DNA of 64,000 bases, taken from Candidatus Staskawiczbacteria bacterium RIFOXYB1_FULL_37_44. Lineage in GTDB: Bacteria; Patescibacteriota; Minisyncoccia; Minisyncoccales; Staskawiczbacteraceae. The translations under genes and the position numbers were made by a program. The stretch covers positions 6,870 through 70,869 of the forward strand of contig MHPJ01000001.1 in NCBI GenBank assembly GCA_001822065.1. The letters are read 5' to 3'. The first letter of the stretch is position 1. Every line of letters starts with the position of its first letter. Below the pieces are notes generated by a model, which was not told the origin of the DNA, did no database searches, and saw nothing but the letters and a program-made list of their open reading frames with translations. Positions 1-64,000 of the stretch are shown one piece after another.

Positions 1-1
1 T

Positions 2-1216
2 TACCCTTTAAGGGATATTGCTTTCGGGGAAAAAGTAATAAATGCCAACAGCTATCATGGCATACCAAAAAAAGACAGAAATATTTGGGAACAAACCCGT
101 TCTTTATATGAAGTGGTTTCAAGATTAAAAAGAGTCCCGCTTATCGGCGACGTCTCTTTTTATATCATGGATACATTCCAGAAAATTTTGACTTATTATC
201 CAAAGAGAGATTTGTCAAAGCCGAATTTTGCGCTTAAAAATATTTTTTATTTCATTAAAAAGGGCTGGGGAAAAGATTTAATTGAACGGTTTAAAAAAAA
301 TCCCTTGCCAATGGTTTCCACTTTTTTTACTCCGGCCTTTATGGCGGAAGAACAAAATTATCCAGGTCAAATTTATTGTGTAATTTGCGATGCGGACATT
401 TCAAGGGCTTGGGTTTCTTTGAATCCTGAAGAAAGCAGAATAAAATATTTTGCGTCAAGCACATGGACAAGAGACAGGCTGAAGCTTTATGGGGTAAAAC
501 CGGAAAATATTTATTTAACAGGGTATCCTTTGCCAAAAGAAAATATTGGAGGCGAAGATATGGAAATTGTAAAAGAAGATATGCGCCACAGAATTTTAAA
601 TTTAGATCCAAAAGGAAAATATAGAAAAATGTATGCGTCGCTTGTTGATGGAACTTTGGGAAAACTTCCCGAAAAATCAAACCATCCGCTGACAATAATG
701 TTTTCCATTGGGGGAGCGGGCGCCCAAAAAGAAATTTGCTTGAAGGCGATAAACAGTTTAGCGGAAAAAATAAAAGAGAAAAAAGTGCGCTTTATAATTG
801 CAGTGGGCACCAGAAAAGAGCTGGCAAAATATTTTGCAGAAAATATTAAAGACATAAAATTTGACAATTGGCTGCGCATTTTATCGTCTGATTCAATTGA
901 CGATTACTTTAAAGATTTTGACAAAGCGCTGCGTGAAACAGATGTTTTGTGGACAAAGCCTTCCGAACTTTCTTTTTACGCGGGCTTGGGAATTCCAATA
1001 ATTATTGCCCCGACAATCGGCTCACAGGAAGATTTTAACAAAAGATGGCTTTTGCATATTGGAGCTGGCGCATTGCAGGAAGATCCAAAATATACGGAGC
1101 AGTGGTTCACCGATTTATTGAATGGCGGGGATTTCGCGGAAATTGCCATGCAAGGTTTTATAGAAATCCAAAAATTAGGCGCATATAATATTGAACGAAT
1201 AATATTCAATGGCTAA
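2..1216 (+). CDS. GT-B glycosyltransferase-like protein (MurG/UgtP, GT28-type C-terminal half); 5' end cut by window edge
   Basis: The frame is open from nt 2 with no stop upstream of the tracked GTG at 113, so the N-terminus lies outside the window. 'SIGGAGAQKE' and 'TKPSELSFYAGLGIPIIIAPTIGSQEDFN' resemble the GT28 donor-binding region. Confidence 0.5.
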   Translation, partial: YPLRDIAFGEKVINANSYHGIPKKDRNIWEQTRSLYEVVSRLKRVPLIGDVSFYIMDTFQKILTYYPKRDLSKPNFALKNIFYFIKKGWGKDLIERFKKNPLPMVSTFFTPAFMAEEQNYPGQIYCVICDADISRAWVSLNPEESRIKYFASSTWTRDRLKLYGVKPENIYLTGYPLPKENIGGEDMEIVKEDMRHRILNLDPKGKYRKMYASLVDGTLGKLPEKSNHPLTIMFSIGGAGAQKEICLKAINSLAEKIKEKKVRFIIAVGTRKELAKYFAENIKDIKFDNWLRILSSDSIDDYFKDFDKALRETDVLWTKPSELSFYAGLGIPIIIAPTIGSQEDFNKRWLLHIGAGALQEDPKYTEQWFTDLLNGGDFAEIAMQGFIEIQKLGAYNIERIIFNG

Positions 1217-2231
1217 TATAATAAAAATAGTTTTAATTTTATCGGCAATAATTTTTATTGTAATGGCCGCGGTTTTTTTTACTTATTTTTTTACCGGCAA
1301 AGCCGAAGTAAAAGATAAAATAACTTTTGGGGTTGACTTTTCGCAGTCTCAAGCAGAATATTTTAAACTTAACTGGAAAGCAACTTATTTGGCGATAATT
1401 AATGATTTAGGCGTAAAAAACATAAAATTGCATACAAATTGGAATTGGGTTGAAGGAAAAAAAGATGATTTTTATTTTGGCGATATTGATTGGCAGATAA
1501 AACAGGCAGAACAAAACAATGTAAAAATTATTTACGTGCTTGGAATGAAAACCGGCCGATGGCCAGAATGCCATATTCCCGGCTGGGCGCAAAATTTATC
1601 AGAAAGCAAGCAGCAAACAGAATTGCTAAAATATATAACAGAAGTTGTGCAAAGGTATAAAAATTCAAAAGTAATTGCTTATTGGCAAGTGGAAAATGAG
1701 CCCTTGTTCAGGTTTGGGCAGTGCCCGGCTTGGTATTATAAAAATGACAGCTTTTTAAAAACAGAAGTCGCTTTGGTAAAATCGCTCGACCCTTCGCGGC
1801 AAATAATTATTTCTGATTCTGGCGAGCAGTCTACGTGGGCAAACGCGGCAAAAATTGGGGACATTGTTGGTATCACAATGTACAGAAATGCCTGGGCTCA
1901 CGTAACAGACACTTTTGGATTCAATATAAATTATGCCTTCTTAAATTCGCAAACTTACGCAAAAAAAGCCCAACTAATAAAACAAATGTATGGTAAAGAT
2001 GTAATTTGTATAGAATTGCAGGCAGAGCCATGGGCTTCCGGGCCCTTAATGGCAACTCCCATTGAAGAGCAGGTAAAATCAATGAATCCGCAAATGTTTA
2101 CAGAAGATGTTGAATTTGCAAAAAATACCGGCTTGGACAAATTTTATTTTTGGGGAGTAGAGTGGTGGTACTGGATGAAAACAGTCCAAAATCAGCCAGA
2201 AATCTGGCAAAGGGCAAAGGCCTTATTCTAA
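1209..2231 (+). CDS. Membrane-anchored clan GH-A (TIM-barrel, GH5-like) glycoside hydrolase
   Basis: N-terminal TM helix (IVLILSAIIFIVMAAVFFTYFF). 'YWQVENEP' acid/base motif and 'ICIELQAEPW' candidate nucleophile strand. Overlaps the upstream stop by 8 nt. Confidence 0.55.
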   Translation: MANIIKIVLILSAIIFIVMAAVFFTYFFTGKAEVKDKITFGVDFSQSQAEYFKLNWKATYLAIINDLGVKNIKLHTNWNWVEGKKDDFYFGDIDWQIKQAEQNNVKIIYVLGMKTGRWPECHIPGWAQNLSESKQQTELLKYITEVVQRYKNSKVIAYWQVENEPLFRFGQCPAWYYKNDSFLKTEVALVKSLDPSRQIIISDSGEQSTWANAAKIGDIVGITMYRNAWAHVTDTFGFNINYAFLNSQTYAKKAQLIKQMYGKDVICIELQAEPWASGPLMATPIEEQVKSMNPQMFTEDVEFAKNTGLDKFYFWGVEWWYWMKTVQNQPEIWQRAKALF

Positions 2232-2349
2232 GCAAACTAAATTTTAGCAAAAACCATTGCCGTTGTCGTGCCGTTAACAGCGATTTTTATTTATGCTATT
2301 TAAATTAAGGTAGAAACAACAGTTCTTCACAATTTTAGGAGGGTTTGCA

Positions 2350-2873
2350 ATGGAATTTTCCTGGACGATCCTGTTTTGGGTTTTTATCGCGAACGCAGGA
2401 TACATGGGGTTTATGTATTTCCTGCAAGCCGTAGATAAGAGCTTGCCTCCGAGGTGGACTTACATCCCCGGCACTAACCAGAAATTCTTGTATGCGCAGG
2501 ATTTTCACACCTGCTCGTGGGGAGGTTTTTTGCAATTCCGTTGATTGCTAATGCATTCGCGCATTTGGCAATGAGCGGATTTGTCTGGTCATGGCAGTGG
2601 GTGATTTTCGCCGTTATTGCTGTTGTGGACGGTCTTGGTTTCTGGAAAATGTGCCTCGGCGAGAACCACAAGCCAGATCAAGGCTATCCTGAAGCCGGCA
2701 AGATAAGCTGGCACGGACTGTCGCATTTGCCATATCACGGCGTGTTCGTGGCAATGTCTATTTTCGTTATTTGGCACATTTTCGTCGGAAACCTACGAGG
2801 GCCGGTGCTCTATGTCGCGTTGTTAGGCGCCATGATATATATTGTGTTATTTGTTGCCGACATTAGGATTTGA
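2350..2873 (+). pseudogene. Polytopic membrane protein of unknown family, split by a frameshift at a T6 run (2526-2531)
   Basis: ORFs 2350-2544 and 2517-2873 overlap in adjacent frames. One extra T would read through as ...CSWGGFFAIPLIANAF.... AGGAGG RBS before 2350 and none before the GTG at 2517. Visibly GC-richer than its neighbours. Confidence 0.55.
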
Positions 2874-2901
2874 GAGTCTGATGGAGTTGTCGAGATCGTT
2901 A

Positions 2902-2936
2902 GCCGTTGAGCCCGAAAGGTCTCGCGGCTTTTTTAT
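2902..2936 (+). terminator. Rho-independent terminator-like hairpin plus T-run
   Basis: gccg..gagccc-gaaa-ggtctc.cggc followed by ttttttatt, directly after the stop at 2873. Confidence 0.55.
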
Positions 2937-2949
2937 TAAATTTTTATAA

Positions 2950-2985
2950 CATCTTGTAAATAGTAAAGCTTTACTAAATACAAGA
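2950..2985. repeat. 36-bp internally palindromic repeat, copy 1 (catcttgtaaatagtaaagctttactaaatacaaga)
   Basis: Identical to 3581-3616. Core agtaaagctttact is a perfect 14-bp palindrome with outer arms tcttgta/tacaaga. Confidence 0.95.
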
Positions 2986-3035
2986 CGAGATGTAAAATAG
3001 AATAGAGAAAACGAATAAAATAATAAAAAGATAAA

Positions 3036-3563
3036 ATGAAAATATCAATTACCGATGAATTTCTTTGGGATGTTTATAAGCTTTTAGAAAAAGCAGGCGA
3101 TGTCGCAGATTCTGCATTTAAACCCATAACGATGAGAAATTATCTGCCGGGAGAAGAATGTCCAATTTTTAAGAAATATAAGCACGATAAAAATAAAAGA
3201 AAATTTAGTAATTTAATGTATTATCTTAAAAAGAATGGTTATATCAAAGCAAAAAAAATAGAAAATGGGCAAGGAATAATGATTACAAAGGAGGGAATAG
3301 ATAAGGCGCTAAAAGCAAGTTTTGTTTTAGACGGACATAAAAAGAGAAAAGACGGAAAATGGGTTATGTTAATTTTTGATATACCTCAAAAGCAAAAAAC
3401 AGCTAGAATGTTGTTGCGAAGTATTTTAAGTAATTTAGGGTATAAATTGTTTCAGCAAAGCGTTTGGATTTCACCTTATGATATTTCAGAAAAAACAGAG
3501 AAATTGTTGCAACTGCATTCCCTGGAAAATTATATTAAAATATTTTTAATTGAAAAGCTATAA
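3036..3563 (+). CDS. PaaX-like regulator (N-terminal wHTH plus C-terminal PaaX_C/Cas2-like ferredoxin-fold domain)
   Basis: 'DGKWVMLIFDIPQKQKTARMLLRSILSNLGYKLFQQSVWISPYD' matches the W-x-[IV]-x-F-D-[IV]-P...R...L...GF..LQ.SVW..P signature of PaaX C-domains and Cas2-fold proteins. Confidence 0.6.
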   Translation: MKISITDEFLWDVYKLLEKAGDVADSAFKPITMRNYLPGEECPIFKKYKHDKNKRKFSNLMYYLKKNGYIKAKKIENGQGIMITKEGIDKALKASFVLDGHKKRKDGKWVMLIFDIPQKQKTARMLLRSILSNLGYKLFQQSVWISPYDISEKTEKLLQLHSLENYIKIFLIEKL

Positions 3564-3580
3564 TATTTTACGCTTATTGG

Positions 3581-3616
3581 CATCTTGTAAATAGTAAAGC
3601 TTTACTAAATACAAGA
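3581..3616. repeat. 36-bp internally palindromic repeat, copy 2
   Basis: 36/36 identical to 2950-2985. Begins 17 nt after the stop of the PaaX-like gene. Confidence 0.95.
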
Positions 3617-3658
3617 TAATACAAATCTGAAGATTTCTAAAGATTCAGTTCGAAAAAA

Positions 3659-3686
3659 TTGACATTTTGTGTTGAGGGTATAATAT
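3659..3686 (+). promoter_or_regulatory. Sigma-70-like promoter candidate for the HD-domain gene
   Basis: TTGACA (3659-3664), 16-nt spacer, TAATAT (3681-3686). An overlapping TATAAT has a spacer that is too short. Confidence 0.35.
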
Positions 3687-3741
3687 GAAAATGTTGCATC
3701 TTGAAAATAAAAACACCTAAATACAATACAGGAGGAGCGCC

Positions 3742-4341
3742 TTGGAAAATCTGATTAAAAGAATCGTACAAAGAGTCAGGCCGATTTATTTTGGCAGCAA
3801 ATTTTATCCAAAGACATGCTTTAAGCACGCTTTGCGCGTGTCAGAGTTTGCAAAAGATTTTTCTGTGAAACTTGGCGCCAGCCGGTTTATTTCCGAAGCT
3901 GGCGGATTGTTGCATGATATAGGAGCTGCAATGTATGGCCGCGATAATCATCATATCACGGGAGCGCAGGAAGCAACCCTTGTTCTTTTGGACTGCGAAT
4001 GCCCGCTGGATGCTGTCGGCCCAATTGTTAGCGCCGTATATTCTCACAGGGGAAGCGAAAAAATTCCTTTCAAAATTCCCGAAGCAAAGTGCGTGGCGGC
4101 GGCTGACGCGAAAGATCACTTCCTGTTTTTGGAAGAAGTGTGGCAGGCTCAAATGGGTTTGGGACGCACAGAATTGGAGGCGTATACAAGAGTTTCAGAA
4201 GAGTTGAAAAACGATTGGGAAAAAACCGATCCCGAAATCAAGCCCTTGCTTGATGGCGCATATGAAAAGGCAAGGCAAAAACTTCTAAAAATCGCTCTTG
4301 CAAACGGGCGCCATAAAAAAAGCCGCAAGGCGGCAAGGTAG
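3742..4341 (+). CDS. HD-domain phosphohydrolase
   Basis: 'HALRVSEFA' ... 'LLHDIG' H...HD motif. TTG start preceded by AGGAGG. GC-richer than the flanks. Confidence 0.6.
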   Translation: MENLIKRIVQRVRPIYFGSKFYPKTCFKHALRVSEFAKDFSVKLGASRFISEAGGLLHDIGAAMYGRDNHHITGAQEATLVLLDCECPLDAVGPIVSAVYSHRGSEKIPFKIPEAKCVAAADAKDHFLFLEEVWQAQMGLGRTELEAYTRVSEELKNDWEKTDPEIKPLLDGAYEKARQKLLKIALANGRHKKSRKAAR

Positions 4342-4348
4342 CTATAGC

Positions 4349-4384
4349 AGCCGTTGGTTTCTCAAGATTTCAGCGGCTTTTTCA
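4349..4384 (+). terminator. Possible intrinsic terminator
   Basis: agccgttg / cagcggct stem (one G-U pair) with a large loop, followed by tttttc. Confidence 0.4.
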
Positions 4385-4423
4385 TTGAATTTGAAAAAAA
4401 ATTAGGATATTATAAAATATATT

Positions 4424-5143
4424 ATGATAAGTATAATTATTCCAGCTTTAAATGAGGAGAAATATTTGCCGTTGCTTTTAGAGTCAATAAAAAAGCAAGA
4501 TTTTAGCGACTATGAAATTATTGTGGCTGATGCTGGATCAACAGATAAAACTTTGGAAATTGCCAAAAATTATGGCTGTAAAATTGTTGGCGGAGGCTTG
4601 CCGGCTAAAGGCAGAAACGAAGGGGCAAAAGTTGCCAGCGGAGAAATTTTGTTTTTTTGCGACAGCGACGTAATTTTAACAGACAATTTTTTTGAAAAGG
4701 GCTTGGAGGAATTTAAAAAAAGAAACCTTGATTTAGCCAGCGTAAGGCTTATTCCTGTGCCCAAAAATAAAGTTTCTTTTTTTCTTGTAAATATTTTTTA
4801 TAACTGGCTGATTATTTTGACAGAAAATATTTTGCCTCACGCGGCCGTGGGTATTTTTGTGAAAAAAGAAATTTTTGATAAAACAGGCGGGTTTGACGAA
4901 ACAGTAAAATTATCTGAAGACCACTATTTTGCAAGGCAGGCAAAAAAATTGCTCAAAGCCAATTTTGGAATTTTAAGATCTGTTGAAATTTTTGTTTCAG
5001 ACAGGCGGTTTAAAACCGACGGCTGGATGTCTGTTGGAACAAGATATTTTCTTTGCGAGCTTTATTCAATTTTTATCGGACCGGTAAAAACAGATATTTT
5101 TAAGTATAAATTTAACCACTATAAAGATAATAAAAAATTATAA
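4424..5143 (+). CDS. GT2 family glycosyltransferase
   Basis: 'ISIIIPALNEEKYLP', 'IIVADAGSTDKT', and DSD in 'FFCDSDVIL'. Confidence 0.8.
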   Translation: MISIIIPALNEEKYLPLLLESIKKQDFSDYEIIVADAGSTDKTLEIAKNYGCKIVGGGLPAKGRNEGAKVASGEILFFCDSDVILTDNFFEKGLEEFKKRNLDLASVRLIPVPKNKVSFFLVNIFYNWLIILTENILPHAAVGIFVKKEIFDKTGGFDETVKLSEDHYFARQAKKLLKANFGILRSVEIFVSDRRFKTDGWMSVGTRYFLCELYSIFIGPVKTDIFKYKFNHYKDNKKL

Positions 5144-5159
5144 AAAATAAAAATTTATC

Positions 5160-6455
5160 ATGAGCATGTATAAATTGCCAGAATCAAATATTCCGGAAAT
5201 GAAGAAAAAAATTATGGAGTTCTCAAAAAACAGAATTTTTTGGGGCGGAGTTTTTGTGCTGGTTGCGGGGAGCGCAATTGGCCTTGGCGCGGGTTTTGCG
5301 GTTTTAAAATATTTTCCTTCGCAAACGCAAGTATTTTTGCAATATTTCCAAGCAAAAGAAATTGCCCAGCCAACAATTAAAAGCCAGCCTGCTCTTGGAG
5401 AATATACTTCAAATGTTTCTTACGAGCAGGCAATAATTGACGCGTCAAAAGCTGTTTCTCCCTCGGTGGTGAGCATTGTAATTTCAAAAGACGTGCCGAT
5501 TTATGAACAGCAATATGTAAATCCATTCGGCCCGAATTCTCCGTTTGAATTTCTAATTCCTCAACAAGTTCAAAACGGAACGCAGTTGCAGGAAGTCGGG
5601 GCGGGATCTGGTTTTATTGTTTCAGCAGACGGTTTGGTTTTGACAAACAAGCACGTGGTTTCAGACAAACAAGCAGATTATACGGTTTACACAAGCGACG
5701 GAGAAAAATATACGGCAAAAGTTTTGGCCTTAGATCCTGTGCAAGATTTAGCTGTGATAAAAATTGAGGCAAATGGAAAAACATTTCAAAAAGCTGTAAT
5801 TGGAAACTCTTCGGGAATACAGCTCGGCCAGACTGCCATTGCCATTGGCAACGCGCTCGGGCAATTTAGCAATACGGTTTCCGTGGGCATTATTTCCGGG
5901 CTTGCCAGGACAATTTCTGCTTCAGACCAAATTGGAAGCGTTTCGGAAACCTTGGAAGGAATTATCCAGACAGACGCGGCAATCAACTCGGGAAATTCTG
6001 GCGGGCCATTGGTGAATTTAAAAGGAGAAGTTATTGGAATCAACACAGCAATGGCGCGGGGAGCGCAAAGCATCGGTTTTGCCATTCCAATAAATATGGC
6101 GAAGAAAGACATTGAGCAAGTTACAAAAACAAATAAAATTGTTTACCCTTTTTTAGGAGTAAGATACGCGCTTGTAGATGATAAAATAAAGCAAAAATAT
6201 AAATTATCAGTTAATTATGGAGCATTTGTGATTAGCGGGAGCAACGGCGAAACCGCGATAACCGCGGATTCTGCCGCAGACAGGGCAGGAATTAAAGAAA
6301 AAGATGTTATTTTGGAAATTAACAAAGAGAAGATTGCTTTAAACAATTCAATGGCAACAATAATTCAAAAATATAATCCCGGAGATAAAATAACTTTACA
6401 TATTCTGCGCGATAATAAAGAAATGGATGTTGACATAATATTGGGTTCGCGCTAA
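5160..6455 (+). CDS. htrA: HtrA/DegP-family serine protease (S1C) with C-terminal PDZ domain
   Basis: N-terminal TM helix. Triad context 'TNKHVV', 'DLAVIKI', 'GNSGGPL'. PDZ-like tail. Confidence 0.85.
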   Translation: MSMYKLPESNIPEMKKKIMEFSKNRIFWGGVFVLVAGSAIGLGAGFAVLKYFPSQTQVFLQYFQAKEIAQPTIKSQPALGEYTSNVSYEQAIIDASKAVSPSVVSIVISKDVPIYEQQYVNPFGPNSPFEFLIPQQVQNGTQLQEVGAGSGFIVSADGLVLTNKHVVSDKQADYTVYTSDGEKYTAKVLALDPVQDLAVIKIEANGKTFQKAVIGNSSGIQLGQTAIAIGNALGQFSNTVSVGIISGLARTISASDQIGSVSETLEGIIQTDAAINSGNSGGPLVNLKGEVIGINTAMARGAQSIGFAIPINMAKKDIEQVTKTNKIVYPFLGVRYALVDDKIKQKYKLSVNYGAFVISGSNGETAITADSAADRAGIKEKDVILEINKEKIALNNSMATIIQKYNPGDKITLHILRDNKEMDVDIILGSR

Positions 6456-6570
6456 ACTAAAAATATGAATCAAATCAGCCGTAAAACATCATTTTGGTTT
6501 TATTTTAGCTTCTTTAAGAAAGAGGTTGGTTTGAGAATTCTGAAATAAAACAAAAGTAATTAGAAAATTC

Positions 6571-6600
6571 AAACGAGCCTCTTTCCAGAGGCTCGTTTTA
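6571..6600 (+). terminator. Perfect 12-bp hairpin (aaacgagcctct-ttcc-agaggctcgttt)
   Basis: Lies between htrA and the small GC-rich ORF. The T-tract is weak, so it could be a terminator or a leader structure. Confidence 0.45.
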
Positions 6601-6627
6601 GTTCATTGGCCAAAGGAGGTTCTTACT

Positions 6628-6882
6628 GTGATAATTAGAATGAAACAAGGCGCGAGTCTGCTCATGGCTGAAGCGAATGCAAAAGTTCTTGCACAAGCCG
6701 GCTTTAATGTTCAAGTCAGAAACGGCGATGGCAATTTTACACTTGCCACGCTGGGTCTTGGAAACCAGTTTTTGCTTCGCGAGAAGCTAATACAGATGGA
6801 AAGCATCGTTGACGACAACAGTCTGTTCAACAATGAGCATGAGAGCTTCAAGGAGGCGTGGGAGTTTTTCCGCGCAAAGTGA
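6628..6882 (+). CDS. Hypothetical 84-aa protein
   Basis: GTG start 7 nt after AAAGGAGG. GC-richer than its surroundings and followed by a clear terminator. No motif recognised. Confidence 0.5.
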   Translation: MIIRMKQGASLLMAEANAKVLAQAGFNVQVRNGDGNFTLATLGLGNQFLLREKLIQMESIVDDNSLFNNEHESFKEAWEFFRAK

Positions 6883-6889
6883 TTCGTTT

Positions 6890-6917
6890 GCGGCTGGACT
6901 TATCCGGCCGCTTTTTT
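6890..6917 (+). terminator. Rho-independent terminator
   Basis: gcggctgg-acttat-ccggccgc followed by tttttt. Confidence 0.75.
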
Positions 6918-6996
6918 GTCTGTCTGTCTTGAAAACGTATTGAAAATATGGTAATATAATAATATAATTTTAATAATTTTTTATCATAATTTAAGT

Positions 6997-9720
6997 ATGA
7001 ACGGAGGAAATAATTTTACAAATAAAGCCCAAGACGCCTTAATGCAGGCACAGCAATTGGCGCAGGAAAAGGGCCAGCAGCAAATTGACGCTTTGCATTT
7101 GCTGTCGGTTTTGATTACGCAGGAAGGAAGCATAATTACCACAATTTTACAAAAACTTGGAATTGACGTAGAACTTTTAAAGAAAAAAGTGGATTTGCAA
7201 ATTTCAAAAATTCCAACAATTGCGTCTCCGCAGGCGTTTGGCCAGTTTTACCTGACTCAAGATATGGCAAAAGTTTTGGACAAAGCAAGGCAAGAAGCAA
7301 TAAAAATGAACGACGAGTTTATTTCTGTGGAGCATTTATTTCTGGCATTGCTTGACGCAAAGTCCGGAGCAAAAGATGTTTTGGAAAAAATTAACTTTTT
7401 AGCTTCTGGAGAAGGAAACAGCTTTAAAAATTCCAAGCTTGATTACGAAGCAGTGGCAAAAGTTCTGGGGCAAATAAGAGGCGGGCAGAGAATTACAGAT
7501 CCCGAGCCAGAATCAAAATACCAGGTTATAGAAAAATACACCAGAAACTTGACCAATTTGGCTGCGGCCGGAAAAATTGACCCGATAATCGGCAGAGATA
7601 ATGAAATCCGCAGGCTGATGCAAATAATTTCGCGCAGAACAAAAAATAATCCTGTTTTAATTGGAGAGGCTGGAGTTGGAAAAACAGCAATTGTTGAGGG
7701 GTTTGCCCAAAGAATTGCCCGGCAAAATGTGCCGGAATTCTTAAAGGATAAAGAAATAATTTCGCTGGATTTGGGAGCTATAATTGCAGGCACAAAATAT
7801 AGAGGAGAATTTGAAACAAGAATTAAAGCTTTGCTAAAAGAGCTTTCGCGGGCTGCTGGAAAATATATTTTGTTTATTGACGAATTACACACATTGGTGG
7901 GAGCTGGAGCGGCCGAAGGGGCAATTGATGCTTCAAATTTATTAAAACCTGCTTTGGCCCGCGGAGAATTGAGGGCAATTGGAGCAACAACTTTAAAAGA
8001 ATACCAAAAATATATTGAAAAAGACCCAGCTTTAGAAAGAAGGTTTCAGCCCATTTTTGTGCAAGAGCCGAACATAGATGATGCCACTGCAATTTTGCGC
8101 GGAATTAAAGAAAAATATGAAGTCCATCACGGCGTAAAAATAAAAGATTCGGCAATTAAAGCCGCAGTTGATTTGGCATCAAGATATATTGCCGACAGAT
8201 TTTTACCGGACAAAGCAGTTGATTTAATGGATGAAGCGGCTTCCGCGTTGAGACTGGAAATTGAATCCGATCCGCAAGAATTGGAAAAATTTGACGAGGA
8301 AATTACGAAACTTGAAATTGAAAAACAGGCTTTGAAAAAAGAAAAAGGCTCTGAAAGGAGGCTGAAAGTTATTGCCAGAGAATTGGCGGATTTAAACGAA
8401 AAAACCAAAGCTTTGCGCTTGAAATGGGGAGCTGAAAAAGAGCTGATAAATAAAATAAAAGGCATAAGGGAAAAATTAGACAGCTTGTCTTATCAAACAG
8501 AAATTGCCCAGCGCGAAGCGGATTTGGAAAAAGTTGCTGAAATAAAATATGGAAAAATTCCGGAATTGTTAAAACAATTGGCGGAAACCGAGCAAAAGCT
8601 TATTAAAATACAAAAAGAGCACCGATATTTAAAAGAAGAAGTTACGGAAGAAGAAGTTGCCAAAGTTGTTTCAAGGTGGACAGGAATTCCGGTTATGCGT
8701 TTGATTACAGAAGAAGCCAAAAAATTGGAAACAATGGAGGACACTTTAAACAGGCGCGTAATTGGTCAAGATGAAGCAATCTCAGCAATTTCAAGGGCAA
8801 TACGCAGGGCGCGAGCCGGAATTTCCGAAGAAAATAAACCCTTAGGATCTTTTCTATTTTTGGGGCCGACCGGAGTTGGAAAAACCGAAACAGCCCGCGC
8901 TTTGGCAGAATTTTTATTTGACGACGAAAAGGCAATGATACGGCTTGATATGTCTGAATATATGGAACGCCACACTGTTTCAAAAATGATCGGATCTCCT
9001 CCAGGATATGTGGGCTATGAAGAAGCCGGACAATTAACAGAAAAGGTAAGGCGCAGACCGTATTCTGTGCTTTTGCTAGACGAAATTGAAAAAGCGCACC
9101 CGGATGTTTTTAATATTTTACTTTCAATTTTTGAAGACGGCCGGCTGACAGATTCAAAGGGCAGAATGGTTTCTTTTAAAAATACAATAATTATAATGAC
9201 TTCAAACCTGGGGTCTGACTACATTAATAAAATGTCTTCGCTTGGATTTACCACAAGGGAAGAATTAGTTGAAAGGGAAAATATGCGGGAAAAAATATTT
9301 GACTCTTTGCGAGACGCTTTCAGACCGGAATTTTTAAACAGAATTGATGAAATTGTGATATTTAATTATTTAAAGCAAGAACAAATTAAAAAAATTGTTG
9401 ATTTAGAGCTTACAAAAGTTGAAAAACGTTTGGCTGCAAAAGAAATAAAAATTGAAATTTCTGAACAAGCAAAAGAGGTTTTGGTTAAAGATGGGTTTGA
9501 TGCAAATTTGGGAGCCAGGCCGCTAAAAAGGGTGATCCAAAGATTGATTTTGGATCCTTTGTCGGTAAAAATTGTTATCAGCGAAATTAGCGAGGGATCG
9601 CGCGTTTTAATTGGCGAGAAAGAAGGTAAAATTGTTTTTGACTCTCCCCTCGGCCGTAGCCTGAAGGCTTCGCCTACGGGCGAGGCAAACATTTCCAGGC
9701 TGGCTAAAGCAAAAAAATAA
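6997..9720 (+). CDS. clpB: ClpB disaggregase (class I AAA+ with middle coiled-coil domain)
   Basis: Clp_N repeats. Walker A motifs 'GEAGVGKT' and 'GPTGVGKT'. Long coiled-coil between the NBDs. 'SNLG' and sensor regions present. Unusual GC-rich C-terminal tail. Confidence 0.95.
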   Translation: MNGGNNFTNKAQDALMQAQQLAQEKGQQQIDALHLLSVLITQEGSIITTILQKLGIDVELLKKKVDLQISKIPTIASPQAFGQFYLTQDMAKVLDKARQEAIKMNDEFISVEHLFLALLDAKSGAKDVLEKINFLASGEGNSFKNSKLDYEAVAKVLGQIRGGQRITDPEPESKYQVIEKYTRNLTNLAAAGKIDPIIGRDNEIRRLMQIISRRTKNNPVLIGEAGVGKTAIVEGFAQRIARQNVPEFLKDKEIISLDLGAIIAGTKYRGEFETRIKALLKELSRAAGKYILFIDELHTLVGAGAAEGAIDASNLLKPALARGELRAIGATTLKEYQKYIEKDPALERRFQPIFVQEPNIDDATAILRGIKEKYEVHHGVKIKDSAIKAAVDLASRYIADRFLPDKAVDLMDEAASALRLEIESDPQELEKFDEEITKLEIEKQALKKEKGSERRLKVIARELADLNEKTKALRLKWGAEKELINKIKGIREKLDSLSYQTEIAQREADLEKVAEIKYGKIPELLKQLAETEQKLIKIQKEHRYLKEEVTEEEVAKVVSRWTGIPVMRLITEEAKKLETMEDTLNRRVIGQDEAISAISRAIRRARAGISEENKPLGSFLFLGPTGVGKTETARALAEFLFDDEKAMIRLDMSEYMERHTVSKMIGSPPGYVGYEEAGQLTEKVRRRPYSVLLLDEIEKAHPDVFNILLSIFEDGRLTDSKGRMVSFKNTIIIMTSNLGSDYINKMSSLGFTTREELVERENMREKIFDSLRDAFRPEFLNRIDEIVIFNYLKQEQIKKIVDLELTKVEKRLAAKEIKIEISEQAKEVLVKDGFDANLGARPLKRVIQRLILDPLSVKIVISEISEGSRVLIGEKEGKIVFDSPLGRSLKASPTGEANISRLAKAKK
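9643..9685. repeat. GC-rich hairpin element inside the clpB 3' end
   Basis: cctcggccgtagcc-tgaa-ggcttcgcctacgggcgagg forms a stem of about 14 bp with 2 mismatches. Encodes 'SPLGRSLKASPTGEA'. Confidence 0.7.
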
Positions 9721-9721
9721 T

Positions 9722-9743
9722 CCTTCGACAAGCTCAGGACAAG
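9722..9743. repeat. 'ccttcg..gctcaggacaa' GC-rich repeat, intergenic copy
   Basis: ccttcgacaagctcaggacaag. Related copies at 15861-15883 and 17521-17543. Confidence 0.7.
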
Positions 9744-9746
9744 TAA

Positions 9747-9780
9747 CAAAAAACGGCTCAGTACGTTGAGCCGTTTTTTG
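9747..9780. terminator. Bidirectional terminator between convergent genes
   Basis: An A-run, then acggctca-gtacgt-tgagccgt, then a T-run. Sits between clpB (+) and the ORF at 9787-10563 (-). Confidence 0.8.
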
Positions 9781-9786
9781 ATTGCT

Positions 9787-10563
9787 TTACGGATTTACCG
9801 TCATTGATATTGTGGCTATCGCGCTGTCTAAACTGCCGTCGTTCACTTTAAATGTAAAGCTGTCTGATCCCGTAAAATCTGTTGCCGGAAAATAGGTTAG
9901 ATTTGGAACTGTTCCAGACAATGTGCCGTGGGTTGGGTGTGTTAAAACAGTAAATGTTAGCGCTAAATTTTCAGGATCTGCGCCGGTCAGAGTTATTGCT
10001 TTTGAGGTATTTTTAGTTACGGTTACGCTTTGGGCGTTGGATGTTGGGGCCTGATTGTTAACCTGGACATTTCCCAGTGCGTCAATAAATTTTTGAAGGG
10101 CTGTTTGTTTTGCTGAATTTCTTTGCTGTATTGCAACAAGCAAATCGGCAAGGTATGTTTTTAATGATGAAATTCTTGCAGACTGGTTGCTTGAAGAATT
10201 TATTGCCAAAGTAAATTTGTCTCTCGCGGATTTTTTTGCTGTTTTAAATGCTGTATTCGCATCTTTTATAGCTTGGTTATAAGCTGTTCTTGCAGATTTT
10301 AATCCATTGTTATTTAAGAGTAAATTTACAGAAATTGCAGGCATATTGTCTCCCGATTCTGATCTGCCGATTATATCGCCGGCTATGTTTCCAAAAACTC
10401 TAAACGCGCCTTTTTGCATACTATTGTGCATATTGTTTATACTGAAAGATATTCGGTCTTCACGACCATTATCTTTTGCTTGCGTCGCCGAAGGCAAAGC
10501 GTTAACCCCGATCAAAGCGGCTGCTAAAAGAACAATTGTTGATTTTTTTATTTTGTTTATCAT
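9787..10563 (-). CDS. Secreted protein with C-terminal cadherin/Ig-like domain
   Basis: Signal peptide 'KKSTIVLLAAALIGVNALPSATQA'. C-terminal 'ITLTGADPENLALTFTVLTHPTHGTLSG...DSFTFKVNDG' is typical of bacterial cadherin-like/Ig-like repeats. Confidence 0.6.
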   Translation of the reverse strand: MINKIKKSTIVLLAAALIGVNALPSATQAKDNGREDRISFSINNMHNSMQKGAFRVFGNIAGDIIGRSESGDNMPAISVNLLLNNNGLKSARTAYNQAIKDANTAFKTAKKSARDKFTLAINSSSNQSARISSLKTYLADLLVAIQQRNSAKQTALQKFIDALGNVQVNNQAPTSNAQSVTVTKNTSKAITLTGADPENLALTFTVLTHPTHGTLSGTVPNLTYFPATDFTGSDSFTFKVNDGSLDSAIATISMTVNP

Positions 10564-10623
10564 TTTTTATTTAGATTATTTTTGTTAATATTATATTAAC
10601 GACCTTTATAATATATGTGACGG

Positions 10624-11124
10624 ATGAACTATCAAACTCTTTTTTTGGATGCTTATGAAAAATACGCAGACGATATTTATCGGCATTGCTATTTTAGGGT
10701 GTACAACAAAGAATTAGCCGAAGATATAACGCAGGAAACTTTTATAAAAACGTGGAAATATATAATAGAAGGCAAAGAAATTCAAAACATAAGGGCGTTT
10801 CTGTATAGAGTGGCGGTAAATTTGATTATTGACAATAGCCGGAAGAAAAAAGAGTTGGCGGGTGATGAACGTCTTAATAATATAAGGGCAGGCGAGGATA
10901 CAGAAGATAATATTTTTAACCGTTTTGACGCCAATAGAATAGTAAAACTGCTTGACAAGCTGGCAGAAAACCAAAAGCAGGTAATGGTAATGCGATATAT
11001 AGATGAGTTGAAGCCATCGGAAATTGCAGATATTTTGGGAGAGTCGCCAAACGCGGTTTCTGTGAGAATTAATCAAGCCACTAAAAAATTACGGGAAATC
11101 ATAAATAAAAAAAATGAACAATAA
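10624..11124 (+). CDS. ECF-type sigma-70 family sigma factor
   Basis: Region 2 'LAEDITQETFIKTWKY'. Region 4 HTH 'LKPSEIADILGESPNAVSVRINQATKKLRE'. Confidence 0.85.
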   Translation: MNYQTLFLDAYEKYADDIYRHCYFRVYNKELAEDITQETFIKTWKYIIEGKEIQNIRAFLYRVAVNLIIDNSRKKKELAGDERLNNIRAGEDTEDNIFNRFDANRIVKLLDKLAENQKQVMVMRYIDELKPSEIADILGESPNAVSVRINQATKKLREIINKKNEQ

Positions 11125-11938
11125 CATTAAAAAAATTTTAAAACCAGCCAGGCGAATAAAACTGGAAAAAGAAATTAAAGCCTCTATAAAAGGCGGGGTT
11201 TTGATGTTTATGAAAAATAATCCCTTGACAGAAACTCCAAAATTTGGCTTTTGGAAAATAATATTTTCTCAAAAATTAAAACCCGCTTACATTTCAATAT
11301 TGTCTTTAGTGGCAGTTTTGCTGGTGTCTGGAGCAGTGAGCGCGCAGGCCAGTTTGGCGCTTCCCGGAGATATTCTTTATCCCGTGAAAGTTGGAGTTAA
11401 TGAAAAGGTCCTGCAAGTTCTGGCTTTTTCCGACCAGGCGAAAATAAAATTAAGCGTCCGTTTGGCTGAAACGCGTTTAAAAGAAGCTGAAAAATTGGTG
11501 GTGGAAAACAGGATAACCAAAGACAACCAAATGCAAATTAATAATAATTTTAGCGCAAAAGCAGATGAGGTTTCAAAATCTATAAACAAACTAAATAGAG
11601 AAAAAATGGAGAATAGCGCGCAGAAAATCGCTGATGATTTTAATAAAACTTTAGAAATCCATACCAAAGTTTTAGAAAAAATCCAGCAGGAGAAAGATAA
11701 ATCTGACAAAGCGCGCGATAAAAATCGGGAAAATGTAGACTCTATAATAAACAGAGTAAACAGCGTCAGGGATAAAATTAACGCTGATATAAAAGAAAAT
11801 AAAATCAAAAATGAAAAGAAAGCAGAAGAAATAAGGCAAAAAGCAAATGAGCAAATTCAAAAAATAAAAGATAAGATAGAAAGCAACAAAGCAGAAAATA
11901 ATACTGAAAATAATATAGAAAATAATACTGAAAAATGA
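11114..11938 (+). CDS. Single-pass membrane protein, DUF5667-like (putative anti-sigma partner)
   Basis: Overlaps the sigma gene by 11 nt. TM helix 'AYISILSLVAVLLVSGAVSAQA'. 'LPGDILYPVKVGVNE...RLAETRLKEAEKL' followed by a charged coiled-coil tail. Confidence 0.6.
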   Translation: MNNNIKKILKPARRIKLEKEIKASIKGGVLMFMKNNPLTETPKFGFWKIIFSQKLKPAYISILSLVAVLLVSGAVSAQASLALPGDILYPVKVGVNEKVLQVLAFSDQAKIKLSVRLAETRLKEAEKLVVENRITKDNQMQINNNFSAKADEVSKSINKLNREKMENSAQKIADDFNKTLEIHTKVLEKIQQEKDKSDKARDKNRENVDSIINRVNSVRDKINADIKENKIKNEKKAEEIRQKANEQIQKIKDKIESNKAENNTENNIENNTEK

Positions 11939-11979
11939 GCTATACGTAATTTTCACGATCGTAAATTTCTTGTATAGCT
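11938..11979. repeat. CGATCG-centred palindromic repeat, copy B1
   Basis: agctatac-gtaattttcacgatcgtaaatttctt-gtatagct, with perfectly complementary 8-bp outer arms. Aligns with 12176-12216 and 12822-12862. Confidence 0.85.
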
Positions 11980-12005
11980 GGGAAAACTTGAAAAATAATA
12001 AAAAA

Positions 12006-12040
12006 GGCGTCCCGATCCCATAAGAGGGAGGGACGCTTTT
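12006..12040 (+). terminator. Rho-independent terminator
   Basis: ggcgtccc...gggacgc stem followed by tttt. Sits downstream of the gene at 11114-11938. Confidence 0.7.
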
Positions 12041-12175
12041 GGTCTTTCGCGCAAGTCGGCGTACATTGCCTAAACCTCAAAAATTGCGAGGAATTCTTCG
12101 ACTGTTTTGCAAAAATTATCAAACAATTTCTTGTGATGTCACGACTGTGAGAACTAAGATTTAACTGTATTTTAG

Positions 12176-12216
12176 TTATACAATAAATTCACGATCGTAA
12201 ATTTTACGTATGGCTG
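12176..12216. repeat. CGATCG-centred palindromic repeat, copy B2
   Basis: ttatacaataaattcacgatcgtaaattttacgtatggctg, immediately upstream of a promoter-like motif and the PaaX-like gene. Confidence 0.8.
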
Positions 12217-12217
12217 A

Positions 12218-12232
12218 TATTTGTGATAAAAT
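12218..12232 (+). promoter_or_regulatory. Extended -10-like motif tatttgtgataaaat
   Basis: This 15-mer is identical to 12922-12936 and contains TG-n-TAAAAT. It lies 2 nt after repeat B2. Confidence 0.45.
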
Positions 12233-12252
12233 ATTATAATAACTATTTTAAG

Positions 12253-12792
12253 ATGGCTGCTTTAAAAGAAAAAATATTATTATTGCTTTTTGGCGGGCTT
12301 GCTTTTGGTTGCGCTTATACTCCGCAAAAACAGTGGAAAGTTATTAAAACTATATCTGTTGAATGGAAAAAGATAGATAAAAAAGAATTATTTGCAGAAA
12401 TTCACAGATTGTATAGGTCAAAATTGGTGAAAAGAATAACCAATTCAGACGGAACACTCACGTTTATTTTAACTGAAAAAGGTAAATTAAGGGCCCTTAC
12501 TTATAGTTTTGAACATATGAAAATAGAAAAGAAAGACTGGGACGGCAAATGGCGATTTATTGTTTTTGATGTTCCCGAAAAGTTTAGAACCGGACGAGAT
12601 GCGCTAAGATGGAAAATTAAAAAACTTGGATTCTATGAATTACAAAAAAGCGTTTTTATTTTTCCTTATAAATGCGAAGACGAGATAAATTTTATTATAG
12701 AATTTTTTGGAATAAGAAAATATGTCAGGTATGGAATAATAGATTTTATTGATAATAAGGCGCACTTAAAACAAATTTTTGGGCTAAAATGA
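12253..12792 (+). CDS. PaaX-like regulator (wHTH plus PaaX_C/Cas2-like fold), paralogue of 3036-3563
   Basis: 'DGKWRFIVFDVPEKFRTGRDALRWKIKKLGFYELQKSVFIFPY'. The ATG at 12253 is preferred over the tracked GTG at 12223, which lies inside the promoter-like motif. Confidence 0.6.
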   Translation: MAALKEKILLLLFGGLAFGCAYTPQKQWKVIKTISVEWKKIDKKELFAEIHRLYRSKLVKRITNSDGTLTFILTEKGKLRALTYSFEHMKIEKKDWDGKWRFIVFDVPEKFRTGRDALRWKIKKLGFYELQKSVFIFPYKCEDEINFIIEFFGIRKYVRYGIIDFIDNKAHLKQIFGLK

Positions 12793-12821
12793 GAAAAATT
12801 ATAAAATAATCAGAAAAAACC

Positions 12822-12862
12822 AGCTATACGATAAATTCACGATCGTGAAAATTACGTATGGC
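12822..12862. repeat. CGATCG-centred palindromic repeat, copy B3
   Basis: agctatacgataaattcacgatcgtgaaaattacgtatggc. The core ttcacgatcgtgaa is a perfect 14-bp palindrome. Confidence 0.85.
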
Positions 12863-12921
12863 AGGTTTCTTTATCTTACCCTTACCTTGCCTTTTTATTT
12901 ATTTTTTGTTTATATTTTTTG

Positions 12922-12936
12922 TATTTGTGATAAAAT
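12922..12936 (+). promoter_or_regulatory. Extended -10-like motif tatttgtgataaaat, giving a near-leaderless start at 12943
   Basis: Identical 15-mer to 12218-12232. TAAAAT ends 6 nt before the ATG of the nuclease gene. Confidence 0.45.
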
Positions 12937-12942
12937 GTAGTA

Positions 12943-13512
12943 ATGAATTTCTGGGAAAAGAATAAATTATTTTTTGCAATAATTTTAGGAGCTGTAATAA
13001 TTGGAATTTTTGTTTATTTTAGCTTGGAAAATCAAAAAAAGATTGCTTCGTCGCTCGAAGCTCCTCGCAATGACGTTGTGGGAAAATCCGTGGAGGACGG
13101 GCCTCCCCTGACTGGAACTCCAATAGCTTCCGCGTGCGGGGTACATGAAAATACGTTTGTTACAAAAGTAATTGACGGCGATACGGTTGTGGTTGAGGGA
13201 GGATATCATGTGCGGCTTTTGGGAATGGACGCAGACGAAAAAAATTATCCTTGCTATGAGCCGGCTAAAACCCGACTTGAAAATTTAGTTTTGGGAAAAA
13301 TGGTAAAATTGGAAAAAGACAGAACAGATTTGGATCAGTATGGCAGGTGTTTGCGGTATATTTTTATCGGAAATACAAATATTGGCGCGCAGCTGGTAAA
13401 AGAAGGCATGGCAATTGCCAGATTTTATAATCCCGACATAAAATATAAAACAGAAATTGCCGAGGCCGAAAAGCGGGCGCAACAAAACAAAGCCGGCTGT
13501 AAATGGAAATGA
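12943..13512 (+). CDS. Membrane-anchored staphylococcal-nuclease-like (SNase/thermonuclease) protein
   Basis: N-terminal TM helix. 'VIDGDTVVVEGGYHVRLLGMDADE', 'GRCLRYIF' and 'NIGAQLVKEGMA' are SNase-fold motifs. Confidence 0.8.
   Translation: MNFWEKNKLFFAIILGAVIIGIFVYFSLENQKKIASSLEAPRNDVVGKSVEDGPPLTGTPIASACGVHENTFVTKVIDGDTVVVEGGYHVRLLGMDADEKNYPCYEPAKTRLENLVLGKMVKLEKDRTDLDQYGRCLRYIFIGNTNIGAQLVKEGMAIARFYNPDIKYKTEIAEAEKRAQQNKAGCKWK
13041..13075. repeat. GC-rich 35-bp element (gattgcttcgtcgctcgaagctcctcgcaatgacg) in frame in the nuclease gene
   Basis: 33/35 identical to 13757-13791. It is the reverse complement of the left arm of 16406-16438. Confidence 0.85.
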
Positions 13513-14957
13513 AATTTTTTGAAAAAAATCAAATTTTCGCATTTTTGGCGAGTCTTTCTTGTACTCTTGTTTTAGGCTTTTTTGTTTGGATCGCGTTTTT
13601 GAGTTCAAATAATTATTCTTTTATTTTTAACAAGGTTTTGGGGCAAGCCAATAAAATCGGTTATAAATTTTTTTCGGCAACAGTGAGCTTGCCTAATACC
13701 CAAGTTGAGGAAATAGTTCAGGAAACTGATTCTGCGCAAGATATAGTGCCAAATGAGATTGCTTCCTCGCCCGAAGCTCCTCGCAATGACGAAACAACAG
13801 AACAAGAAAGGCAAAATTTGCTTGATGACATTGCGGAAAAATTAGATGTAATTCAGCAAAAAGTTGATGAACTTGTTGCGCAATCAAAAACCGCAGACGA
13901 ACTGAAAATGGAAGAAGAAATTAAAAAAGACGAGGAAAAAAATACGGTTGTTTGCGCAGGGCAAATAAATATAAATACAGCTTCCGCAGAAGAATTGGAT
14001 AAAATGGCTCAAGTTGGTCCGGTAACGGCTCAAAAAATAATACAAGCCCGTCCATTTTATTCGCTTAATGATTTGTTAAGAGTGGGCGGGATAGGAGAAA
14101 TAACTTTACGAAAAATAATAGAGCAGGGGTGCGCTTATGTTGAATTTGTGACGCCGGCCGTTGCGCCGGCGCAGGTTGTTTATCCAAAAATTTTAATTTC
14201 AGAAGCGCAAATTTTGCCGATTAATCAAAGATTTGTCGAGCTTTACAACTCAAATTCAACAGATATTGATTTGACCAATTGGTATTTGCAAAGGAAAACA
14301 GCAACGGGCGAGGATTATTCAAGTTTTGTTACAAAAAATGATTTTGCGGGAAAAATAATTTTGGCAAATTCATATTTTTTAATTTCCCGGCAAATTGAAA
14401 ATGCCGATATTTTGCAAGAAATAATTTTAAGCGATAACAATTCTTTGGTTCTAAAAAATCCGGCGGGAGATACTTCTGATATTATGGATACCGCCAGCCC
14501 AAGCTCTGGCCAAAGTCTTTGCCTGCTGGACGCATGGGAAGTTTGTTCGCCAACTCCCAAAGCTTCCAATACAGTTTTTACTGAGCCGACTCCCCCGTCC
14601 TCAGATTCAACTTCTCCTGATCCCGATGTAATTTTACCAAGCATTGTAATATATAAAGTAATCGATATGGGCGGAGAATTTAGTATTGATTTGGCATTTT
14701 CAGAAAAAGTAAAGTACGAAATAATTATTGAATTTGGCGAAACTGAAATCAAAAAATGGTCTGGCGAAGCAAAAAATCCTCAACCAAAAATTTGGGATGG
14801 AAAAGATTCTTCGGGCACAATTGTTCCAGATGGCGTTTACACAATTAAAATTGAGATTACAGATTATACTCCAGAAAAAAATTTTGTTACTGACACAAGC
14901 AAAACAATTATAATTGATAATTCTCCAAACCTTGACTCGGGAGATTATAATCAGTAA
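13503..14957 (+). CDS. ComEA-like HhH DNA-binding protein with a lamin-tail domain and a FlgD-Ig-like C-terminus
   Basis: TM helix. 'ININTASAEELDKMAQVGPVTAQKIIQARPFYSLNDLLRVGGIGEITLRKI' (ComEA HhH). 'ISEAQILPINQRFVELYNSNSTDIDLTNWYLQRK' (LTD). 'IWDGKDSSGTIVPDGVYTIKIEITD' (FlgD-Ig-like). Confidence 0.75.
   Translation: MEMKFFEKNQIFAFLASLSCTLVLGFFVWIAFLSSNNYSFIFNKVLGQANKIGYKFFSATVSLPNTQVEEIVQETDSAQDIVPNEIASSPEAPRNDETTEQERQNLLDDIAEKLDVIQQKVDELVAQSKTADELKMEEEIKKDEEKNTVVCAGQININTASAEELDKMAQVGPVTAQKIIQARPFYSLNDLLRVGGIGEITLRKIIEQGCAYVEFVTPAVAPAQVVYPKILISEAQILPINQRFVELYNSNSTDIDLTNWYLQRKTATGEDYSSFVTKNDFAGKIILANSYFLISRQIENADILQEIILSDNNSLVLKNPAGDTSDIMDTASPSSGQSLCLLDAWEVCSPTPKASNTVFTEPTPPSSDSTSPDPDVILPSIVIYKVIDMGGEFSIDLAFSEKVKYEIIIEFGETEIKKWSGEAKNPQPKIWDGKDSSGTIVPDGVYTIKIEITDYTPEKNFVTDTSKTIIIDNSPNLDSGDYNQ
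13757..13791. repeat. GC-rich 35-bp element, second copy, in frame in the ComEA-like gene
   Basis: gattgcttcctcgcccgaagctcctcgcaatgacg. Encodes 'IASSPEAPRNDE', compared with 'IASSLEAPRNDV' in the neighbouring gene. Confidence 0.85.
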
Positions 14958-14966
14958 CGTAAATTT

Positions 14967-16064
14967 ATGGATTTGGAAAATTTGGAAAAAATTTTAGAAA
15001 ATGAGCCGGATTTTCGCTTGAAACAAGCGAATGAAGCGGTTTTTAAAAAATACATTTCCGATTGGAGTGATGCGACTTTTTTTACAAAAGAATTAAGGGA
15101 AAAATTAAACAAAGAATGCCCGCTGGAAATTTTGGCGGAGACATTATTTTCAAAAAATCAAAAAACAAATAATACCCATATTTTAACGACCGTTAAAAAC
15201 GGAGTATCGGGGGCAGATAGTGTGAAGGCTAAAATTACTTTAAAAGATGGTTTGGAAATAGAAACGGTTTTAATGCGCCACGAGGACGGAAGAAATACTG
15301 TTTGTGTTTCTTCTCAAGTTGGATGCCCGCTGGGATGTTTGTTTTGCGCCACAGGAAAAATGGGATTTAAGCGAAATTTGTCGGTTAATGAAATTTTAGA
15401 GCAGGCGATTTTTTTCAATCGCTATTTGAAAAAAATCGCCCTGAGCGAAGTCGAAGGGTCTTCCTTCGGCGTAACCAATGTTACTTTTATGGGAATGGGC
15501 GAGCCGTTTTTGAATTATGAAAATGTTCTAAAGGCAATAAGAATTTTAAACGATAAAAATTATTTCAACATCGGAGTAAGGTCAATTTCTGTTTCAACGG
15601 CCGGCATTGTTGAGGGAATTGAAAAATTTTTAAAAGAAGGTTTGCAGTTGAACTTGGCAATTTCTCTGCACGCGCCAAACAATAAATTGCGAACAGAGTT
15701 AATGCCGATAAGCAAAAAATATAGTTTAGAAAAAGTTTTGAGCGCCGTAGATAATTATATTTTAGCTACAAAAAGAAAAGTAATGTTTGAATATGTTTTA
15801 ATAAAAGACGTAAACGATTCAAAAGAATGCGCCGAAGAATTAGCAAAATTAATGCATAATCCTTCGACTCCGCTCAGGACAAGAAAATTATATTTTGTGA
15901 ACTTAATTTTGTATAATGCAACTGGCACTTTTAAACCATCAACACCTCAACGAGTTGAGGTGTTTAAAAAAATTCTCAAAAAATCCGGAGTCAATTTTGT
16001 CCAGCGCTATCGCTTTGGCGATGATATAAAAGCTGCTTGCGGGCAATTCGCAACATCTAAATAA
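14967..16064 (+). CDS. rlmN: 23S rRNA/tRNA adenine-C2 methyltransferase RlmN (radical SAM)
   Basis: 'CVSSQVGCPLGCLFCATG', 'FMGMGEPF', C-terminal 'AACGQ'. Carries two GC-rich in-frame inserts. Confidence 0.9.
   Translation: MDLENLEKILENEPDFRLKQANEAVFKKYISDWSDATFFTKELREKLNKECPLEILAETLFSKNQKTNNTHILTTVKNGVSGADSVKAKITLKDGLEIETVLMRHEDGRNTVCVSSQVGCPLGCLFCATGKMGFKRNLSVNEILEQAIFFNRYLKKIALSEVEGSSFGVTNVTFMGMGEPFLNYENVLKAIRILNDKNYFNIGVRSISVSTAGIVEGIEKFLKEGLQLNLAISLHAPNNKLRTELMPISKKYSLEKVLSAVDNYILATKRKVMFEYVLIKDVNDSKECAEELAKLMHNPSTPLRTRKLYFVNLILYNATGTFKPSTPQRVEVFKKILKKSGVNFVQRYRFGDDIKAACGQFATSK
15861..15883. repeat. 'ccttcg..gctcaggacaa' repeat copy inside rlmN
   Basis: ccttcgactccgctcaggacaag, read as 'PSTPLRTR'. 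Confidence 0.7.
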
Positions 16065-16159
16065 TCGTGCTATAATTATAAAACGTATTTTTTATTAAAG
16101 AGGCAAAAAGCACTTTGACTTTTTATTTATTTTTTGATAGTTTTATTGAATAAAAAACT

Positions 16160-16672
16160 ATGGAAGATAAAGAAGATAAAATTGTTAAGCTGACAAACGC
16201 GGTTTATAATTTACTGGAATTTTTTCCCCAAGATCCATTAAAAATAAAGATAAAAGATAAGGCTTTGGCAATTTTGGAAAACCCAAATTTTAAAGATGTT
16301 GATATTATTTTGAATTATTTGAAAATTGCAAAATTTCAAGGCTGGCTGAATTCGGTAAATTATTTAATTATTGTTGGAGAGTATGAAAAACTGGCGGTGG
16401 GGCTTCGTCATTGCGAGGAGCGTAGCGACGAAGCAATCCAGAGTGTTAGACTCGCTCGCAATGACGGGGACAAACTTACTCCAAGGCAAACCAAAATTCT
16501 GGAATTTTTAAGAAAAAATAAAAAAGCGCAGGTTATGGACTTACAGGTGGTTTTGCCAAACATCACAAAAAGGACAATAAGGCGGGATTTAGATGAACTT
16601 TTGAAGATAGGACAAATTGAGAGAGATGGGACATTTAATCAAATTGTTTACAAGATTAAGGTGTCCTATTGA
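16160..16672 (+). CDS. Two-domain protein: helical N-domain plus DeoR-type wHTH
   Basis: 'LTPRQTKILEFLRKNKKAQVMDLQVVLPNITKRTIRRDLDELLKIGQIERDG'. The interdomain linker is formed by a GC-rich palindromic insert. Confidence 0.6.
   Translation: MEDKEDKIVKLTNAVYNLLEFFPQDPLKIKIKDKALAILENPNFKDVDIILNYLKIAKFQGWLNSVNYLIIVGEYEKLAVGLRHCEERSDEAIQSVRLARNDGDKLTPRQTKILEFLRKNKKAQVMDLQVVLPNITKRTIRRDLDELLKIGQIERDGTFNQIVYKIKVSY
16406..16466. repeat. MITE-like GC-rich element with 12-bp terminal inverted repeats (cgtcattgcgag ... ctcgcaatgacg), in frame in a CDS
   Basis: The arms at 16406-16417 and 16455-16466 are exact reverse complements. Encodes 'RHCEERSDEAIQSVRLARNDG'. Confidence 0.85.
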
Positions 16673-16710
16673 CTTAATAACGTTTTTAGTATAAAATATA
16701 GAGATAAGCG

Positions 16711-17217
16711 ATGAGTAATTTGAACGAACAATTCGGCGAAATTTATGACCAGTATATTGAGAAAATATACCGTTTTGTTTACTTAAAGGTTAATTCCCAA
16801 GAAATAGCCGAGGATATTACTTCTAAAGTGTTTTTGAAGGGCTGGGAAGCGTTCCAGAGCCCTAAGGAAGAGATTAAAAATCAGGGTGCGTTTTTATACC
16901 AAATAGCCAGAAACGCTGTTGTAGACCATTATAGAGACAAAGGGAGGGCAAAGATGGTTGCAGTTGATGCCAGCTGGGAAATGGCTGACCCTGGGACAAG
17001 CGCTTATGATAAGGCTATTTTAAACGCAGATGTAAACATTGTTAAGGCAGGCATACAAAAGCTAAAAAAAGAACAGCAGGACATAATAATTTGGCATTAT
17101 TTGGAGGATATGCCAATACCGGAAATAGCTGAATTATTAGGCAAGCCGGCTGGCACAGTGCGAGTTATGCTTCACCGAGGTTTAAAAGACCTAAAAGACA
17201 TAGTTCAGGAGTCATAA
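16711..17217 (+). CDS. ECF-type sigma-70 family sigma factor (second copy)
   Basis: 'IAEDITSKVFLKGWE' (region 2). 'MPIPEIAELLGKPAGTVRVMLHRGLKDLK' (region 4). Confidence 0.85.
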   Translation: MSNLNEQFGEIYDQYIEKIYRFVYLKVNSQEIAEDITSKVFLKGWEAFQSPKEEIKNQGAFLYQIARNAVVDHYRDKGRAKMVAVDASWEMADPGTSAYDKAILNADVNIVKAGIQKLKKEQQDIIIWHYLEDMPIPEIAELLGKPAGTVRVMLHRGLKDLKDIVQES

Positions 17218-17232
17218 TAACGCTCGGCAACT

Positions 17233-17303
17233 GTCATCTCCGCGAAAGCGGAGATCCAGAGTAAGTGCATTTGACCATGGATTCCCGCTTTCGCGGGAAT
17301 GAC
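17233..17303. repeat. Intergenic GC-rich element made of two inverted self-hairpin arms
   Basis: gtcatctccgcgaaagcggagatcca (17233-17258) and tggattcccgctttcgcgggaatgac (17278-17303). Shares the gtcat...atccagagt / ...aatgac ends with 16406-16466. Confidence 0.8.
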
Positions 17304-17359
17304 AACAAGAATTGTAACAAATAGCGAGTTTGAGCGTCATACATATATACAGCACAAAT

Positions 17360-18025
17360 ATGACCGAAATAACAGAAAAACAACTTATTTATAAACTCCA
17401 TACTTTGAAAGAAATAAAACCCAGAAAAGAATGGGCTTCTTTGCTTAAATCGCAGATATTGGCGGAGAAAAAAGAAGTTGTTTTACATCAGGCAGGATTC
17501 ACGGATTTTATCAGTGCAGTCCTTCGCTTCGGCTCAGGACAAATTTTCTCCCGAAAATTTGCTTATTCTTTTGCGGCTGTATTAATTTTAATTGCCGGAG
17601 CATTTGGATTGGCAAGGTTATTGCCATCTGGAACAGCGCCTCAAAATTCAACAGCATCATTAACACAGCAAACCAGGACGCAATCTGAAGCAGAAAAAAA
17701 AGTTGTTGCAAATCTAAGCGAAAAAATAAAAGATTTAAAACAGGCTTTAATAGTTAATCCAAAGCAAGATTCGCAAACAGTAAAAGGAATTGCAGATAGT
17801 TTAAAAACATTGGCTGATTTATCTGGGAACGATTTGGATCAAGATGTAGAAGATTTGTATAGGACATTGGTATGGAGCCAGATTTACGATTTACAGCATT
17901 CAACTTTAACAGATAAAGGGAAAAAGGTATTGTCTAAAATAGAGGGTTTAACCGATCAGGAAAAGTATACGGAAGCATTAGAGGAAATTTTATTAATAAA
18001 CAAATCCGATACGTACATAAATTAA
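17360..18025 (+). CDS. Single-pass membrane protein, putative anti-sigma partner
   Basis: Sits directly downstream of the ECF sigma gene. TM helix 'FAYSFAAVLILIAGAFGLARL'. The ATG at 17360 is preferred over the tracked TTG at 17330. Confidence 0.45.
   Translation: MTEITEKQLIYKLHTLKEIKPRKEWASLLKSQILAEKKEVVLHQAGFTDFISAVLRFGSGQIFSRKFAYSFAAVLILIAGAFGLARLLPSGTAPQNSTASLTQQTRTQSEAEKKVVANLSEKIKDLKQALIVNPKQDSQTVKGIADSLKTLADLSGNDLDQDVEDLYRTLVWSQIYDLQHSTLTDKGKKVLSKIEGLTDQEKYTEALEEILLINKSDTYIN
17521..17543. repeat. 'ccttcg..gctcaggacaa' repeat copy inside the anti-sigma-like gene
   Basis: ccttcgcttcggctcaggacaaa, read as 'LRFGSGQI', a different frame from the rlmN copy. Confidence 0.7.
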
Positions 18026-18122
18026 ACATTTGATAAATCGCTAATTCGTTGTTAGTACGTAAAACAATGAGTTAATAAGGTCGACCGATGATAAAGTAAA
18101 AAATAATAAAAATTAAATTTAC

Positions 18123-18174
18123 CCAGTTAAATAGCGCTTCGCGCTAAATTTGCGAAGCAAATTTATTTAACCGG
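18123..18174. repeat. Nested hairpin cluster upstream of the surface-protein gene
   Basis: Outer arms ccagttaaata / tatttaaccgg. Inner hairpins gcgc-ttc-gcgc (18134-18144) and taaatttgc-gaa-gcaaattta (18145-18165). Confidence 0.7.
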
Positions 18175-18193
18175 GGAACAAAAACACAAAAAA

Positions 18194-20200
18194 ATGAGTA
18201 TAAAAAGAACAATTATTACAACCGTAGTCGCTTTGGCTTTGGTTGCAACAGTTGCTCCTGCCGCAGTCCAAGCTGACCAATTGTCAGATTTGATGGCTCA
18301 GATACAAGCTTTGCAAGCTCAATTACAGGCTTTGCAAGGAGGCGCTACACCGGTTCCAACTGGTATAGTTGCTTGTTCAGGAGTAACATTTACTAGAAAT
18401 TTAACAGTTGGCTCAACAGGACAAGATGTAAAATGCTTACAGGTCCTTTTGAACACCAACGGTTATACACTTGCAGCGACAGGAGCAGGTTCACCTGGAA
18501 TGGAAACATCTTACTTTGGTCCAGCGACCTTAGGAGCTGTAAAAGCATTTCAAGTAGCCAAAGGATGGACACCTGCAAATCAGGTTGGCCCATTAACAAG
18601 AGTCGCATTAAATGCTCTTATCTCAGGAACACCGACAACGGGTTTGCCAGCAGGTTGCACATCAACATCAGGATATAGCCCAACAACAGGCGTATCTTGC
18701 GCAACAGGTGCAACAACACCTGGGACAACAACACCTGGAGCAGTTGGATTTATCTCGGTAGCCACATTGGCTGCTTCACCAGCTGATAATGCAAACATTA
18801 CAGCAACATCAAATGTTCCTGTATACGGAATTAATGTTAAAGCAATTAATTCCGATATGGATGTTAATAGCGCCAAGATCGTATTGTATACAACAAAATC
18901 AAGCGCAGTTGAACATCCAGCGACATCAATGACAAATCTTTATGCCTATGATGGAAGCACATTGTTGGGCACATTTCCAATCAATACATCTACAGTCATA
19001 AAAGAAAGCAGCACTTATTACATGATTTTGTCAGGATTCCATTTCTTGGTTCCTGCCAATACCACAAAAGCGCTTACTTTCTCAGCCGATTTTGTTTCAG
19101 GATTGGAAACAGACAGAATATTGGAGATTGCCATGTATGATACAACTGCCATTGGAGCAACCGATGGTTCAGGTGTAAACAGAACATCTGGCTTGACACC
19201 AACATTGACATCTGGAAATCCTGCAGCAAACCAAAGAACACACACCATAAACTATGATGTAGTTGGAACCTCAACAGTGGTAGCAAGCATTGCCGGTTCT
19301 ACTCCAAAAGCAAGTTCTGTTAATGTTAACCACACAGATGGAGTATCAGATGTTCCAATGGCCGTGTTTAACTTCAAATCAACAACAGGAGCTTCTCAAA
19401 TAACCGATTTGGTTATTACAGCTCAAGGAAGCGATGTAGGAGTTGAACAGATTTCTGCTGTAAAATTGTACGACGGTTCAACATTGTTGGGCTCAATAAC
19501 ATTGTCCAGCGCAGTGTCCGGAGCAACAGCAACATTTAGCGACCTTACAATTGATGTTGCAAAAGATGCTACAAAGGTTTTGACTGCAAAAGCAGACATT
19601 GAGTCAGATGTTTTGAGCGATGGGAGTGAATACATAAAATTGGTTATAGCAAATCCAAGCACAGACGTTACTTTCAACAAGCCAAACTTGGCTGCAGCAC
19701 ATCCTACTGCAACATCAGCAGTTGCCGGAAACTTTATGTATTTGTATGATAACGTAGTTGCAACATGGTCACTTGTTAGCGCAACATCCTCATACACTTA
19801 CAACGCAACAACACCATCATCGTCATACACTTCAGGTAAAATTACCTTAAAAGTCCATTCAGATGGTGGAGACACTACAGAACCAGTTGCAGCCGACATA
19901 ACAGTCACTGCTTATGTAGATGGCGTGGCAAATGGCGCAGCAGTTTCTAAGACAATTACATTGACCCCAGACAATACCTCTGACCTCATTGCAAGCGGTG
20001 AGGATACCGAGGTAGTAATTGATGTTTCTGAGCCAAGAGGAGTAACCGCATCTTCAGGTTCTTACTCTGGCACTGGCTTCGTTGACTTCAGAGTCACCAA
20101 CCTTGCTTGGGTAACAACAGATGGAACATATACATCCACTGAAACTGCTCAGACATGGGGATTGGATACATTTAAGACTCCAGCAGTAAACGCTCAGTAA
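18194..20200 (+). CDS. Secreted cell-surface protein with a peptidoglycan-binding (PG_binding_1) domain and a long Thr/Ser/Ala-rich beta-rich region
   Basis: Signal peptide '...VAPAAVQA'. Coiled 'LMAQIQALQAQLQALQ'. 'GSTGQDVKCLQVLLNTNGY...GPATLGAVKAFQ'. Cys-loop 'GCTSTSGYSPTTGVSC'. GC-richer codon usage. Confidence 0.65.
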   Translation: MSIKRTIITTVVALALVATVAPAAVQADQLSDLMAQIQALQAQLQALQGGATPVPTGIVACSGVTFTRNLTVGSTGQDVKCLQVLLNTNGYTLAATGAGSPGMETSYFGPATLGAVKAFQVAKGWTPANQVGPLTRVALNALISGTPTTGLPAGCTSTSGYSPTTGVSCATGATTPGTTTPGAVGFISVATLAASPADNANITATSNVPVYGINVKAINSDMDVNSAKIVLYTTKSSAVEHPATSMTNLYAYDGSTLLGTFPINTSTVIKESSTYYMILSGFHFLVPANTTKALTFSADFVSGLETDRILEIAMYDTTAIGATDGSGVNRTSGLTPTLTSGNPAANQRTHTINYDVVGTSTVVASIAGSTPKASSVNVNHTDGVSDVPMAVFNFKSTTGASQITDLVITAQGSDVGVEQISAVKLYDGSTLLGSITLSSAVSGATATFSDLTIDVAKDATKVLTAKADIESDVLSDGSEYIKLVIANPSTDVTFNKPNLAAAHPTATSAVAGNFMYLYDNVVATWSLVSATSSYTYNATTPSSSYTSGKITLKVHSDGGDTTEPVAADITVTAYVDGVANGAAVSKTITLTPDNTSDLIASGEDTEVVIDVSEPRGVTASSGSYSGTGFVDFRVTNLAWVTTDGTYTSTETAQTWGLDTFKTPAVNAQ

Positions 20201-20246
20201 TATTTGTTAGCCGCCTTCTTGTGAAAGGCAGACGAGCAAAGCAAAA

Positions 20247-20269
20247 AGCCACCGAAAGGTGGCTTTTTG
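20247..20269 (+). terminator. Rho-independent terminator
   Basis: agccacc-gaaa-ggtggct followed by ttttt. Confidence 0.85.
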
Positions 20270-20273
20270 TTGC

Positions 20274-20296
20274 TTGTTGAAGTCAGACTTCAACAA
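20274..20296. repeat. REP-like palindrome, left copy
   Basis: ttgttgaagtc-a-gacttcaacaa (11-bp arms). Confidence 0.9.
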
Positions 20297-20324
20297 ACTT
20301 TAAAAAGATGCTATTATAAAGATA

Positions 20325-21026
20325 ATGCGCAAAGAACCATATACAGTCGGCGATTTTATTCATGTGTATAATCGCGGAAATCGGAAACAACCAATAGTTC
20401 TTGATACAAAAGATCAGTGGCGCTTTCTTTTGATGCTCCGTTATTTTAACGATGAGCATTCTTCTTCAAATCCTCTGCGTTACCTGTTGAAGTCTGACTT
20501 CAACAGGGCTTTCGAGTGGCCGCCCGATTGGCCGGCGCACAAACCATTGGTCAATATTGTTTGTTTTACGCTTATGCCAAATCATTACCATTTAATTTTA
20601 GAAGAAATTTCAGAGGGGGGCATAACAAAATTTATGAGAAAATTTGGAACAGGAATGACAAATTATTTTAATACAAAACATAAAGAATCGGGCAGATTAT
20701 TTCAAGGGGCGTTTAAAGCAAAAAGAATTGATGCGGAGAATTATCTTTCTTATCTTACAGTATACATTCAAGTTAAAAATGTTTTTGAATTATATGCAGG
20801 CGGGATTAAAAAAGCAGTAAATAATTTTGACGATGCTTTTCGGTGGGCAGTTGAATATCCATATTCCAGTCTTGCCGATTATGCCGATAATCGAAATTCT
20901 CCAATTGTTGAAAAAAGTGTTGCAGGCGGCATGTTTTCTTCTGTTGGAGAGTATCGAAATTTTTCTAAACAGTGTATGCTGAATATGAATTTGCAGGATA
21001 AACTTGGCGATCTCGCATTTGAATAA
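20325..21026 (+). CDS. REP-associated tyrosine transposase (RAYT) / IS200-like Y1 HUH transposase
   Basis: 'HVYNRGNRKQPI', HUH motif 'MPNHYHLILEE', catalytic-Tyr region 'YLTVYIQVKN', 'EYPYSSLADY'. Confidence 0.8.
   Translation: MRKEPYTVGDFIHVYNRGNRKQPIVLDTKDQWRFLLMLRYFNDEHSSSNPLRYLLKSDFNRAFEWPPDWPAHKPLVNIVCFTLMPNHYHLILEEISEGGITKFMRKFGTGMTNYFNTKHKESGRLFQGAFKAKRIDAENYLSYLTVYIQVKNVFELYAGGIKKAVNNFDDAFRWAVEYPYSSLADYADNRNSPIVEKSVAGGMFSSVGEYRNFSKQCMLNMNLQDKLGDLAFE
20483..20507. repeat. REP-like palindrome, internal copy in opposite orientation
   Basis: cctgttgaagtc-t-gacttcaacagg (12-bp arms). Encodes 'LLKSDFNR' within the RAYT ORF. Confidence 0.9.
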
Positions 21027-21055
21027 GCTTGTTGAAGTCAGACTTCAACAAGCTT
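21025..21055. repeat. REP-like palindrome, right copy (15-bp arms)
   Basis: aagcttgttgaagtc-a-gacttcaacaagctt. Sits between the convergent stops of the RAYT gene and the O-antigen-ligase-like gene. Confidence 0.9.
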
Positions 21056-23366
21056 AAAAACTTTTAATAAATTGTTCAATCTGGGGTTTTAGTTCGGGAT
21101 TTGTTTTAATTATTTCTTGAGCTAATTGTTTTGCCATTACATAGTTCCCCAATTCTTTGTGGCAAAGCATAATAGATGTTTTGTATTGCACTTCTCCCGG
21201 ATTTATTTCAGATAATTTTTGATAAAGAGGCAGCATTTCTTTGTAATTTTCAGTTTCCAAGTATGCTGCTACAAGCTGTCTTAACGCAATTTCACTATCT
21301 TCCACGGAATATCCATTCTCTTTTGCCTTTTCTGCAAATTCTTTTCCAGCTTTAATGTCTCCTAAATAAATATTAATTAATCCGGAAATCCAAAGACATT
21401 CACGGCTTTGGGGGAAGGTTTTTAGGCAATAGACCGATTCTTCTTTTGCTCTTTTCAAATCTTCTAAGGATACAGTAGCCATAAAAGAACTAAAAAGAAT
21501 TGTGGGGTTTCTTGGGCTTAATTTCAGGGCTTTATTGAAAGCGTCATTGGATTTGTTTATAAGCTCCGGATCGTTTTTTTCTTTTGCAATTGTTGCCAAA
21601 GATTCTCCCAAACGGAGCCAATTTTTGTAATCATATGGTTGGAGCTCAGTATTTTTTTGGGAAATTTCTGACACTTTTTTTGAAAGCTGGGCATTTTCAT
21701 CTGGATGTTTAATTATTCTGTTTATCAACATATTTAGGTATACAGAATTTGTGTAAGGAAGAAAAAAGGTATTTATTTTTGACTGTTTGTCTAAAATTTT
21801 GGAAGCGCCCTGCCAGTCGTTATATTCGTTTGCCAGCGTTTGGGCAATAATAATTTGTTTATTCATCTGCAAAGGAAAAAAGTTATATTGCCAAAGGAAT
21901 ATTATTAAAACCAGAAATAAAACGCAAAGAGCCGGAATTTTGATAAATTTTAATCTATTTGTTATTACTTCGCTCCTCCCGCCTTCGCCAAGGCTTCGGC
22001 GGGCATGCGCAATAACGTCGACTTGATTTGCATTTGCAGAGTAAATTAAATGTATAGAGTAGGCCGCCAAAAAGAAAAAAATAAGCATAATTGCAAAGCC
22101 GTCAATGGATGCCAAAGACGCTATAGAAAAAGCCAAAAGCCCTGCTTGCAGTCCGTTGGCAGCCGGGTATTGATGTTTAATTTTTTGCAGACCCCAAAAA
22201 AGAGAAAATAAAAAAACAAGATAAAAAATTAAAGCAAAAATTCCGGAATCAACTAAAATTTGTATCAAGTAATTATGCGCCCTGTCAAAATCTTTTAGGT
22301 CTTTCATTATGGGCAAAGTAGGGTCATAATGTTTGTTGAAGGCGACATAAAAGTTTTCCGGGCCGTATCCAAAAAATGGCCTTTCCAAAAAGGCTGATAT
22401 TGATATTTTCCATGCAGATGTTCTTGCCGGATCAGCTGAAAAACCACGCGTTAAGGATGTTATTCTTATTGTCGGTTCTTTTAATAAATTAGGCCATTTT
22501 CCATAAATTTGCGGGTGGCTGCTTAAAAAAAAGATAAAAATGAGAAGTACAATAGGTAAAATTATTGCGCCCGTTTTTATTTTTTTCATCTTTTTAGGAT
22601 TAAAAATTAAAAACCAAAAAATTCCAATCGAAAGTCCTAAAAAAGCGGCTCTGCCTTGCGCTATAAAAATAATTGAAAAGGAATAGAAAATAACCAAAAA
22701 TAAATAAAAATATTTTTTTATATTGCGTTTTTCTAAGATAAAGAAAGAAAACGCCACAAAGAACATGGGCAGAAGATAAAGAGAAAGTATTAATGAATTT
22801 CCTAGGGTTGAGCTTGGTCTTGTGTTTGTGTGAGTAAAAATATTATCTAAAACCCCGAATAGTTGGAAAATTGCCACCAATCCCACCAAAAATCCGATAA
22901 CCAGAGAAAAGTCAAGAAGTTTTTTCCAGTGTTCTTTTTTGACAATTGCCAAAGTTAAAAATAAAAAAAGAACGAAAAAAGTAAAATTTATAAAGCCCGC
23001 GCCTCTTTCGGGAGTTCCCCATAAGCTACGAGATACGTCGAGTGAAAGCAGTGTAGAAACGAAAACAATAAAGAAATAAGCCAAAAGCGAAATTATTGGT
23101 ATAAAAACCGCAGAGCGCGGGTTTAACGCCTCTTTCCAGCCCGAGGCTGGTCCGCCTTGGTCGGATATTTTTTTTAAGCTTATTTTTTCTTTAAACAAGT
23201 AAATAAAACCTAAAATAGCCAGTATCGATCTGAACGCAATTGCTTGCGTATATGATGGGGGTGTAAACCATGGCGGGATATTTAACGCCGGCAAGGCCAA
23301 CATTATAAAAAATCCGATTATATATATCAAATAAGAGATTTTATTATTTTCGTTGATTTTAGACAT
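21054..23366 (-). CDS. O-antigen ligase/polymerase-like (Wzy_C-type) polytopic membrane protein fused to C-terminal TPR repeats
   Basis: More than 10 predicted TM helices in the N-terminal 450 aa. TPR-like C-terminal third ('AFNKALKLSPRNPT', 'YLGDIKAGKEFAEKAKE'). Two GC-rich in-frame inserts. Confidence 0.65.
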   Translation of the reverse strand: MSKINENNKISYLIYIIGFFIMLALPALNIPPWFTPPSYTQAIAFRSILAILGFIYLFKEKISLKKISDQGGPASGWKEALNPRSAVFIPIISLLAYFFIVFVSTLLSLDVSRSLWGTPERGAGFINFTFFVLFLFLTLAIVKKEHWKKLLDFSLVIGFLVGLVAIFQLFGVLDNIFTHTNTRPSSTLGNSLILSLYLLPMFFVAFSFFILEKRNIKKYFYLFLVIFYSFSIIFIAQGRAAFLGLSIGIFWFLIFNPKKMKKIKTGAIILPIVLLIFIFFLSSHPQIYGKWPNLLKEPTIRITSLTRGFSADPARTSAWKISISAFLERPFFGYGPENFYVAFNKHYDPTLPIMKDLKDFDRAHNYLIQILVDSGIFALIFYLVFLFSLFWGLQKIKHQYPAANGLQAGLLAFSIASLASIDGFAIMLIFFFLAAYSIHLIYSANANQVDVIAHARRSLGEGGRSEVITNRLKFIKIPALCVLFLVLIIFLWQYNFFPLQMNKQIIIAQTLANEYNDWQGASKILDKQSKINTFFLPYTNSVYLNMLINRIIKHPDENAQLSKKVSEISQKNTELQPYDYKNWLRLGESLATIAKEKNDPELINKSNDAFNKALKLSPRNPTILFSSFMATVSLEDLKRAKEESVYCLKTFPQSRECLWISGLINIYLGDIKAGKEFAEKAKENGYSVEDSEIALRQLVAAYLETENYKEMLPLYQKLSEINPGEVQYKTSIMLCHKELGNYVMAKQLAQEIIKTNPELKPQIEQFIKSF

Positions 23367-23369
23367 GGT

Positions 23370-24140
23370 TTATTTTATTTTTGGAATTGTTTGCAGAAAG
23401 AGTTTTTTAACATTTTCAGCATTTTTCCCGAATATTTTTAAAATTTCTTCCCATGTAACTGTCTCCTTTTCCATCCAGCTGTCATAATCTGTTGACATTG
23501 CCACTGCCGCATATTTGATGCCTGCTTCATTGGCAAGAATACATTCAGGAGCTATGGACATGTTAATTACATCAGCTCCCCAAATCCGAAACATTTTTGA
23601 CTCTGCGCGGGTTGAGAATCGAGGTCCTTCTATTGTTATCACTGTTCCTTTGTGGTGCAGTTTGAGTTGCAATTCTTTTGCGCTTGCAATTAAAATCTTC
23701 CGTAAATCCTCTGAAAAAGGGTCAGGCATGGCAGTATGCTTTGCATTTTTCGCTCCGCCAGAAAATTCCTCATAATAGGTTATTTTTCTATGTCTTGTAA
23801 AATCAATAAATTGATCTAGCGCAACAAGATCGCCTCGTTCTATTTCTTTTTTTAGGCTTCCGCAGGCAGTACTGGCAAGTATGCTTTTTACGCCAAGTTC
23901 TTTCAAGGCCATAATATTCGCTCTGAAATTGACTTGTGTTGGAGGAATGGTATGACGTCTGCCGTGTCTTGCCAAAAATACAACTTTTTTTCCATGTATT
24001 TCGCCAATTTTTAATGGAGAACTCGGTCGGCCGTATATAGTGTCTGCCTCAAAATCTTTTGCATTTTCTAAAATATCTGCATCATCAAGGCCAGAGCCTC
24101 CTATTATGCCAATTTCCGCAGAAAATTTTTGAATTTCCAT
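23370..24140 (-). CDS. mtnP: S-methyl-5'-thioadenosine phosphorylase (PNP family 2)
   Basis: 'IGIIGGSG', 'FLARHGRRHTIPPTQVNFRANI', 'MSTDYDSW'. Confidence 0.8.
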   Translation of the reverse strand: MEIQKFSAEIGIIGGSGLDDADILENAKDFEADTIYGRPSSPLKIGEIHGKKVVFLARHGRRHTIPPTQVNFRANIMALKELGVKSILASTACGSLKKEIERGDLVALDQFIDFTRHRKITYYEEFSGGAKNAKHTAMPDPFSEDLRKILIASAKELQLKLHHKGTVITIEGPRFSTRAESKMFRIWGADVINMSIAPECILANEAGIKYAAVAMSTDYDSWMEKETVTWEEILKIFGKNAENVKKLFLQTIPKIK

Positions 24141-24278
24141 TTTATTATTTGACCTTTTAATAAATTTCTTCCTTTAAGCTCCTTAACTATATCAACGGCA
24201 GCTTTCATTGTACCTCCAGTAGCTAAAACATCGTCAACCAGCAAGATTTTTTAGTTTAATTAGATTATTGTTTTCCAT
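24141..24278 (-). pseudogene. Remnant of a type-I phosphoribosyltransferase (PRPP-binding loop only)
   Basis: The minus strand reads 'KILLVDDVLATGGTMKAAVDIVKELKGRNLL', directly preceded by TAA. An upstream ATG (24278) is out of frame across an A6 run (24247-24252). Even if repaired, the ORF would be under 60 aa. Confidence 0.55.
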
Positions 24279-24432
24279 ATTGGTTTATGATATAAATAAA
24301 AAAGTAAAAAAGCAACAACAAAAATGAAAAAAATGCCCAAATAGTAGATAAAAAAGAAGTTATAAAAAAATGGCGGCACAAAAATATTAGGCCGTTATGC
24401 ATTAGCTGTAATGATAGAAAAAGAAATAAATT

Positions 24433-25149
24433 ATGAGAAAAGTGGAAAAAAAACTTAATAGTTTTAAGGCAGTAATTTTGGCTGGCGGGCAGGGGACTCG
24501 TTTGTATCCGATAACAAGAGAAATACCAAAGCCGCTACTTCCGGTAAATAAAAAGCCGATTATTAATTATTTGGTTGATTTATTTCATTCTTACGGAGTA
24601 AAAGACATTGCCATTTTGATCAGTGAAGATCAGTTTGAGGATTTTGTCTGGTGGAAAAAACGTTATTATCCTAAAAATAATATTTTGCTGAAAAAAGAAA
24701 AGGAGCCGTTAGGAACTTTTGGCGGACTTTTTTTTCTAAAGAATTGGGTCGGGAAAAATTTGTTCTTTTTTACTAATGGAGATGAATTGAAAGAAATTAA
24801 TTTATTTAAAATGGCTGAATTCCATAAAAAAATAAATCCTATAGCTACCGTAGCATTGGTTGAAACATCAAATCCTTGCGAATACGGAGTAGCGGTTTGT
24901 GATTCGAATTTTGTAAAAGAATTTATAGAAAAACCCAAAAATCCGTTATCAAACTATGTGAATTCCGGTATTTCCTTATTTTCACCGAAAGTCTTTGATT
25001 ATCATCCTGGACCCAAATTTTTAATGTACGAAAAAGATTTATTTCCAATTTTATCGAAGGAAAAAAAATTGGCTGGTTTTAAATTCAAGGGTAAATGGAT
25101 AGACACTGGCACATGGGAGAGATACAGTAAAGCTTTAGATATGTGGTAA
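24433..25149 (+). CDS. Sugar-1-phosphate nucleotidyltransferase (mannose-1-P guanylyltransferase-like)
   Basis: 'AVILAGGQGTRLYPITREIPKPLLPV'. First gene of a block that contains gmd and fcl. Confidence 0.7.
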   Translation: MRKVEKKLNSFKAVILAGGQGTRLYPITREIPKPLLPVNKKPIINYLVDLFHSYGVKDIAILISEDQFEDFVWWKKRYYPKNNILLKKEKEPLGTFGGLFFLKNWVGKNLFFFTNGDELKEINLFKMAEFHKKINPIATVALVETSNPCEYGVAVCDSNFVKEFIEKPKNPLSNYVNSGISLFSPKVFDYHPGPKFLMYEKDLFPILSKEKKLAGFKFKGKWIDTGTWERYSKALDMW

Positions 25150-25163
25150 AATTATTTCGAAGG

Positions 25164-25221
25164 TGCTATAATTTGACACTTTTTGACCTCTATTGACACC
25201 AATTCAATAAGGGATTATTAT
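25164..25221 (+). promoter_or_regulatory. Promoter/operator region: extended -10, three TTGAC repeats phased at 10 bp, second -10
   Basis: TGcTATAAT (25164-25172). TTGAC at 25173, 25183 and 25193. TTGACA(25193)-17 nt-TATTAT(25216-25221), 10 nt before the ATG at 25231. Confidence 0.45.
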
Positions 25222-25230
25222 TAAATAGTT

Positions 25231-25485
25231 ATGAATATTCCAGCTGAAATTCAACCTAAAAAAATATATACCCCCAAAGAAGCTAGGGATTTTTTAAAAG
25301 TTTCGGAAAGCACGATGAAAAGAATGCTAAAAAGAGGCATCATTAAAGCATATAAGGTTTCAGGCCAATATAGAATTTGGGGAAGCGAAATATTGGTTCT
25401 TGTATCTCCAAAACTGGAATCTGGAGTATATAAAGTTTACAAAAAAATAAGAGAAAATACGCATAAGGCTATTGAAAAATGGTAA
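25231..25485 (+). CDS. Small HTH DNA-binding protein (excisionase/MerR-like HTH_17)
   Basis: 'YTPKEARDFLKVSESTMKRMLKRGIIKAYKVSGQYRI'. Confidence 0.6.
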   Translation: MNIPAEIQPKKIYTPKEARDFLKVSESTMKRMLKRGIIKAYKVSGQYRIWGSEILVLVSPKLESGVYKVYKKIRENTHKAIEKW

Positions 25486-25510
25486 TTTTAGCATTATTAA
25501 ATTAAGGAAA

Positions 25511-26323
25511 ATGATTGGAAAACAAAAAATAGGCATATTGGGGGTTGGCATGGTAGGGGGCTCTCTTAAAAGATATTTTGAAAAACAGGAAAATGTGGAG
25601 CTTTTTTTGTATGATAAAAAAGGATTGGGTTCTTTGGGGGATTTGAATAAGGCCGATTTTGTTTATGTGTGTCTCCCAACTCCTTATGTTTCTGAAAAAG
25701 GATGCGATACTTCTATTATAGAAGAAGGAGTAAAAAATATTTCAGGAAACAAAATTATTATAATTAAATCAACTGTTATTCCGGGCACAACAGATAAAAT
25801 GCAGGAAAAATTTCCTCAACACAAATTTTTATTTAACCCTGAATTTTTAACCGAAGCCACTGCCGACCAAGATATGTTTTTACCCGATAGGCAAATAATG
25901 GGTTACACAAAAGAAAGTTATAGTATTTCTAAAAATGTTTTACAGCAGCTTCCTTTAGCTCCGTACGAGGATATAGTGCCGGCTATAGTGGCTGAATTTA
26001 TAAAGTATGCCAATAATACATGGTTTGCCGTAAAAGTTGCAATGAACAATGAGCTGTATGACCTGGCAAAAAAAACGGGCATTTCTGAAGAAGAATGGGA
26101 AAAACTGGTATCTGGGATAGCATCTGACAAGAGAGTGGGGAGGACTCATTTAACGATAGTACATAAGGAAAAAAGAGGATATTGGGGCAAATGCTTGCCA
26201 AAAGATATAAAAGCTTTGCTGAAATTTGCTGAAGATTCCGGCGTTGAGATGCCTGTTCGTGAGGCTGCAAATAAATATAACGACAAATTATTAAACTCGC
26301 AGGGAGTTAAGGAATTTATATAA
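25511..26323 (+). CDS. Short UDP-glucose/GDP-mannose dehydrogenase-family protein lacking the C-terminal nucleotide-sugar-binding domain
   Basis: '[12 protein letters not shown]', '[13 protein letters not shown]', catalytic-Cys context '[10 protein letters not shown]'. About 270 aa. ATG at 25511 preferred over the TTG at 25472. Confidence 0.6.
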
Positions 26324-26327
26324 ACAT

Positions 26328-27395
26328 ATGGTTGAAGAGCAAGAAAATAGGAAAAAAGCGCTTATAACTGGGATCACTGGACAAGACGGCTCATATTTAG
26401 CTGAGTTTTTGATTTATAAGGGGTATGAGGTTCATGGGATAATAAGAAGGGCGAGCACATTTAATACTCAGCGCATAGATCATATTTATCAAGATCCTCA
26501 TGCTAATAATGTCAGATTGTTTAATCATTACGGTGACTTAACGGATGCTGGAAATTTAGAAAAAATTATAAACCAAGTAAAGCCAGATGAAATATATCAT
26601 TTGGGAGCGCAATCGCATGTAAGGGTTAGTTTTGATATGCCAGAATTTACCTCAAATACTGTGGCGCTTGGAACTTTGAGGATTTTGGAGGCTATAAAGA
26701 ATTCCAGCAGGCCAATTAAATTTTATAACGCTGCTTCTTCCGAAATGTTTGGATCTTCTAATCCTCCGCAAAATGAAGAAACTATTTTTCATCCTAGGTC
26801 GCCGTATGCAGCAGCAAAAGTTTTTTCTTATGAAATAACGCGGGTTTACAGGGAATCGTATGGTATTTTTGCGTGCAACGGTATTTTGTTTAACCATGAA
26901 TCTCCGCGAAGAGGAGAAACATTTGTTACCAGAAAAATAACAAGAGCGATAGCTATAATAAAGGCCGGGTTAGATAAAAAGATATACCTGGGTAATTTAG
27001 ATGCTAAAAGGGACTGGGGATATTCTCCAGAGTATATTGAGGCAATGCACCTAATGCTTCAGCAAGACAAGCCCGCAGATTATGTAATAGGGACTGGCGA
27101 AACCCATACCGTAAAAGAATTTTTAGAGAAGGCTTTTGAATATTCAGGCTTGGGCGATTGGCAAAATTATGTTGAAATTGATCCTGCATATTTTAGACCC
27201 GCTGAAGTAGAAGTTTTGATTGCAGACGCAAAAAAATCAAAAAAAGAGCTGAGCTGGACGCCAAAGATAAAATTTGATGATTTAGTAAAAATAATGGTTG
27301 ATTCTGACATGAGGGCATTAAAATTAACTCCACCCGGAGAAGGAGACAAAATATTAAAAGAAAAATTCTCCGAAAAATGGTGGAGAGTTGATTAA
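26328..27395 (+). CDS. gmd: GDP-mannose 4,6-dehydratase
   Basis: '[44 protein letters not shown]', 'SPYAAAK'. Confidence 0.9.
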
Positions 27396-27397
27396 CT

Positions 27398-28345
27398 ATG
27401 ATTGACCTTAAAACAAAAAAAATTTTAATAACCGGAGCCAACGGATTTGTGGGCAAGCATTTGGTCCAAAACTTATTGGAACTGAAAAATGTTTCGCTAA
27501 ATAATTTGTACACGCCGGATTTCAAGGAATTAGATTTAAGAAAATGGGAGGATTGCCAGAAAGCTGTGCAAGGCAAGGATGTTGTTATACATTTGGCCGC
27601 CAAAGTGGGCGGAATAGGTTTAAACAGGGAAATACCGGGAGAAATGTTTTATGACAATATTATAATGGGTACGCAATTAATGGAGGCTGCGCGACAAGCG
27701 AAGGTGGAAAAGTTTGTGGCTTTAGGTACAATATGCGCTTATCCCAAATTTACGCCCCTGCCCTTTAAGGAAGAATATTTGTGGTCAGGGTATCCCGAAG
27801 AAACTAATGCTCCTTATGGGTTGGCTAAAAAAATGTTATTAGTGCAAGCTCAATCCTACAGGCGGCAATACGGATTTAATGCCATTTATTTATTGCCCGT
27901 TAATATGTATGGTCCCGGAGACAATTTTGACCCCAAAAAATCGCATGTCATTGCAGCCCTTATCAAAAAAATCTACGAAGCGAAAAAGGATAATAAAAAA
28001 TATATTGAAGTTTGGGGTTCGGGCTCTGCAACAAGAGAGTTTCTTTATGTCGAAGACGGAGTGGAGGGAATTATTTTGGCTGCTGAAAAATATGACAAGC
28101 CAGATCCGATAAATTTGGGTTCTGGCGCAGATATTTCAATAAACGATTTAGCGGTTTTGATCTGCAAATTGATGGATTTCAAAGGAGAAATTCGTTGGGA
28201 CAAATCAAAACCGGACGGTCAGCCAAAGCGCCTTTTAGAAGTTTCTAAAGCCCAGAAAGAATTCGGCTTTAAATCAAAGACTAACTTAAGAGAAGGATTG
28301 CAGAAAACAGTCAAATTTTATTTGGAAAATGAAAACAAACAATAA
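27398..28345 (+). CDS. fcl: GDP-L-fucose synthase (GDP-4-keto-6-deoxymannose 3,5-epimerase/4-reductase)
   Basis: 'ILITGANGFVGKHL', 'LGTICAYPKFTPLPFKEE', 'NAPYGLAKK'. Directly follows gmd. Confidence 0.8.
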   Translation: MIDLKTKKILITGANGFVGKHLVQNLLELKNVSLNNLYTPDFKELDLRKWEDCQKAVQGKDVVIHLAAKVGGIGLNREIPGEMFYDNIIMGTQLMEAARQAKVEKFVALGTICAYPKFTPLPFKEEYLWSGYPEETNAPYGLAKKMLLVQAQSYRRQYGFNAIYLLPVNMYGPGDNFDPKKSHVIAALIKKIYEAKKDNKKYIEVWGSGSATREFLYVEDGVEGIILAAEKYDKPDPINLGSGADISINDLAVLICKLMDFKGEIRWDKSKPDGQPKRLLEVSKAQKEFGFKSKTNLREGLQKTVKFYLENENKQ

Positions 28346-29810
28346 AATTTTACAATTTAAATCTTTGCTTTGGGGAAACAAAACCGTAAAGCAGACAATA
28401 TTCAAAAATAGTTTTTGGTTGATATTTGCAGAGGGAATTAATAAGGTTGTAAAACTTTTTTTACTTATCTATATTGCTAAAATTTTCGGACCATTGGAAT
28501 ACGGCAAATTCAGTTTTGCCCTTGCCTTTATAGGTCTGTTTGCAATTTTCCCTAATTTTCTTTCTCCGTCAATTATTGTAAGAGAATTTTCTGGCGATAA
28601 GGAAAAAGAGAAAGAGTTTTCTTCTGTTCTAACCTTTAGAATCATCTTTGGCATCCTGGCTTTAATTTCGATAACAATCGGCTCTTTCTTTATCACACAT
28701 GATATTTCGGTCAGGAAGTTAATTTTTATTTTAGCATTCTATATTCAAATCGACAGTCTCTCCGATTTTTTATCTTTATTCTTTCAGGCAAGACAAAGAA
28801 TGGAGTACCAATCTTTTTCTAAAATTACGAAAAGTATTTTACTTGTGGGATTTGCATTCTTTTTAATTTTTATAGATCCTTCAATTCAAAATCTAGGTTA
28901 TGGCTATTTACTTTCCAGTATTTTGGCGATGATTCTTATTTTGTTTTTTTTCCACAAAAAAATTTATCCAATATCTATAAGCTTAAATAAGAAAATATGG
29001 CAGAGATATTTCTCTCTTCTGTGGCCCGTGGCTTTAGCTGGCTTTTTTCTTTCTCTTACTGCGCAAATGGATGCAGTAATCATGGGACGTATGAATATGA
29101 TTTCTCAGATAGGATATTATAGCGCAGCCCTAAAAATATTAGCCGGGGTTTTTATTCCCTTAGCCCTGCTCAACATAGTTTTTTATCCGGCTATAAATAA
29201 GGCATTCATTGAGGGAAAAGAAAAATTTCAAAAAATTTGGGATTTCCAGATAAGCTTAATGGTTTCTTTACTCTTACCATTATTGGTTGGATGTATTGTT
29301 TTGGCGCCAAAAATTATAAATTTTATTTACGGTGGCAGTTATTCGGCATCAATTTTAGTTTTTCAAATTTTACTTTTCTCAGGAATTATTGTTTTTATAA
29401 ACAAACTTTTTAGCCAGGTTTTATATATTTTGAACAGGCAAAATATGTTTTTATGGATAAATTTAGTCGGAGCGGTAGTGAATATTGGTTTGAATCTTTT
29501 TTTAATACCGCGTTTTGGTATATATGGAGCAGCAGTAGTTAACCTGATCACTTTTTCTGTAATTTTTGTCATTACTATTGCGATTTTAAGGAAATTTATC
29601 TCAATTAGTTTTTTCGATTCCAAATTTTTTGTAACCTCGGCTATTTCAGGACTTGCATGCATTGTGATGTATTTTGCTATTTCAGTTCCCAAGGTTTATG
29701 ATTTGCACGTTGTTTTTTCAGTTTTTATAGGGATGGTTATTTATTCAACTATATTTTTTATTTCTAAATTTTTTCTTAAAAATATCGGGTTAGTAAAAGA
29801 AATTTTTTAG
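28329..29810 (+). CDS. wzx: Wzx-type (MOP superfamily) oligosaccharide flippase
   Basis: 493 aa and highly hydrophobic, with about 12-14 TM helices. N-terminal 'KNSFWLIFAEGINKVVKLFLLIYIAKIFG' is typical of polysaccharide-biosynthesis flippases. Confidence 0.7.
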   Translation: MKTNNKILQFKSLLWGNKTVKQTIFKNSFWLIFAEGINKVVKLFLLIYIAKIFGPLEYGKFSFALAFIGLFAIFPNFLSPSIIVREFSGDKEKEKEFSSVLTFRIIFGILALISITIGSFFITHDISVRKLIFILAFYIQIDSLSDFLSLFFQARQRMEYQSFSKITKSILLVGFAFFLIFIDPSIQNLGYGYLLSSILAMILILFFFHKKIYPISISLNKKIWQRYFSLLWPVALAGFFLSLTAQMDAVIMGRMNMISQIGYYSAALKILAGVFIPLALLNIVFYPAINKAFIEGKEKFQKIWDFQISLMVSLLLPLLVGCIVLAPKIINFIYGGSYSASILVFQILLFSGIIVFINKLFSQVLYILNRQNMFLWINLVGAVVNIGLNLFLIPRFGIYGAAVVNLITFSVIFVITIAILRKFISISFFDSKFFVTSAISGLACIVMYFAISVPKVYDLHVVFSVFIGMVIYSTIFFISKFFLKNIGLVKEIF

Positions 29811-29824
29811 AAAATTTAAATTTT

Positions 29825-30631
29825 ATGGCTTTATCAAATAAAACAAAAATTGGAATTGTAGGCATGGGATTTTTAGGGGGGGCGGTTAAATACTGGTTTG
29901 ACAAGCAAGAATTTCCAGCATTTTTTTACGATAAATATAAAGGGGTGGGATCTGTGGAAGAAATCAATAATGCCGAGATAATATTTATTTGCCTGCCCAC
30001 TCCTTTTTTAGAAGAAGAGAACAAAGGGTTTGATGATTCAGCCATATGGGAAACTTTAGATTTGATTGATGGGCAGAAAATTATAGTCATAAGATCTACG
30101 GTTTTGCCCGGCTCAACCGAAAAATACCAGAAAAACTTTCCGCATCATAAGTTTCTAATGAACCCGGAATTTTTAGTTGCAAAAACAGCGATACAAGATT
30201 TTATAAATCCAAACAGGCAGATAATTGGATGTACTGAGGTCAGTAAAGACGTGGCCGAAAATGTACTGAAAATTTTACCAAAAGCGCCGTTTGAAAAAAT
30301 AGTTTCGGCCACAGAAGCTGAAATGATTAAATATTTTGGAAATGTTTTTTTGGCAAACAGGTTAATTTTTGCAAACCAAATGTACGATATTTGCCAAAAA
30401 ATTGGAGCAGACTACGAAACCGTTAAGGAGTGCGCCGGATCCGACTCAAGGATAGGGCTAAGCCACTTTGATGTTCTTTGCGATGGTTATAGGGGTTATT
30501 CAGGAGCTTGCTTGCCAAAGGATACAAAGGCATTAATTCAGTTTGCCCAAAAAGTAGGAGTTGATGCAAAACTGCTAAAAACTATCGACGAGATAAATAA
30601 TAAGTTGATCGACGGAAATAATCATGATTAA
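29825..30631 (+). CDS. Short UDP-glucose/GDP-mannose dehydrogenase-family protein, paralogue of 25511-26323
   Basis: 'KIGIVGMGFLGGAV', 'NPEFLVAKTAIQD', 'GYSGACLPKD'. 268 aa. Confidence 0.6.
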   Translation: MALSNKTKIGIVGMGFLGGAVKYWFDKQEFPAFFYDKYKGVGSVEEINNAEIIFICLPTPFLEEENKGFDDSAIWETLDLIDGQKIIVIRSTVLPGSTEKYQKNFPHHKFLMNPEFLVAKTAIQDFINPNRQIIGCTEVSKDVAENVLKILPKAPFEKIVSATEAEMIKYFGNVFLANRLIFANQMYDICQKIGADYETVKECAGSDSRIGLSHFDVLCDGYRGYSGACLPKDTKALIQFAQKVGVDAKLLKTIDEINNKLIDGNNHD

Positions 30632-31589
30632 ATCTAAAGAAAAAATTCTGGTTACGGGAGGCGCTGGTTTCATAGGGTCTCATTTATGCGAAAGGCTGTT
30701 GAGGGAAGGTTTTTCTGTTATTTGTCTTGATAATTTTAGTGATTTTTATGACCCTAAATTAAAGGAAGACAATGTAAAAGAAATGATTGGCAATAAAAAA
30801 CTCTCATTAGTGAGGGGAGACATTCTAGATAAAAATTTATTAAAAAAAATATTTTCTGCAAACAAAATTTTTAAAATTGTTCATTTGGCCGCCATACCCG
30901 GTGTGCGCCAATCCATAAAAACCCCTTTTGATTATATAGATGTCGATATTAAGGGCACAGTCAATCTTCTTGAAATGGCAAAAGAGTATAAAGTTTTTCA
31001 ATTTATATTTGGATCTTCTTCGACTGTTTACGGACAAGACTCTAAGTCGCCGTTTTCCGAAGACGAAACAAATCTCATTCCGGTTTCGCCATACGGAGTT
31101 AGTAAATTATCAGCAGAAATATTCTGCCGCACCTATAGCAAACTTTATAAAATTCCCACTACTATTCTTAGATTTTTTTGTGTTTTTGGACCAAGGGAAA
31201 GGCCCGAGCTGGTTTTACCAAAATTTGTGGCGCTGGCTGAAGCCGGAAAGGCGATTTCCCAGTATGGATCAGGAGAATCTGCCAGAGATTATACCTACAT
31301 TGACGATATTGTAGAAGGTATAATGAAAGCCGTTAAGAAAGAATTTAGTTTTGAAATATTCAATTTAGGCAATTCAAGTCCTGTAAAGTTAAAAGACTTG
31401 ATAAAAACTATTGGTGAAAAATTAAAAGTTGAATTAAAAATAGAAAATATGCCAGACCAACTTGGAGATGTGCCAATTACTTATGCAAATATTTCAAAAA
31501 GCAAAAAAATACTTGGGTGGCATCCAAAAGTTTCTTTGGGAGCTGGTGTGGATAAATTTTTAATTTGGCATAAAAATAAAAATCGTTAA
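30624..31589 (+). CDS. NAD-dependent nucleotide-sugar epimerase (UDP-glucuronate 4-epimerase-like extended SDR)
   Basis: 'ILVTGGAGFIGSHLCERLL', 'SPYGVSKLSAE'. Confidence 0.7.
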   Translation: MIKSKEKILVTGGAGFIGSHLCERLLREGFSVICLDNFSDFYDPKLKEDNVKEMIGNKKLSLVRGDILDKNLLKKIFSANKIFKIVHLAAIPGVRQSIKTPFDYIDVDIKGTVNLLEMAKEYKVFQFIFGSSSTVYGQDSKSPFSEDETNLIPVSPYGVSKLSAEIFCRTYSKLYKIPTTILRFFCVFGPRERPELVLPKFVALAEAGKAISQYGSGESARDYTYIDDIVEGIMKAVKKEFSFEIFNLGNSSPVKLKDLIKTIGEKLKVELKIENMPDQLGDVPITYANISKSKKILGWHPKVSLGAGVDKFLIWHKNKNR

Positions 31590-31598
31590 AAATAAATT

Positions 31599-32492
31599 AT
31601 GATAATAACATGCCTTATCGGAGATCCCGTCGAGCAAAGCGTGTCTCCGTATATGTACAATTATTTTGGATTTAGAGCGGGCTTGCCCTATTATTCCCAC
31701 ATAAAAATAAGGGTGCATGCGGAAAATGAAGGCAATTTGAAAAAAGCAATCCAAGCAGCTAAGTTTTTGGGTTTCGCGGGCATTAATATAACGATTCCTT
31801 ATAAAACAAAAGTTTTAAAATATTTAGATAAAATTGATAAAAAAGCTGCAGCAGCAGGAATAGTTAACGCTATAGTTAATAGAAATGGAAAGCTTGTCGG
31901 ATACAACACAGACAGCGCCGGCGCTTTGTTGGCCATAGAAAAAAGATTGAGGAAAATTAAAGCGAGCGATAAAATTTTAATTTTTGGCGCGGGGGGCGCC
32001 TCTAGGGCTGTCACGGTTGCAATTTCTACAAGGACTAAAAACATAACCCTAATAAATAGAAAAGAAGATTTTCAGCTTGCTCAGTCTCTAAGAGACGATG
32101 TCAAAAAATTAGGAATTTCAATAAATATATTACCGCTTAATGAAGAAAATATTATTCGGGAATTTGTCAGAGCAGATTTTGTTATAAATGCCACGCGCTT
32201 GGGAATGGTGCCGAATATAAAAGAAAGTATAATATCTAAATCGCAGTTTAGCAAAATCAGCAAATTAACTCCGCTAAAGAAAAAGTTATTTTTTGATGTA
32301 GTTTTTAATCCCTATACAACAGAGTTTTTAAAGATGGCAAAAAAATATAATGCGAAAACTTGCCAAGGTTTATATATGACAATTTATCAAGGGGCGGCTT
32401 CCTTTGAGCTTTGGACCGGTAAAAAGGTAAGCAAAAAAGATGTAGATTTTATTCATAAAGTTATTAAACAAAAAATGGGAATTAAAAGTTAA
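31599..32492 (+). CDS. Shikimate/quinate dehydrogenase (AroE)-family oxidoreductase in a glycan context
   Basis: 'SVSPYMYN', 'INITIPYK', 'VGYNTDSAG', 'FGAGGASRAV', 'IYQGAASFELWTG'. Confidence 0.7.
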   Translation: MIITCLIGDPVEQSVSPYMYNYFGFRAGLPYYSHIKIRVHAENEGNLKKAIQAAKFLGFAGINITIPYKTKVLKYLDKIDKKAAAAGIVNAIVNRNGKLVGYNTDSAGALLAIEKRLRKIKASDKILIFGAGGASRAVTVAISTRTKNITLINRKEDFQLAQSLRDDVKKLGISINILPLNEENIIREFVRADFVINATRLGMVPNIKESIISKSQFSKISKLTPLKKKLFFDVVFNPYTTEFLKMAKKYNAKTCQGLYMTIYQGAASFELWTGKKVSKKDVDFIHKVIKQKMGIKS

Positions 32493-32502
32493 ACTAACAA
32501 GC

Positions 32503-33501
32503 ATGAAAAACAAAAAAATAATTTATGGGATTGTCGGGTGCGGGCGAGTTTTTCCCGTACACGTTGACGCAATTAAAAAAGATAAAAATAGCCGGTTAAA
32601 AGCGGTTTTTGATATTGACAGAAGGGCGGCCGAAAAAGCCGCAAAAAAATATAGTTGTCAGGCAAAAGGAAGTCTGGCAGAGTTGTTGTCGGATCCTGAA
32701 ATAGACGTAATTAATATTTGCACGCCCCATCATACTCATAAAAATATTATCTTAGAGGTGATTAAAGCTGGTAAATATTGCATTTGCGAAAAGCCCTTGT
32801 GCTTGAACAAAAAGGAGGGAGAAGAAATTATTAAAAGCAAGTATTATAAAAACAATGTTTTTGTAATGTTTCAGAACAGATTTAACCCAGCGATGCAATT
32901 TTTGTCTAAAGCTATAAAAGAGGACGCCTTGGGTAAAATAATACTTTGCTCGGTATCTCTCCGCTGGTGGAGAGACGATAGTTATTTTATGGATGAATGG
33001 CACGGGAGCAAGAAGAAGGTGGGAGGAATGCTATATAACCAGGCATCTCACGTGCTTGATATTATGAGAAAGATTTGCGGAGAGCCAAAAAGCGTAAAAA
33101 AAGTGGAGGCTTCTTTGCGAAAAAATATAAATATTGACGATATTTATGAGGGCAATATTGTTTTTAATAACGGTACTATTGGAAACGTTGAAGTGACCAC
33201 TTACGCAGGGTATAAGGATTGGGAAGTGTCTATGTTTGTCATTGGAGAAAAGGGTACCATAAAGATAGGCGGACTTTCAATAAATAATGTAGAATATGTA
33301 GATGTTAAAAACAAAAACTTTGCGAAAATGGCGCCTAAATATTGTGAGAAAATAAAAACAGGTTATGGCAATAGCCACCCGAGAGTTATATCCGCTTTCA
33401 GCGAATGGTTGTTAGGGGGAAAAAGACATCCTGATTTGGTTTCAGCAAAAGAAGGAGTGTTGTCAACAATGTTTTTTGAAAAATTATATAACGGCAAATA
33501 A
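32503..33501 (+). CDS. Gfo/Idh/MocA-family NAD(P) oxidoreductase
   Basis: 'YGIVGCGRVFPVHVDAI', 'CEKPLCLN'. Confidence 0.75.
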   Translation: MKNKKIIYGIVGCGRVFPVHVDAIKKDKNSRLKAVFDIDRRAAEKAAKKYSCQAKGSLAELLSDPEIDVINICTPHHTHKNIILEVIKAGKYCICEKPLCLNKKEGEEIIKSKYYKNNVFVMFQNRFNPAMQFLSKAIKEDALGKIILCSVSLRWWRDDSYFMDEWHGSKKKVGGMLYNQASHVLDIMRKICGEPKSVKKVEASLRKNINIDDIYEGNIVFNNGTIGNVEVTTYAGYKDWEVSMFVIGEKGTIKIGGLSINNVEYVDVKNKNFAKMAPKYCEKIKTGYGNSHPRVISAFSEWLLGGKRHPDLVSAKEGVLSTMFFEKLYNGK

Positions 33502-33519
33502 GTAAAAAATTTAAAAACT

Positions 33520-34443
33520 ATGAAAGATATTTCTCAAAATGATATTCAAAATAATGTTCCTCTCGTAACAAGGAAAGATTTCCAGAGGGAAATTTTAGTT
33601 GGCAATAGCCAGATAGGCGGAGGAATAATTACTATTATAGCTGGCCCTTGCACAGTAGAAAGCAAAACTCAAATTTTTAAAATTGCAAAAGCTGTAAAAG
33701 AGGCCGGAGCTACAATGTTAAGAGGAGGGGTTTTCAAGCCTTTAACTTTTCCTTACGGAGATCCTTTGGGAAGGGCTGATGCCGACTCAAACGGTCCAAG
33801 CAGAGATAGAAAGGAAATTTTAAGTAAAAAAGAACTTTTTGAAAATGCAGAAAAAAGGCTATCTTATTTAAAGGAAGCGGGCGAAAAATACGGATTGCCT
33901 GTGATTTCGGAAATTCTTTATGCTGATTCTGTGAAAATGATGGAAAAATATGTTGATATGTTTCAGGTTGGATATCGCCACATGTTTAACATGGATTTAA
34001 TAGAGGCGCTTTCCAAAACAGAAAAACCAATACTATTAAAAAGACATTATGGCGAAAGTTTAAGATCGCTTTTGGGAGTTGCAGAACATTACGAAGCCCG
34101 TGGAAAACATAATTTTGTTTTTTGCGAAAGAGGCGTTTCGGTACCCCATACCCATAATGTTGAATCTAGAGCGATAATTGATATACAAGCAATCATTGCT
34201 TTAAAGGAATATGCCCCAAGCGTGCCGGTAATAGTTGATCCTAGCCATGCTACTTTTAAAAGAAGTTATGTTGCTGGAGTTTCGAGGGCGGCAATTGCCG
34301 CTGGAGCCGACGGGCTTTTGATTGAGGTTCATCCAGATCCAGAAAATGCATGGGTTGACCCTTTGATGTCATTGGATTTTAATTCTTTTGCAAAACTTGT
34401 TAAAGAAATTGAAGAAATCGCGAAGATTTTAGAAAAAAAATAA
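33520..34443 (+). CDS. Divergent DAHP synthase (type I-beta)/KDO8P-synthase-family PEP aldolase
   Basis: '[10 protein letters not shown]', '[13 protein letters not shown]', 'LLKRH', '[10 protein letters not shown]', '[16 protein letters not shown]'. Canonical KPRT and GIRTFE are replaced, and there is an insertion of about 25 aa. Confidence 0.7.
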
Positions 34444-34459
34444 ACCTGACGACCAACAC

Positions 34460-35824
34460 ATGAAAACAGTTTCTATCATTATTAGGACAAAGAACGAAGA
34501 AAGATGGATAAACCATTGCTTGAGTTCTATTTTTAGTCAGAATTTTAAAGATTTTGAAGTAATTATTGTTGACAACGGAAGCCAAGACAGAACTATTGAA
34601 AAGGCAAGGCAATACCCAGTTAAGATTGTTAATTATAGCGAAAAAGAATTTAAGCCCGGAAAGGCGATAAACGAAGGCATTAGAGCTTCAAACAGCAAAT
34701 ATATAGTTGTTCTTTCCGGCCATTGCATACCCACTAATGATATGTGGCTGGAAAATTTTATCAAGGAAATTGAATCTCGGCCAGATGTAGCTGGGGTTTA
34801 CGGGAGACAAGAACCCCTTCCTTTCAGTAGCGACATAGATAAAAGAGATTTGCTTTTTACTTTTGGTTTAGAAAAAAAAGTGCAGGCTAAAGACACTTTT
34901 TTTGATAATGCAAACAGCATTGTCAAAAGAGAAATTTGGGAAAAGTTTCCTTTCGACGAACAAGTACTGCATATCGAAAACCTTATTTGGGGTAAAGAAG
35001 TTATAAAAAACGGATACAAGATAATTTATTCTCCCGATGCTAGTGTTTATCACCACCATGGCATTCATCATGGAGGAGATTTAAAGAGGGCAAGAGAAGT
35101 GGTAGAAATATTAGAAGGAATAGATTTATCAAAAGAAAAAAGAGCAGTAGATATTACCGAATTAAAAGTTGCCGGAATAATTCCTGCCAAGGGTAAAGTA
35201 GAATTTTTGGGAGGAAGACCTTTGATTGAATACACAATTTTACGCGCCAAAGAATCTAAATACTTAAATTTGATAGTCGTTACAACAGATAACCCGGAAA
35301 TTGCCGATATTGCTAGAAATCTAGGAGTGCATTTTATATTTATTTATCCGAAAGAATTGGCCGAGGAACACGTAGAAATAAAAGAAGTATTAGGTTATGC
35401 TGTTTCTGAATTTGAGAAAATGAAAATTATCCCTGACGTTGTGGCCTATCTTAGCCCAACATATCCCTTTAGGCCCAAAGGGTTAATTGATGAAATAATT
35501 AAAGATTTAATTAATGGCGGATACGATAGCGTGCTGCCCGTGCTGCCCGAATACAGATCTTGCTTTATTAAAGAAGATGAAAAAGTTAAGAGATTGGATA
35601 GGGGTTTTATGCCTATGCAATTTAAAGAGCCGCTTTATACAGGCCTTTCGGGATTGGTTACTGTTTCTTATGTTGATGTTATTAAAAAAGAGCAAAATAG
35701 GCTTGGAGAGAGATTGGGAATGGTAGAAGTTGATAATATTCTTTACTATATTGATATTGGAAAATCTAAAGCAAAGGAGATGGCCGAGATTTTAATTAAA
35801 GATTGGTGGCCAAAAAATCAATAA
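34460..35824 (+). CDS. Fusion protein: N-terminal GT2 glycosyltransferase plus C-terminal cytidylyltransferase-like (CTP_transf_3) domain
   Basis: 'VSIIIRTKNEERWI', 'IIVDNGSQDRT' at the N-terminus. 'VAGIIPAKGKVEFLGGRPLIEYTI...VVTTDNPEIADIA' at the C-terminus. Confidence 0.65.
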   Translation: MKTVSIIIRTKNEERWINHCLSSIFSQNFKDFEVIIVDNGSQDRTIEKARQYPVKIVNYSEKEFKPGKAINEGIRASNSKYIVVLSGHCIPTNDMWLENFIKEIESRPDVAGVYGRQEPLPFSSDIDKRDLLFTFGLEKKVQAKDTFFDNANSIVKREIWEKFPFDEQVLHIENLIWGKEVIKNGYKIIYSPDASVYHHHGIHHGGDLKRAREVVEILEGIDLSKEKRAVDITELKVAGIIPAKGKVEFLGGRPLIEYTILRAKESKYLNLIVVTTDNPEIADIARNLGVHFIFIYPKELAEEHVEIKEVLGYAVSEFEKMKIIPDVVAYLSPTYPFRPKGLIDEIIKDLINGGYDSVLPVLPEYRSCFIKEDEKVKRLDRGFMPMQFKEPLYTGLSGLVTVSYVDVIKKEQNRLGERLGMVEVDNILYYIDIGKSKAKEMAEILIKDWWPKNQ

Positions 35825-35846
35825 TTTTTAATTCAAAGTAATAGAC

Positions 35847-36566
35847 ATGCCAGAAAAAAAACAAAATGTAGTTGCTGTGATTCCTGCGAGAGGTGGGTCA
35901 AAGGGCGTTCCGGGAAAAAATATTAAATTATTAGGAGGAAAACCCTTAATTTCTTATGTTCTTGAGGCTGCAAAAAAATGCCAGCTTATAGACCGTATAA
36001 TTGTTTCCACTGATGACGAACAAATAGCTGAAGTTGCTAAAAAATACGGAGCAGAAGTCCCCTTTATGAGGCCAGCAGAATTAGCAGAGGATGCAACGCC
36101 CACTGAACTCGTTTTAAAACACGCGGTAGAATGGCTTGAGCAAAATGAAAAATACAAAACAGACATTGTTGTTTTTTTTCAATTAACTGATCTTCCAAGA
36201 ACAAAAGGGCTCATCGAAAAGGTTGTTAGTAGAATTTTAGAAGACGATTCATTGGATTCTGTTTTTGTAGCTACTTGCACTCGAAAAAATTATTGGCGAA
36301 AAAAAGATGGCAAATGGCAGAGATTAGCCCAAGATATTATGCCATATGGACCAAGACAGAAAAAGGAACCGCTTTATAGGGAAGACACCGGATTGGCCTG
36401 CGCGACAAGGGCAAGATTTATAAAAGAAGGCAGAAGAGTAGGAGATAATGTTGATATTATTATTAATGACGCTGATTTTTCTATTGATATAAACGATCCA
36501 ATAGATTATTGGTTGGCCGAAAGATACTGGGAAAGAGGAATTGATCTCTCAAAATATGAACCATAA
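35847..36566 (+). CDS. Acylneuraminate/ulosonate cytidylyltransferase (NeuA/KdsB-like)
   Basis: 'VAVIPARGGSKGVPGKNIKLLGGKPLISY', 'IIVSTDDEQIAEVA'. Confidence 0.8.
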   Translation: MPEKKQNVVAVIPARGGSKGVPGKNIKLLGGKPLISYVLEAAKKCQLIDRIIVSTDDEQIAEVAKKYGAEVPFMRPAELAEDATPTELVLKHAVEWLEQNEKYKTDIVVFFQLTDLPRTKGLIEKVVSRILEDDSLDSVFVATCTRKNYWRKKDGKWQRLAQDIMPYGPRQKKEPLYREDTGLACATRARFIKEGRRVGDNVDIIINDADFSIDINDPIDYWLAERYWERGIDLSKYEP

Positions 36567-37002
36567 ATATATAAAAAATAATTGTGAGTCTTGCCAAAGA
36601 ATATTAAGTGGCGCAGGAAAAATTAAAGAATACAAATGTTGGTTTTTGGAGCACGTGGGCGAGCCTATTCCTGTAAATGGGTGGCTGGTTTTGCGCCTAA
36701 AAAGACACGGCGAAGGATTAGTAAGCATGAATAAAGAAGAATCCGAGGAGTTAGGCCAAATTTTGAACAGCCTGCCAAAAGCGCTTAAAGAAGTTACCAA
36801 CGCAACGCAAATATATTTGTGCTCTTTTAACGAATCAGTTCCTCATTTGCATTTTCATTTTATCCCGCGTAGAGCGGAAGAAAAAAGAAGAACCATAGAT
36901 TTTTTCATTCTTCAAAATGAAGTAAAATCCGGTAAAGTGTCTGCGATAGCGGCAAGCGAAACAGCTTCTTTAATCAGAAATATTAAAATAAGATTAAATT
37001 AA
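36556..37002 (+). CDS. HIT-family (histidine triad) nucleotide hydrolase/transferase
   Basis: 'VPHLHFHFIPR' triad. N-terminal 'CESC'. ATG at 36556 preferred over the TTG at 36541. Confidence 0.65.
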   Translation: MNHKYIKNNCESCQRILSGAGKIKEYKCWFLEHVGEPIPVNGWLVLRLKRHGEGLVSMNKEESEELGQILNSLPKALKEVTNATQIYLCSFNESVPHLHFHFIPRRAEEKRRTIDFFILQNEVKSGKVSAIAASETASLIRNIKIRLN

Positions 37003-37011
37003 TAAAACAAT

Positions 37012-37947
37012 ATGTTTGAACAAGAAACCATTGACCTGTACAAAAAATTAGTGAAAGAGGCAGCAGAAACAGACATAGGTTGGAGACACTCGCCTGTTGA
37101 AGATTGGAAAATAGACTATTTCGCAAAAAATTTTAATGAAAATAATCTTATTAATTTCAGAAGAACGCCATTAGTTGAAGGCGTGATAAGTTTCCCTGAC
37201 AGGCCGCTAAGAAAAGGCGTAAGGCTAACTCAACCATGGTTGTCTGGCCTACCCCTTTGGCAAAAAATAAGGGGAATAAGAGATATTTTGGTTGAACTAT
37301 ATCCTTTAAATTCTTATTTTAAAATTAATTTATCGGAAGTTGGTGATAGCCCAGTCGGGAATCCTTGTTATTATAGTTTTGGCAATATAAAAATTACAGA
37401 CCTTGCAATTAGAATGTGTTTTTATCGCAAGTATATTGAGAAAGAATTTAAGCATGCGAGTAATATACTTGAAATTGGCGGGGGTTTTGGTGGATTATGT
37501 CTAAAGCTTATGCAGTCTAAAATTTTAAATCCTCAAAAATATTTTTTTACGGATTTGCCGGAAAATCTCGCCCTGGCTTTTTATTATCTAAAAAATAATA
37601 ATTTTAATGTGAAGGTTTTTGAAAGGGGACAAGACATAGAAAGGGATTCAGGAAAAGTTGTCTACATTGTAGCGCCATGGAAACTCAAGGATTTAAATGT
37701 GCGGATGGATCTTTTTATCAATACAATGAGTTTTCAACATATGACCAGAGAGAATATTGTTTATTATTTGTCAGAAATTAATAGGTTGAATACTAAAAAT
37801 TTATTTTTAGTGAACAGGGACGGCAAAAGAGATGCGACGGATTTAAAAATCAGCGAATATCCTATTCCTGAAAAATATATTTTGTCCAAAGAAGAAAAAT
37901 ATCTGTTTTCAAACCACCTTATGAGGAAGTATAGTCTAATCAATTAA
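37012..37947 (+). CDS. Class I SAM-dependent methyltransferase (putative sugar O-methyltransferase)
   Basis: 'ILEIGGGFGGLCLKL' motif I. Confidence 0.55.
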   Translation: MFEQETIDLYKKLVKEAAETDIGWRHSPVEDWKIDYFAKNFNENNLINFRRTPLVEGVISFPDRPLRKGVRLTQPWLSGLPLWQKIRGIRDILVELYPLNSYFKINLSEVGDSPVGNPCYYSFGNIKITDLAIRMCFYRKYIEKEFKHASNILEIGGGFGGLCLKLMQSKILNPQKYFFTDLPENLALAFYYLKNNNFNVKVFERGQDIERDSGKVVYIVAPWKLKDLNVRMDLFINTMSFQHMTRENIVYYLSEINRLNTKNLFLVNRDGKRDATDLKISEYPIPEKYILSKEEKYLFSNHLMRKYSLIN

Positions 37948-37957
37948 ATTTTAAAAT

Positions 37958-38713
37958 ATGTTTGCAAAATCACCATCGTTTAGCGTAAGCGGAAAAAAAT
38001 TCAACGTTATAATTTTAGCATCTGGATTAGGAGCAAGACTAAAACCGGAAACTGATAATATTCCAAAGCCGTTGGTTGAGTTAGATGCGCAAGGAACAAA
38101 GGCTATTGATTATTTGATACAAAAATTCCAATATGTGGCGGGCAGATTAATTATAACAACTGCATATTGCGCCGACTTGCTTGAAGCTTATGTGAAAGGA
38201 AAATACTCTACTATGGATCCTCTTTTTGCCAGAGTCCCCGAGCTTATAAGCCCTGGCGCTTCTTTGATTGCCGGCTTAGATCAGGCGGCATCTGATTTGC
38301 CTACTATAATATTGTTTTGTGATTATATTGTTGAAGATTATATACCTGTTGATAATGATGCTTTGTGCGTGAGTAAAAAACCCGAAGGAGATTATGTTGT
38401 AGACTCTCATCCAAAAGGCATACCCACAATAGAAGAAGAAGTAATTACTGACTTGGCGCCCAACCAAGATCTTTTGAAAGATCGTTACGGCGGTTTTACC
38501 GGCATAGGAATATTCCACGACACATTGTTTTTAAAGTCGATTGCTTACACAAAAGCTTATGAGAAAAAAATGGATGTTGCTTATGACTTTGATATAATTA
38601 AAGAATACATAAAAAAAGTTAAAACAATGCCAATATACGTTTCAAAACTTTACGAATTTGGTACAATGGACGCCTTAAAGAAAATACGAGAAATTCACAA
38701 TTACTCTAGATAA
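37958..38713 (+). CDS. Sugar-phosphate nucleotidyltransferase-like protein
   Basis: 'VIILASGLGARLKPETDNIPKPLVEL'. Confidence 0.6.
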   Translation: MFAKSPSFSVSGKKFNVIILASGLGARLKPETDNIPKPLVELDAQGTKAIDYLIQKFQYVAGRLIITTAYCADLLEAYVKGKYSTMDPLFARVPELISPGASLIAGLDQAASDLPTIILFCDYIVEDYIPVDNDALCVSKKPEGDYVVDSHPKGIPTIEEEVITDLAPNQDLLKDRYGGFTGIGIFHDTLFLKSIAYTKAYEKKMDVAYDFDIIKEYIKKVKTMPIYVSKLYEFGTMDALKKIREIHNYSR

Positions 38714-38715
38714 AT

Positions 38716-39780
38716 ATGCAAATTACAGAAAGCATAATAAATAGAATGTCAGGAATTAAAGGAAGGCCGGTTTTGGTTGGAGTTTGTGGACGGGCTGGAA
38801 GCGGGAAATCTACACTTGCTAAAAAAATAAAAGAAGAATTGGAGGGCCAGGGAATAAAATCTGTTTCATATTCTGGCGATTGGAGATTTAAACTCGACTC
38901 GCAGGGCAGAAAAATGTTTCTTGATGAAAAATGGCTTTCGGGACTGGATGAATATTTACGAGCGGTAAACCAATTTAATTGGTGGGATTTTGAAAAAATA
39001 TACGCCGATTTAAATCTGTTAAAAGCCGGCCAGTCTGTTTTTTTAACAAATGCTTATAGCCGCGAGACTGGACGCAAGGATTTAAATAAAGAAATCAAGG
39101 GAACGGAAAACGGGGTTATATTTTATGAGAGTTGTATCTTGGGGGGGATTGATATTTTAGACAATCTAGACATTATTATTTTGCTTAATACGCCAGACAA
39201 TGTTTGCTTTTCTAGGCTGGCAGAGAAAGATTCAAAGAGGAGGACCTTTCCCGACCTCCTTGCCAGGCAATTGGTTACGCTTTACAGCGAAAATATTTTT
39301 TTAGAGTCGATTTTAGATAAATTCTCTAAAAAGTTATTAACTTGTAGTTCCGACGGATGGATCGGCGAATTTCCAATAATTTTTAAGGTCAGCCAAATTC
39401 CAGTGCCGATTAGCTATCAAAAAAACACCAATGGCACAAAGGGGACAATTTTTTGCGACCTAGACGGAACTTTGATAAAACACGTGCCCGTTCCTCCTGA
39501 AGTGGGAGAGGATATAGAAATAATCGACGGTTCTGTTGAAAAAGTAAAAGAATTTAAGGAAAAGGGGTATTATTTGGTTTTGACGACGTCGAGGCCATAC
39601 CATAAAATTTTTGGAATTTTAGGCAAGCTCAAATTTTTGGGAATAGAGTTTGACCAGGTAATTTGTGATTTGCCATTAGGCGCAAGATATTTAATAAATG
39701 ACAGCAAGAACGAAGAAATTAGAGCCATTTCGCATCCCTTAAAAAGAAACGAAGGGTTAAAAGGTGTAAAAATTGATTAA
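38716..39780 (+). CDS. Fusion: P-loop kinase (uridine kinase/PRK-like) plus HAD-superfamily phosphatase
   Basis: 'GVCGRAGSGKSTLAKK' Walker A. C-terminal 'IFCDLDGTLIKH' (HAD motif I) and 'VLTTSRP' (motif II). Confidence 0.65.
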   Translation: MQITESIINRMSGIKGRPVLVGVCGRAGSGKSTLAKKIKEELEGQGIKSVSYSGDWRFKLDSQGRKMFLDEKWLSGLDEYLRAVNQFNWWDFEKIYADLNLLKAGQSVFLTNAYSRETGRKDLNKEIKGTENGVIFYESCILGGIDILDNLDIIILLNTPDNVCFSRLAEKDSKRRTFPDLLARQLVTLYSENIFLESILDKFSKKLLTCSSDGWIGEFPIIFKVSQIPVPISYQKNTNGTKGTIFCDLDGTLIKHVPVPPEVGEDIEIIDGSVEKVKEFKEKGYYLVLTTSRPYHKIFGILGKLKFLGIEFDQVICDLPLGARYLINDSKNEEIRAISHPLKRNEGLKGVKID

Positions 39781-39781
39781 A

Positions 39782-40390
39782 ATGCAGAACAAATATAATT
39801 TTGCAGCTAATTTAATAAAACACGATTCTAAAAATGTTTTGGATGTAGGTTGCCGAAAAAAAGAAATCAAAGACTGCTTGTCGAAAAATGTTCGTTACCA
39901 AGGGTTAGATTTTATGGAAGGCGACGAAGTAATCGCCTGTAATCTAGAAAATGGCATACCCTTGGAAAACAAATCGTTTGACTTGATTTTTGCTTTAGAT
40001 ATTTTAGAGCACGTAGAAAATGTCCACTTTCTTTTTGAGGAAATGTTAAGAGTTGCTAAAAAGGAAGTAATTATTGCTTTGCCCAATGAATATCACTGGT
40101 CTCGTCGCCTGAAATTTTTGCTAGGAAAGGATTTACTATATCATCATATTTTTTTTAAGGAAAAAACAATAGACAGGCACAGGTGGATAACTTCTTACTA
40201 TTCTTCTTGCGATTTTGTAAAATTCAACGCTAAAAATTATAAAGTGGAGGTATTTAATTGGATATATGTTTACCAAAAATTCAGATTTTTTTATAAAATT
40301 GATAAGTTTTTTTCAAAATTTTGGCCGAATCTATTTGTTTGTGCGACTTTTTTTAGAATAGATTTAACCGACAGACAAAAATTAAAATAA
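39782..40390 (+). CDS. Class I SAM-dependent methyltransferase
   Basis: 'VLDVGCRKKE', 'FALDILEHVEN'. ATG at 39782 preferred over the TTG at 39773. Confidence 0.6.
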   Translation: MQNKYNFAANLIKHDSKNVLDVGCRKKEIKDCLSKNVRYQGLDFMEGDEVIACNLENGIPLENKSFDLIFALDILEHVENVHFLFEEMLRVAKKEVIIALPNEYHWSRRLKFLLGKDLLYHHIFFKEKTIDRHRWITSYYSSCDFVKFNAKNYKVEVFNWIYVYQKFRFFYKIDKFFSKFWPNLFVCATFFRIDLTDRQKLK

Positions 40391-41587
40391 ATGAATAATA
40401 ATATAATTAACAACGATAAAAAAACAGTATTCTTTGGTCCATTTATTGGTGAATTGGGGTGGGAATTGTCATATTGGCAGGGCTGGGTCAAAAAAATGTG
40501 TAGAGAGAGATATGACTCATATAGAAAAATTACAGCAAGCTACCCTGGCAAGGAGCCGTTTTATCCGGATGTAGACGAATTTTGGCAACTTCCGGAAGAC
40601 TTTTTAAAGTTAAGGGTTTGTGCTCGCGCTTACGCTTCTGATTTTTGGAAGGGAAATATTCCCAAAGGAGACAATGCTGATAGTTTTGACAAAAACATAA
40701 GCCAGCACGCCGACAATCTTTTAAAATATTTTAGAAACAAGCTCCCTTCCGACACAATATTTTATACTCCTTATAAATTGAATCGTTATATGCTTGATAA
40801 TAAAAAGCATTTTTTGGGAAGCATATTTATGAAGGGCTTCAATGATATTCCTAAAATTTTTTCGCCTCCGTTTGAGCATCAAATATTCGGAGAATTAAAT
40901 CCGACGCCAAAAGGAGAAATTTTTTTAAGAAAGATTTTTGATCCTAACAAAAGAATGATAGCCATATTCCCAAGATATCGTTTGGGTAGAAGAATCGATA
41001 AAAATTGGCAAAAGGAAAAGTATGATTTACTAATAAAAAATTTGCAAAAAAAATATCCAAACCATGTAATAGGAATATTCGGTTCGTCCTGCGGATCTTA
41101 TTACGCAAGAGAAAATATTGGAAATTGCATAAATTTTGTGAATGTTGATGAAAGAATACGGCTCAACGTCCAGCTTGCTGCTTTAAAACGAGCCGATGTG
41201 GCGATTGGCGGGCAGTCTGGCGCCCTAATTATGGCATTGTTGGCTAAATGTCCTGTGGCGGGTTGGGGATTTATGGACGCAGAAAAACAAATGAAAGGGC
41301 AGAACTTTTTAAACACAAGATTCATTTATTGGCCGGAGGTTGACCCTCCGGTAGCAGTGATAGAAAACTTGGCAACGCTTATGATTGAAAAAAAAGAAAA
41401 AGAAGTGATTAATTTAAAAATGCCCGAAGGAGGATGGAGTTTTGAGGTAAAAAAATCTTTTGCTGGCAGGGTAGCCGATAAAGTAAAAAAAATTATTAGG
41501 GAGCCCTTTGTTGGATTGATTCCGGCTTATTTTAAGAAAAATAATTTTAAAGAGGGTTTATTAAATTTACCTTCAATATATAAATAA
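40391..41587 (+). CDS. Hypothetical protein, possibly a GT-B-like glycosyltransferase
   Basis: 'FFGPFIGELGWELSYWQGW' N-terminal motif and context only. No family confidently recognised. Confidence 0.3.
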   Translation: MNNNIINNDKKTVFFGPFIGELGWELSYWQGWVKKMCRERYDSYRKITASYPGKEPFYPDVDEFWQLPEDFLKLRVCARAYASDFWKGNIPKGDNADSFDKNISQHADNLLKYFRNKLPSDTIFYTPYKLNRYMLDNKKHFLGSIFMKGFNDIPKIFSPPFEHQIFGELNPTPKGEIFLRKIFDPNKRMIAIFPRYRLGRRIDKNWQKEKYDLLIKNLQKKYPNHVIGIFGSSCGSYYARENIGNCINFVNVDERIRLNVQLAALKRADVAIGGQSGALIMALLAKCPVAGWGFMDAEKQMKGQNFLNTRFIYWPEVDPPVAVIENLATLMIEKKEKEVINLKMPEGGWSFEVKKSFAGRVADKVKKIIREPFVGLIPAYFKKNNFKEGLLNLPSIYK

Positions 41588-41600
41588 TATTCTAAATCAT

Positions 41601-42632
41601 ATGAAAAAAGTTTTAGTTACAGGAGGTTGCGGATTTTTGGGATCACACGTTTGCGAATATTATATAAAAAATGGGGATCAAGTGATTGCTTTTGATAACA
41701 TGACAAAGTATGAGCTTACTAGAACGGGATACGCAACCGAAAAATCCAGAAATTATAATTGGGATTTTTTAAAAAAACTGGGAGTTATTCTGATTAAGGG
41801 CGACGTAAGAAATTATGAAGAATTAATGGAAGCTGCAAGGGGCTGTGATTTCATTGTTCATACAGCAGCCCAGCCTGCAATGACAATAAGCTGGGAAGAC
41901 CCAGAGCTTGATTTTTCAACAAACGTGAGGGGAACTTTTAATGTTCTGAAGGTGGCAAAAAAATTGAAGGTGCCGATTGTTTCCTGCGCCAGTATACACG
42001 TTTATGGAAATAAGATAAATGATAATTTAAAAGAGTCAGAAACAAGATACTTAAGGGAGCCGGTGGAAATTGATGAAACTTATCCTGTAATGCAGGGCAT
42101 TCTCACTCCTTTGCATGCATCTAAAGAATCGGCCGAACTTTATGTGCAAACTTTTATTGACACATATAAATTAGAGGCGGCAAGTTTCCGATTTACTGGA
42201 TTATACGGACCAAGGCAGTTTGGCGGAGAAGACCATGGGTGGGTTGCAAATTTTGCCATAAGAGCCGTTTTAGGCGAGCCGATAAATATTTATGGTACAG
42301 GAAAACAGTTAAGAGATATTTTATATGCCAGAGACGCAGTTCTGGCTTTTGACAGCTTCTATAAAACTAGGAAATCGGGAATTTATAATATTGGAGGCAG
42401 CTCAAAAACCGCCATATCTTTGATTGAGTGTGTTAAACTTTTAGAAGAAGTCTTAGGAAAAAAACTTGATGTTAATTTTTTGCCCGACAGGCATGGAGAC
42501 TTGCGATATTTTGTTTGTGACACAAAAAAAGCTAAAAAAGATCTTGATTGGCAGGCGGAAGTTCTGCCCAAAGAAGGAGTAACTAATTTGGTAAACTGGA
42601 TTAAAGAAAATCAAAATTTATTTAAGAAATAA
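41601..42632 (+). CDS. Extended-SDR nucleotide-sugar epimerase/dehydratase (CDP-paratose/tyvelose 2-epimerase-like) with an atypical catalytic motif
   Basis: 'VLVTGGCGFLGSHV'. The expected S-P-Y-x-x-S-K position reads 'TPLHASK'. Confidence 0.6.
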   Translation: MKKVLVTGGCGFLGSHVCEYYIKNGDQVIAFDNMTKYELTRTGYATEKSRNYNWDFLKKLGVILIKGDVRNYEELMEAARGCDFIVHTAAQPAMTISWEDPELDFSTNVRGTFNVLKVAKKLKVPIVSCASIHVYGNKINDNLKESETRYLREPVEIDETYPVMQGILTPLHASKESAELYVQTFIDTYKLEAASFRFTGLYGPRQFGGEDHGWVANFAIRAVLGEPINIYGTGKQLRDILYARDAVLAFDSFYKTRKSGIYNIGGSSKTAISLIECVKLLEEVLGKKLDVNFLPDRHGDLRYFVCDTKKAKKDLDWQAEVLPKEGVTNLVNWIKENQNLFKK

Positions 42633-42653
42633 TAATATTAAAGATATTAACAT

Positions 42654-43397
42654 ATGGCCCTATCTAAAGAAGAAATTTTAAAAAAAGTTCATGAGGTCCC
42701 TTTCTGGGGTCACTCTATTCCTTTGGGAAACGATATTGTGACTCCCGGGAAGGTGATGGATAATTTATTGACTTTGGAAAGATTACAGTTGCCCATGACC
42801 CTGAAAGGCAAGCGAATTCTTGATATAGGCGCATGGGATGGATATTATAGTTTTGAATGTGAGAAAAGAGGAGCTGATGACGTTGTAGCGATTGATAATC
42901 TTTATAGAATGCAAAGACCCGATGAAACACAATATGCAAATTTAGGTTCTAAAGGCTTTCAGGTTGCAAAAGAGATATTAAACTCAAAGGTAAAATATTA
43001 TGATATGGACGTATATGATATCTCTGAAAAGAATTTAAATGGTAAGTTTGATATAGTATTATTTTTGGGATTGCTATATCATTTAAAATATCCTGTTTTA
43101 TCATTTGAAAAGATATCAAATATCTGCAAAGATGTGTTGATTATAGAGAGCGCATATGTAAAGACTTTCACATCAAGACCCATTTTGGAATATGCGCAAG
43201 GAAATACTTTTAATCAGGATCCAACGAACTGGCATATACCGAATATTCCAGCAATAGAGGGCATGGCAAGAGATGCGGGGTTTAAAAAAATTGAAGTTTT
43301 ATTCAAAACACCCTTGAATATTAAAAGTTTAGTTGGAGGAATTTTAGGAATAAAAAATCCTCGTTACGGTCGTGTTATTCTAAGAGCAACAAAATAA
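42654..43397 (+). CDS. Class I SAM methyltransferase (DUF1698/CmoB-like)
   Basis: 'FWGHSIPLGNDIVTPG', 'ILDIGAWDGYYSFE'. Confidence 0.6.
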   Translation: MALSKEEILKKVHEVPFWGHSIPLGNDIVTPGKVMDNLLTLERLQLPMTLKGKRILDIGAWDGYYSFECEKRGADDVVAIDNLYRMQRPDETQYANLGSKGFQVAKEILNSKVKYYDMDVYDISEKNLNGKFDIVLFLGLLYHLKYPVLSFEKISNICKDVLIIESAYVKTFTSRPILEYAQGNTFNQDPTNWHIPNIPAIEGMARDAGFKKIEVLFKTPLNIKSLVGGILGIKNPRYGRVILRATK

Positions 43398-44122
43398 TGA
43401 AAGCTTTAATATTAGCCGGCGGCAGAGGAAAGCGCCTTGGCGAATTATCTCAAAACAAAAATAAATGCATGACCGAGGTTAAGGGCAGGCCGTTAATACA
43501 ATACAGCCTTGATTTGGCGTGTAAAATGAATATTTCGGAAATGGTGATTTTAGTCGGTTATAGAGCAGAAGATATAACGAGCGCTTTTGGAACAGAATAC
43601 AAGGGAATTCCCATAAAATATGCTGTGCAGCCGGAACAAAAAGGACTGGTTAATGCTATTGAATGCGCAGCTCCCAGTCTTGGCGGCGAAGATTTTATCT
43701 TGATGCTCGGGGATGAACTAATGATACAGCCAAGACACCAGCAAATGCTGGATATGTATAAAAAAGAAGGATTGTTTGCCGTATGCGGAGTTATTAATGC
43801 CCCAGATAAGAATCTTGTCAAAAAGACTTATTGCGTAGTTGAACGGGAGAACAATATAATTTCCCGGCTGATTGAAAAACCGGAAAACCCCTTAAATAAT
43901 ATTATGGGAACAGGGAATGTTATTTTAAAAAATGAAATTTTGTCATATATACCAAAAACTCCCATCAATGCAAATAGAGGGGAAAAAGAATTAGTAGATT
44001 TAATCCAGTGCGCCATTGATGACGGCAAAATAGTAAAATCATTTTATATCTGCGATAGCTATCTCAACATCAATAATGCGGAAGAATTAAAAGAGGCAGA
44101 ATCTTCTTTTTATCATCCTTAA
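43397..44122 (+). CDS. Sugar-1-phosphate nucleotidyltransferase
   Basis: 'ALILAGGRGKRLGELSQNKNKCMTEVKGRPLIQY', 'LMLGDE'. Confidence 0.65.
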   Translation: MKALILAGGRGKRLGELSQNKNKCMTEVKGRPLIQYSLDLACKMNISEMVILVGYRAEDITSAFGTEYKGIPIKYAVQPEQKGLVNAIECAAPSLGGEDFILMLGDELMIQPRHQQMLDMYKKEGLFAVCGVINAPDKNLVKKTYCVVERENNIISRLIEKPENPLNNIMGTGNVILKNEILSYIPKTPINANRGEKELVDLIQCAIDDGKIVKSFYICDSYLNINNAEELKEAESSFYHP

Positions 44123-44126
44123 ACAA

Positions 44127-45491
44127 ATGAAAATACTTTTTTACACCCATACTCCAAGAGCTTTTAGAACAACTTTAATTGGATATCTTTATGAACTTTG
44201 CCAGATTCACGAAGTTGTTTTGCTTGCTGAAAAATTAGACCAGGAAACAGAAACAGCATTAAAGAGAAAAGACTTGTTTCCGCGATTGTCAAAAATTATT
44301 ACAGTTGAACAATTTACCGGGCGGAAAAGGGGATTGCTTGCCAAAAATAAATATTTTTTTACTTTGGCGAAAGAAGTGGTTTTAAGCCACATGCCAGATG
44401 TCGTCATTTTGGCCAGTGATTTTCATCCGTTTGAATTATATTTGGCAAGGTTTGCCAAAAAAAATGGGGCGCTGGTCATAACGACTCAAGCTTTTTTTTC
44501 AATGGTCGATTGGTCAGAAACCTCAAGAATTGCCGATTTATCTAATGCTCATTTAAAATTATCTGCCATGATGCCTTTAAAGATCCGTCTTTTTTTAATA
44601 AAGTGTCGTGAATATTTTGGCCATTTTTTATATTATTGGTTTTTACCGGCGTCAAATCTCCAAAAACCTTTTTTGGGGGAAAGCAGTCTTAATTTGCATC
44701 GCGGGTGGGTGGGAATGAGGGATTCGGACTGCCAGACTGTTTTTTCTAAAATAGATTACGATATTTATTCCCGTATTTATTTGAAATGCGGGGTTCCGGT
44801 TGAAAAAATGTTCATATTGCCCCATCCATTACAACTGGAAGCCAGGGAATTTTTTGAAAAAATATATTTTTCCAAATTTAAAAAAGAAAAAAATGGACGG
44901 AAAATAGCAAGCGTCATGCTTTCAAGTCAAAAAGCCCTCGGGTTTCACAAGGATAATCTTTTACCGATTCCTCCTCTTGAACGGGAGAAGAAATGGTCTC
45001 AGGCTATAAAATTAATGAGTCAAATTTTGGAAGGGTGGCAAATTTATATTAAACCCCACCCGAGTACGAAAAATATAGATCATCTGAAGGAAGTTTTCGA
45101 ACAGATTTCCAGCGACATTAAGGTAACCGACCCCAAAGAACCAGTCGATAAATATATTGAGATGGCCGATGTTGTTGTTGAGCTACCCCCGTCGCTCGGC
45201 ACGTCTCTTTTTACCGCTTTATTGCAATGTCCCGAAAAACCCATTATTTCTTTGGACCTTTATAATGAACTTGCAGGGGATGGGTATAAGAATTTTCCGG
45301 GAGTAGAATATATCGATGCTGAAAATAAATTTGCTACTGTTTTGAAAGAAATCAAAGAAGATAAATATCGGAAAAATAATTTTTCCAGCAATAATTCTAA
45401 ATCAGAATTATGGCCGCTGGAATTCGAAAATATCGAGAAATTGATAGATTATTTGACCAAAAAGCCAAGAAAATTAAAATCACCGGATTAA
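44127..45491 (+). CDS. Hypothetical protein (glycan-locus context; possibly a transferase)
   Basis: Long intact ORF tightly packed in the operon. No motif recognised. Confidence 0.3.
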   Translation: MKILFYTHTPRAFRTTLIGYLYELCQIHEVVLLAEKLDQETETALKRKDLFPRLSKIITVEQFTGRKRGLLAKNKYFFTLAKEVVLSHMPDVVILASDFHPFELYLARFAKKNGALVITTQAFFSMVDWSETSRIADLSNAHLKLSAMMPLKIRLFLIKCREYFGHFLYYWFLPASNLQKPFLGESSLNLHRGWVGMRDSDCQTVFSKIDYDIYSRIYLKCGVPVEKMFILPHPLQLEAREFFEKIYFSKFKKEKNGRKIASVMLSSQKALGFHKDNLLPIPPLEREKKWSQAIKLMSQILEGWQIYIKPHPSTKNIDHLKEVFEQISSDIKVTDPKEPVDKYIEMADVVVELPPSLGTSLFTALLQCPEKPIISLDLYNELAGDGYKNFPGVEYIDAENKFATVLKEIKEDKYRKNNFSSNNSKSELWPLEFENIEKLIDYLTKKPRKLKSPD

Positions 45492-45498
45492 AATATCT

Positions 45499-47331
45499 AT
45501 GAACCATCATACAAATAAAGAAAGAAAATTGAAAATAATCCAGCAATGGCAGACATTTGGCAGACTTCATCCGGGATTATTGGGTGACGATGTTTATGAG
45601 TCTGTCAAAAAATATGGAATAACTTCTTTGCAATCTTATGTTTATTGGGCTGAAATCGAAAAAAAAGAGAATGAAATAGATTTCTCCGTTTATGATGAAT
45701 TGGTTGAAAAGATTGCCAAGCATAAACTTAAATGGACGCCATTTATAATTCTTGGGCCGAATTATTCAGTACCCCAGTGGTTTCACATAAGTAAGGAATC
45801 AGTATATGCCAAATGTATTGAACATAACAGAGAATGCGATATTCAGAGCATCTGGAATCCTTTCATTCCAAAACATGTAGAAAGGTTTATAAAATTGTTA
45901 TCAGAAAGGTATGGTGACAGGAATATAATTGAAAGCGTATTATTGGGGATAAACGGAGTTTGGGGGGAAGCTATTTTTCCTTCTTCTGACGGCGTTTACC
46001 GGATAGGACACAAACATGGCGGATGGTGGTGCAACGATAAATATGCCAAAAGAGATTTTATCGAGTCCTGTAAAGAAAAATTTGATAACATACATTTTTT
46101 GAATGAGAGCTGGGGAACAGGATTTGAGGACTTTGAAAGTATCACCTGGCCCGTTAAGCAAATATCCTTGCCGATTGATATAGCATACAGAATAGCACAT
46201 CGGGTTTGGTCAAAATTATTAAATGTACGAGACAACTCTTTATATTGGTATCTGGAAAGGTTTTTTGAAAAAAGGCTCTTTCATGGTATGATGTCAAATG
46301 TAAAGGAAAAAAATCGGTATCTTTTTTTTGCAAAATGGTATCTTGATTCAATGACAGCTTTTGCGGATGAATGGCTGAAAATGGCTAAAAAATATTTTCC
46401 CAAAGATTCTGTGTATCTCGTAACCGGAGGCTATGGAGATACCATGAATGGCGCCGATTTTACGGCCCAAGCGAAGATATCCGCAAAAAACAATTGCGGA
46501 GTCAGGGTGACGAATATGGTTTGCGATTATTCGGAAAGCTTTGCCAATAAAAGTTTGATTTCCACGGCCGCTGAATATTATGGGGCGCCCATCCAAACGG
46601 AAGAGGCCATAGAGACTTCCCCCAGCGAAGTTAAAATGAGAATATTCGATTACGCTTCCGGGAATATTGACGGAATTTATTTTAAGACACTTTTTGGGAT
46701 TGACTATGGTGTAAAAGTTTCATGCACAAATAAGAGCGATAATGGAATTCCTATCGGTAAACCAAGCGAAGTGGCAGATAATTTATTGTCAAATCGCAAA
46801 TATTTATTCTTTGGAAAAAGAAAAACGGAAGTTGCCCTGCTACTGGCAAACGGCTCGTTTGCGATATCGCCCCGGCTTTTAAAATTAAATTACGAACTGG
46901 CCAAGACGTTAAGAAAATATATCGACTTCGATATCATAGATGAAAACCTGATAGAAGATTCCATTTTAAGCAAGTATCGTTTTTTAATTGACTTTCGCAA
47001 CCCTGTTATTAATGAAAAAATCCTTAAAAAAATAGAAGATTGGCTTAAAAAAGGAGGAATTCTGTTGCGCTCAAAAGAAGGAGAGGTTGAAGAATTTATC
47101 GAAGAAATCGCTGGAAATATTTTTAATGGAGAAGGTAAATATCCGTGGCCATCAGTTTATCCGCATTCCAAGAATCCTACTGACGTATATTTTATTAAGG
47201 CAGATGATAGTTTAATTTTATATAATGATTCAGCGCGGAGTATAGAAGAAAAGATATATATTAACAAAAATAAAGCGTCGAGTTTTTTATTAAAACCAAA
47301 AGAGATAAAAATTTTATCTCTGGAAATATAA
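45499..47331 (+). CDS. Glycoside-hydrolase-like TIM-barrel protein (GH42/GH14-like N-terminus)
   Basis: 'SYVYWAEIEKKENEIDFSVYDELVEKIAKHKLKWTPFIILGPN' resembles the N-terminal strands of GH42/GH14 barrels. No signal peptide. Confidence 0.4.
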   Translation: MNHHTNKERKLKIIQQWQTFGRLHPGLLGDDVYESVKKYGITSLQSYVYWAEIEKKENEIDFSVYDELVEKIAKHKLKWTPFIILGPNYSVPQWFHISKESVYAKCIEHNRECDIQSIWNPFIPKHVERFIKLLSERYGDRNIIESVLLGINGVWGEAIFPSSDGVYRIGHKHGGWWCNDKYAKRDFIESCKEKFDNIHFLNESWGTGFEDFESITWPVKQISLPIDIAYRIAHRVWSKLLNVRDNSLYWYLERFFEKRLFHGMMSNVKEKNRYLFFAKWYLDSMTAFADEWLKMAKKYFPKDSVYLVTGGYGDTMNGADFTAQAKISAKNNCGVRVTNMVCDYSESFANKSLISTAAEYYGAPIQTEEAIETSPSEVKMRIFDYASGNIDGIYFKTLFGIDYGVKVSCTNKSDNGIPIGKPSEVADNLLSNRKYLFFGKRKTEVALLLANGSFAISPRLLKLNYELAKTLRKYIDFDIIDENLIEDSILSKYRFLIDFRNPVINEKILKKIEDWLKKGGILLRSKEGEVEEFIEEIAGNIFNGEGKYPWPSVYPHSKNPTDVYFIKADDSLILYNDSARSIEEKIYINKNKASSFLLKPKEIKILSLEI

Positions 47332-47336
47332 ATAAA

Positions 47337-48521
47337 ATGATCAAAAATTTTAGAAAAATTAAAGGAGTTAAAAGGTTTTTTGACAAGCATTTTGACGAGG
47401 TTTTTTATTTTTTAAAGAAGAGAAGATTCGTTAAGGCTTATAATCTTATTTGGAGTCAATTGTGGGTAAGAGATTTGGATGGAGGTAAATTTGACTGGAT
47501 ATTCAGGCGCTTTCCGCAATTAGCTCCTTATCCTAAGGAAATTGAAATAGAAATTACCACGAGGTGTTATATGAAATGCATAATGTGCGAGCACACCCAT
47601 TGGAAAGATGAAAATTATCGGAGCCAAGATATGAATTTCGAGCAATTCAAATCAATCATAAATCAATTCCCTCACTTGCGTTACATCAACGTTACGGGGG
47701 AAGGAACCGGGTTTTTGAATAAGGATTTTTTTAAAATGTTGGATTATTTGAATAAAAAGAACGTAAATACGATGTTCGTGGAGAATTTCGATTTGTTTGA
47801 CGAGGAAAAAATTAAGAAGATAATTGATTTGGATGTAGAGCGGATTGAGGTATCTCTCGACGCCGCTACCGAAGATACTTATAAAAATATTAGGATAGGA
47901 GCTAAATGGGACAGGGTGATGGAAAACTTAAAAAAAATGAGAGAAATGAAGATTAAACACAAGACTCCATTCCCGTATATTTTTTTCAGACTTATAGCGA
48001 TGAAAAATAATGTTCACGAAATACCGGCATTGGCTAGATTAATAGGAGAACTCGATATAAATTTAGGAAAAATAACCGATTTCCAGATAGTTGGCCTTTT
48101 GAGTTTTCCCGAAATCGAACACCTTAATGTTGAAAATATTTCGGAGCAAATTATAAAAGAAGCCGATTCCATAGCAAAAGAAATGAATATAAATCTGATC
48201 TGGTCTCATACGTCGAACAATTGCAGCAGTAATAATTTTTGCGCAAAGTGGCTGCAACCGTATATTATGATAGACGGTTCTGCTATTTTGGACTGCGCCT
48301 TGATGATGGAGAATAACCGTTCCCAATTGAAAAGAACCTCTTTGGGCAACTTATTTAATCAGAATTTTAGAGAAATATGGGACAGTCCGCGCTATCAACG
48401 GATACGCAAAGGCATAAATAAAATAAATGGACCCGTGCCGAAATTATGCGAAGGATGCAGAGGGTATGACACCAAACAAAGAGAAAAATTATTTGGGATC
48501 ATGAGCGATAACAAGAATTAA
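47337..48521 (+). CDS. Radical SAM enzyme with C-terminal Cys-rich (SPASM/twitch-like) region
   Basis: 'TTRCYMKCIMCEH' CX3CX2C. C-terminal 'NNFCAKW...LDCALM...PKLCEGCRGY'. Confidence 0.7.
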   Translation: MIKNFRKIKGVKRFFDKHFDEVFYFLKKRRFVKAYNLIWSQLWVRDLDGGKFDWIFRRFPQLAPYPKEIEIEITTRCYMKCIMCEHTHWKDENYRSQDMNFEQFKSIINQFPHLRYINVTGEGTGFLNKDFFKMLDYLNKKNVNTMFVENFDLFDEEKIKKIIDLDVERIEVSLDAATEDTYKNIRIGAKWDRVMENLKKMREMKIKHKTPFPYIFFRLIAMKNNVHEIPALARLIGELDINLGKITDFQIVGLLSFPEIEHLNVENISEQIIKEADSIAKEMNINLIWSHTSNNCSSNNFCAKWLQPYIMIDGSAILDCALMMENNRSQLKRTSLGNLFNQNFREIWDSPRYQRIRKGINKINGPVPKLCEGCRGYDTKQREKLFGIMSDNKN

Positions 48522-48530
48522 TTCAAGATT

Positions 48531-49691
48531 ATGCGAGTATTGATTGTCCATCCAAAATTTTACATATATGGTGGCGCAGAATTGGTGATAATAAAGCTCG
48601 CCAATTACTTGGCGAGGAAAGGCATTGAGAATGCCATTTTGACGACTTCTATTTTACCCGAAATAGAGAAGGACTTATTAGATACTAAAATAATCATTCG
48701 GAAAGAGCCGGATATTCCATTTGTTTCACCTGGTTTTAAGGTGATTCTTGCCATTTGGAGAGGAATTTATGATAATTTAAATAATTTCGATCTGATAAAC
48801 ATACATAATTATCCGGCCGAACTTTCGTTTTTCCCTTTCAGAAAAAAGGCTGTTTGGCTGTGTAATGAGCCTCCAGGATTTGTCTTAAGGTCGAAATCGG
48901 AATTATCTTTGTTTTTGAAATTGGCCAAAGGAGTAATTTCAAAATTTGATAAATTTGTAGTCAGGCACTTCATAAAAAATGTGATTGTGGCGGACGAATT
49001 TAATGCTAGGAGATTTGAAGGGTTGTATGGTTTGAGGCCGGAAATAATAAATTATGGAATTGATTACAATTTTTTTTCGCAAGCCGATCCGGAAAAAGTA
49101 AAAAAAGAGTATTGTTTAAATAATAATTTTGTTATTCTCCAGGTAGGAATACTGACGCCCTTGAAAAATCAAATTGAGAGCATTAAGACCGTTGAGAAAT
49201 TAAAGTATAAAATTTCTAATGTAAAATTGATACTTGCAGGATTGGCAGATAAAGAATATAAGCTGAAACTGGAAAAATATATTCAAGAAAAAAAGTTAGA
49301 AGAATATGTGATTTTCACTGGCCAGTTGAACGGAGAGAAAATAAGGGATTTATATCATGCGTGCGATGTTTTACTGCATCCGATTAAGACTCAAGGGGGG
49401 TGGTTGTCTCCCTTTGAAGCTCTTTGCGCCAAAAAACCAATTATTGTTTCTTCTGAAATGAGCGCCTCTGATATAATAAAAAAAGAAAAAATAGGCGTTG
49501 TTACAGATGATTATGAAAAAATTGTAATGGAAATATACAAGAACAAAAATGAATATCTCAAGATGGGAGAAAGGGGAAGGGAGTTCGTCAAAAATAATTT
49601 AAGCTGGGAATCTTTTTGCCAAAAAAATTTAAATTTATTCCAAAAAATCTTTAAACCTTTAATTATTGGAAATGAAAATATTCTACGATAA
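48531..49691 (+). CDS. GT4-family (GT-B) glycosyltransferase
   Basis: 'IYGGAELVIIKLANYL'. C-terminal 'GGWLSPFEALCAKKPIIVS'. Confidence 0.65.
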   Translation: MRVLIVHPKFYIYGGAELVIIKLANYLARKGIENAILTTSILPEIEKDLLDTKIIIRKEPDIPFVSPGFKVILAIWRGIYDNLNNFDLINIHNYPAELSFFPFRKKAVWLCNEPPGFVLRSKSELSLFLKLAKGVISKFDKFVVRHFIKNVIVADEFNARRFEGLYGLRPEIINYGIDYNFFSQADPEKVKKEYCLNNNFVILQVGILTPLKNQIESIKTVEKLKYKISNVKLILAGLADKEYKLKLEKYIQEKKLEEYVIFTGQLNGEKIRDLYHACDVLLHPIKTQGGWLSPFEALCAKKPIIVSSEMSASDIIKKEKIGVVTDDYEKIVMEIYKNKNEYLKMGERGREFVKNNLSWESFCQKNLNLFQKIFKPLIIGNENILR

Positions 49692-50754
49692 CCAGGTTTT
49701 TTCCCAGAAGTATGGAGGGGTGTCAAAATATTTTGCCGAGCTGATAAAAGCCATCGGACGTTTTGATGTAGAGATTGTTTTTTCTAAAACATTATCAGAG
49801 AACGCCTATTTGCCCGATAAGTTTAAGACGTCTGTCGGTTTTTTTTCCAACATTAAATTCAAAGGAAAGAGAAGTCTATTAAATTTTGTCAATAATCAAT
49901 TTTCCAAGGGAATATTGCGGAAAGGCGGATACGATATATTCCATCCTACGTATTACAGTCCGTATTTTTTATCGAAAAATATCAGAAAACCGATCGTCAT
50001 AACGGTCTTTGATATGATACACGAGCTTTTCCCCGCCTATTTTTCATCTTTTGATAAAACCGTTGAGTACAAAAACAAAGTTCTCAGAAGGGCCGATAAA
50101 ATCATAGCCATTTCAGAGTCAACAAAAAAAGATTTATGTCGACTGACGAACATCCGACCCGAAAAAATTTCAGTGATATATTTGGCCGGCTCTCTTTCAG
50201 AAATTTTTTCTAAAAAAATTACGGTCCCCAACAGATATTTGCTTTTCGTCGGGCAAAGGAAAGGATATAAAAATTTTACTTTTTTTATCCAGTCAATTTC
50301 ACCTTTACTCAAAGAGAAAAAAATATCAATTCTCTGTGCCGGTGGCGGTAATTTTAGCGTTGACGAAAGGAAAATAATTTCCGATCTCGGAATTCAGGAT
50401 TATGTTTTCCAACGGGAGGTTAATAGCGGAGAATTAAAATATTGCTACCAAAAGGCGACTGCTTTTGTTTTCCCGTCGCTTTATGAGGGATTTGGGATAC
50501 CTGTCCTGGAAGCTTTTTCCTGCGGTTGTCCTGTTATTTTGAGTAACTCAAGCAGTTTTCCTGAAGTGGCGGGGGATGCCGGTATATATTTTGAACCCCA
50601 AAACAAGGAATCCATCTTTGAGGCGATTTCTACGATTTTAAACGAAAATTTCGATAAGGAATATTTTATCAATAAAGGCTATGCCATTTCGAATAGTTTT
50701 ACCTGGGATAAAACGGCCAGGCAAACGCTAGAAATATATAAAAAACTAACATAG
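49672..50754 (+). CDS. GT4-family glycosyltransferase
   Basis: 'PSLYEGFGIPVLEAFSCGCPVILSNSSSFPEVAGDA' (EX7E). Confidence 0.8.
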   Translation: MKIFYDNQVFSQKYGGVSKYFAELIKAIGRFDVEIVFSKTLSENAYLPDKFKTSVGFFSNIKFKGKRSLLNFVNNQFSKGILRKGGYDIFHPTYYSPYFLSKNIRKPIVITVFDMIHELFPAYFSSFDKTVEYKNKVLRRADKIIAISESTKKDLCRLTNIRPEKISVIYLAGSLSEIFSKKITVPNRYLLFVGQRKGYKNFTFFIQSISPLLKEKKISILCAGGGNFSVDERKIISDLGIQDYVFQREVNSGELKYCYQKATAFVFPSLYEGFGIPVLEAFSCGCPVILSNSSSFPEVAGDAGIYFEPQNKESIFEAISTILNENFDKEYFINKGYAISNSFTWDKTARQTLEIYKKLT

Positions 50755-50764
50755 AAAGATTTAA

Positions 50765-51721
50765 ATGAAATATCTAATTACCGGATTTTCCGGTTTCGTC
50801 AGTGCCCATTTTGTTAAATATTTGTCTGGAGCAGAAAAAAATGTCAGCATCTGCGGCCTCGATATCGTCGAGCCAGCTTTCGATTTTAAAAATTATAAAA
50901 ATGTTAGCCTCAGTTTTTTGAAAGTTGACCTTTTGGATAAAAATAAAGTTAAAAAAATAATTTTAAAATTTCAGCCTAATTTTATTCTACACCTAGCTTC
51001 CCTCAGCAGTGTCGCTTTTAGCTGGCAGAATCCGATTATCAGTTTCAACAATAATAATAATATTTTTTTGAATATTCTTGAAGCCGTTAGAGAGACGGGC
51101 ATTAAATGCCGGATATTATCGGTGGGCTCTTCGGAGGAATACGGTCTCGTCCAAGACAAAGATATTCCATTGACCGAGTCGTCTCCGTTGAACCCTACAA
51201 GCCCTTATGCCGTCGCCAGGGTTTCTCAGGAGTTGCTTTCTAAAATTTATTTTTGCGGATATGGCATAGACATCATCATGACCAGATCTTTCAATCACGT
51301 CGGTCCCGGACAGAGAGAAATGTTTGCCGTGCCCTCTTTTGCCAAACAGATGGTGGAAATGAAGAAAAAAAACAGACACAATGGATCCCTGCGAGTCGGC
51401 AATACCGAGATAGTGCGGGATTTTTTAGATGTTCGCGATGTGGTGAAGGCTTATTATCTGCTTTTTCAAAGAGGCAAAGCCGGAAAAATATACAATGTTT
51501 GCGGCGGTCGAGGAATATCTCTTAAAGAATTAATAAATCTGATAGCCGATTATTTAAAAATAAAAGTTGCTTTGAAGGTGGACCGGTCATTGGTTAGGCC
51601 GAATGATAACCCTGTGGTCATAGGAGATAATAAAAAAATTAAAGAAGAGTTAGGCTGGTGGCCAACCATACCCTTAGAAGAAAGCATAGCCGATATTTGC
51701 GATTACTGGATGAAAAAGTGA
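50765..51721 (+). CDS. Extended-SDR nucleotide-sugar reductase/epimerase (GDP-6-deoxy-4-keto-hexose reductase-like)
   Basis: 'YLITGFSGFVSAHF', 'SPYAVARVSQE' (YxxxR instead of YxxxK). Confidence 0.55.
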   Translation: MKYLITGFSGFVSAHFVKYLSGAEKNVSICGLDIVEPAFDFKNYKNVSLSFLKVDLLDKNKVKKIILKFQPNFILHLASLSSVAFSWQNPIISFNNNNNIFLNILEAVRETGIKCRILSVGSSEEYGLVQDKDIPLTESSPLNPTSPYAVARVSQELLSKIYFCGYGIDIIMTRSFNHVGPGQREMFAVPSFAKQMVEMKKKNRHNGSLRVGNTEIVRDFLDVRDVVKAYYLLFQRGKAGKIYNVCGGRGISLKELINLIADYLKIKVALKVDRSLVRPNDNPVVIGDNKKIKEELGWWPTIPLEESIADICDYWMKK

Positions 51722-51749
51722 GTGATTAAAAATTGATAAAACTGGAATT

Positions 51750-52598
51750 ATGTTAACTATCTTTGCTATTCCAAAATCATTTGAAGGCGATATTGCCATA
51801 TCTCAGGAGAACGCCATTAAAAGTTGGCTTTTGCTTTTGCCAAAACCGCAAATTATTTTGTTTGGAGATGAAATAGGAATAAAAGAAATATCAGACAAGT
51901 TTGGCATCCAACACGTAAAAGACGTCAGAAAAAATGAATTTGGCACTCCTTTGTTGAACTGGGTTTTTGACAAGGCAAAAGATTTGGCAGAAAATAATAT
52001 TTTGGCGTATGTTAATTCAGACATTATTTTGACTCAGGATTTTATAGATGCCGTAAGTCGCATTAAGGAGAGTAAATTTGTCTCCTTTTTAGCGTCTGGG
52101 CAAAGGGAAGATTTGGATTTAAACAAACTTGTTGATTTTTCTAAAGAAGGTTGTATTGATAATCTTAAAAAAAAGGGAATAAAACATGGCATGTCGGGTA
52201 TGGATTATTTTATTTTTCCTAGAAATTTTTCTGTAAATTTACCCGATTTTGCTGTTGGTATTTCTGGCTGGGATAGCTGGCTTGTATATCAAACAAAGCG
52301 CTTGAAAATTCCCTTTATAGATGCCACTTTGTTGATCACGGCAATTCATCAAAATCACTTGCCACGCCACCAAAAAAAACTCTCATACGAACAAGAGAAA
52401 AAAGAAAATTTCAAGTTAGCGGGAGGGCAAATCAATATGATGAGTTTGCGGGAGGCAGATTGGATTTTAACTAAGGATGGGATAAAAAGGCCGGGTTTTC
52501 CCAGGATTATTTTTTGTAAACTATCTTTATTTTATCCATGGAGAATGATTTTTTTATTTAAAAGGAAAATTGATAGTTTTATGGGCAGATCAACATGA
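51750..52598 (+). CDS. Hypothetical protein, possibly a GT-A-like glycosyltransferase
   Basis: 'IFAIPKSFEG...NAIKSW', 'AYVNSDIIL'. Context only. Confidence 0.3.
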   Translation: MLTIFAIPKSFEGDIAISQENAIKSWLLLLPKPQIILFGDEIGIKEISDKFGIQHVKDVRKNEFGTPLLNWVFDKAKDLAENNILAYVNSDIILTQDFIDAVSRIKESKFVSFLASGQREDLDLNKLVDFSKEGCIDNLKKKGIKHGMSGMDYFIFPRNFSVNLPDFAVGISGWDSWLVYQTKRLKIPFIDATLLITAIHQNHLPRHQKKLSYEQEKKENFKLAGGQINMMSLREADWILTKDGIKRPGFPRIIFCKLSLFYPWRMIFLFKRKIDSFMGRST

Positions 52599-53878
52599 AA
52601 ATTTCTCTGAAAAATCTATCAATAACGCTTTTATTGGGAGCCATAATGCTTTTTCCTAGTTTTGTTGTTGGAAGAATTTCTAGCGGTAATACAATAGAGC
52701 TTAGAATCGAAGATTTTTTGCTTTTGTTTTTCGGTATTGTGGCGCTTGCTTACTTTTTAGTAAACGGAAAATCTAAATTTAGGAAACCTCCATTTTTTAT
52801 GCCGATTTTATTTTGGTTGGCAATTGAGTTTTTCAGCGTGCTTATAAATTTAATTTTGGGGAATTTATTTGTTATCGATCGGGCAATTTTTTATTTTTTG
52901 AAGGAGATAGAGCTCATATTTTTGTATTTTTTTGTTTATTGGAGTTTAGAAGATATAAAATCTATAAAAAATGTAATCAAATTTACTTTATTTTTTACAG
53001 CCCTAAATGTAGCGTATGTTTTCTACCAAATAGTTGTTCATAATCAGGTTGGCGAATACGGTACCGCTGCTTTACCTGAATATGGAGTATTTCCTACAGG
53101 AGCTTTTTTTGTTCTACTTTTTATATTTTTACTATCTTATTTTATCTTTTATTATAATAATTTGGACAGGAAATTATGGAAAAAGATACTCATGGGAGGG
53201 ATTGCTATATCGCCAGCTGTAGGGGTTTTTGGATCTGGATCTAAGACAAATTTCATAGCTTTACTTTTTTCTTTTGTAGCAATTTTTTTGCTTGCTTTTT
53301 TTAAAAAAAATACGAAAACTGCAAAAATGTTTATAATAGGTTTTATTGTCTTAATTTTTTTGCTTGCTTTTTTTGCTTATTCGGTTTTATATATCAAGAA
53401 TATCGTCCGGATAATGGATATCTTTGGTTTGCACAAAATTGTATCAAATTATTCGTCAGGTCGCATCGTGGTAATAAAAATTGTATGGAAAGAGTTATAT
53501 GACAAGTTTAATCAGCAGCCGCTTTCAATTTTATTCGGTTTTGGTGTCGGCTATATTACCGAAGCGCACAATCAATTTTTACGTAATTTTGGGGAAATTG
53601 GGATTCTAGGCAGTTTAGCTTTTTTAGTTATGATTTTTTTAATATTTAGGGAGGGATTTAGAATATATAATAATAGTAACGACCTATTTTTAACTGCAAT
53701 GGGAGTTATTATAATAGTAATGACGTCGGCGATGATGGTTTTTTCATTCACGACAGATCCTTTTTTCTCCGTAAAAACATCCGAAGTTTACTGGTTTTTT
53801 ATGGCCATATGCGCCGCGGTTACATCAATGGAATCAAAGAGGGGTATAAAAGAAAATAAATCAGTAAACATTTATTAG
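52595..53878 (+). CDS. wzy: Wzy-type O-antigen/oligosaccharide polymerase-like membrane protein
   Basis: 427 aa with about 10-12 TM helices, located in a Wzx/PGT locus. No conserved motif is expected for Wzy. Confidence 0.5.
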   Translation: MKISLKNLSITLLLGAIMLFPSFVVGRISSGNTIELRIEDFLLLFFGIVALAYFLVNGKSKFRKPPFFMPILFWLAIEFFSVLINLILGNLFVIDRAIFYFLKEIELIFLYFFVYWSLEDIKSIKNVIKFTLFFTALNVAYVFYQIVVHNQVGEYGTAALPEYGVFPTGAFFVLLFIFLLSYFIFYYNNLDRKLWKKILMGGIAISPAVGVFGSGSKTNFIALLFSFVAIFLLAFFKKNTKTAKMFIIGFIVLIFLLAFFAYSVLYIKNIVRIMDIFGLHKIVSNYSSGRIVVIKIVWKELYDKFNQQPLSILFGFGVGYITEAHNQFLRNFGEIGILGSLAFLVMIFLIFREGFRIYNNSNDLFLTAMGVIIIVMTSAMMVFSFTTDPFFSVKTSEVYWFFMAICAAVTSMESKRGIKENKSVNIY

Positions 53879-53915
53879 TTTTCATAAAAATGTTAAAATA
53901 ATTGAACTTAAATTT

Positions 53916-54965
53916 ATGAATTGGAAAAGTGCTATAAAACATTTGGTTTTTATTAGAAATAAGCCGTTGGTCATTTTTGGGATGGCAAAGGGATTTTTTA
54001 AAGCTATTGTCTTAAGACAAAACGTTTTGAGAACGGTAGACTTAGCTGTTACCTATAACTGCCATTATAAATGCGAGTATTGTTCGGCTTTCCTTCTTAA
54101 AAAAGAGGGTAAAGAGGTTTTAACAGTAGAACAGATTAAAAATATTTGGGAGCAGGCCAGATCGCTCGGCGCAATGCATATTAATCTTACTGGAGGAGAA
54201 CCGTTGATGAGAGACATAGATGAGCTTTGCCGCATTATTAAAAATTTTTCTCCTGAAAAGACATTAGTGTCTATGGTTACGAATAGCGTTCTTGTGACTA
54301 AAGAAAAACTAAAAAAGTTGAAAGAAGCGGGATTGGATACGTTGCAACTAAGTATTGAAAGTTTGGATCCGAAAATAAATGACAGGATTAGAGGGATAAA
54401 AGGCGTTACTCAAAAAACGACAGAGGCGCTTAGGTTTGCTAAAGAGCTGGGGCTTAATGTATGTCTTAGTGCAGTTGCTTGCCATGATAATCAAACAGAA
54501 TTAAAAAAACTGTTGGATTTTGCAAAAAAAGAAGATGTTTTCCTTTTGTTAAATACGGCCTCTTCCGTAGGAAAATGGCAGGAAAAAAGTGAAATGAAAA
54601 TGGTTGAAAAAGATATCGTTTTGTTTGAAGATTTTATGAAAGACGCATATGTCAGGAGTGACACTTCTTTCAATTTTTCAGGTAAAAGCGGGTGTCCGGG
54701 TGGAAAGGAGAGGATTCACATTACAGCTTATGGGGATGTTATCACATGCCCCTTGGTTCAAGTGAGCTACGGTAATGTTTTGAAAGAGTCATTACAAACG
54801 ATTTACAAACGCATGAACCGTATGCCCTTTATTAAAAAATATAGCAGATTATGTAAGCACAGTTTTGATGATGAATATTATCAGCAGATATGCAGGCCAG
54901 CTGAACAAATAAAAAATCCCCCTATGAGCGTTTTTTCCCATCCAAACATAGAAAATATTGATTAA
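53916..54965 (+). CDS. Radical SAM enzyme (second copy, with C-terminal Cys cluster)
   Basis: 'TYNCHYKCEYCSA', 'LTGGEPL'. C-terminal 'GCPGG...ITCPLV'. Confidence 0.7.
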   Translation: MNWKSAIKHLVFIRNKPLVIFGMAKGFFKAIVLRQNVLRTVDLAVTYNCHYKCEYCSAFLLKKEGKEVLTVEQIKNIWEQARSLGAMHINLTGGEPLMRDIDELCRIIKNFSPEKTLVSMVTNSVLVTKEKLKKLKEAGLDTLQLSIESLDPKINDRIRGIKGVTQKTTEALRFAKELGLNVCLSAVACHDNQTELKKLLDFAKKEDVFLLLNTASSVGKWQEKSEMKMVEKDIVLFEDFMKDAYVRSDTSFNFSGKSGCPGGKERIHITAYGDVITCPLVQVSYGNVLKESLQTIYKRMNRMPFIKKYSRLCKHSFDDEYYQQICRPAEQIKNPPMSVFSHPNIENID

Positions 54966-54975
54966 GAGATTATTT

Positions 54976-55668
54976 ATGAAGCTTTCAATAATAATTCCCT
55001 GTTTCAATGAAGAGGCGACAATATCAAAGATTATACAAAGAGTAGCAGATGTTGACTTAATCGGCATAGAAAAAGAAATTATTGTGGTTGACGACGGATC
55101 AGACGATAGAACTTTTGGGACATTAAAACAGCTCAAAAATAAGTTTGATTTTCAGCTGTTTAATCATGGGATAAACCTCGGCAAAGGGGCAGCAATAAAA
55201 ACGGCCTTAAAAAATATCAGTGGCGATTATGTTATCATACAAGATGCTGATTTAGAATATAATCCCGAAGATTATAAAAAACTTTTACGTTGCGTACAGG
55301 AAAAGAGCGCTCAGGTTGTTTACGGATCAAGGTATTCTGGATCGGAAGGTAAATATTCCCACCCATTTTTTTACTTTGGTGGCAGGATTTTGACTTGGCT
55401 TACAAATTTGTTATATGGCACAAGGATTAGTGACGAAGCAACGTGCTATAAACTTTTTAAAAGAGAAGTTATTTCTAAGATTGATTTAAAGTGTAAGGGG
55501 TTTGATTTTTGTCCGGAAATTACTGCAAAAGTGTTAAAAAAAGGGATTAAAATATATGAGGTACCGATTGGGTATTCTCCCCGCAATATTGAAGATGGAA
55601 AAAAAATAAAGCTAAAAGATGGGCTTTATGCTATTTGGATTTTGATAAAATATAAATTTATAGATTGA
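54976..55668 (+). CDS. GT2 polyprenyl-phosphate glycosyltransferase (DPM1/GtrB/ArnC-like)
   Basis: 'LSIIIPCFNEE', 'IIVVDDGSDDRT', 'IIQDADLEYNPED'. Confidence 0.75.
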   Translation: MKLSIIIPCFNEEATISKIIQRVADVDLIGIEKEIIVVDDGSDDRTFGTLKQLKNKFDFQLFNHGINLGKGAAIKTALKNISGDYVIIQDADLEYNPEDYKKLLRCVQEKSAQVVYGSRYSGSEGKYSHPFFYFGGRILTWLTNLLYGTRISDEATCYKLFKREVISKIDLKCKGFDFCPEITAKVLKKGIKIYEVPIGYSPRNIEDGKKIKLKDGLYAIWILIKYKFID

Positions 55669-55670
55669 AC

Positions 55671-56225
55671 ATGGATTCTTTATTAGACAAGCTATTTCGT
55701 TTTTGGAGAACGCAAAAGGTCATTAATCATATTCTCAAAGGATCAATAGTGTGCGACATCGGTTGCGGTTTAGATGTTTATTTTCTAAACAGAATAAAGC
55801 GATCGATAAAAAAAGGAGTTGGTTTGGATCAGGATTTATGCGACTACACAGAAGGAAATTTAGAATTTAAAAATATAAAAATAGATAGCAATTTGCCTTT
55901 TCCAGATGATTATTTTAATGCAGCTACGATGGTTGCTTTTTTAGAGCACATAGAAAGTCCAGAGATTATAACGGGGGAGGCTTTTAGGATTTTAAAAAAG
56001 GGAGGAAAGTTGATATTGACTACGCCATCTCCAATATCTAAACCAATTTTAATTTTTTTAGCTTTTCTGAGCCTCATAGACAAAAGGGAAATTTCAAGCC
56101 ACAAAAATTATTTTTGGCCGAAAGATATTAGGAAAATACTGAGCGGCGCAGGATTCAATAAAGAAAACGTAAAAATAAATTTTTTTGAATTTTTTACTAA
56201 CATTGTAGCGGTAGCAACAAAATGA
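55671..56225 (+). CDS. Class I SAM-dependent methyltransferase
   Basis: 'VCDIGCGLD', 'AFLEHIESP', 'KKGGKLILTT'. Confidence 0.6.
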   Translation: MDSLLDKLFRFWRTQKVINHILKGSIVCDIGCGLDVYFLNRIKRSIKKGVGLDQDLCDYTEGNLEFKNIKIDSNLPFPDDYFNAATMVAFLEHIESPEIITGEAFRILKKGGKLILTTPSPISKPILIFLAFLSLIDKREISSHKNYFWPKDIRKILSGAGFNKENVKINFFEFFTNIVAVATK

Positions 56226-57319
56226 CCATTTTTAAAAAATATCTTTTACTTACTTTTTTTGTAGCATTTTTGAATTTACTGATTATCTTATTTTTTTTCG
56301 TTCCCAGGCTAAATGCTACTGACAGCGCACAGTATATCTCAACGATTCTGCATCTTTCGGGCGACCATTCAGAAACTCTGTATCCCTTTAGAGTTATAAA
56401 CCCTTTACCCGTTTTAATAGGAGCAATCCTTTCGCCGTTTATGTCGGCTTCTGCAACTCTTATATTGCAAAATATATTTTTTTATTTTGGCTCGGTTTTA
56501 GTTATTTTTTTATTGATAAATTCAGTTTATAAAAACGAGAAACAGGCTTTTTATGGGGCAATTCTATTTTCAACAGCCTATCCCGTAATGGCTTATGGCT
56601 TGTCTCCACTTACCGATTTTAGCGGGTGGTTTTTCTATATCCTATGTATTTATCTTACAGTAAGATTTTTTAAAAAGCCGATTTTAAGAAAGAGTTTTCT
56701 TATTGGACTTTTGGGCGGAATAGGCATGCTGTTTAAGGAAAATTTAGCCGCCTTGCCGATTTTTTTCTTTGTATTTGTTTTCGTATGCGCAAATTTTTCT
56801 CTTAGGAACAAGGTAAGACATATTTGTGTATTTCTATTGGCATTTTTTTTACCCGTTATTACTAGCGAAGTTATGATCTATCATTTTTTTTCTTACTCAA
56901 TGATACAATGGTATTTAAACGTTTCTTTAACCCACGGCAATTCATTTATTTATGCATATAGTCCGCTTAGAATCGTCATTGAAATTGCCAGAGTGTTTTC
57001 TTTCGGATGGATTTTTTTCCTAGCAGGACTCATTAGGGAAATAAGAACAAAAGATAAAAATCGGACTAAAATTTTAATCTCCTTAATCCTACCTTCCTTA
57101 TCCTTTTTCCTTTGGGCGTTTCCTCATAATAGAATTGCTTTTATTTCGGCCCCTTTAATTATTTTACTGGGAAGCTTCGGATTTATAGAATTATTTAAAA
57201 ATAATAAATATAGCAGATATATAGAAATAACCCTTTTGTTTTTTTACATTTTTATAAATTATTTTTTGGTCGAATTTTTATTAAAATATGGAGACGCATT
57301 AAGAATATATTTTAAATAA
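56222..57319 (+). CDS. GT-C fold membrane glycosyltransferase (ArnT/PMT-like)
   Basis: More than 9 TM helices. The first-loop acidic motif 'ATDSAQYIS' is analogous to the D/E-x-D...Y loop of GT-C enzymes. Confidence 0.55.
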   Translation: MTIFKKYLLLTFFVAFLNLLIILFFFVPRLNATDSAQYISTILHLSGDHSETLYPFRVINPLPVLIGAILSPFMSASATLILQNIFFYFGSVLVIFLLINSVYKNEKQAFYGAILFSTAYPVMAYGLSPLTDFSGWFFYILCIYLTVRFFKKPILRKSFLIGLLGGIGMLFKENLAALPIFFFVFVFVCANFSLRNKVRHICVFLLAFFLPVITSEVMIYHFFSYSMIQWYLNVSLTHGNSFIYAYSPLRIVIEIARVFSFGWIFFLAGLIREIRTKDKNRTKILISLILPSLSFFLWAFPHNRIAFISAPLIILLGSFGFIELFKNNKYSRYIEITLLFFYIFINYFLVEFLLKYGDALRIYFK

Positions 57320-57328
57320 TCAGAAAAT

Positions 57329-57700
57329 ATGAGCCCGTTTATCTTTTTAGCAATATCTATAATATCTACAGTAACCGGCCAACTTTTATTAAAAAAGGGG
57401 GTTTTACTAGTGGGAAAAATAGAATTTTCCCTTAACGGCATTTTTAATTTAGCCTTGCAGTTCTTTAAAAATGCATACCTGTTTTTCGGTCTTTGCCTTT
57501 TCGTGTTCGCCTTTATTTTTTGGGTTTTTGCCCTGTCGAAAAAAGATCTCGGCATTATTTATCCTATTTCAAGCAGTTTGGTGCTTTCTTTAATAGTTTT
57601 TGGGTCATTTTTGTTTTTTAAGGAAAGTATTTCTTTATGGCAGATTTCTGGAATTGTTTTTATAATTTTTGGCATTTTTTTATTATTGTTTAAGGGTTGA
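57329..57700 (+). CDS. Small 4-TM EamA/SMR-like transporter (ArnE/ArnF-like lipid-linked sugar flippase candidate)
   Basis: 123 aa with 4 hydrophobic helices. Located between the GT-C and GT2 genes. Confidence 0.5.
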   Translation: MSPFIFLAISIISTVTGQLLLKKGVLLVGKIEFSLNGIFNLALQFFKNAYLFFGLCLFVFAFIFWVFALSKKDLGIIYPISSSLVLSLIVFGSFLFFKESISLWQISGIVFIIFGIFLLLFKG

Positions 57701-57705
57701 CTAAA

Positions 57706-58692
57706 ATGGAAAAATTAGTTTCAATAATAATCCCTTGCAGGAACGAAGAAGAATTTATTTCAAGATGCCTATATTCTGTTTTAAATAACGATTATCCAAA
57801 AGATAAATTGGAAATTTTTGTTGCAGACGGAGAAAGCCAAGATAAAACCCGTGAAATTGTCAGCAGATACATAATCAAGTATCCTTTTATAAAGTTATTG
57901 AATAATCCAAGACATATTGCTGCTTCTGCGCTTAATTTGGGGATTAAAGAGTCAATGGGAAGTATTATTATAAGAATGGACGCGCATGCAATTTACGATA
58001 AAAATTATATATCTAAGTGCGTTTGTTATTTGCAAAACTACGACGCTGATAATGTGGGGGGAGTAATATATATAATCCCAAGGGAAAACACGCCTGTCGG
58101 CAGGGGGATTGCAAAAGCAATGTCATCTTTTTTGGGAACCGGGGGCGCGCATTATAAGCTTGGAGCTAAAAGCTTCAAAGAAGTTGATACGGTTCCATTT
58201 GGATGTTTTAAAAGGAGTATATTTGATAAAGTTGGTTTTTTCAATGAGAATCTCAAAAGAAGCCAGGATCTGGAATTTAATTTGCGTATTAAAAGAGCCG
58301 GCGGTAAGATTTATTTGTTTCCGGACATTGTAAGCGATTATTACTCGCGCTCCGGGCTAAAAGATTTTTTCATTTACAATTTTAAAAACGGCATTTGGGC
58401 TATTTATCCTTTTAAATTTGTTAAAACGTTATTTAAGCCAAGGCACTACGCGCCGTTAGTATTTGTTTTGGGGCTAACTTTTCTGTTTATGGCTGGCCTT
58501 TTTGTGAGACCATTTTTGTATATGTTTTGGACTGTAATTATTTTATATTTAGCGATTATATTATATGCAGCTGCTAAAGTTTCGTTAAAAGAAAAAGATG
58601 CAACATATCTATTCTCTTTGCCGGTTGCTTTGGCCGTCAGACACTTTTCTTATGGGTTGGGGTCTATTTTTGGTATAATAAAATTATTATAA
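57706..58692 (+). CDS. GT2 glycosyltransferase with C-terminal TM helices
   Basis: 'VSIIIPCRNEEEFI', 'FVADGESQDKT', 'RMDAHA'. Hydrophobic C-terminal 90 aa. Confidence 0.75.
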   Translation: MEKLVSIIIPCRNEEEFISRCLYSVLNNDYPKDKLEIFVADGESQDKTREIVSRYIIKYPFIKLLNNPRHIAASALNLGIKESMGSIIIRMDAHAIYDKNYISKCVCYLQNYDADNVGGVIYIIPRENTPVGRGIAKAMSSFLGTGGAHYKLGAKSFKEVDTVPFGCFKRSIFDKVGFFNENLKRSQDLEFNLRIKRAGGKIYLFPDIVSDYYSRSGLKDFFIYNFKNGIWAIYPFKFVKTLFKPRHYAPLVFVLGLTFLFMAGLFVRPFLYMFWTVIILYLAIILYAAAKVSLKEKDATYLFSLPVALAVRHFSYGLGSIFGIIKLL

Positions 58693-58693
58693 A

Positions 58694-59287
58694 ATGATAA
58701 AAAGATTATTTGATATAATTTCATCTGTAATTGGTTTGTCAATTGTTTCGCCGATTTTTTTATTCGTGGTTTTTTTGATAAAAAAAGAATCTCCTGGGCC
58801 GATTTTTTATAAAGCCCAAAGAATCGGTAAGAAGGGAAAGCCTTTTAGTATGTATAAATTTAGAACAATGGTTGAAAATGCCGATAAAATTGGCGGATCC
58901 TCCACGCCCAACGATGATCCCAGGCTTACTAAAATCGGTTTATTTTTAAAAAAATACCAGTTAGATGAGTTGCCGCAGTTGTTCAATGTGCTAAAAGGTG
59001 ATATGAGTATAGTAGGACCCAGGCCGCAGGTTTCTTGGGCAGTTCAGCTTTACACGCCAGAAGAAAAGCAGGTTTTGAGTATGCTTCCCGGTTTGACCGA
59101 TTGGGCTTCTTTATGGAATTTTCATGAAGGAGAAATTTTAGAAGGCAGCAATAACCCCGACAAAGATTATATGGAAAAAATACATCCTGAAAAGATGCGT
59201 CTGCAGTTAAAATATGTAAAAAATCATTCTTTTTGGGTTGACCTTAAAATAATATTTAAAACTTTGCTAAAAGTAATTAAGGGATGA
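58694..59287 (+). CDS. Polyprenyl-phosphate sugar-phosphate transferase (small monotopic PGT, PglC/WbaP C-domain type)
   Basis: 'RLFDIISSVIGL', 'PGPIFYKAQRIGKKGKPFSMYKFRTM', 'DELPQLFNVLKGDMSIVGPRP'. Confidence 0.9.
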   Translation: MIKRLFDIISSVIGLSIVSPIFLFVVFLIKKESPGPIFYKAQRIGKKGKPFSMYKFRTMVENADKIGGSSTPNDDPRLTKIGLFLKKYQLDELPQLFNVLKGDMSIVGPRPQVSWAVQLYTPEEKQVLSMLPGLTDWASLWNFHEGEILEGSNNPDKDYMEKIHPEKMRLQLKYVKNHSFWVDLKIIFKTLLKVIKG

Positions 59288-59296
59288 TATAAAAAA

Positions 59297-60064
59297 ATGA
59301 AAAAAAATAATTCAAAGAAAAGCGCTAAGGCAGAAGGAGGTCTTAGAACGTCCCAGGAGAAAGAGGTCGGCACGGAGCTTGCCAAAATTTTTACTGAATC
59401 CGCGGACCCTTTGCAAACACGGCTTGATAATTTTCCCAAATATATAAGGCGCCAAAAACTGACAAGATTGCTTTCACTATATGAAATATTTAAAAAAGTC
59501 GTGAATATAAAAGGTTCAATTGTAGATTGCGGAGTTTACCGGGGATTTAGCTTAATGTCTTGGGCGCAAATGAGTGCGGTTTTGGAGCCGAATAATTTTA
59601 CTAGGAGGATTTATGGATTTGATACTTTTGAGGGATTTCCCGGATTGTCGGAAAAAGACGAAAGCAAGATTGGTGCTATATCAAAGGGCGCATTAAGTGC
59701 TGATTCTTTTGAGGAGCTGAGAAAACTTTCAAAAGCATATGACAACAATAGATTTTTGGGGCACATTAATAAGATTGAGCTTATTAAAGGGGATTCTTCA
59801 AAAACAATTCCATATTTTATCAAAAAAAATCCGCAGCTCGTTGTAAGTTTATTATTTTTGGATTTTGACTTGTTTGAGCCCACAAAAGTTGCTCTTGAAA
59901 ATTTTTATCCAAGAATGCCCAAGGGTTCAATTCTTGCTTTTGACGAATTAGATAATCCATTATGGCCGGGTGAAACATTAGCATTGCTGGAAACAATTGG
60001 AATTAGAGAATTGAAAATAGAAAGAGTGGATTTCGATCCTTACATAGGTTACGTTATTTTGTAA
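59297..60064 (+). CDS. TylF/MycF-family (macrocin-type) sugar O-methyltransferase
   Basis: 'DCGVYRGFS', 'GFDTFEGFP', 'FLDFDLFEPT'. Confidence 0.7.
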   Translation: MKKNNSKKSAKAEGGLRTSQEKEVGTELAKIFTESADPLQTRLDNFPKYIRRQKLTRLLSLYEIFKKVVNIKGSIVDCGVYRGFSLMSWAQMSAVLEPNNFTRRIYGFDTFEGFPGLSEKDESKIGAISKGALSADSFEELRKLSKAYDNNRFLGHINKIELIKGDSSKTIPYFIKKNPQLVVSLLFLDFDLFEPTKVALENFYPRMPKGSILAFDELDNPLWPGETLALLETIGIRELKIERVDFDPYIGYVIL

Positions 60065-60065
60065 A

Positions 60066-60857
60066 ATGGACTATAATAGCATTTCAAAAAATATAAGAAA
60101 AAAGATTCTGAAAATGAAATATGAATCCCAAGAGGGGCACATTGGGTCTGCTTTGTCTTGTGTTGATATTTTAAACGTGCTTTATTTTAAAATACTTAAA
60201 ATTGATCCAAAAGATCCTTTGAATGAAGATAGGGATAGACTTGTTTTCAGCAAAGGCCACGCTGCCGCTGCGTTATATGCAGTTTTATCTGAAAAAGAAT
60301 TTTTTGAAGAAAAAATTCTTGATGCATATTGCAAAGATGGTAGCAAATTAGCAGGTCATTCTACGAGAGGATCTGTGCCTGGAATAGAAATTTCTGCTGG
60401 CTCTTTGGGTCACGGCTTGCCTATGGCTTCGGGTATGGCTTTAGCTGGCAAAAAGGATAATAAAAATTATAGAGTTTTTGTTTTAATGTCTGACGGAGAA
60501 ATGGATGAGGGAACAACATGGGAATCGGCTTTGTTTTCAGCTCACCATAAATTAGATAATTTAACCGTGATTGTTGATTATAATAAATGGCAGGCATTTG
60601 GTCGGACTAACGAAGTTTTAAATTTAGAGCCATTAGCAAAAAAATGGGAGAGTTTTGGCTGGAGCGTTAAGGAGATAAATGGTCATAATTTTTTAGAAAT
60701 TGAAAATGTGTTATCTATAGTTCCGTTTGAAAAAGTAAAACCTAATGTTGTTATCGCAAATACGATTAAGGGAAAGGGAGTAGAATTTCTAGAAGATAAA
60801 TTAGAATCACATTACACGCATATTACAAAAGAAGATTATGAGAAAAGCATTCGTTAA
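60066..60857 (+). CDS. Transketolase, N-terminal (TPP-binding) subunit
   Basis: 'GHIGSALSCVDILNVLY', 'SKGHAAAALYAVL', 'GSLGHGLP', 'SDGEMDEGTTWE'. Confidence 0.85.
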   Translation: MDYNSISKNIRKKILKMKYESQEGHIGSALSCVDILNVLYFKILKIDPKDPLNEDRDRLVFSKGHAAAALYAVLSEKEFFEEKILDAYCKDGSKLAGHSTRGSVPGIEISAGSLGHGLPMASGMALAGKKDNKNYRVFVLMSDGEMDEGTTWESALFSAHHKLDNLTVIVDYNKWQAFGRTNEVLNLEPLAKKWESFGWSVKEINGHNFLEIENVLSIVPFEKVKPNVVIANTIKGKGVEFLEDKLESHYTHITKEDYEKSIR

Positions 60858-61758
60858 AACTTTAATTGAGTTGGCAGAAAAAGATGACAGAGTTTATCTT
60901 CTGACAGGTGATCTGGGCTTTCACGCCTTGGAAGGTTTTGCTGAAAAATTTCCAGAAAGGTTTTTAAATTGCGGGGTGGCTGAACAAAATATGATGGGTG
61001 TGGCTGCTGGACTTGCTTTGTCCGGGAAAAAACCTTATGTTTATTCAATAGTGCCTTTTGTTACTTTAAGATGTTTAGAGCAAATAAGAATCGACGTGTG
61101 TTATCATAATTTAGATGTTAAAATAATAGGAATCGGCGGAGGATTTTCTTATGGAACTTTAGGATCAACTCATTCTGTTATGGAAGAGATGGCTATTTTA
61201 AGAACTATTCCAAATATGTCGGTTTTTTCTCCTGCTGACCTTTTAGAAACAGAAGAGTTATTTTTAAAAACTTATGAAAATAAAAATCCGGCATATTTTA
61301 GATTATCAAATATTGGGCAGTATGAAGTTTACGATAAAAATCCTAATCTTGAAATTGGCAAGCCAAATGTGGTTAAAGATGGAGCAGATGGAGTTATTGT
61401 CGCTACGGGTTTGATGGTTTCTATATGTTTGGATATTATAAAAAAGATAAAAAATGAAAATAATATAAACCTGAAATTATTAAGTGTTCACACCGTAAAG
61501 CCGTTAGATGAAAAATTATTAATGGAACAGATAAGTGACTTTAAAAAAATTTTTGTTATTGAGGAGCACAGCGTTATTGGCGGATTGGGATCTATTGTCG
61601 CTGAAGTATTAGCAGATTCGGGATATGGAGGAATTTTAAAAAGGGTTGGTATGGATGACGAATTTTTAAAGGAGATTGGGACGGCCGATTATTTACGCGC
61701 AAAGCATATAGTTAAGAAAAATGGCGCGATAGAAGATATTTTAAATTATTTTAAATAA
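60838..61758 (+). CDS. Transketolase, C-terminal (pyrimidine-binding) subunit
   Basis: 'FLNCGVAEQNMMGVAAGLALSGKKPYV'. Overlaps the N-subunit gene by 20 nt. Confidence 0.85.
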   Translation: MRKAFVKTLIELAEKDDRVYLLTGDLGFHALEGFAEKFPERFLNCGVAEQNMMGVAAGLALSGKKPYVYSIVPFVTLRCLEQIRIDVCYHNLDVKIIGIGGGFSYGTLGSTHSVMEEMAILRTIPNMSVFSPADLLETEELFLKTYENKNPAYFRLSNIGQYEVYDKNPNLEIGKPNVVKDGADGVIVATGLMVSICLDIIKKIKNENNINLKLLSVHTVKPLDEKLLMEQISDFKKIFVIEEHSVIGGLGSIVAEVLADSGYGGILKRVGMDDEFLKEIGTADYLRAKHIVKKNGAIEDILNYFK

Positions 61759-61768
61759 AAAAGATAAT

Positions 61769-62866
61769 ATGAAAGTTCCGTTTGTAAATTATCCGTTGCA
61801 GTATAAAAATATAGAAACAGAAATTGATTCCGCAATAAAAAAGATTTTGAATAATGGGGATTTGATATTGCGCCAAGATGTGGATGATTTTGAAAAAAAT
61901 ATGGCTGATTTTTTGGGCGTCAAATATGCGGTTGGAGTAAACTCCTGTACTGATGCTTTAATATTTTCTTTGAAATCAGCAGGCATAAAAGAAGGAGACG
62001 AGGTTATTACTGTTTCTCATACCTTTTTTGCCACTATTGAGGCGATTATTCATTGCAGAGCAAAACCTGTTTTAGTAGATGTTGGGGAAGACTTTGTAAT
62101 GGATGTTTCTAAGGTTGAAAGCAATATAACAGATAAAACTAAAGCTATAATTCCGGTCCATTTTAATGGACATATGGTTGATATGGACAAGCTTAATGAG
62201 ATAGCAAAAAGGCATAATTTAATTATTATTGAAGATGCAGCTCAAGCCCTTGGCGCCGCATTTAACAATAAAAAAGCTGGCTCCCTGGGTTTAGCTGGGT
62301 GTTTCAGTTTTTATCCTGCAAAATTATTGGGTGCTTTCGGTGATGCCGGAATTGTTGCAACCAACGACCAAGTTCTAGCCAAAAACATACGTTTGCTAAG
62401 GAATCACGGTTTACGCACAAAAACAGAAATATTGTTGTTTGGATTTACAAGCAGATTAGATAATTTACAGGCAGCTGTTTTAAATGTAAAATTTAAATAT
62501 TTGGACCAGTGGATACAACGAAGAAGAAAAATAGCTGAAATTTATAAAGACAAGTTGTTTGATGTTAAAAATATAAAACTACCTTTTAACTCTGGCGGAA
62601 GATTTTTTGATGTTTTTCAAAACTTTGTCATACGCGCTGAAAAAAGAGACGAATTATTTATTTTTTTAAAAGAAAAAGAAATTGAAACTTTGGTAAAAGA
62701 TCCTGTGCCAAACCATTTGCACTTAGGTTTGAGACTTGATCATTTTAATCTTCCATTGACCGAACGCCTAGCCAAAGAGGTTATTTCTCTGCCGATGTAC
62801 CCAGAACTCACAGACGAGCAGGTAAACTACGTAATAAGTTGTGTTAAAGAATTTTATAAGTTATAA
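61769..62866 (+). CDS. DegT/DnrJ/EryC1/StrS-family PLP-dependent sugar aminotransferase
   Basis: 'AVGVNSCTDAL', 'IIEDAAQALGA', 'SFYPAKLLGAFGDAG' (PLP Lys). Confidence 0.85.
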   Translation: MKVPFVNYPLQYKNIETEIDSAIKKILNNGDLILRQDVDDFEKNMADFLGVKYAVGVNSCTDALIFSLKSAGIKEGDEVITVSHTFFATIEAIIHCRAKPVLVDVGEDFVMDVSKVESNITDKTKAIIPVHFNGHMVDMDKLNEIAKRHNLIIIEDAAQALGAAFNNKKAGSLGLAGCFSFYPAKLLGAFGDAGIVATNDQVLAKNIRLLRNHGLRTKTEILLFGFTSRLDNLQAAVLNVKFKYLDQWIQRRRKIAEIYKDKLFDVKNIKLPFNSGGRFFDVFQNFVIRAEKRDELFIFLKEKEIETLVKDPVPNHLHLGLRLDHFNLPLTERLAKEVISLPMYPELTDEQVNYVISCVKEFYKL

Positions 62867-62869
62867 ATT

Positions 62870-64000
62870 ATGGATTTGCCAATTTATTTGAGAAAAAGTA
62901 TAAATCGTTTTCCTTGGTCAAGGATGGCAATTTTATTCTTGGCGGATATTGTTTTAATCATTTTTTCTCTATGGATTTCTTTTTCCCTTAGATTCGACGG
63001 GAATATTCCCGTTCAATATTTTTCAATGATAAAAAACGTCTCGATTTTGGCGGCATTTTTTTGCATTCCTATATTTTATTCTGTTGGATTATATTCTTTT
63101 TCCTGGTCATATGTGGGAATAACTGAATTACTCTCTCTATTAAAGGCTTCGTTTATTGCATTCTTATTTTTAACAACAACTATTTATCTTTCTAAGGAAT
63201 TTCCTGTTTTTAAAGGTTATCCACGCTCGACTCTGATTACCGGGCTTTGCCTGGTAATTATTTTTTGCGGTTCTGTCCGGCTGTCTAAAAGAATATATTT
63301 GGCATTATATAAAAAAGACATCGGGAAAAAAAGAACTTTGATTGTTGGGGCAGGAGACGCCGGCGAGCAGATTTTAAGAAGCGTGATAAGCTCTCCCTTT
63401 ACCGATTATTTTCCTATTGGATTTGTTGACGATAGCGATACAAAGAAGGGCGTTATTATTCATGGGTTGAAAGTTTTGGGAAAAATATCAGATATCCCTG
63501 AAATTGCAGAAAAAAACAGCATAAGCCAACTAATTATTGCATTGCCTTCGGCTGGAAATGCAATAATTAGAAAGGCAATTGAGATAGCGAGGATTGCAGG
63601 AATAAAAAAAATTAAAATTGCTCCAGCGTTAAACGAAATTATCAGCGGAGAGATTTCTTTTAAGAATCTCAAGGATGTGGACGTTGGAGATATTTTAAGC
63701 CGGGAGCAGATTTTTTTGGACACAAAACAAATAGAGGCTTTTATAAAAAATAAAACAGTTTTAATTACCGGGGCGGCAGGCTCAATAGGATCTGAATTAT
63801 CTCGCCAAACTGCCAAATTTAATCCGTCATTAATTTTATTATTGGACCAGGACGAAACGGGAATTTTTAATATTTCTAATGAGCTGGAAAATAGTTTTCC
63901 TAATTTAAAAATTAAATCCATAATTGCAGATATTGGAGACAAAGGTAGAATTAGCGAAATTTTGGGCGCTTTCCATCCAAAAATTGTTTTTCACGCGGCA
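62870..64000 (+). CDS. Membrane-bound CapD/PglF/WbpM-type nucleotide-sugar 4,6-dehydratase; 3' end outside the window
   Basis: Not in the ORF track because there is no stop before the window end. My translation from the ATG at 62870 gives 4 TM helices, 'RTLIVGAGDAGEQILRSV', 'VLITGAAGSIGSEL' and '...KIVFHAA'. Confidence 0.85.
   Translation, partial: MDLPIYLRKSINRFPWSRMAILFLADIVLIIFSLWISFSLRFDGNIPVQYFSMIKNVSILAAFFCIPIFYSVGLYSFSWSYVGITELLSLLKASFIAFLFLTTTIYLSKEFPVFKGYPRSTLITGLCLVIIFCGSVRLSKRIYLALYKKDIGKKRTLIVGAGDAGEQILRSVISSPFTDYFPIGFVDDSDTKKGVIIHGLKVLGKISDIPEIAEKNSISQLIIALPSAGNAIIRKAIEIARIAGIKKIKIAPALNEIISGEISFKNLKDVDVGDILSREQIFLDTKQIEAFIKNKTVLITGAAGSIGSELSRQTAKFNPSLILLLDQDETGIFNISNELENSFPNLKIKSIIADIGDKGRISEILGAFHPKIVFHAA

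What the first reader, a model, noticed from the sequence alone, without database searches (positions are those of the whole stretch)
31599..36566. Divergent DAHP/KDO8P-type synthase, AroE-like dehydrogenase, Gfo/Idh/MocA oxidoreductase and two cytidylyltransferases: a candidate pathway for an uncharacterised CMP-activated 3-deoxy-ulosonic acid
Five consecutive genes inside the glycan locus make a combination I do not know from Kdo, sialic, legionaminic or pseudaminic acid pathways.
- The synthase belongs to the DAHPS-I-beta/KDO8PS family ('AGPCTVES', 'DPSH', 'IEVH'), not the NeuB family. Its metal ligands look retained (Cys, His, Glu, and Asp in 'WVDP').
- The motifs that normally hold the acceptor phosphate and PEP are changed: KPRT->'KPLT', QIGARNMQN->'QVGYRHMFN', GIRTFE->'GVSVPH'. 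About 25 residues ('[29 protein letters not shown]') are inserted after 'KPLTFPY'.
- The AroE-like protein keeps its core motifs (SxS, PYK, NTD, GAGGA, Q...W).
- No DHQ synthase, DHQ dehydratase or other shikimate-pathway gene is nearby.

A pyranose 3-deoxy-2-ulosonate is the ring-oxygen analogue of quinate/dehydroquinate, so an AroE/quinate-dehydrogenase fold acting on such a sugar acid is chemically plausible. One canonical NeuA/KdsB-like enzyme ('IPARGGSKGVPGKN') and a second cytidylyltransferase-like domain follow immediately. One speculative product class is a 7-carbon ulosonic or ulosaric acid such as a DAH or Dha-like sugar.
Basis: partly seen in the sequence, partly recalled or inferred. 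Interest (0 to 1): 0.8.

Follow-up and report, generated by a model that had tools for sequence, protein, structure and literature searches.

The report
Uncharacterised CMP-ulosonic acid sugar pathway
Five adjacent genes in a cell-surface glycan locus belong to a gene cassette, found in many uncultured bacterial phyla and in marine plankton, that most likely makes and activates a Kdo- or sialic-acid-like acidic sugar nobody has yet described, using a distinct branch of the enzyme family that normally starts aromatic amino acid synthesis.

Summary
The five genes are real and sit at the stated coordinates. The synthase (33520-34443) has a DAHP-synthase-I-beta fold. All four metal ligands and all five PEP ligands are kept. 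The arginine that holds the acceptor's phosphate is lost (KPRT to KPLT).

It is not an odd one-off. It belongs to a discrete family defined by KP[L/C/A]TFP, KRH[Y/F/P]G, a 3-residue insertion (xxPHTH), TFxR and VDPLQ. The family separates from ordinary DAHP and Kdo8P synthases in 84-88 of 100 bootstraps.

Gene neighbours are consistent. In clade 1, 24 of 26 informative loci carry a NeuA-like cytidylyltransferase and 24 of 26 a conserved GT2-like domain. Directly upstream lies one of two accessory pairs: AroE-like plus Gfo/Idh/MocA, or IolO-like epimerase plus IolB-like isomerase. AroE-like and IolB-like genes never share a locus.

The window holds no other shikimate gene. Eight literature searches found no description of the family.

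- The PEP site is intact.
- The 26-residue insertion and GYRHMFN mark only one clade.
- The "second cytidylyltransferase" is a GT-A domain fused to a degenerate NeuA-fold domain.

Best reading: a third lineage of PEP-dependent, CMP-activated ulosonic acid biosynthesis. The identity of the sugar is unknown.

The parts
33520..34443 (+). PEP-dependent 3-deoxy-ulosonate synthase of a distinct 'KPLT-type' branch of the DAHPS-I-beta/KDO8PS family (clade 1, which carries a 26-residue insertion in the beta2-alpha2 loop)
   Evidence: PF00793 155.7 bits; below the NCBIfam DAHPS cutoffs. Metal and PEP ligands are kept; the E4P-phosphate Arg is replaced by Leu75. AF2 model has pLDDT 88.7; its best PDB matches are DAHPS I-beta enzymes with TM 0.88-0.90 and 36-39% identity. 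The family forms a clan in 84-88 of 100 bootstraps.
35847..36566 (+). NeuA-like CTP:ulosonate cytidylyltransferase, the inferred CMP-activation step
   Evidence: PF02348 95.5 bits; PseF model 134 bits (cutoff 205.7). Best PDB hits are NeuA at 99 bits versus KdsB at about 42. The canonical IPARGGSKGVPGKN and IDINDPIDYWLAE motifs are visible in the sequence. A CT gene lies within 7 kb of the synthase in 24 of 26 clade-1 and 13 of 17 clade-2 loci.
34460..35824 (+). Fusion of a conserved GT-A (GT2-like) domain lacking DXD with a degenerate NeuA-fold domain; candidate transferase for the CMP-sugar, or a further biosynthetic enzyme
   Evidence: PF00535 92.4 bits plus PF02348 38.4 bits. AF2 model has pLDDT 90.7. 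The N-terminal domain matches GT-A enzymes; the C-terminal domain matches CMP-NulO synthetases with TM 0.80-0.87. The GT2 domain is 41-67% identical across phyla (45-67% in 47 of 48 comparisons), with S86-x-H88-C89 in 48 or 49 of 49 sequences in place of DXD and an invariant H198-x-H200-G201. Present in 24 of 26 clade-1 loci.
31599..32492 (+). AroE-family dehydrogenase, probably NADP(H)-dependent; accessory enzyme inferred to act on a carboxylated six-membered-ring sugar acid
   Evidence: TIGR00507 214.9 bits (cutoff 200.2). Best PDB hit is 1nvt. The Lys/Asp dyad, Asn, Thr, Gln and the Arg aligned with the NRT motif are kept in all 39 cassette-linked homologues (Gln is gapped in 2 of 39). Adjacent to the synthase in 12 of 26 clade-1 and 12 of 17 clade-2 loci.
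32503..33501 (+). Gfo/Idh/MocA oxidoreductase (IolG-like); second accessory redox enzyme
   Evidence: PF01408, PF22725 and PF02894. Best NCBIfam hit is IolG at 120 bits, then levoglucosan and UDP-GlcNAc 3-dehydrogenases, all far below their cutoffs. It accompanies AroE-like in every clade-1 locus that has one and is present in 16 of 17 clade-2 loci.
29825..31589 (+). Truncated UGDH-family protein (29825-30631) and SDR epimerase/dehydratase (30624-31589); possible upstream steps, conserved in synteny only in CPR-type loci
   Evidence: PF03721 and PF00984 without the C-terminal UDP-binding domain. SDR: PF16363 and PF01370. The order Wzx, UGDH-like, SDR, AroE-like, Gfo, synthase recurs in L005/L015 and L017; L014, L068 and L074 show the SDR-to-synthase part of it.
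36541..37947 (+). HIT-like protein (36541-37002) and NanM-like sugar O-methyltransferase (37012-37947); optional tailoring or associated genes
   Evidence: PF01230 22.9 bits. TIGR04371 98.2 bits, cutoff 44. The HIT-like gene is conserved in the same position in the Parcubacteria locus (recovered twice, as L005 and L015). A NanM-like gene occurs in 5 of 26 clade-1 loci.

Best explanation
The block is one form of a widespread, undescribed cassette that makes and activates a 3-deoxy-2-ulosonic acid, a Kdo- or sialic-acid-like acidic sugar, for a surface glycan.

**Step 1 (inferred from retained residues).** The KPLT-type synthase condenses PEP with an aldehyde acceptor, using the same metal and PEP chemistry as DAHP and Kdo8P synthases. 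The acceptor probably has no terminal phosphate. The phosphate-clamping Arg of KPRT is replaced by Leu (Cys or Ala in relatives), the following Ser by Phe, and no phosphatase is part of the conserved core.

**Step 2 (inferred from two alternative, mutually exclusive gene pairs).** Two accessory enzymes adjust stereochemistry or oxidation state. They act either on the acceptor before condensation or on the pyranose ulosonate after it.
- In this window they are a Gfo/Idh/MocA dehydrogenase and an AroE-like reductase. The ulosonate pyranose is the ring-oxygen analogue of quinate, so oxidation or reduction at C4 or C5 is the natural reaction.
- In other loci they are replaced by an IolO-like keto-acid epimerase and an IolB-like uronate aldose-ketose isomerase.
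- Both pairs come from families that handle carboxylated six-carbon polyols. A uronate-type acceptor, and hence a dicarboxylic 'ulosaric' product, is therefore a live possibility.

**Step 3 (inferred from homology).** The NeuA-like enzyme makes the CMP-sugar.

**Step 4 (speculative).** The GT-A domain, which lacks the diphosphate-binding DXD, is fused to a non-catalytic NeuA-fold domain. It uses the CMP-sugar, most simply as its transferase.

**Optional.** O-methylation by the NanM-like enzyme.
For: **Synthase residues.** Compared with P. furiosus DAHPS numbering and the ligand roles listed in PMC6362186:
- metal ligands C31, H201, E227 and D238 are kept;
- PEP ligands R55, K60, R115, K136 and R166 are kept;
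- E4P-phosphate ligand R62 becomes Leu, while T63 is kept.

**Fold.** DAHPS I-beta fold, TM 0.88-0.90.

**Discrete family.**
- In the genome scan, identity to the window protein falls from 64% (weakest clade-1 relative) straight to 43% or less (ordinary DAHPS).
- Among 1.84 billion representatives, only about 10 clusters at 50% identity carry the KP[LCA]TFP + KRHxG + HTH signature; nearly all of the other listed hits carry KPR[TS] or related variants.
- The signature family forms a clan in 84-88 of 100 NJ bootstraps.

**Conserved linkage** in dereplicated loci with at least 3 kb of flank on both sides:

| | n | CT | GT2 | AroE | Gfo | AroE+Gfo | IolO+IolB |
|---|---|---|---|---|---|---|---|
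| Clade 1 | 26 | 24 | 24 | 12 | 14 | 12 | 11 (+2 that also have Gfo) |
| Clade 2 | 17 | 13 | 11 | 12 | 16 | 11 | 0 |

AroE-like and IolB-like genes never share a locus.

**Taxonomic spread.** Margulisiibacteriota, Elusimicrobia, Omnitrophota, Desulfobacterales, Dehalococcoidaceae, Saccharibacteria, Parcubacteria, Sulfurovum, Myxococcia, Victivallales, Planctomycetales, and TARA Oceans and other marine metagenome contigs.

**Alternative accessory pair.** IolO model 299.1 bits (cutoff 300); IolB model 192.8 bits (cutoff 205). IolO is a C-4 epimerase of 5-keto-L-gluconate (PMC12632266).

**Other components.**
- The AroE-like catalytic and substrate residues are conserved in all 39 cassette-linked copies.
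- The CT is NeuA-like with intact signature motifs.
- S-x-H-C replaces DXD in the GT-A domain in 48 or 49 of 49 sequences.
- Other acid-sugar enzyme families recur nearby: MR_MLE, DHDPS family, Aldedh and UGDH.
- The window contains no shikimate genes.
Against: - No biochemical data exist for any family member, and the product is unidentified.
- Loss of one Arg does not prove that the acceptor lacks a phosphate. The family gains conserved His176, His210, His212 and Arg248, which could form a relocated anion site for a phosphate or a carboxylate.
- I could not inspect model coordinates, so the positions of these residues relative to the active site are inferred from alignment only.
- The window's AroE-like protein passes the NCBIfam aroE cutoff, so by sequence alone it could still reduce dehydroshikimate.
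- The order of steps is undetermined, including whether the accessory enzymes act before or after condensation.
- The role of the GT-A domain is a guess. Its unusually high conservation fits a small-molecule enzyme better than a polymer-specific transferase.
- Neighbourhoods were sampled from at most 80 loci per scan, and genes were called crudely.
Confidence: 0.68

Rival explanations
1. The synthase still uses a phosphorylated acceptor such as A5P, E4P or another sugar phosphate. The phosphate is held by a relocated site built from the new conserved His and Arg residues. The cassette would then make Kdo, or a close Kdo or DAH analogue, by the classical route, and an unlinked phosphatase would remove the phosphate before CMP activation.
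For: - Thr of KPxT and Asp280 are kept.
- The family gains invariant H176, H210, H212 and R248, which could bind an anion.
- A marine subclade has the metal Cys replaced by Asn, the hallmark of metal-independent Kdo8P synthases (my own knowledge).
- A PRK-HAD fusion lies 2 kb downstream in the window.
Against: - No phosphatase or sugar kinase appeared among the recurrent neighbour gene families examined.
- The Arg is replaced by hydrophobic Leu, Cys or Ala, and the neighbouring Ser by Phe, throughout the family.
- The CT is NeuA-like, not KdsB-like: 99 versus about 42 bits.
- Many host lineages are diderms (Desulfobacterales, Elusimicrobia, Omnitrophota), expected from general knowledge to have ordinary KdsA/KdsB. 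CPR hosts are not known to make LPS.
Confidence: 0.15
2. The DAHP-synthase-like and AroE-like genes are ordinary shikimate-pathway genes, or remnants of them, that happen to sit in a glycan locus.
For: The AroE-like protein passes the TIGR00507 cutoff at 214.9 against 200.2. The synthase is annotated as 3-deoxy-7-phosphoheptulonate synthase by JGI and NCBI pipelines.
Against: - The synthase scores below every DAHPS equivalog cutoff.
- It lacks the E4P-phosphate Arg.
- It forms a separate clan.
- Across phyla it is flanked by CT and GT2 genes rather than aro genes.
- In half of clade-1 loci, AroE-like is replaced by IolO/IolB-like genes.
- The 64-kb window has no other aro genes.
- True I-beta DAHPS genes recovered in the same scan look different, with KPRT and about 35-43% identity. 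At least the Tetragenococcus ones also have an AroE-like neighbour.
Confidence: 0.03
3. The cassette makes a CMP-linked or free acidic small molecule that is not a glycan building block, for example a carbocyclic or keto-acid metabolite. The GT-A and NeuA-fold fusion would be a biosynthetic enzyme rather than a glycosyltransferase.
For: - The GT-A domain is conserved at 41-67% identity across phyla, with invariant His and Cys residues. That is unusual for a transferase whose acceptors should vary.
- The accessory enzymes resemble cyclitol and acid-sugar catabolic enzymes: IolG, IolO, IolB and AroE.
Against: - The cassette is almost always embedded in polysaccharide or glycoprotein loci with Wzx, Wzy, GT4, NeuB or Maf genes.
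- No DHQ-synthase or EEVS-type cyclase is linked.
- Cytidylyltransferases of the NeuA/KdsB family are known only to activate ulosonic acids for glycosyl transfer (my own knowledge).
Confidence: 0.08

Closest known systems
Type I-beta DAHP synthase (AroA I-beta; e.g. P. furiosus 1zco, A. pernix 1vs1, T. maritima 1rzm)
   Same: TIM-barrel fold with TM 0.88-0.90 and 36-39% identity. The Cys/His/Glu/Asp metal site and all five PEP ligands are kept. Like the archaeal unregulated forms, it has no regulatory domain.
   Different: - KPRT becomes KPLT, losing the E4P-phosphate Arg, and the following Ser becomes Phe.
- KRG becomes KRHY.
- A 3-residue insertion (PHTH) replaces the RTFE segment.
- TG becomes TFxR, and SDGxQS becomes VDPLQ.
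- A 26-residue insertion in the beta2-alpha2 loop (clade 1 only).
- Scores below the NCBIfam cutoffs.
- Linked to CT and GT genes rather than aro genes.
Kdo pathway (KdsD, KdsA, KdsC, KdsB)
   Same: Same logic: a PEP-dependent aldol-type synthase of the same superfamily, then CMP activation by a CTP_transf_3 enzyme, with an isomerase supplying the acceptor. The family also contains both Cys (metal) and Asn variants, as Kdo8P synthases do (my own knowledge).
   Different: - Only about 21-27% identical to KdsA.
- No KANRS motif.
- No KdsC-type phosphatase in the core.
- The CT is NeuA-like, not KdsB-like.
- Different accessory enzymes: AroE/Gfo or IolO/IolB instead of the SIS-domain KdsD.
Nonulosonic acid pathways (NeuB/NeuA, PseI/PseF, LegI/LegF)
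   Same: PEP plus an unphosphorylated aldose gives a ulosonic acid, which a NeuA-family enzyme converts to the CMP-sugar. The cassette sits in surface-glycan and flagellin-glycosylation-type loci, often beside a genuine NeuB/CT pair.
   Different: The synthase is from the DAHPS/KDO8PS family, not the NeuB family: NeuB Pfam scores only 29.9 bits against 155.7 for PF00793. None of the recurrent neighbour gene families examined was a UDP-sugar 2-epimerase/hydrolase, PseB/C/H/G or LegB/C/H-type gene.
Inositol and quinate catabolic enzymes (IolG, IolO, IolB; AroE/YdiB; 5-ketofructose reductase 7cok)
   Same: The accessory enzymes belong to these families, with near-cutoff scores for IolO (299 against 300) and IolB (193 against 205) in the alternative cassette. 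The AroE catalytic residues are intact.
   Different: The setting is biosynthetic, beside a synthase and a CMP-transferase. No IolC, IolD, IolE or IolJ gene, and no other aro gene, was seen among the linked genes examined, so the substrates must differ.

Membership tests
DAHP synthase type I-beta (functional DAHPS, EC 2.5.1.54) | Fold and Pfam DAHP_synth_1 membership | tested here: met
   PF00793 155.7 bits. Foldseek TM 0.88-0.90 to 1vs1, 1zco and 1rzm.
DAHP synthase type I-beta (functional DAHPS, EC 2.5.1.54) | Metal ligands Cys/His/Glu/Asp and PEP ligands (Arg, Lys, Arg, Lys, Arg) | tested here: met
   C44, H243, E269 and D280; R68, K73, R153, K174 and R204. Aligned to 1zco with ligand roles from PMC6362186.
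DAHP synthase type I-beta (functional DAHPS, EC 2.5.1.54) | KPRT/S motif: Arg and Thr that bind the phosphate of erythrose 4-phosphate | tested here: not met
   The motif is KPLT. The Arg is Leu75 here and Leu, Cys or Ala across the family; the Thr is kept.
DAHP synthase type I-beta (functional DAHPS, EC 2.5.1.54) | Score above curated NCBIfam cutoffs | tested here: not met
   NF006421 274.4 against 335; TIGR01361 242.7 against 267.75; NF009239 202.8 against 279.
DAHP synthase type I-beta (functional DAHPS, EC 2.5.1.54) | Genomic association with the shikimate pathway | tested here: not met
   Pfam scans of all 61 window ORFs of 120 aa or more found no aroB, aroD/Q, aroK, aroA or aroC. Neighbours across phyla are CT and GT2 genes.
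Kdo8P synthase (KdsA) | Score above the KdsA equivalog cutoffs; KANRS-type A5P phosphate motif | tested here: not met
   NF003543 96.9 against 242; TIGR01362 93.7 against 314. About 21% identity to KDO8PS structures. The motif is KPLTF.
NeuB-family nonulosonate synthase | NeuB Pfam and TIGR03569/TIGR03586 membership | tested here: not met
   PF03102 gives only 29.9 bits over residues 97-173. TIGR03569 22.1 against 399.65.
Shikimate dehydrogenase AroE (for 31599-32492) | Catalytic Lys/Asp dyad, substrate-binding Ser/Asn/Thr/Gln, the Arg of the NRT motif, and the TIGR00507 cutoff | tested here: met
   214.9 against 200.2. All residues are kept except the Tyr of IYNP, which is Phe.
Shikimate dehydrogenase AroE (for 31599-32492) | Activity on 3-dehydroshikimate, in a shikimate-pathway context | not testable with these tools
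   The context argues against it: a conserved position beside the KPLT-type synthase, and replacement by IolO/IolB-like genes in other loci. Activity needs an assay.
CMP-ulosonate synthetase, NeuA/KdsB family (for 35847-36566) | CTP_transf_3 fold with the N-terminal PARxxSxxxxxKN motif and the C-terminal DxD...AE motif | tested here: met
   PF02348 95.5 bits. IPARGGSKGVPGKN and IDINDPIDYWLAE are in the sequence. NeuA structures score 99 bits.
CMP-ulosonate synthetase, NeuA/KdsB family (for 35847-36566) | Membership of a named equivalog (PseF, KdsB, NeuA) | tested here: not met
   PseF 134.1 against 205.7. KdsB models score 45-63, against cutoffs of 155-281.
CMP-ulosonate synthetase (for the C-terminal domain of 34460-35824) | Fold | tested here: met
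   Foldseek TM 0.80-0.87 to V. cholerae and N. meningitidis NeuA.
CMP-ulosonate synthetase (for the C-terminal domain of 34460-35824) | Catalytic signature motifs | tested here: not met
   IIPAKGKVEFLGG replaces PARGGSKxxPxKN, and IDIGKS replaces DIDxxxD. The Lys/Arg position is not conserved in the 40-sequence alignment.
Inverting GT2 glycosyltransferase (for the N-terminal domain of 34460-35824) | GT-A fold and Pfam Glycos_transf_2 | tested here: met
   PF00535 92.4 bits. Foldseek matches K4CP, SpsA, PcManGT and WrtF.
Inverting GT2 glycosyltransferase (for the N-terminal domain of 34460-35824) | DXD motif binding metal and NDP-diphosphate | tested here: not met
   The position aligned to DCD of K4CP is S86-G-H88. 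S, H and C89 are present in 49, 48 and 49 of 49 family members.

The most novel reading that the evidence does not exclude
The KPLT-type synthases define a third, previously unrecognised route to CMP-activated ulosonic acids, abundant in uncultured phyla and marine plankton. The acceptor would be an unphosphorylated acid sugar (a uronate-type aldehyde), so the product would be a new dicarboxylic 3-deoxy-ulosaric acid. The DXD-less GT-A domain fused to a NeuA-fold domain would be the first GT2-fold transferase for a CMP-ulosonate. The AroE-like enzymes would be the first shikimate-dehydrogenase-family members working on ulosonate or uronate pyranoses in glycan biosynthesis.
Probability: 0.25. 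Interest if true: 0.88.

Novelty: new variant of a known kind. Interest (0 to 1): 0.72.

Why it matters
Kdo and the nonulosonic acids (sialic, legionaminic, pseudaminic) are the only well-understood CMP-activated acidic sugars, to my knowledge. They matter for envelope integrity, host mimicry, flagellar assembly and phage or immune recognition.

A third synthase lineage that recurs with a dedicated CMP-transferase in at least eleven bacterial lineages and in marine plankton implies an undescribed acidic sugar on the surfaces of CPR bacteria, Omnitrophota, Margulisiibacteriota, sulfate reducers and ocean bacteria.

It would also show how a primary-metabolic enzyme, DAHP synthase, was re-tooled by changing the acceptor-phosphate clamp. 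It gives a simple sequence signature (KPxTFP, KRHxG, PHTH) for correcting the many database entries now labelled '3-deoxy-7-phosphoheptulonate synthase'. That label can falsely suggest aromatic amino acid biosynthesis in reduced genomes.

The cassette is small, five genes, so it can be tested directly by heterologous expression.

Tried and rejected
- **Ordinary shikimate genes.** Rejected on motif, score, phylogeny and context grounds.
- **Insertion and GYRHMFN as the key to specificity.** Rejected. The sister clade lacks both yet has the same partners.
- **Degraded PEP site.** Rejected. All listed PEP ligands are kept, and the Arg lost in GIRTFE is not the PEP Arg, which lies in CERG.
- **Two true cytidylyltransferases.** Rejected for the fusion protein's C-terminal domain, which has the fold but not the motifs.
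- **Literature.** Eight full-text searches found no description of this family or cassette. Terms combined DAHP synthase, shikimate dehydrogenase, cytidylyltransferase, ulosonic, heptulosonic, KduI, IolO, Dha, nonulosonic and Patescibacteria.
- **A cultured carrier with a known glycan.** The genome scan returned only MAGs for the family. Cluster look-ups gave no organism names.
- **Single-linkage clustering of neighbours.** It merged AroE-like with Gfo and CT with GT2 fusions. I replaced it with domain-wise labelling.
- **First NJ run.** It produced undefined distances for the most divergent pairs. The rerun with a cap gave the same topology.
- **Chain length of the sugar.** I could not deduce it. 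CT similarity to NeuA rather than KdsB lies mostly in the CTP-binding half and is not decisive.

Full report
**1. What is in the sequence**

The five ORFs exist as described, all on the + strand with short intergenic gaps. Pfam and NCBIfam assign them as follows.

| Coordinates | Length | Assignment | Key scores |
|---|---|---|---|
| 31599-32492 | 297 aa | AroE family | TIGR00507 214.9 bits, cutoff 200.2 |
| 32503-33501 | 332 aa | Gfo/Idh/MocA | best named model IolG, 120 bits, cutoff 355 |
| 33520-34443 | 307 aa | DAHP_synth_1 | PF00793 155.7 bits; below every DAHPS and KdsA equivalog cutoff |
| 34460-35824 | 454 aa | Glycos_transf_2 + CTP_transf_3 | 92.4 and 38.4 bits |
| 35847-36566 | 239 aa | CTP_transf_3 | 95.5 bits |

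The block lies inside a glycan locus of more than 40 kb. The locus contains Wzy-like, Wzx, GMD/GFS, GT2, GT4, radical SAM, DegT, Bac_transf and methyltransferase genes. Pfam scans of all 61 window ORFs of 120 aa or more found no other shikimate-pathway gene.

**2. The synthase**

I compared it with P. furiosus DAHPS 1zco by HMMER and with other enzymes by MAFFT. Ligand roles come from PMC6362186.

- *Retained:* the four metal ligands (Cys44, His243, Glu269, Asp280) and the five PEP ligands (Arg68, Lys73, Arg153, Lys174, Arg204).
- *Lost:* the Arg of KPRT that clamps the phosphate of erythrose 4-phosphate. It is Leu75 here. The Thr is kept.

The inference that the PEP-holding motifs are compromised was wrong. 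The PEP Arg lies in CERG, which is intact, not in GIRTFE.

An AlphaFold model built on 36 homologues is confident (pLDDT 88.7, pTM 0.89). The 26-residue insertion is modelled as an extended beta2-alpha2 loop leading into a longer helix. The PHTH region is the least confident part. Foldseek places the model with archaeal and Thermotoga I-beta DAHP synthases (TM 0.88-0.90, 36-39% identity), well ahead of Kdo8P synthases at about 21% identity.

**3. It is a family, not an oddity**

- The first protein search returned 7,999 hits at E of 1e-10 or better. The top 120 are all 71-84% identical (one is 100%) and, with four exceptions, 304-312 aa long. They are annotated at most as "3-deoxy-7-phosphoheptulonate synthase".
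- In one-genome-per-species data, close relatives occur only in MAGs: Dehalococcoidaceae, Elusimicrobia, Desulfobacterales, Omnitrophota, Saccharibacteria, Parcubacteria, Sulfurovum, Myxococcia, Desulfocapsaceae, Victivallales and Planctomycetales. Identity then drops from 64% to 43% or less, where ordinary DAHPS genes begin. At least the Tetragenococcus ones sit next to an AroE-like gene.
- That scan revealed a sister clade of about 285 aa, 43-49% identical to the window protein. It shares KPLTFPY, KRH[YF]G, the 3-residue PHTH insertion, DPSHATFxR and VDPLQ. It has no 26-residue insertion and keeps QIGARNMQN.
- A marine subclade (TARA and other marine metagenome contigs; assembly GCA_902571015.1) replaces the metal Cys with Asn, as metal-independent Kdo8P synthases do (that comparison is my own knowledge).
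- Among 1.84 billion representatives clustered at 50% identity, only about ten clusters carry the signature. Nearly all of the other listed hits carry KPR[TS] or related variants.
- In an NJ tree the signature family forms a clan in 84-88 of 100 bootstraps. Clade 1 is recovered in 100 of 100.

**4. Conserved neighbourhood**

I labelled genes domain by domain in dereplicated loci with at least 3 kb of flank on both sides, and counted what lies within 7 kb of the synthase.

| | Loci | CT | GT2-like | AroE-like | Gfo | AroE+Gfo | IolO+IolB-like |
|---|---|---|---|---|---|---|---|
| Clade 1 | 26 | 24 | 24 | 12 | 14 | 12 | 11 (+2 that also have Gfo) |
| Clade 2 | 17 | 13 | 11 | 12 | 16 | 11 | 0 |

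In clade 1, the genes directly upstream of the synthase are either AroE-like plus Gfo, or an AP_endonuc_2 protein plus a KduI/IolB cupin. No locus has both AroE-like and IolB-like genes.

The alternative pair scores just under the equivalog cutoffs:
- IolO, 5-keto-L-gluconate epimerase: 299.1 against 300;
- IolB, 5-deoxyglucuronate isomerase: 192.8 against 205.

Other recurrent neighbours are DHDPS-family, enolase-superfamily (MR_MLE), aldehyde dehydrogenase and UGDH genes, radical SAM enzymes, DegT, methyltransferases, and a separate NeuB/CT pair. In Margulisiibacteriota the cassette lies between Maf-type genes.

The core is therefore synthase plus NeuA-like CT plus GT2-like domain. The accessory pair varies, but always comes from families that act on carboxylated six-carbon polyols or keto-acids.

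**5. The other proteins**

- *Cytidylyltransferase (35847-36566).* It has the canonical PARGGSKxxPxKN and DxD...AE motifs. It is much closer to NeuA structures (99 bits) than to KdsB (about 42 bits). It fails all named equivalog cutoffs.
- *AroE-like proteins.* All 39 linked to the family keep the Lys/Asp dyad, Asn, Thr, the second Ser and the Arg aligned with the NRT motif, which I take to mark NADP(H) use (my own knowledge). Gln is kept in 37 of 39 and gapped in the other two. The long forms (33 of 39, all outside the six CPR-type loci) change the first Ser to Ala and fall below the aroE cutoff at 154-167 bits. PDB 7cok, 5-ketofructose reductase, shows that this fold can act on sugars.
- *Fusion protein (34460-35824).* The model has pLDDT 90.7. 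The N-terminal domain is GT-A. The C-terminal domain has a complete CMP-nonulosonate synthetase fold, with TM 0.80-0.87 to NeuA. That C-terminal domain lacks the catalytic signature.
- *GT-A domain.* It is conserved at 41-67% identity across both synthase clades and across phyla (45-67% in 47 of 48 comparisons). S86-x-H88-C89 stands in the DXD position in 48 or 49 of 49 sequences. D38, S41, H198-x-H200-G201, R116/Q117 and most of the H149-N-A-N-S153 stretch are conserved in at least 90% of sequences. In some CPR and clade-2 loci the GT-A domain stands alone, next to the CT gene.

**6. Most likely mechanism**

*Shown:* family membership, retained and lost residues, and conserved linkage.

*Inferred:*
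- PEP plus an aldehyde acceptor lacking a terminal phosphate gives a 3-deoxy-2-ulosonic acid.
- Two accessory enzymes set stereochemistry or oxidation state, either on the acceptor or on the pyranose ulosonate. The ulosonate pyranose is the ring-oxygen analogue of quinate, which suits an AroE-type active site.
- The NeuA-like enzyme forms the CMP-sugar.
- The DXD-less GT-A domain uses it. CMP donors carry a monophosphate and, to my knowledge, do not need a DXD-bound metal.

The two accessory pairs never share a locus. That suggests either analogous routes to one sugar or two stereochemical variants of it.

Those families are IolG, IolO, IolB, AroE, MR_MLE, DHDPS, Aldedh and UGDH. Nothing here fixes the chain length. 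As of the 2012 review PMC3355719, the activated form of Dha had not been identified.

**7. Rivals**

- *Relocated anion site.* The newly conserved residues His176, His210, His212 and Arg248 could still bind a phosphorylated acceptor, giving a classical Kdo-like route (about 0.15).
- *Plain shikimate genes* (about 0.03). The evidence in sections 2-4 contradicts this.
- *A non-glycan metabolite* (about 0.08).

**8. Novelty**

The logic of a PEP-dependent synthase followed by CMP activation is known from Kdo and the nonulosonic acids. What is new:
- a third synthase lineage, derived from I-beta DAHP synthase;
- its defining sequence signature;
- its fixed partnership with a NeuA-like CT and a DXD-less GT-A domain;
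- the two alternative accessory pairs;
- its wide distribution in uncultured lineages and the ocean.

Eight full-text literature searches found no description. I rate it a new variant of a known kind, with interest 0.72.

**Limits**
- There is no biochemistry for any member.
- I had no access to model coordinates.
- Gene calling in the loci was crude.
- Each scan returned at most 80 loci.
- The library searched excludes most subscription-journal papers.

Noticed in passing
window 25472-26323 and 29825-30631: Two paralogous UDP-glucose/GDP-mannose dehydrogenase-family proteins (283 and 268 aa) have only the NAD-binding and central domains and no C-terminal UDP-binding domain. The second keeps its position (Wzx, UGDH-like, SDR, AroE-like, Gfo, synthase) in Parcubacteria and Saccharibacteria loci L005/L015 and L017. 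It may oxidise a substrate that is not nucleotide-linked.
   Followed up: partly
L108, L115, L123, L124, L131, L135-L138 (marine metagenome contigs; assembly GCA_902571015.1): A marine subclade of the sister clade has AGPNMVE in place of AGPCxVE: the metal-binding Cys is replaced by Asn, the switch that separates metal-independent from metal-dependent Kdo8P synthases (my own knowledge). It forms a group in 86 of 100 bootstraps.
   Followed up: partly
window 34460-35140 (GT-A domain) and its homologues: The GT2-like domain has S-x-H-C where DXD should be, in 48 or 49 of 49 sequences, plus an invariant H-x-H-G and further conserved His residues. It is 41-67% identical across phyla. That looks more like a His/Cys metal site and a conserved small-molecule substrate than a typical polymer-specific GT2.
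   Followed up: partly
P0390 (homologue of window 34460-35824): The second-closest homologue of the GT-A/NeuA-fold fusion (73% identity) is annotated as coming from a Nanoarchaeota MAG. Other close hits are Patescibacteria. This suggests transfer between bacteria and archaea, or a mis-binned contig.
   Followed up: no
window 36541-37002: A HIT-like ORF with a TTG start overlaps the 3' end of the cytidylyltransferase gene by 26 nt (PF01230, 22.9 bits). It is conserved in the same position in the Parcubacteria locus recovered twice, as L005 and L015. Its role is unknown; a nucleotide-sugar or nucleotide hydrolase is possible.
   Followed up: no
window 60066-61758, with 59297-60064 and 61769-62866: A split transketolase-like pair (N-terminal TPP-binding domain, then pyrimidine-binding and C-terminal domains) sits beside a TylF-like methyltransferase and a DegT aminotransferase at the far end of the glycan locus. 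From my own knowledge, this arrangement recalls two-carbon branching of deoxysugars.
   Followed up: no
window 38716-39780: An unusual fusion of a PRK/uridine-kinase-like P-loop kinase with a HAD phosphatase-like domain follows an NTP-transferase-like gene at 37958-38713. It could belong to a separate sugar-phosphate activation route in the same locus.
   Followed up: no
L001-L003, L066 (Margulisiibacteriota): Here the IolO/IolB-type cassette lies between two Maf/MptE-like genes and next to NeuB and a CT-HAD fusion. This hints that in some lineages the sugar decorates flagellin or another protein rather than a polysaccharide.
   Followed up: no
L004, L011, L012, L062, L069; L123, L136, L138: Proteins of about 375-400 aa with no Pfam match, only loosely related to one another, recur next to the cassette in non-CPR clade-1 loci and in marine clade-2 loci. 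They are absent from the window and are candidates for an unknown transferase or polymerase.
   Followed up: partly
window 3036-3563 and 12223-12792; 20325-21026: Two PaaX_M (Cas2-like central domain) proteins and an IS200-like Y1 transposase fragment lie upstream of the glycan locus. The window contains no tRNA genes.
   Followed up: no

Follow-up and report, generated by a model that had tools for sequence, protein, structure and literature searches.

In the biosynthesis of yersiniose A, an O-antigen pathway of Yersinia pseudotuberculosis, YerE extends a nucleotide-activated 4-keto sugar by two carbons at its C4 ketone, which becomes a tertiary alcohol (PMC12247030). The E1alpha/beta enzymes of the alphaKADH2 type add acetyl branches to keto-sugars, as found in vitro for KbDH-alpha/beta, and in the kibdelomycin pathway the ketone of the branch undergoes transamination (PMC12247030). 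Split-gene transketolases (TKs) have been proposed to transfer a hydroxyacetyl unit to a keto-sugar in the miharamycin and amipurimycin pathways, and 13 Streptomyces clusters with split-gene TKs are attributed to Krug et al. 2024, as cited in PMC12247030. According to this review, sugar branching catalysed by a TK has never been shown in vitro (PMC12247030).

We analysed a stretch of 64,000 nucleotides (hereafter the window) from Candidatus Staskawiczbacteria, an uncultured groundwater bacterium of the CPR. Near its end, the two halves of a split TK lie in a compact block of genes:

58694..59287, + strand: small PGT of 197 aa, a PglC-type (initiating) polyprenyl-phosphate glycosyl-1-phosphate transferase (Pfam Bac_transf, 3.1e-62)
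59297..60064, + strand: TylF-family, CalS11-like SAM-dependent O-methyltransferase (MT; PF05711, 3.2e-12)
60066..60857, + strand: TKN, ThDP/PP-binding N-terminal transketolase subunit (Transketolase_N, 2.4e-39)
60838..61758, + strand: TKC, subunit with the pyrimidine-binding and C-terminal domains (Transket_pyr, 3.3e-31; Transketolase_C, 1e-17)
61769..62866, + strand: DegT-family PLP aminotransferase (DegT_DnrJ_EryC1, 2.9e-107)
62870..64000, + strand, cut by the window end: PglF/CapD/WbpM-type membrane-anchored predicted UDP-GlcNAc 4,6-dehydratase (CoA_binding_3, 1e-13; Polysacc_synt_2, 1.1e-16)

Every gene named in the initial annotation was recovered from ORFs and Pfam matches on the + strand at the stated position, with the PGT of its title lying just outside the range it covered, at 58694-59287. 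The overlap it had described between the TK halves is exactly 20 nt (60838-60857). Because the other genes are separated by gaps of 1 to 10 nt and the TK genes overlap, the block looks like one operon. There are no pentose-phosphate genes within 10 kb on either side of the split TK, which agrees with the earlier claim that it stands apart from them. The closest orthologues (62-75% identical) retain the order PGT-TKN-TKC-DegT-CapD, and because the block recurs in many independent contigs, the arrangement around the split TK is not due to chance.

The split TK shares its fold, split architecture, ThDP/Mg motif, catalytic His and Glu366 with canonical transketolase (EC 2.2.1.1), here represented by the split enzyme of Carboxydothermus hydrogenoformans (6YAJ/6YAK). 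TKN matched the N-chain of that enzyme (6YAK) at 2.1e-71, and TKC matched 6YAJ at 2.7e-59. The N-half scored 135.7 bits against the TK_N profile vs 25.7 bits against E1_dh, the split TK had no Pfam match to TPP_enzyme_N/M/C, and its best NCBIfam matches were transketolase models, although far under their cut-offs. Both the ThDP/Mg site and the catalytic residues (His and Glu) are intact: in human numbering, TKN keeps His37, His77, His110, His258, Asp155 and Asn185, and TKC keeps Arg318, Glu366 and a His at 428. Where the canonical enzyme has His416, Asp424 and Arg474, however, TKC has Gly, Leu and Asn, and Ser345 is replaced by His. Judged from its sequence, the split TK has lost the canonical acceptor- and phosphate-binding residues that bind ordinary sugar phosphates and is not a pentose-phosphate enzyme.

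These replacements extend well beyond the window. The His416/Asp424 pair is absent from 120 of the 120 closest homologues and from 35 of 37 genomic loci, where position 416 is Gly or Ala and position 424 is Leu, His, Gln or Ala; among the best 150 representatives at 50% identity, the pair occurs in none and Gly416 in 142. Apart from the loss of His416, Asp424 and Arg474, the window TK differs from canonical TK by about ten clade-specific changes around the substrate site; changes invariant in the clade are Gly at 343, Tyr at 387, Asp at 403, Tyr at 421 and a loop deletion. The 120 housekeeping-type split TKs related to the C. hydrogenoformans enzyme all carry the residues R-S-E-H-D-H-R, and 120/120 keep His416, Asp424 and Arg474, which are replaced here. 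The initial annotation had allowed that the window TK might group with housekeeping split TKs. In a neighbor-joining tree it did not; the clade formed one bipartition apart from them, with a bootstrap of 46/100. Its clade spans the CPR, Bacteroidota, Acidobacteriota, Proteobacteria, Spirochaetes and others. The low bootstrap counts against the separation, as does overall identity, since the window TK is nearly as similar to housekeeping-type split TKs (37%) as to distant members of its own clade (40%). By its residue signature, it is a member of a large branch of the transketolase family that has not been described before.

A survey of 35 loci of this clade found an SDR 4,6-dehydratase/reductase in 27, an RfbF-like cytidylyltransferase in 20 and a DegT/RfbH-like gene in 20. 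Members occur among the O-antigen genes of Photorhabdus, Azospirillum and Leeia. The gene order in Photorhabdus temperata DSM 14550 is E3-like reductase, RfbF (484 bits), RfbG (520 bits), RfbH (775 bits), SDR, TKN, TKC, Wzx and GTs. The RfbH dehydrase (NF011936) is the sole DegT-family gene in the RfbF-G-H cassette, and this locus has no ORF of sufficient length to encode YerE. Its split TK comes after RfbF-RfbG-RfbH and beside an SDR, which is the position occupied by YerE, with YerF, in the gene order of yersiniose clusters. A Photorhabdus O-antigen may contain a dihydroxyethyl-branched sugar. YerE itself is a single-chain member of the decarboxylase superfamily with pyruvate as donor, whereas the window enzyme is a two-subunit member of the TK family. 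In six CPR loci (L011, L016, L019, L028, L029 and L031) the TK accompanies an RfbF/RfbG-type CDP-hexose pathway and there is no DegT match. A 4,6-dehydratase is the common denominator of all contexts of the clade.

The DegT protein of the window, which contains the PLP-lysine motif SFYPAK, scored 340 bits against 7B0D, 274 against QdtB, 261 against DesV and 223 against WbpE, all solved C3-type enzymes, with WlaRG within this range, vs 118 bits against PglE and 116 against PseC. Because DegT is closer to the C3-type aminotransferases than to PglE, it may aminate a newly added side chain. In 42 of 45 dereplicated metagenome loci anchored on DegT, a two-subunit ThDP enzyme lies directly upstream, either a split TK (16 loci) or E1alpha (PF00676) paired with E1beta (26 loci). 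Typically the order is PGT-[ThDP enzyme]-DegT-(MT)-CapD, or the same with a soluble 4,6-dehydratase replacing CapD. These scores, together with the almost constant placement of its orthologues directly after the ThDP enzyme, make it doubtful that DegT aminates the CapD product, as had been suggested at first.

The split TK slot is interchangeable with E1alpha/beta. Because E1alpha/beta enzymes are a class known for C2 branching, their presence in the same slot, directly upstream of the orthologous DegT in sister glycan modules, supports branching by the split TK. Enzymes of the alphaKADH2 type (kibdelomycin, aldgamycin, avilamycin and others) are likewise heterodimeric ThDP enzymes that place a C2 branch on a keto-sugar. 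They differ in that the N-subunit is E1_dh (PF00676) rather than Transketolase_N and the donor is pyruvate, and they are described from actinomycete secondary metabolism rather than from cell-surface glycan loci.

Among the remaining genes of the block, the PGT scored 118 bits against the WbaP catalytic domain and 98 bits against PglC; in most related modules a PGT immediately precedes the ThDP enzyme. The TylF-like MT has CalS11 as its closest solved relative (2.6e-48, residues 20-241), and its LDFDLFEPT aligns with FDLDLYEPT of CalS11. Homologues lie directly upstream of TKN in L006 (60%), L022 (58%), L014, L021 and the P0004 locus. The MT that the initial annotation had placed in its title is an optional accessory of the module: two of the four closest orthologous loci (P0013 and P0022) are without it. 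CalS11 itself is a TDP-rhamnose 3'-O-methyltransferase.

The window includes the first 376 of the 618 aa of the CapD-type dehydratase; the full-length gene is found in the identical contigs L001-L003, where Wzz follows it. Among solved structures the dehydratase is closest to C. jejuni PglF/WlaL (5BJU, 1e-85), and it is the predicted source of a 4-keto-6-deoxy-HexNAc acceptor. The window also contains a GDP-mannose 4,6-dehydratase (26328-27395), a second dehydratase-like SDR (50765-51721) and an RmlB-like SDR (41601-42632) with a nucleotidyltransferase (43397-44122). Because several 4,6-dehydratase-type genes are present, the acceptor of the split TK is ambiguous.

We propose, with a probability of about 0.6, that TKN and TKC form one heterodimeric ThDP enzyme that was recruited from sugar-phosphate metabolism to nucleotide-sugar tailoring, where it would branch a keto-sugar at carbon. 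Its most likely reaction is the addition of a two-carbon side chain to a keto-sugar activated by a nucleotide. The dehydratase, by homology to PglF, would convert UDP-GlcNAc to UDP-2-acetamido-2,6-dideoxy-hexos-4-ulose. With a hydroxymethyl-ketone as donor (hydroxypyruvate or a ketose, for example), the split TK would generate the usual dihydroxyethyl-ThDP carbanion, which would attack the nucleotide sugar at its C4 ketone rather than an aldose phosphate. Because the His residues that hold the donor C1 hydroxyl in TKs are retained, a hydroxyacetyl unit rather than an acetyl unit is expected, and the reaction would yield a branched sugar that carries a 4-C-hydroxyacetyl group and a tertiary alcohol. 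In this module the side-chain ketone is probably transaminated by the QdtB-like DegT; other lineages may instead reduce it with an SDR. The CalS11-like MT probably acts at the nucleotide-sugar stage, O-methylating the sugar. From the content of the locus, the small PGT would then transfer the finished sugar phosphate to undecaprenyl phosphate and so begin a Wzx/Wzy/Wzz-type polymer with it. The central idea of the initial annotation, a YerE-like addition of C2 to a keto-sugar by a ThDP enzyme, gains support from each comparison made here: the separation from housekeeping split TKs, the nucleotide-sugar context in many phyla, the YerE position in Photorhabdus and the E1alpha/beta pair in the slot of the sister modules.

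CapD, DegT and a small PGT are an established gene trio for 4-amino-4,6-dideoxy-HexNAc sugars in the pgl pathway, so DegT might work alongside the TK rather than on its product. The TK would still branch a keto-sugar, while DegT and CapD would make a 4-amino-4,6-dideoxy-HexNAc (bacillosamine/AAT type) for the PGT; the TK would draw on part of that 4-keto intermediate, or on another NDP-4-keto sugar from the locus, and two different sugars would result. The PglF-related dehydratase, the other 4,6-dehydratases of the window and the six CPR loci that couple the TK to an RfbF/RfbG-type pathway without a DegT match all fit such a division of labour. Like PglF-PglE-PglD-PglC (di-N-acetylbacillosamine), the module is a tight cluster with a PglF-type dehydratase, a DegT-family aminotransferase and a small PglC-type PGT. 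However, its DegT is not PglE-like (118 bits, vs 223-340 to C3-type aminotransferases), the locus showed no PglD-type acetyltransferase, and a ThDP enzyme lies between PGT and DegT, whose direct succession in 42/45 loci a simple PglE role does not explain. We consider this arrangement unlikely. The missing PglD-like N-acetyltransferase could also mean that the ThDP enzyme and DegT make a small substituent in free form, either an amino-alcohol or an acyl unit (such as an aminopolyol from TK plus transaminase, or an acyl group in place of the acetyl of PglD), that is then joined to the sugar with no C-C branch on the ring. TK-plus-transaminase cascades do yield aminopolyols in engineered systems. 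This is quite improbable here, because no ligase, acyl carrier, E2/lipoyl or flavin partner able to oxidise or transfer the unit is encoded in the module, the DegT-family enzymes nearest to the window DegT work on nucleotide sugars, the only DegT-family gene in the RfbF-G-H cassettes with the same TK clade is the RfbH dehydrase, and the 4,6-dehydratase is common to all contexts.

The chance that the split TK is an ordinary pentose-phosphate enzyme, divided as in many archaea, Firmicutes and CPR and coincidentally placed in a glycan locus, appears very slim. It has the fold and catalytic core of a TK, and its best NCBIfam matches, weak as they are, are transketolase models. In the orthologous locus L046, TAL_FSA lies between TKC and DegT; this recalls pentose-phosphate chemistry and counts against sugar branching, but it is the sole case among all loci examined in which a clade TK adjoins a pentose-phosphate gene. 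The replacement of His416, Asp424 and Arg474, the synteny with PGT, DegT and CapD kept in many contigs, the O-antigen clusters and the exchange with E1alpha/beta all argue against housekeeping, and enterobacteria such as Photorhabdus have their own tktA.

By their published description, the miharamycin/amipurimycin-type TKs resemble the window TK in being split enzymes within sugar-tailoring clusters, but they all come from antibiotic clusters of Streptomycetes, whereas the window clade is found in cell-envelope glycan loci of many phyla. If keto-sugar branching by this clade is true, it would represent a reaction that has been proposed for transketolases and demonstrated for none.

The split transketolase (TK) is part of an apparent operon: six genes run in one direction, separated by 1 to 10 nt except for a single 20-nt overlap.

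Genes of the operon at the 3' end of the window, with coordinates, strand, identity and domain match
58694-59287, + strand, small PglC-type initiating transferase (PGT), Bac_transf 3.1e-62
59297-60064, + strand, TylF-family methyltransferase, Pfam match
60066-60857, + strand, transketolase N-half (TKN), Transketolase_N 2.4e-39
60838-61758, + strand, transketolase C-half (TKC), Transket_pyr 3.3e-31 and Transketolase_C 1e-17
61769-62866, + strand, DegT aminotransferase, 2.9e-107
cut by the window end, + strand, CapD/PglF-type dehydratase (CapD), Pfam match

In contigs identical to the window, the dehydratase has its full length of 618 aa and is followed by Wzz, a PG_binding protein and afterwards unrelated genes; the glycan locus around the operon starts near position 24.4 kb of the window and extends past its end. 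The best solved relative of CapD is PglF (1e-85), and that of the TylF-like methyltransferase is CalS11 (2.6e-48), which acts on TDP-rhamnose. No pentose-phosphate genes were found in the 64-kb window or in 10-kb flanks. The initial annotation had placed a split TK among sugar-tailoring rather than pentose-phosphate genes, and its gene content, coordinates and 20-nt overlap were all borne out. Public records name these genes differently: TKC is annotated merely as a hypothetical protein in the records of Staskawiczbacteria (Parcubacteria, CPR) MAGs, some records name its close relatives 1-deoxy-D-xylulose-5-phosphate synthase (DXS), and one source calls the DegT a 'Transcriptional regulator'.

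All three domains of the transketolase superfamily (PP, Pyr and C-terminal) exceeded their gathering thresholds in the window TK: PF00456 scored 135.7 bits (cut-off 22), PF02779 108.7 bits (cut-off 27) and PF02780 64.6 bits (cut-off 25.9). The closest solved structures were the two chains of the Carboxydothermus hydrogenoformans split TK (2.1e-71 and 2.7e-59), with human TK next and DXS after that. The best NCBIfam match, NF004559, reached 259 bits with the N-half and 164 bits with the C-half; because these models are built for full-length proteins, the cut-off of 488 is out of reach of a half-protein. A DXS identity was rejected, with DXP_synthase_N at 40.4 bits versus 135.7 for Transketolase_N and TIGR00204 at 34 bits (N-half) and 157 bits (C-half) versus a cut-off of 466.

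We transferred residue-level alignments of the window TK to human TK numbering. The N-half retains the catalytic His37, His77, His110 and His258 together with the ThDP/Mg2+ ligands Asp155 and Asn185, and the C-half retains Arg318, the cofactor-activating Glu366 and a His at position 428. Four C-half positions are replaced: Ser345 by His, His416 by Gly, Asp424 by Leu and Arg474 by Asn. Thus only Arg318 is left of the canonical five (Arg318, Ser345, His416, Asp424 and Arg474), all of which are kept in 120/120 housekeeping-type split TKs. In established TK enzymology, the replaced positions are those that hold the substrate phosphate and the acceptor C2 hydroxyl. The catalytic engine is therefore intact and the canonical substrate site is not. 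Judged from its sequence, the window enzyme has the fold and catalytic core of a TK but is very probably not a canonical pentose-phosphate TK (EC 2.2.1.1).

The same replacements mark a larger group. Among the best 120 homologues (52-95% identical), position 416 is always Gly or Ala and position 424 always Leu, His, Gln or Ala (120/120), and this signature recurs in 35/37 loci of named genomes; relatives of the C. hydrogenoformans enzyme carry R-S-E-H-D-H-R in 120/120 cases. When 1.84 billion cluster representatives were searched exhaustively, 2245 matched at E<=1e-30, and the His/Asp pair (416/424) occurred in 0 of the best 150 of these, with Gly416 in 142/150. About ten further columns are fixed differently in the clade and the controls (e.g., in the clade, Gly at 343, Tyr at 387 and 421, and Asp at 403), as is a one-residue loop deletion. 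Overall identity was rejected as a discriminator; at 37% to controls versus 40% to clade members it does not separate the groups, and we therefore relied on residue signature, tree and synteny. In a neighbour-joining tree, a single bipartition set the 75 clade members off from the controls, from human TK and from two odd sequences. Tree support for the clade was moderate, with the exact split recovered in 46/100 bootstrap replicates versus 87/100 for the control clade. Checked for grouping with housekeeping split TKs, the window TK stood apart by both bipartition and residue signature. A Bryobacterales locus (L036:8999-10939) encodes a fused single-chain clade member of 646 aa in an RfbF-RfbG-RfbH context, so splitting is not essential to the clade.

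The closest relatives of the window TK (62-75% identical) keep the order PGT-TKN-TKC-DegT-CapD. Among the loci of individual homologues, that of P0013 reads PGT-TKN-TKC-DegT-CapD, that of P0004 TylF-TKN-TKC-DegT-CapD, that of P0022 PGT-TKN-TKC-TAL_FSA-DegT-MT-CapD-Wzz, and that of P0002 PGT-TKN-TKC-DegT followed by the contig end. Since the TylF-like gene is not in every orthologous locus, it is an optional accessory. In the closest orthologous locus (L044), a cut 267-aa gene 3' of TKC was considered as a new partner and proved to be DegT, 75% identical to that of the window. The TAL_FSA-family (transaldolase/fructose-6-phosphate aldolase) gene between TKC and DegT in the P0022 locus lies at L046:9947-10798. 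We rejected it as a sign of pentose-phosphate function, there being no second case among the loci examined; it may serve in donor supply or be incidental.

A metagenome scan anchored on the DegT yielded 80 loci with proteins 49-69% identical to it, 61 of them with enough upstream sequence to read. TKN-TKC lay directly 5' of DegT in 20/61. In 38/61 the same place was taken by a two-subunit ThDP enzyme of the E1alpha/beta class, consisting of E1alpha (PF00676, 233-256 bits) and E1beta (Transket_pyr plus Transketolase_C); the remaining loci had a ThDP enzyme elsewhere (2/61) or none (1/61). Dereplication at 90% DegT identity (n=45) left 16 TK, 26 E1alpha/beta and 3 other loci. The usual frame is PGT-[ThDP enzyme]-DegT-(class-I MT)-CapD; at L077, a soluble 4,6-dehydratase directly precedes the E1alpha/beta pair. 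These counts indicate coupling of the DegT orthogroup to a ThDP enzyme of two subunits, and a single functional slot that either the split TK or the E1alpha/beta pair can fill. In one locus, L104, both kinds of ThDP enzyme occur together: an E1alpha/beta pair (2688-4650) directly 5' of DegT and, some 3 kb downstream, a split TK (8528-10200).

Sixteen of the DegT-coupled split TKs have Trp for His77 and Leu for His110 in the donor site, both of which the window TK keeps (L051, L052, L055-L058, L060, L064, L068, L072, L081, L082, L084, L107, L123 and L125). Equivalent His changes in engineered TKs permit pyruvate as donor. By analogy, and speculatively, this subgroup may use pyruvate or a similar non-hydroxylated donor.

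More distant relatives (31-46% identical, best match 46%) were found in 37 loci of GTDB genomes. Their hosts span Paceibacteria and Kaiserbacteria, Actinomycetota, Bacteroidota, Acidobacteriota, Spirochaetales, Clostridiales, Simkaniaceae and Bdellovibrionota, as well as three species of Photorhabdus, Aeromonadaceae, Leeia, Nitrospirillum and Azospirillum. Thirty-five of these loci had a TKN match, and clustering of their adjacent ORFs gave as neighbours SDR dehydratases/reductases (27/35), RfbF-like glucose-1-phosphate cytidylyltransferases (20/35) and DegT/RfbH-like proteins (20/35). Most often, an SDR or methyltransferase gene immediately precedes TKN, the methyltransferases being of unrelated folds (TylF type or FkbM type). 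At L018:7273-9085 and L032 (both Azospirillaceae), a sulfotransferase-family protein and an APH-like kinase precede the split TK in place of these, which hints at a sulfated or phosphorylated branch. A locus labelled Clostridiales UBA4821 encodes an archaeal-type STT3 oligosaccharyltransferase (L012:15127-17055, TIGR04154 304 bits) a few kb from an SDR-TKN-TKC-DegT module.

The locus of Photorhabdus temperata DSM 14550 reads E3-like reductase, RfbF, RfbG, RfbH, SDR, TKN, TKC, Wzx and glycosyltransferases, with RfbF (484 bits), RfbG (520 bits) and RfbH (775 bits) each over the curated cut-off and no YerE-length ORF found in the locus. This is the gene logic of yersiniose synthesis with the split TK in the place of YerE. 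A Photorhabdus O-antigen may contain a 3,6-dideoxy-4-C-(1,2-dihydroxyethyl)hexose; literature searches for a dihydroxyethyl-branched Photorhabdus sugar found nothing. The one traceable reference, on P. temperata subsp. cinerea 3240, concerns by its title a zwitterionic O-polysaccharide.

Branching of keto-sugars by ThDP enzymes has precedent. E1alpha/beta (alphaKADH2) enzymes use pyruvate to attach acetyl branches to keto-sugars, as shown in vitro for KbDH-alpha/beta of the kibdelomycin pathway, and the branch ketone is then reduced, methylated, oxidised or, in kibdelomycin, transaminated (PMC12247030). Like these, the window TK is clustered with a keto-sugar-forming dehydratase and branch-tailoring enzymes, but its N-half is a Transketolase_N protein (135.7 bits, versus 25.7 for E1_dh) where the alpha subunit is E1_dh (PF00676), the domain on which the genuine E1alpha proteins of sister loci score 233-256 bits. 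For LPS sugars, the branching enzymes known are of the YerE type (PMC12247030). YerE consists of one chain carrying the domains TPP_enzyme_N, M and C, for which neither TK half gave a Pfam match, and the resemblance is functional only. The split-gene TKs of miharamycin and amipurimycin, which also lie inside sugar-tailoring clusters that make a keto-sugar, have been proposed to transfer a hydroxyacetyl group to it; thirteen further candidates, all from Streptomycetes, are uncharacterised, and TK branching has never been shown in vitro (PMC12247030). Beyond that 2025 review, we found no papers linking TKs to O-antigen or CDP-hexose clusters.

The window enzyme most probably works like YerE and the E1alpha/beta branching enzymes. 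The initial suggestion that a ThDP enzyme here could put a two-carbon unit on a keto-sugar gained support from independent comparative evidence. In the pathway we envisage, the PglF-type dehydratase would supply UDP-4-keto-6-deoxy-HexNAc, although the acceptor is not certain because three further dehydratase candidates are encoded in the window. The TK would add a dihydroxyethyl-ThDP carbanion at C4, giving a 4-C-hydroxyacetyl tertiary alcohol; retention of His37, His77, His110 and His258 suggests a hydroxymethyl ketone as donor. DegT would transaminate the side-chain ketone, the CalS11-like enzyme would O-methylate the nucleotide sugar, and the PGT would begin the lipid-linked repeat unit.

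The assignment of DegT departs from the initial annotation, in which it aminated the CapD product. The protein has the PLP lysine and matches C3-type aminotransferases (7B0D, QdtB, DesV, WlaRG and WbpE) at 223-340 bits versus 118 for PglE and 116 for PseC, which counts against simple C4 amination, as does its coupling to the ThDP enzyme. DegT could also work in parallel with the TK rather than after it. A search of the locus for an acetyltransferase of the PglD type found none, and the ThDP enzyme might instead N-acylate in place of PglD; we give this a low probability, since an oxidant or acyl-transfer partner is missing from the module. The most far-reaching reading, to which we assign a probability of roughly 35%, is that this is a natural TK with a ketone acceptor, a nucleotide-activated 4-keto-6-deoxy sugar, from a large and widespread clade interchangeable with E1alpha/beta. 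With the dedicated DegT it would make undescribed C4-branched amino sugars, e.g. 4-C-(1-amino-2-hydroxyethyl)-6-deoxy-HexNAc, as the lipid-linked first residue of surface glycans in CPR and other bacteria.

Elsewhere in the glycan locus, the segment 31599-36566 contains a shikimate-dehydrogenase-like gene, a GFO_IDH_MocA oxidoreductase, a DAHP_synth_1/NeuB-like synthase (33520-34443), a GT2 fused to a CTP_transf_3 cytidylyltransferase (34460-35824) and a second CTP_transf_3 (35847-36566), and looks like an ulosonic-acid or unusual-sugar pathway. Two radical SAM/SPASM proteins (47337-48521 and 53916-54965) lie one beside GT4 genes and one beside a Wzy-like gene. An ArnC/ArnE-F/ArnT-like set (54958-58692), conserved in the closest orthologous locus (L044:3695-6877), comprises a GT2, a class-I methyltransferase, a PMT_2 GT-C glycosyltransferase, a 123-aa EamA/TMEM234-like membrane protein and a second GT2; its composition suggests a lipid-linked single-sugar decoration step. 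Four ORFs of 282-454 aa in this locus had no Pfam match (37012-37947, 40391-41587, 44127-45491 and 51750-52598).

Keto-sugar branching by TKs has so far been a proposal from a few Streptomyces antibiotic clusters, and the clade described here would be a much larger reservoir: a distinct group with a diagnostic active-site signature, present in many phyla in O-antigen, capsule and CPR surface-glycan loci. The rule of Gly416 with no Asp at 424 would prevent misannotation as a pentose-phosphate TK, which matters for metabolic reconstructions of CPR. Tractable test systems are available, notably the RfbF-G-H-SDR-TK cassette of Photorhabdus, for which the acceptor can be prepared with enzymes, and the clade might yield biocatalysts for alpha-hydroxymethyl tertiary alcohols. 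For the organisms themselves, the proposed pathway predicts that uncultured bacteria may carry unknown branched amino sugars on their surfaces.
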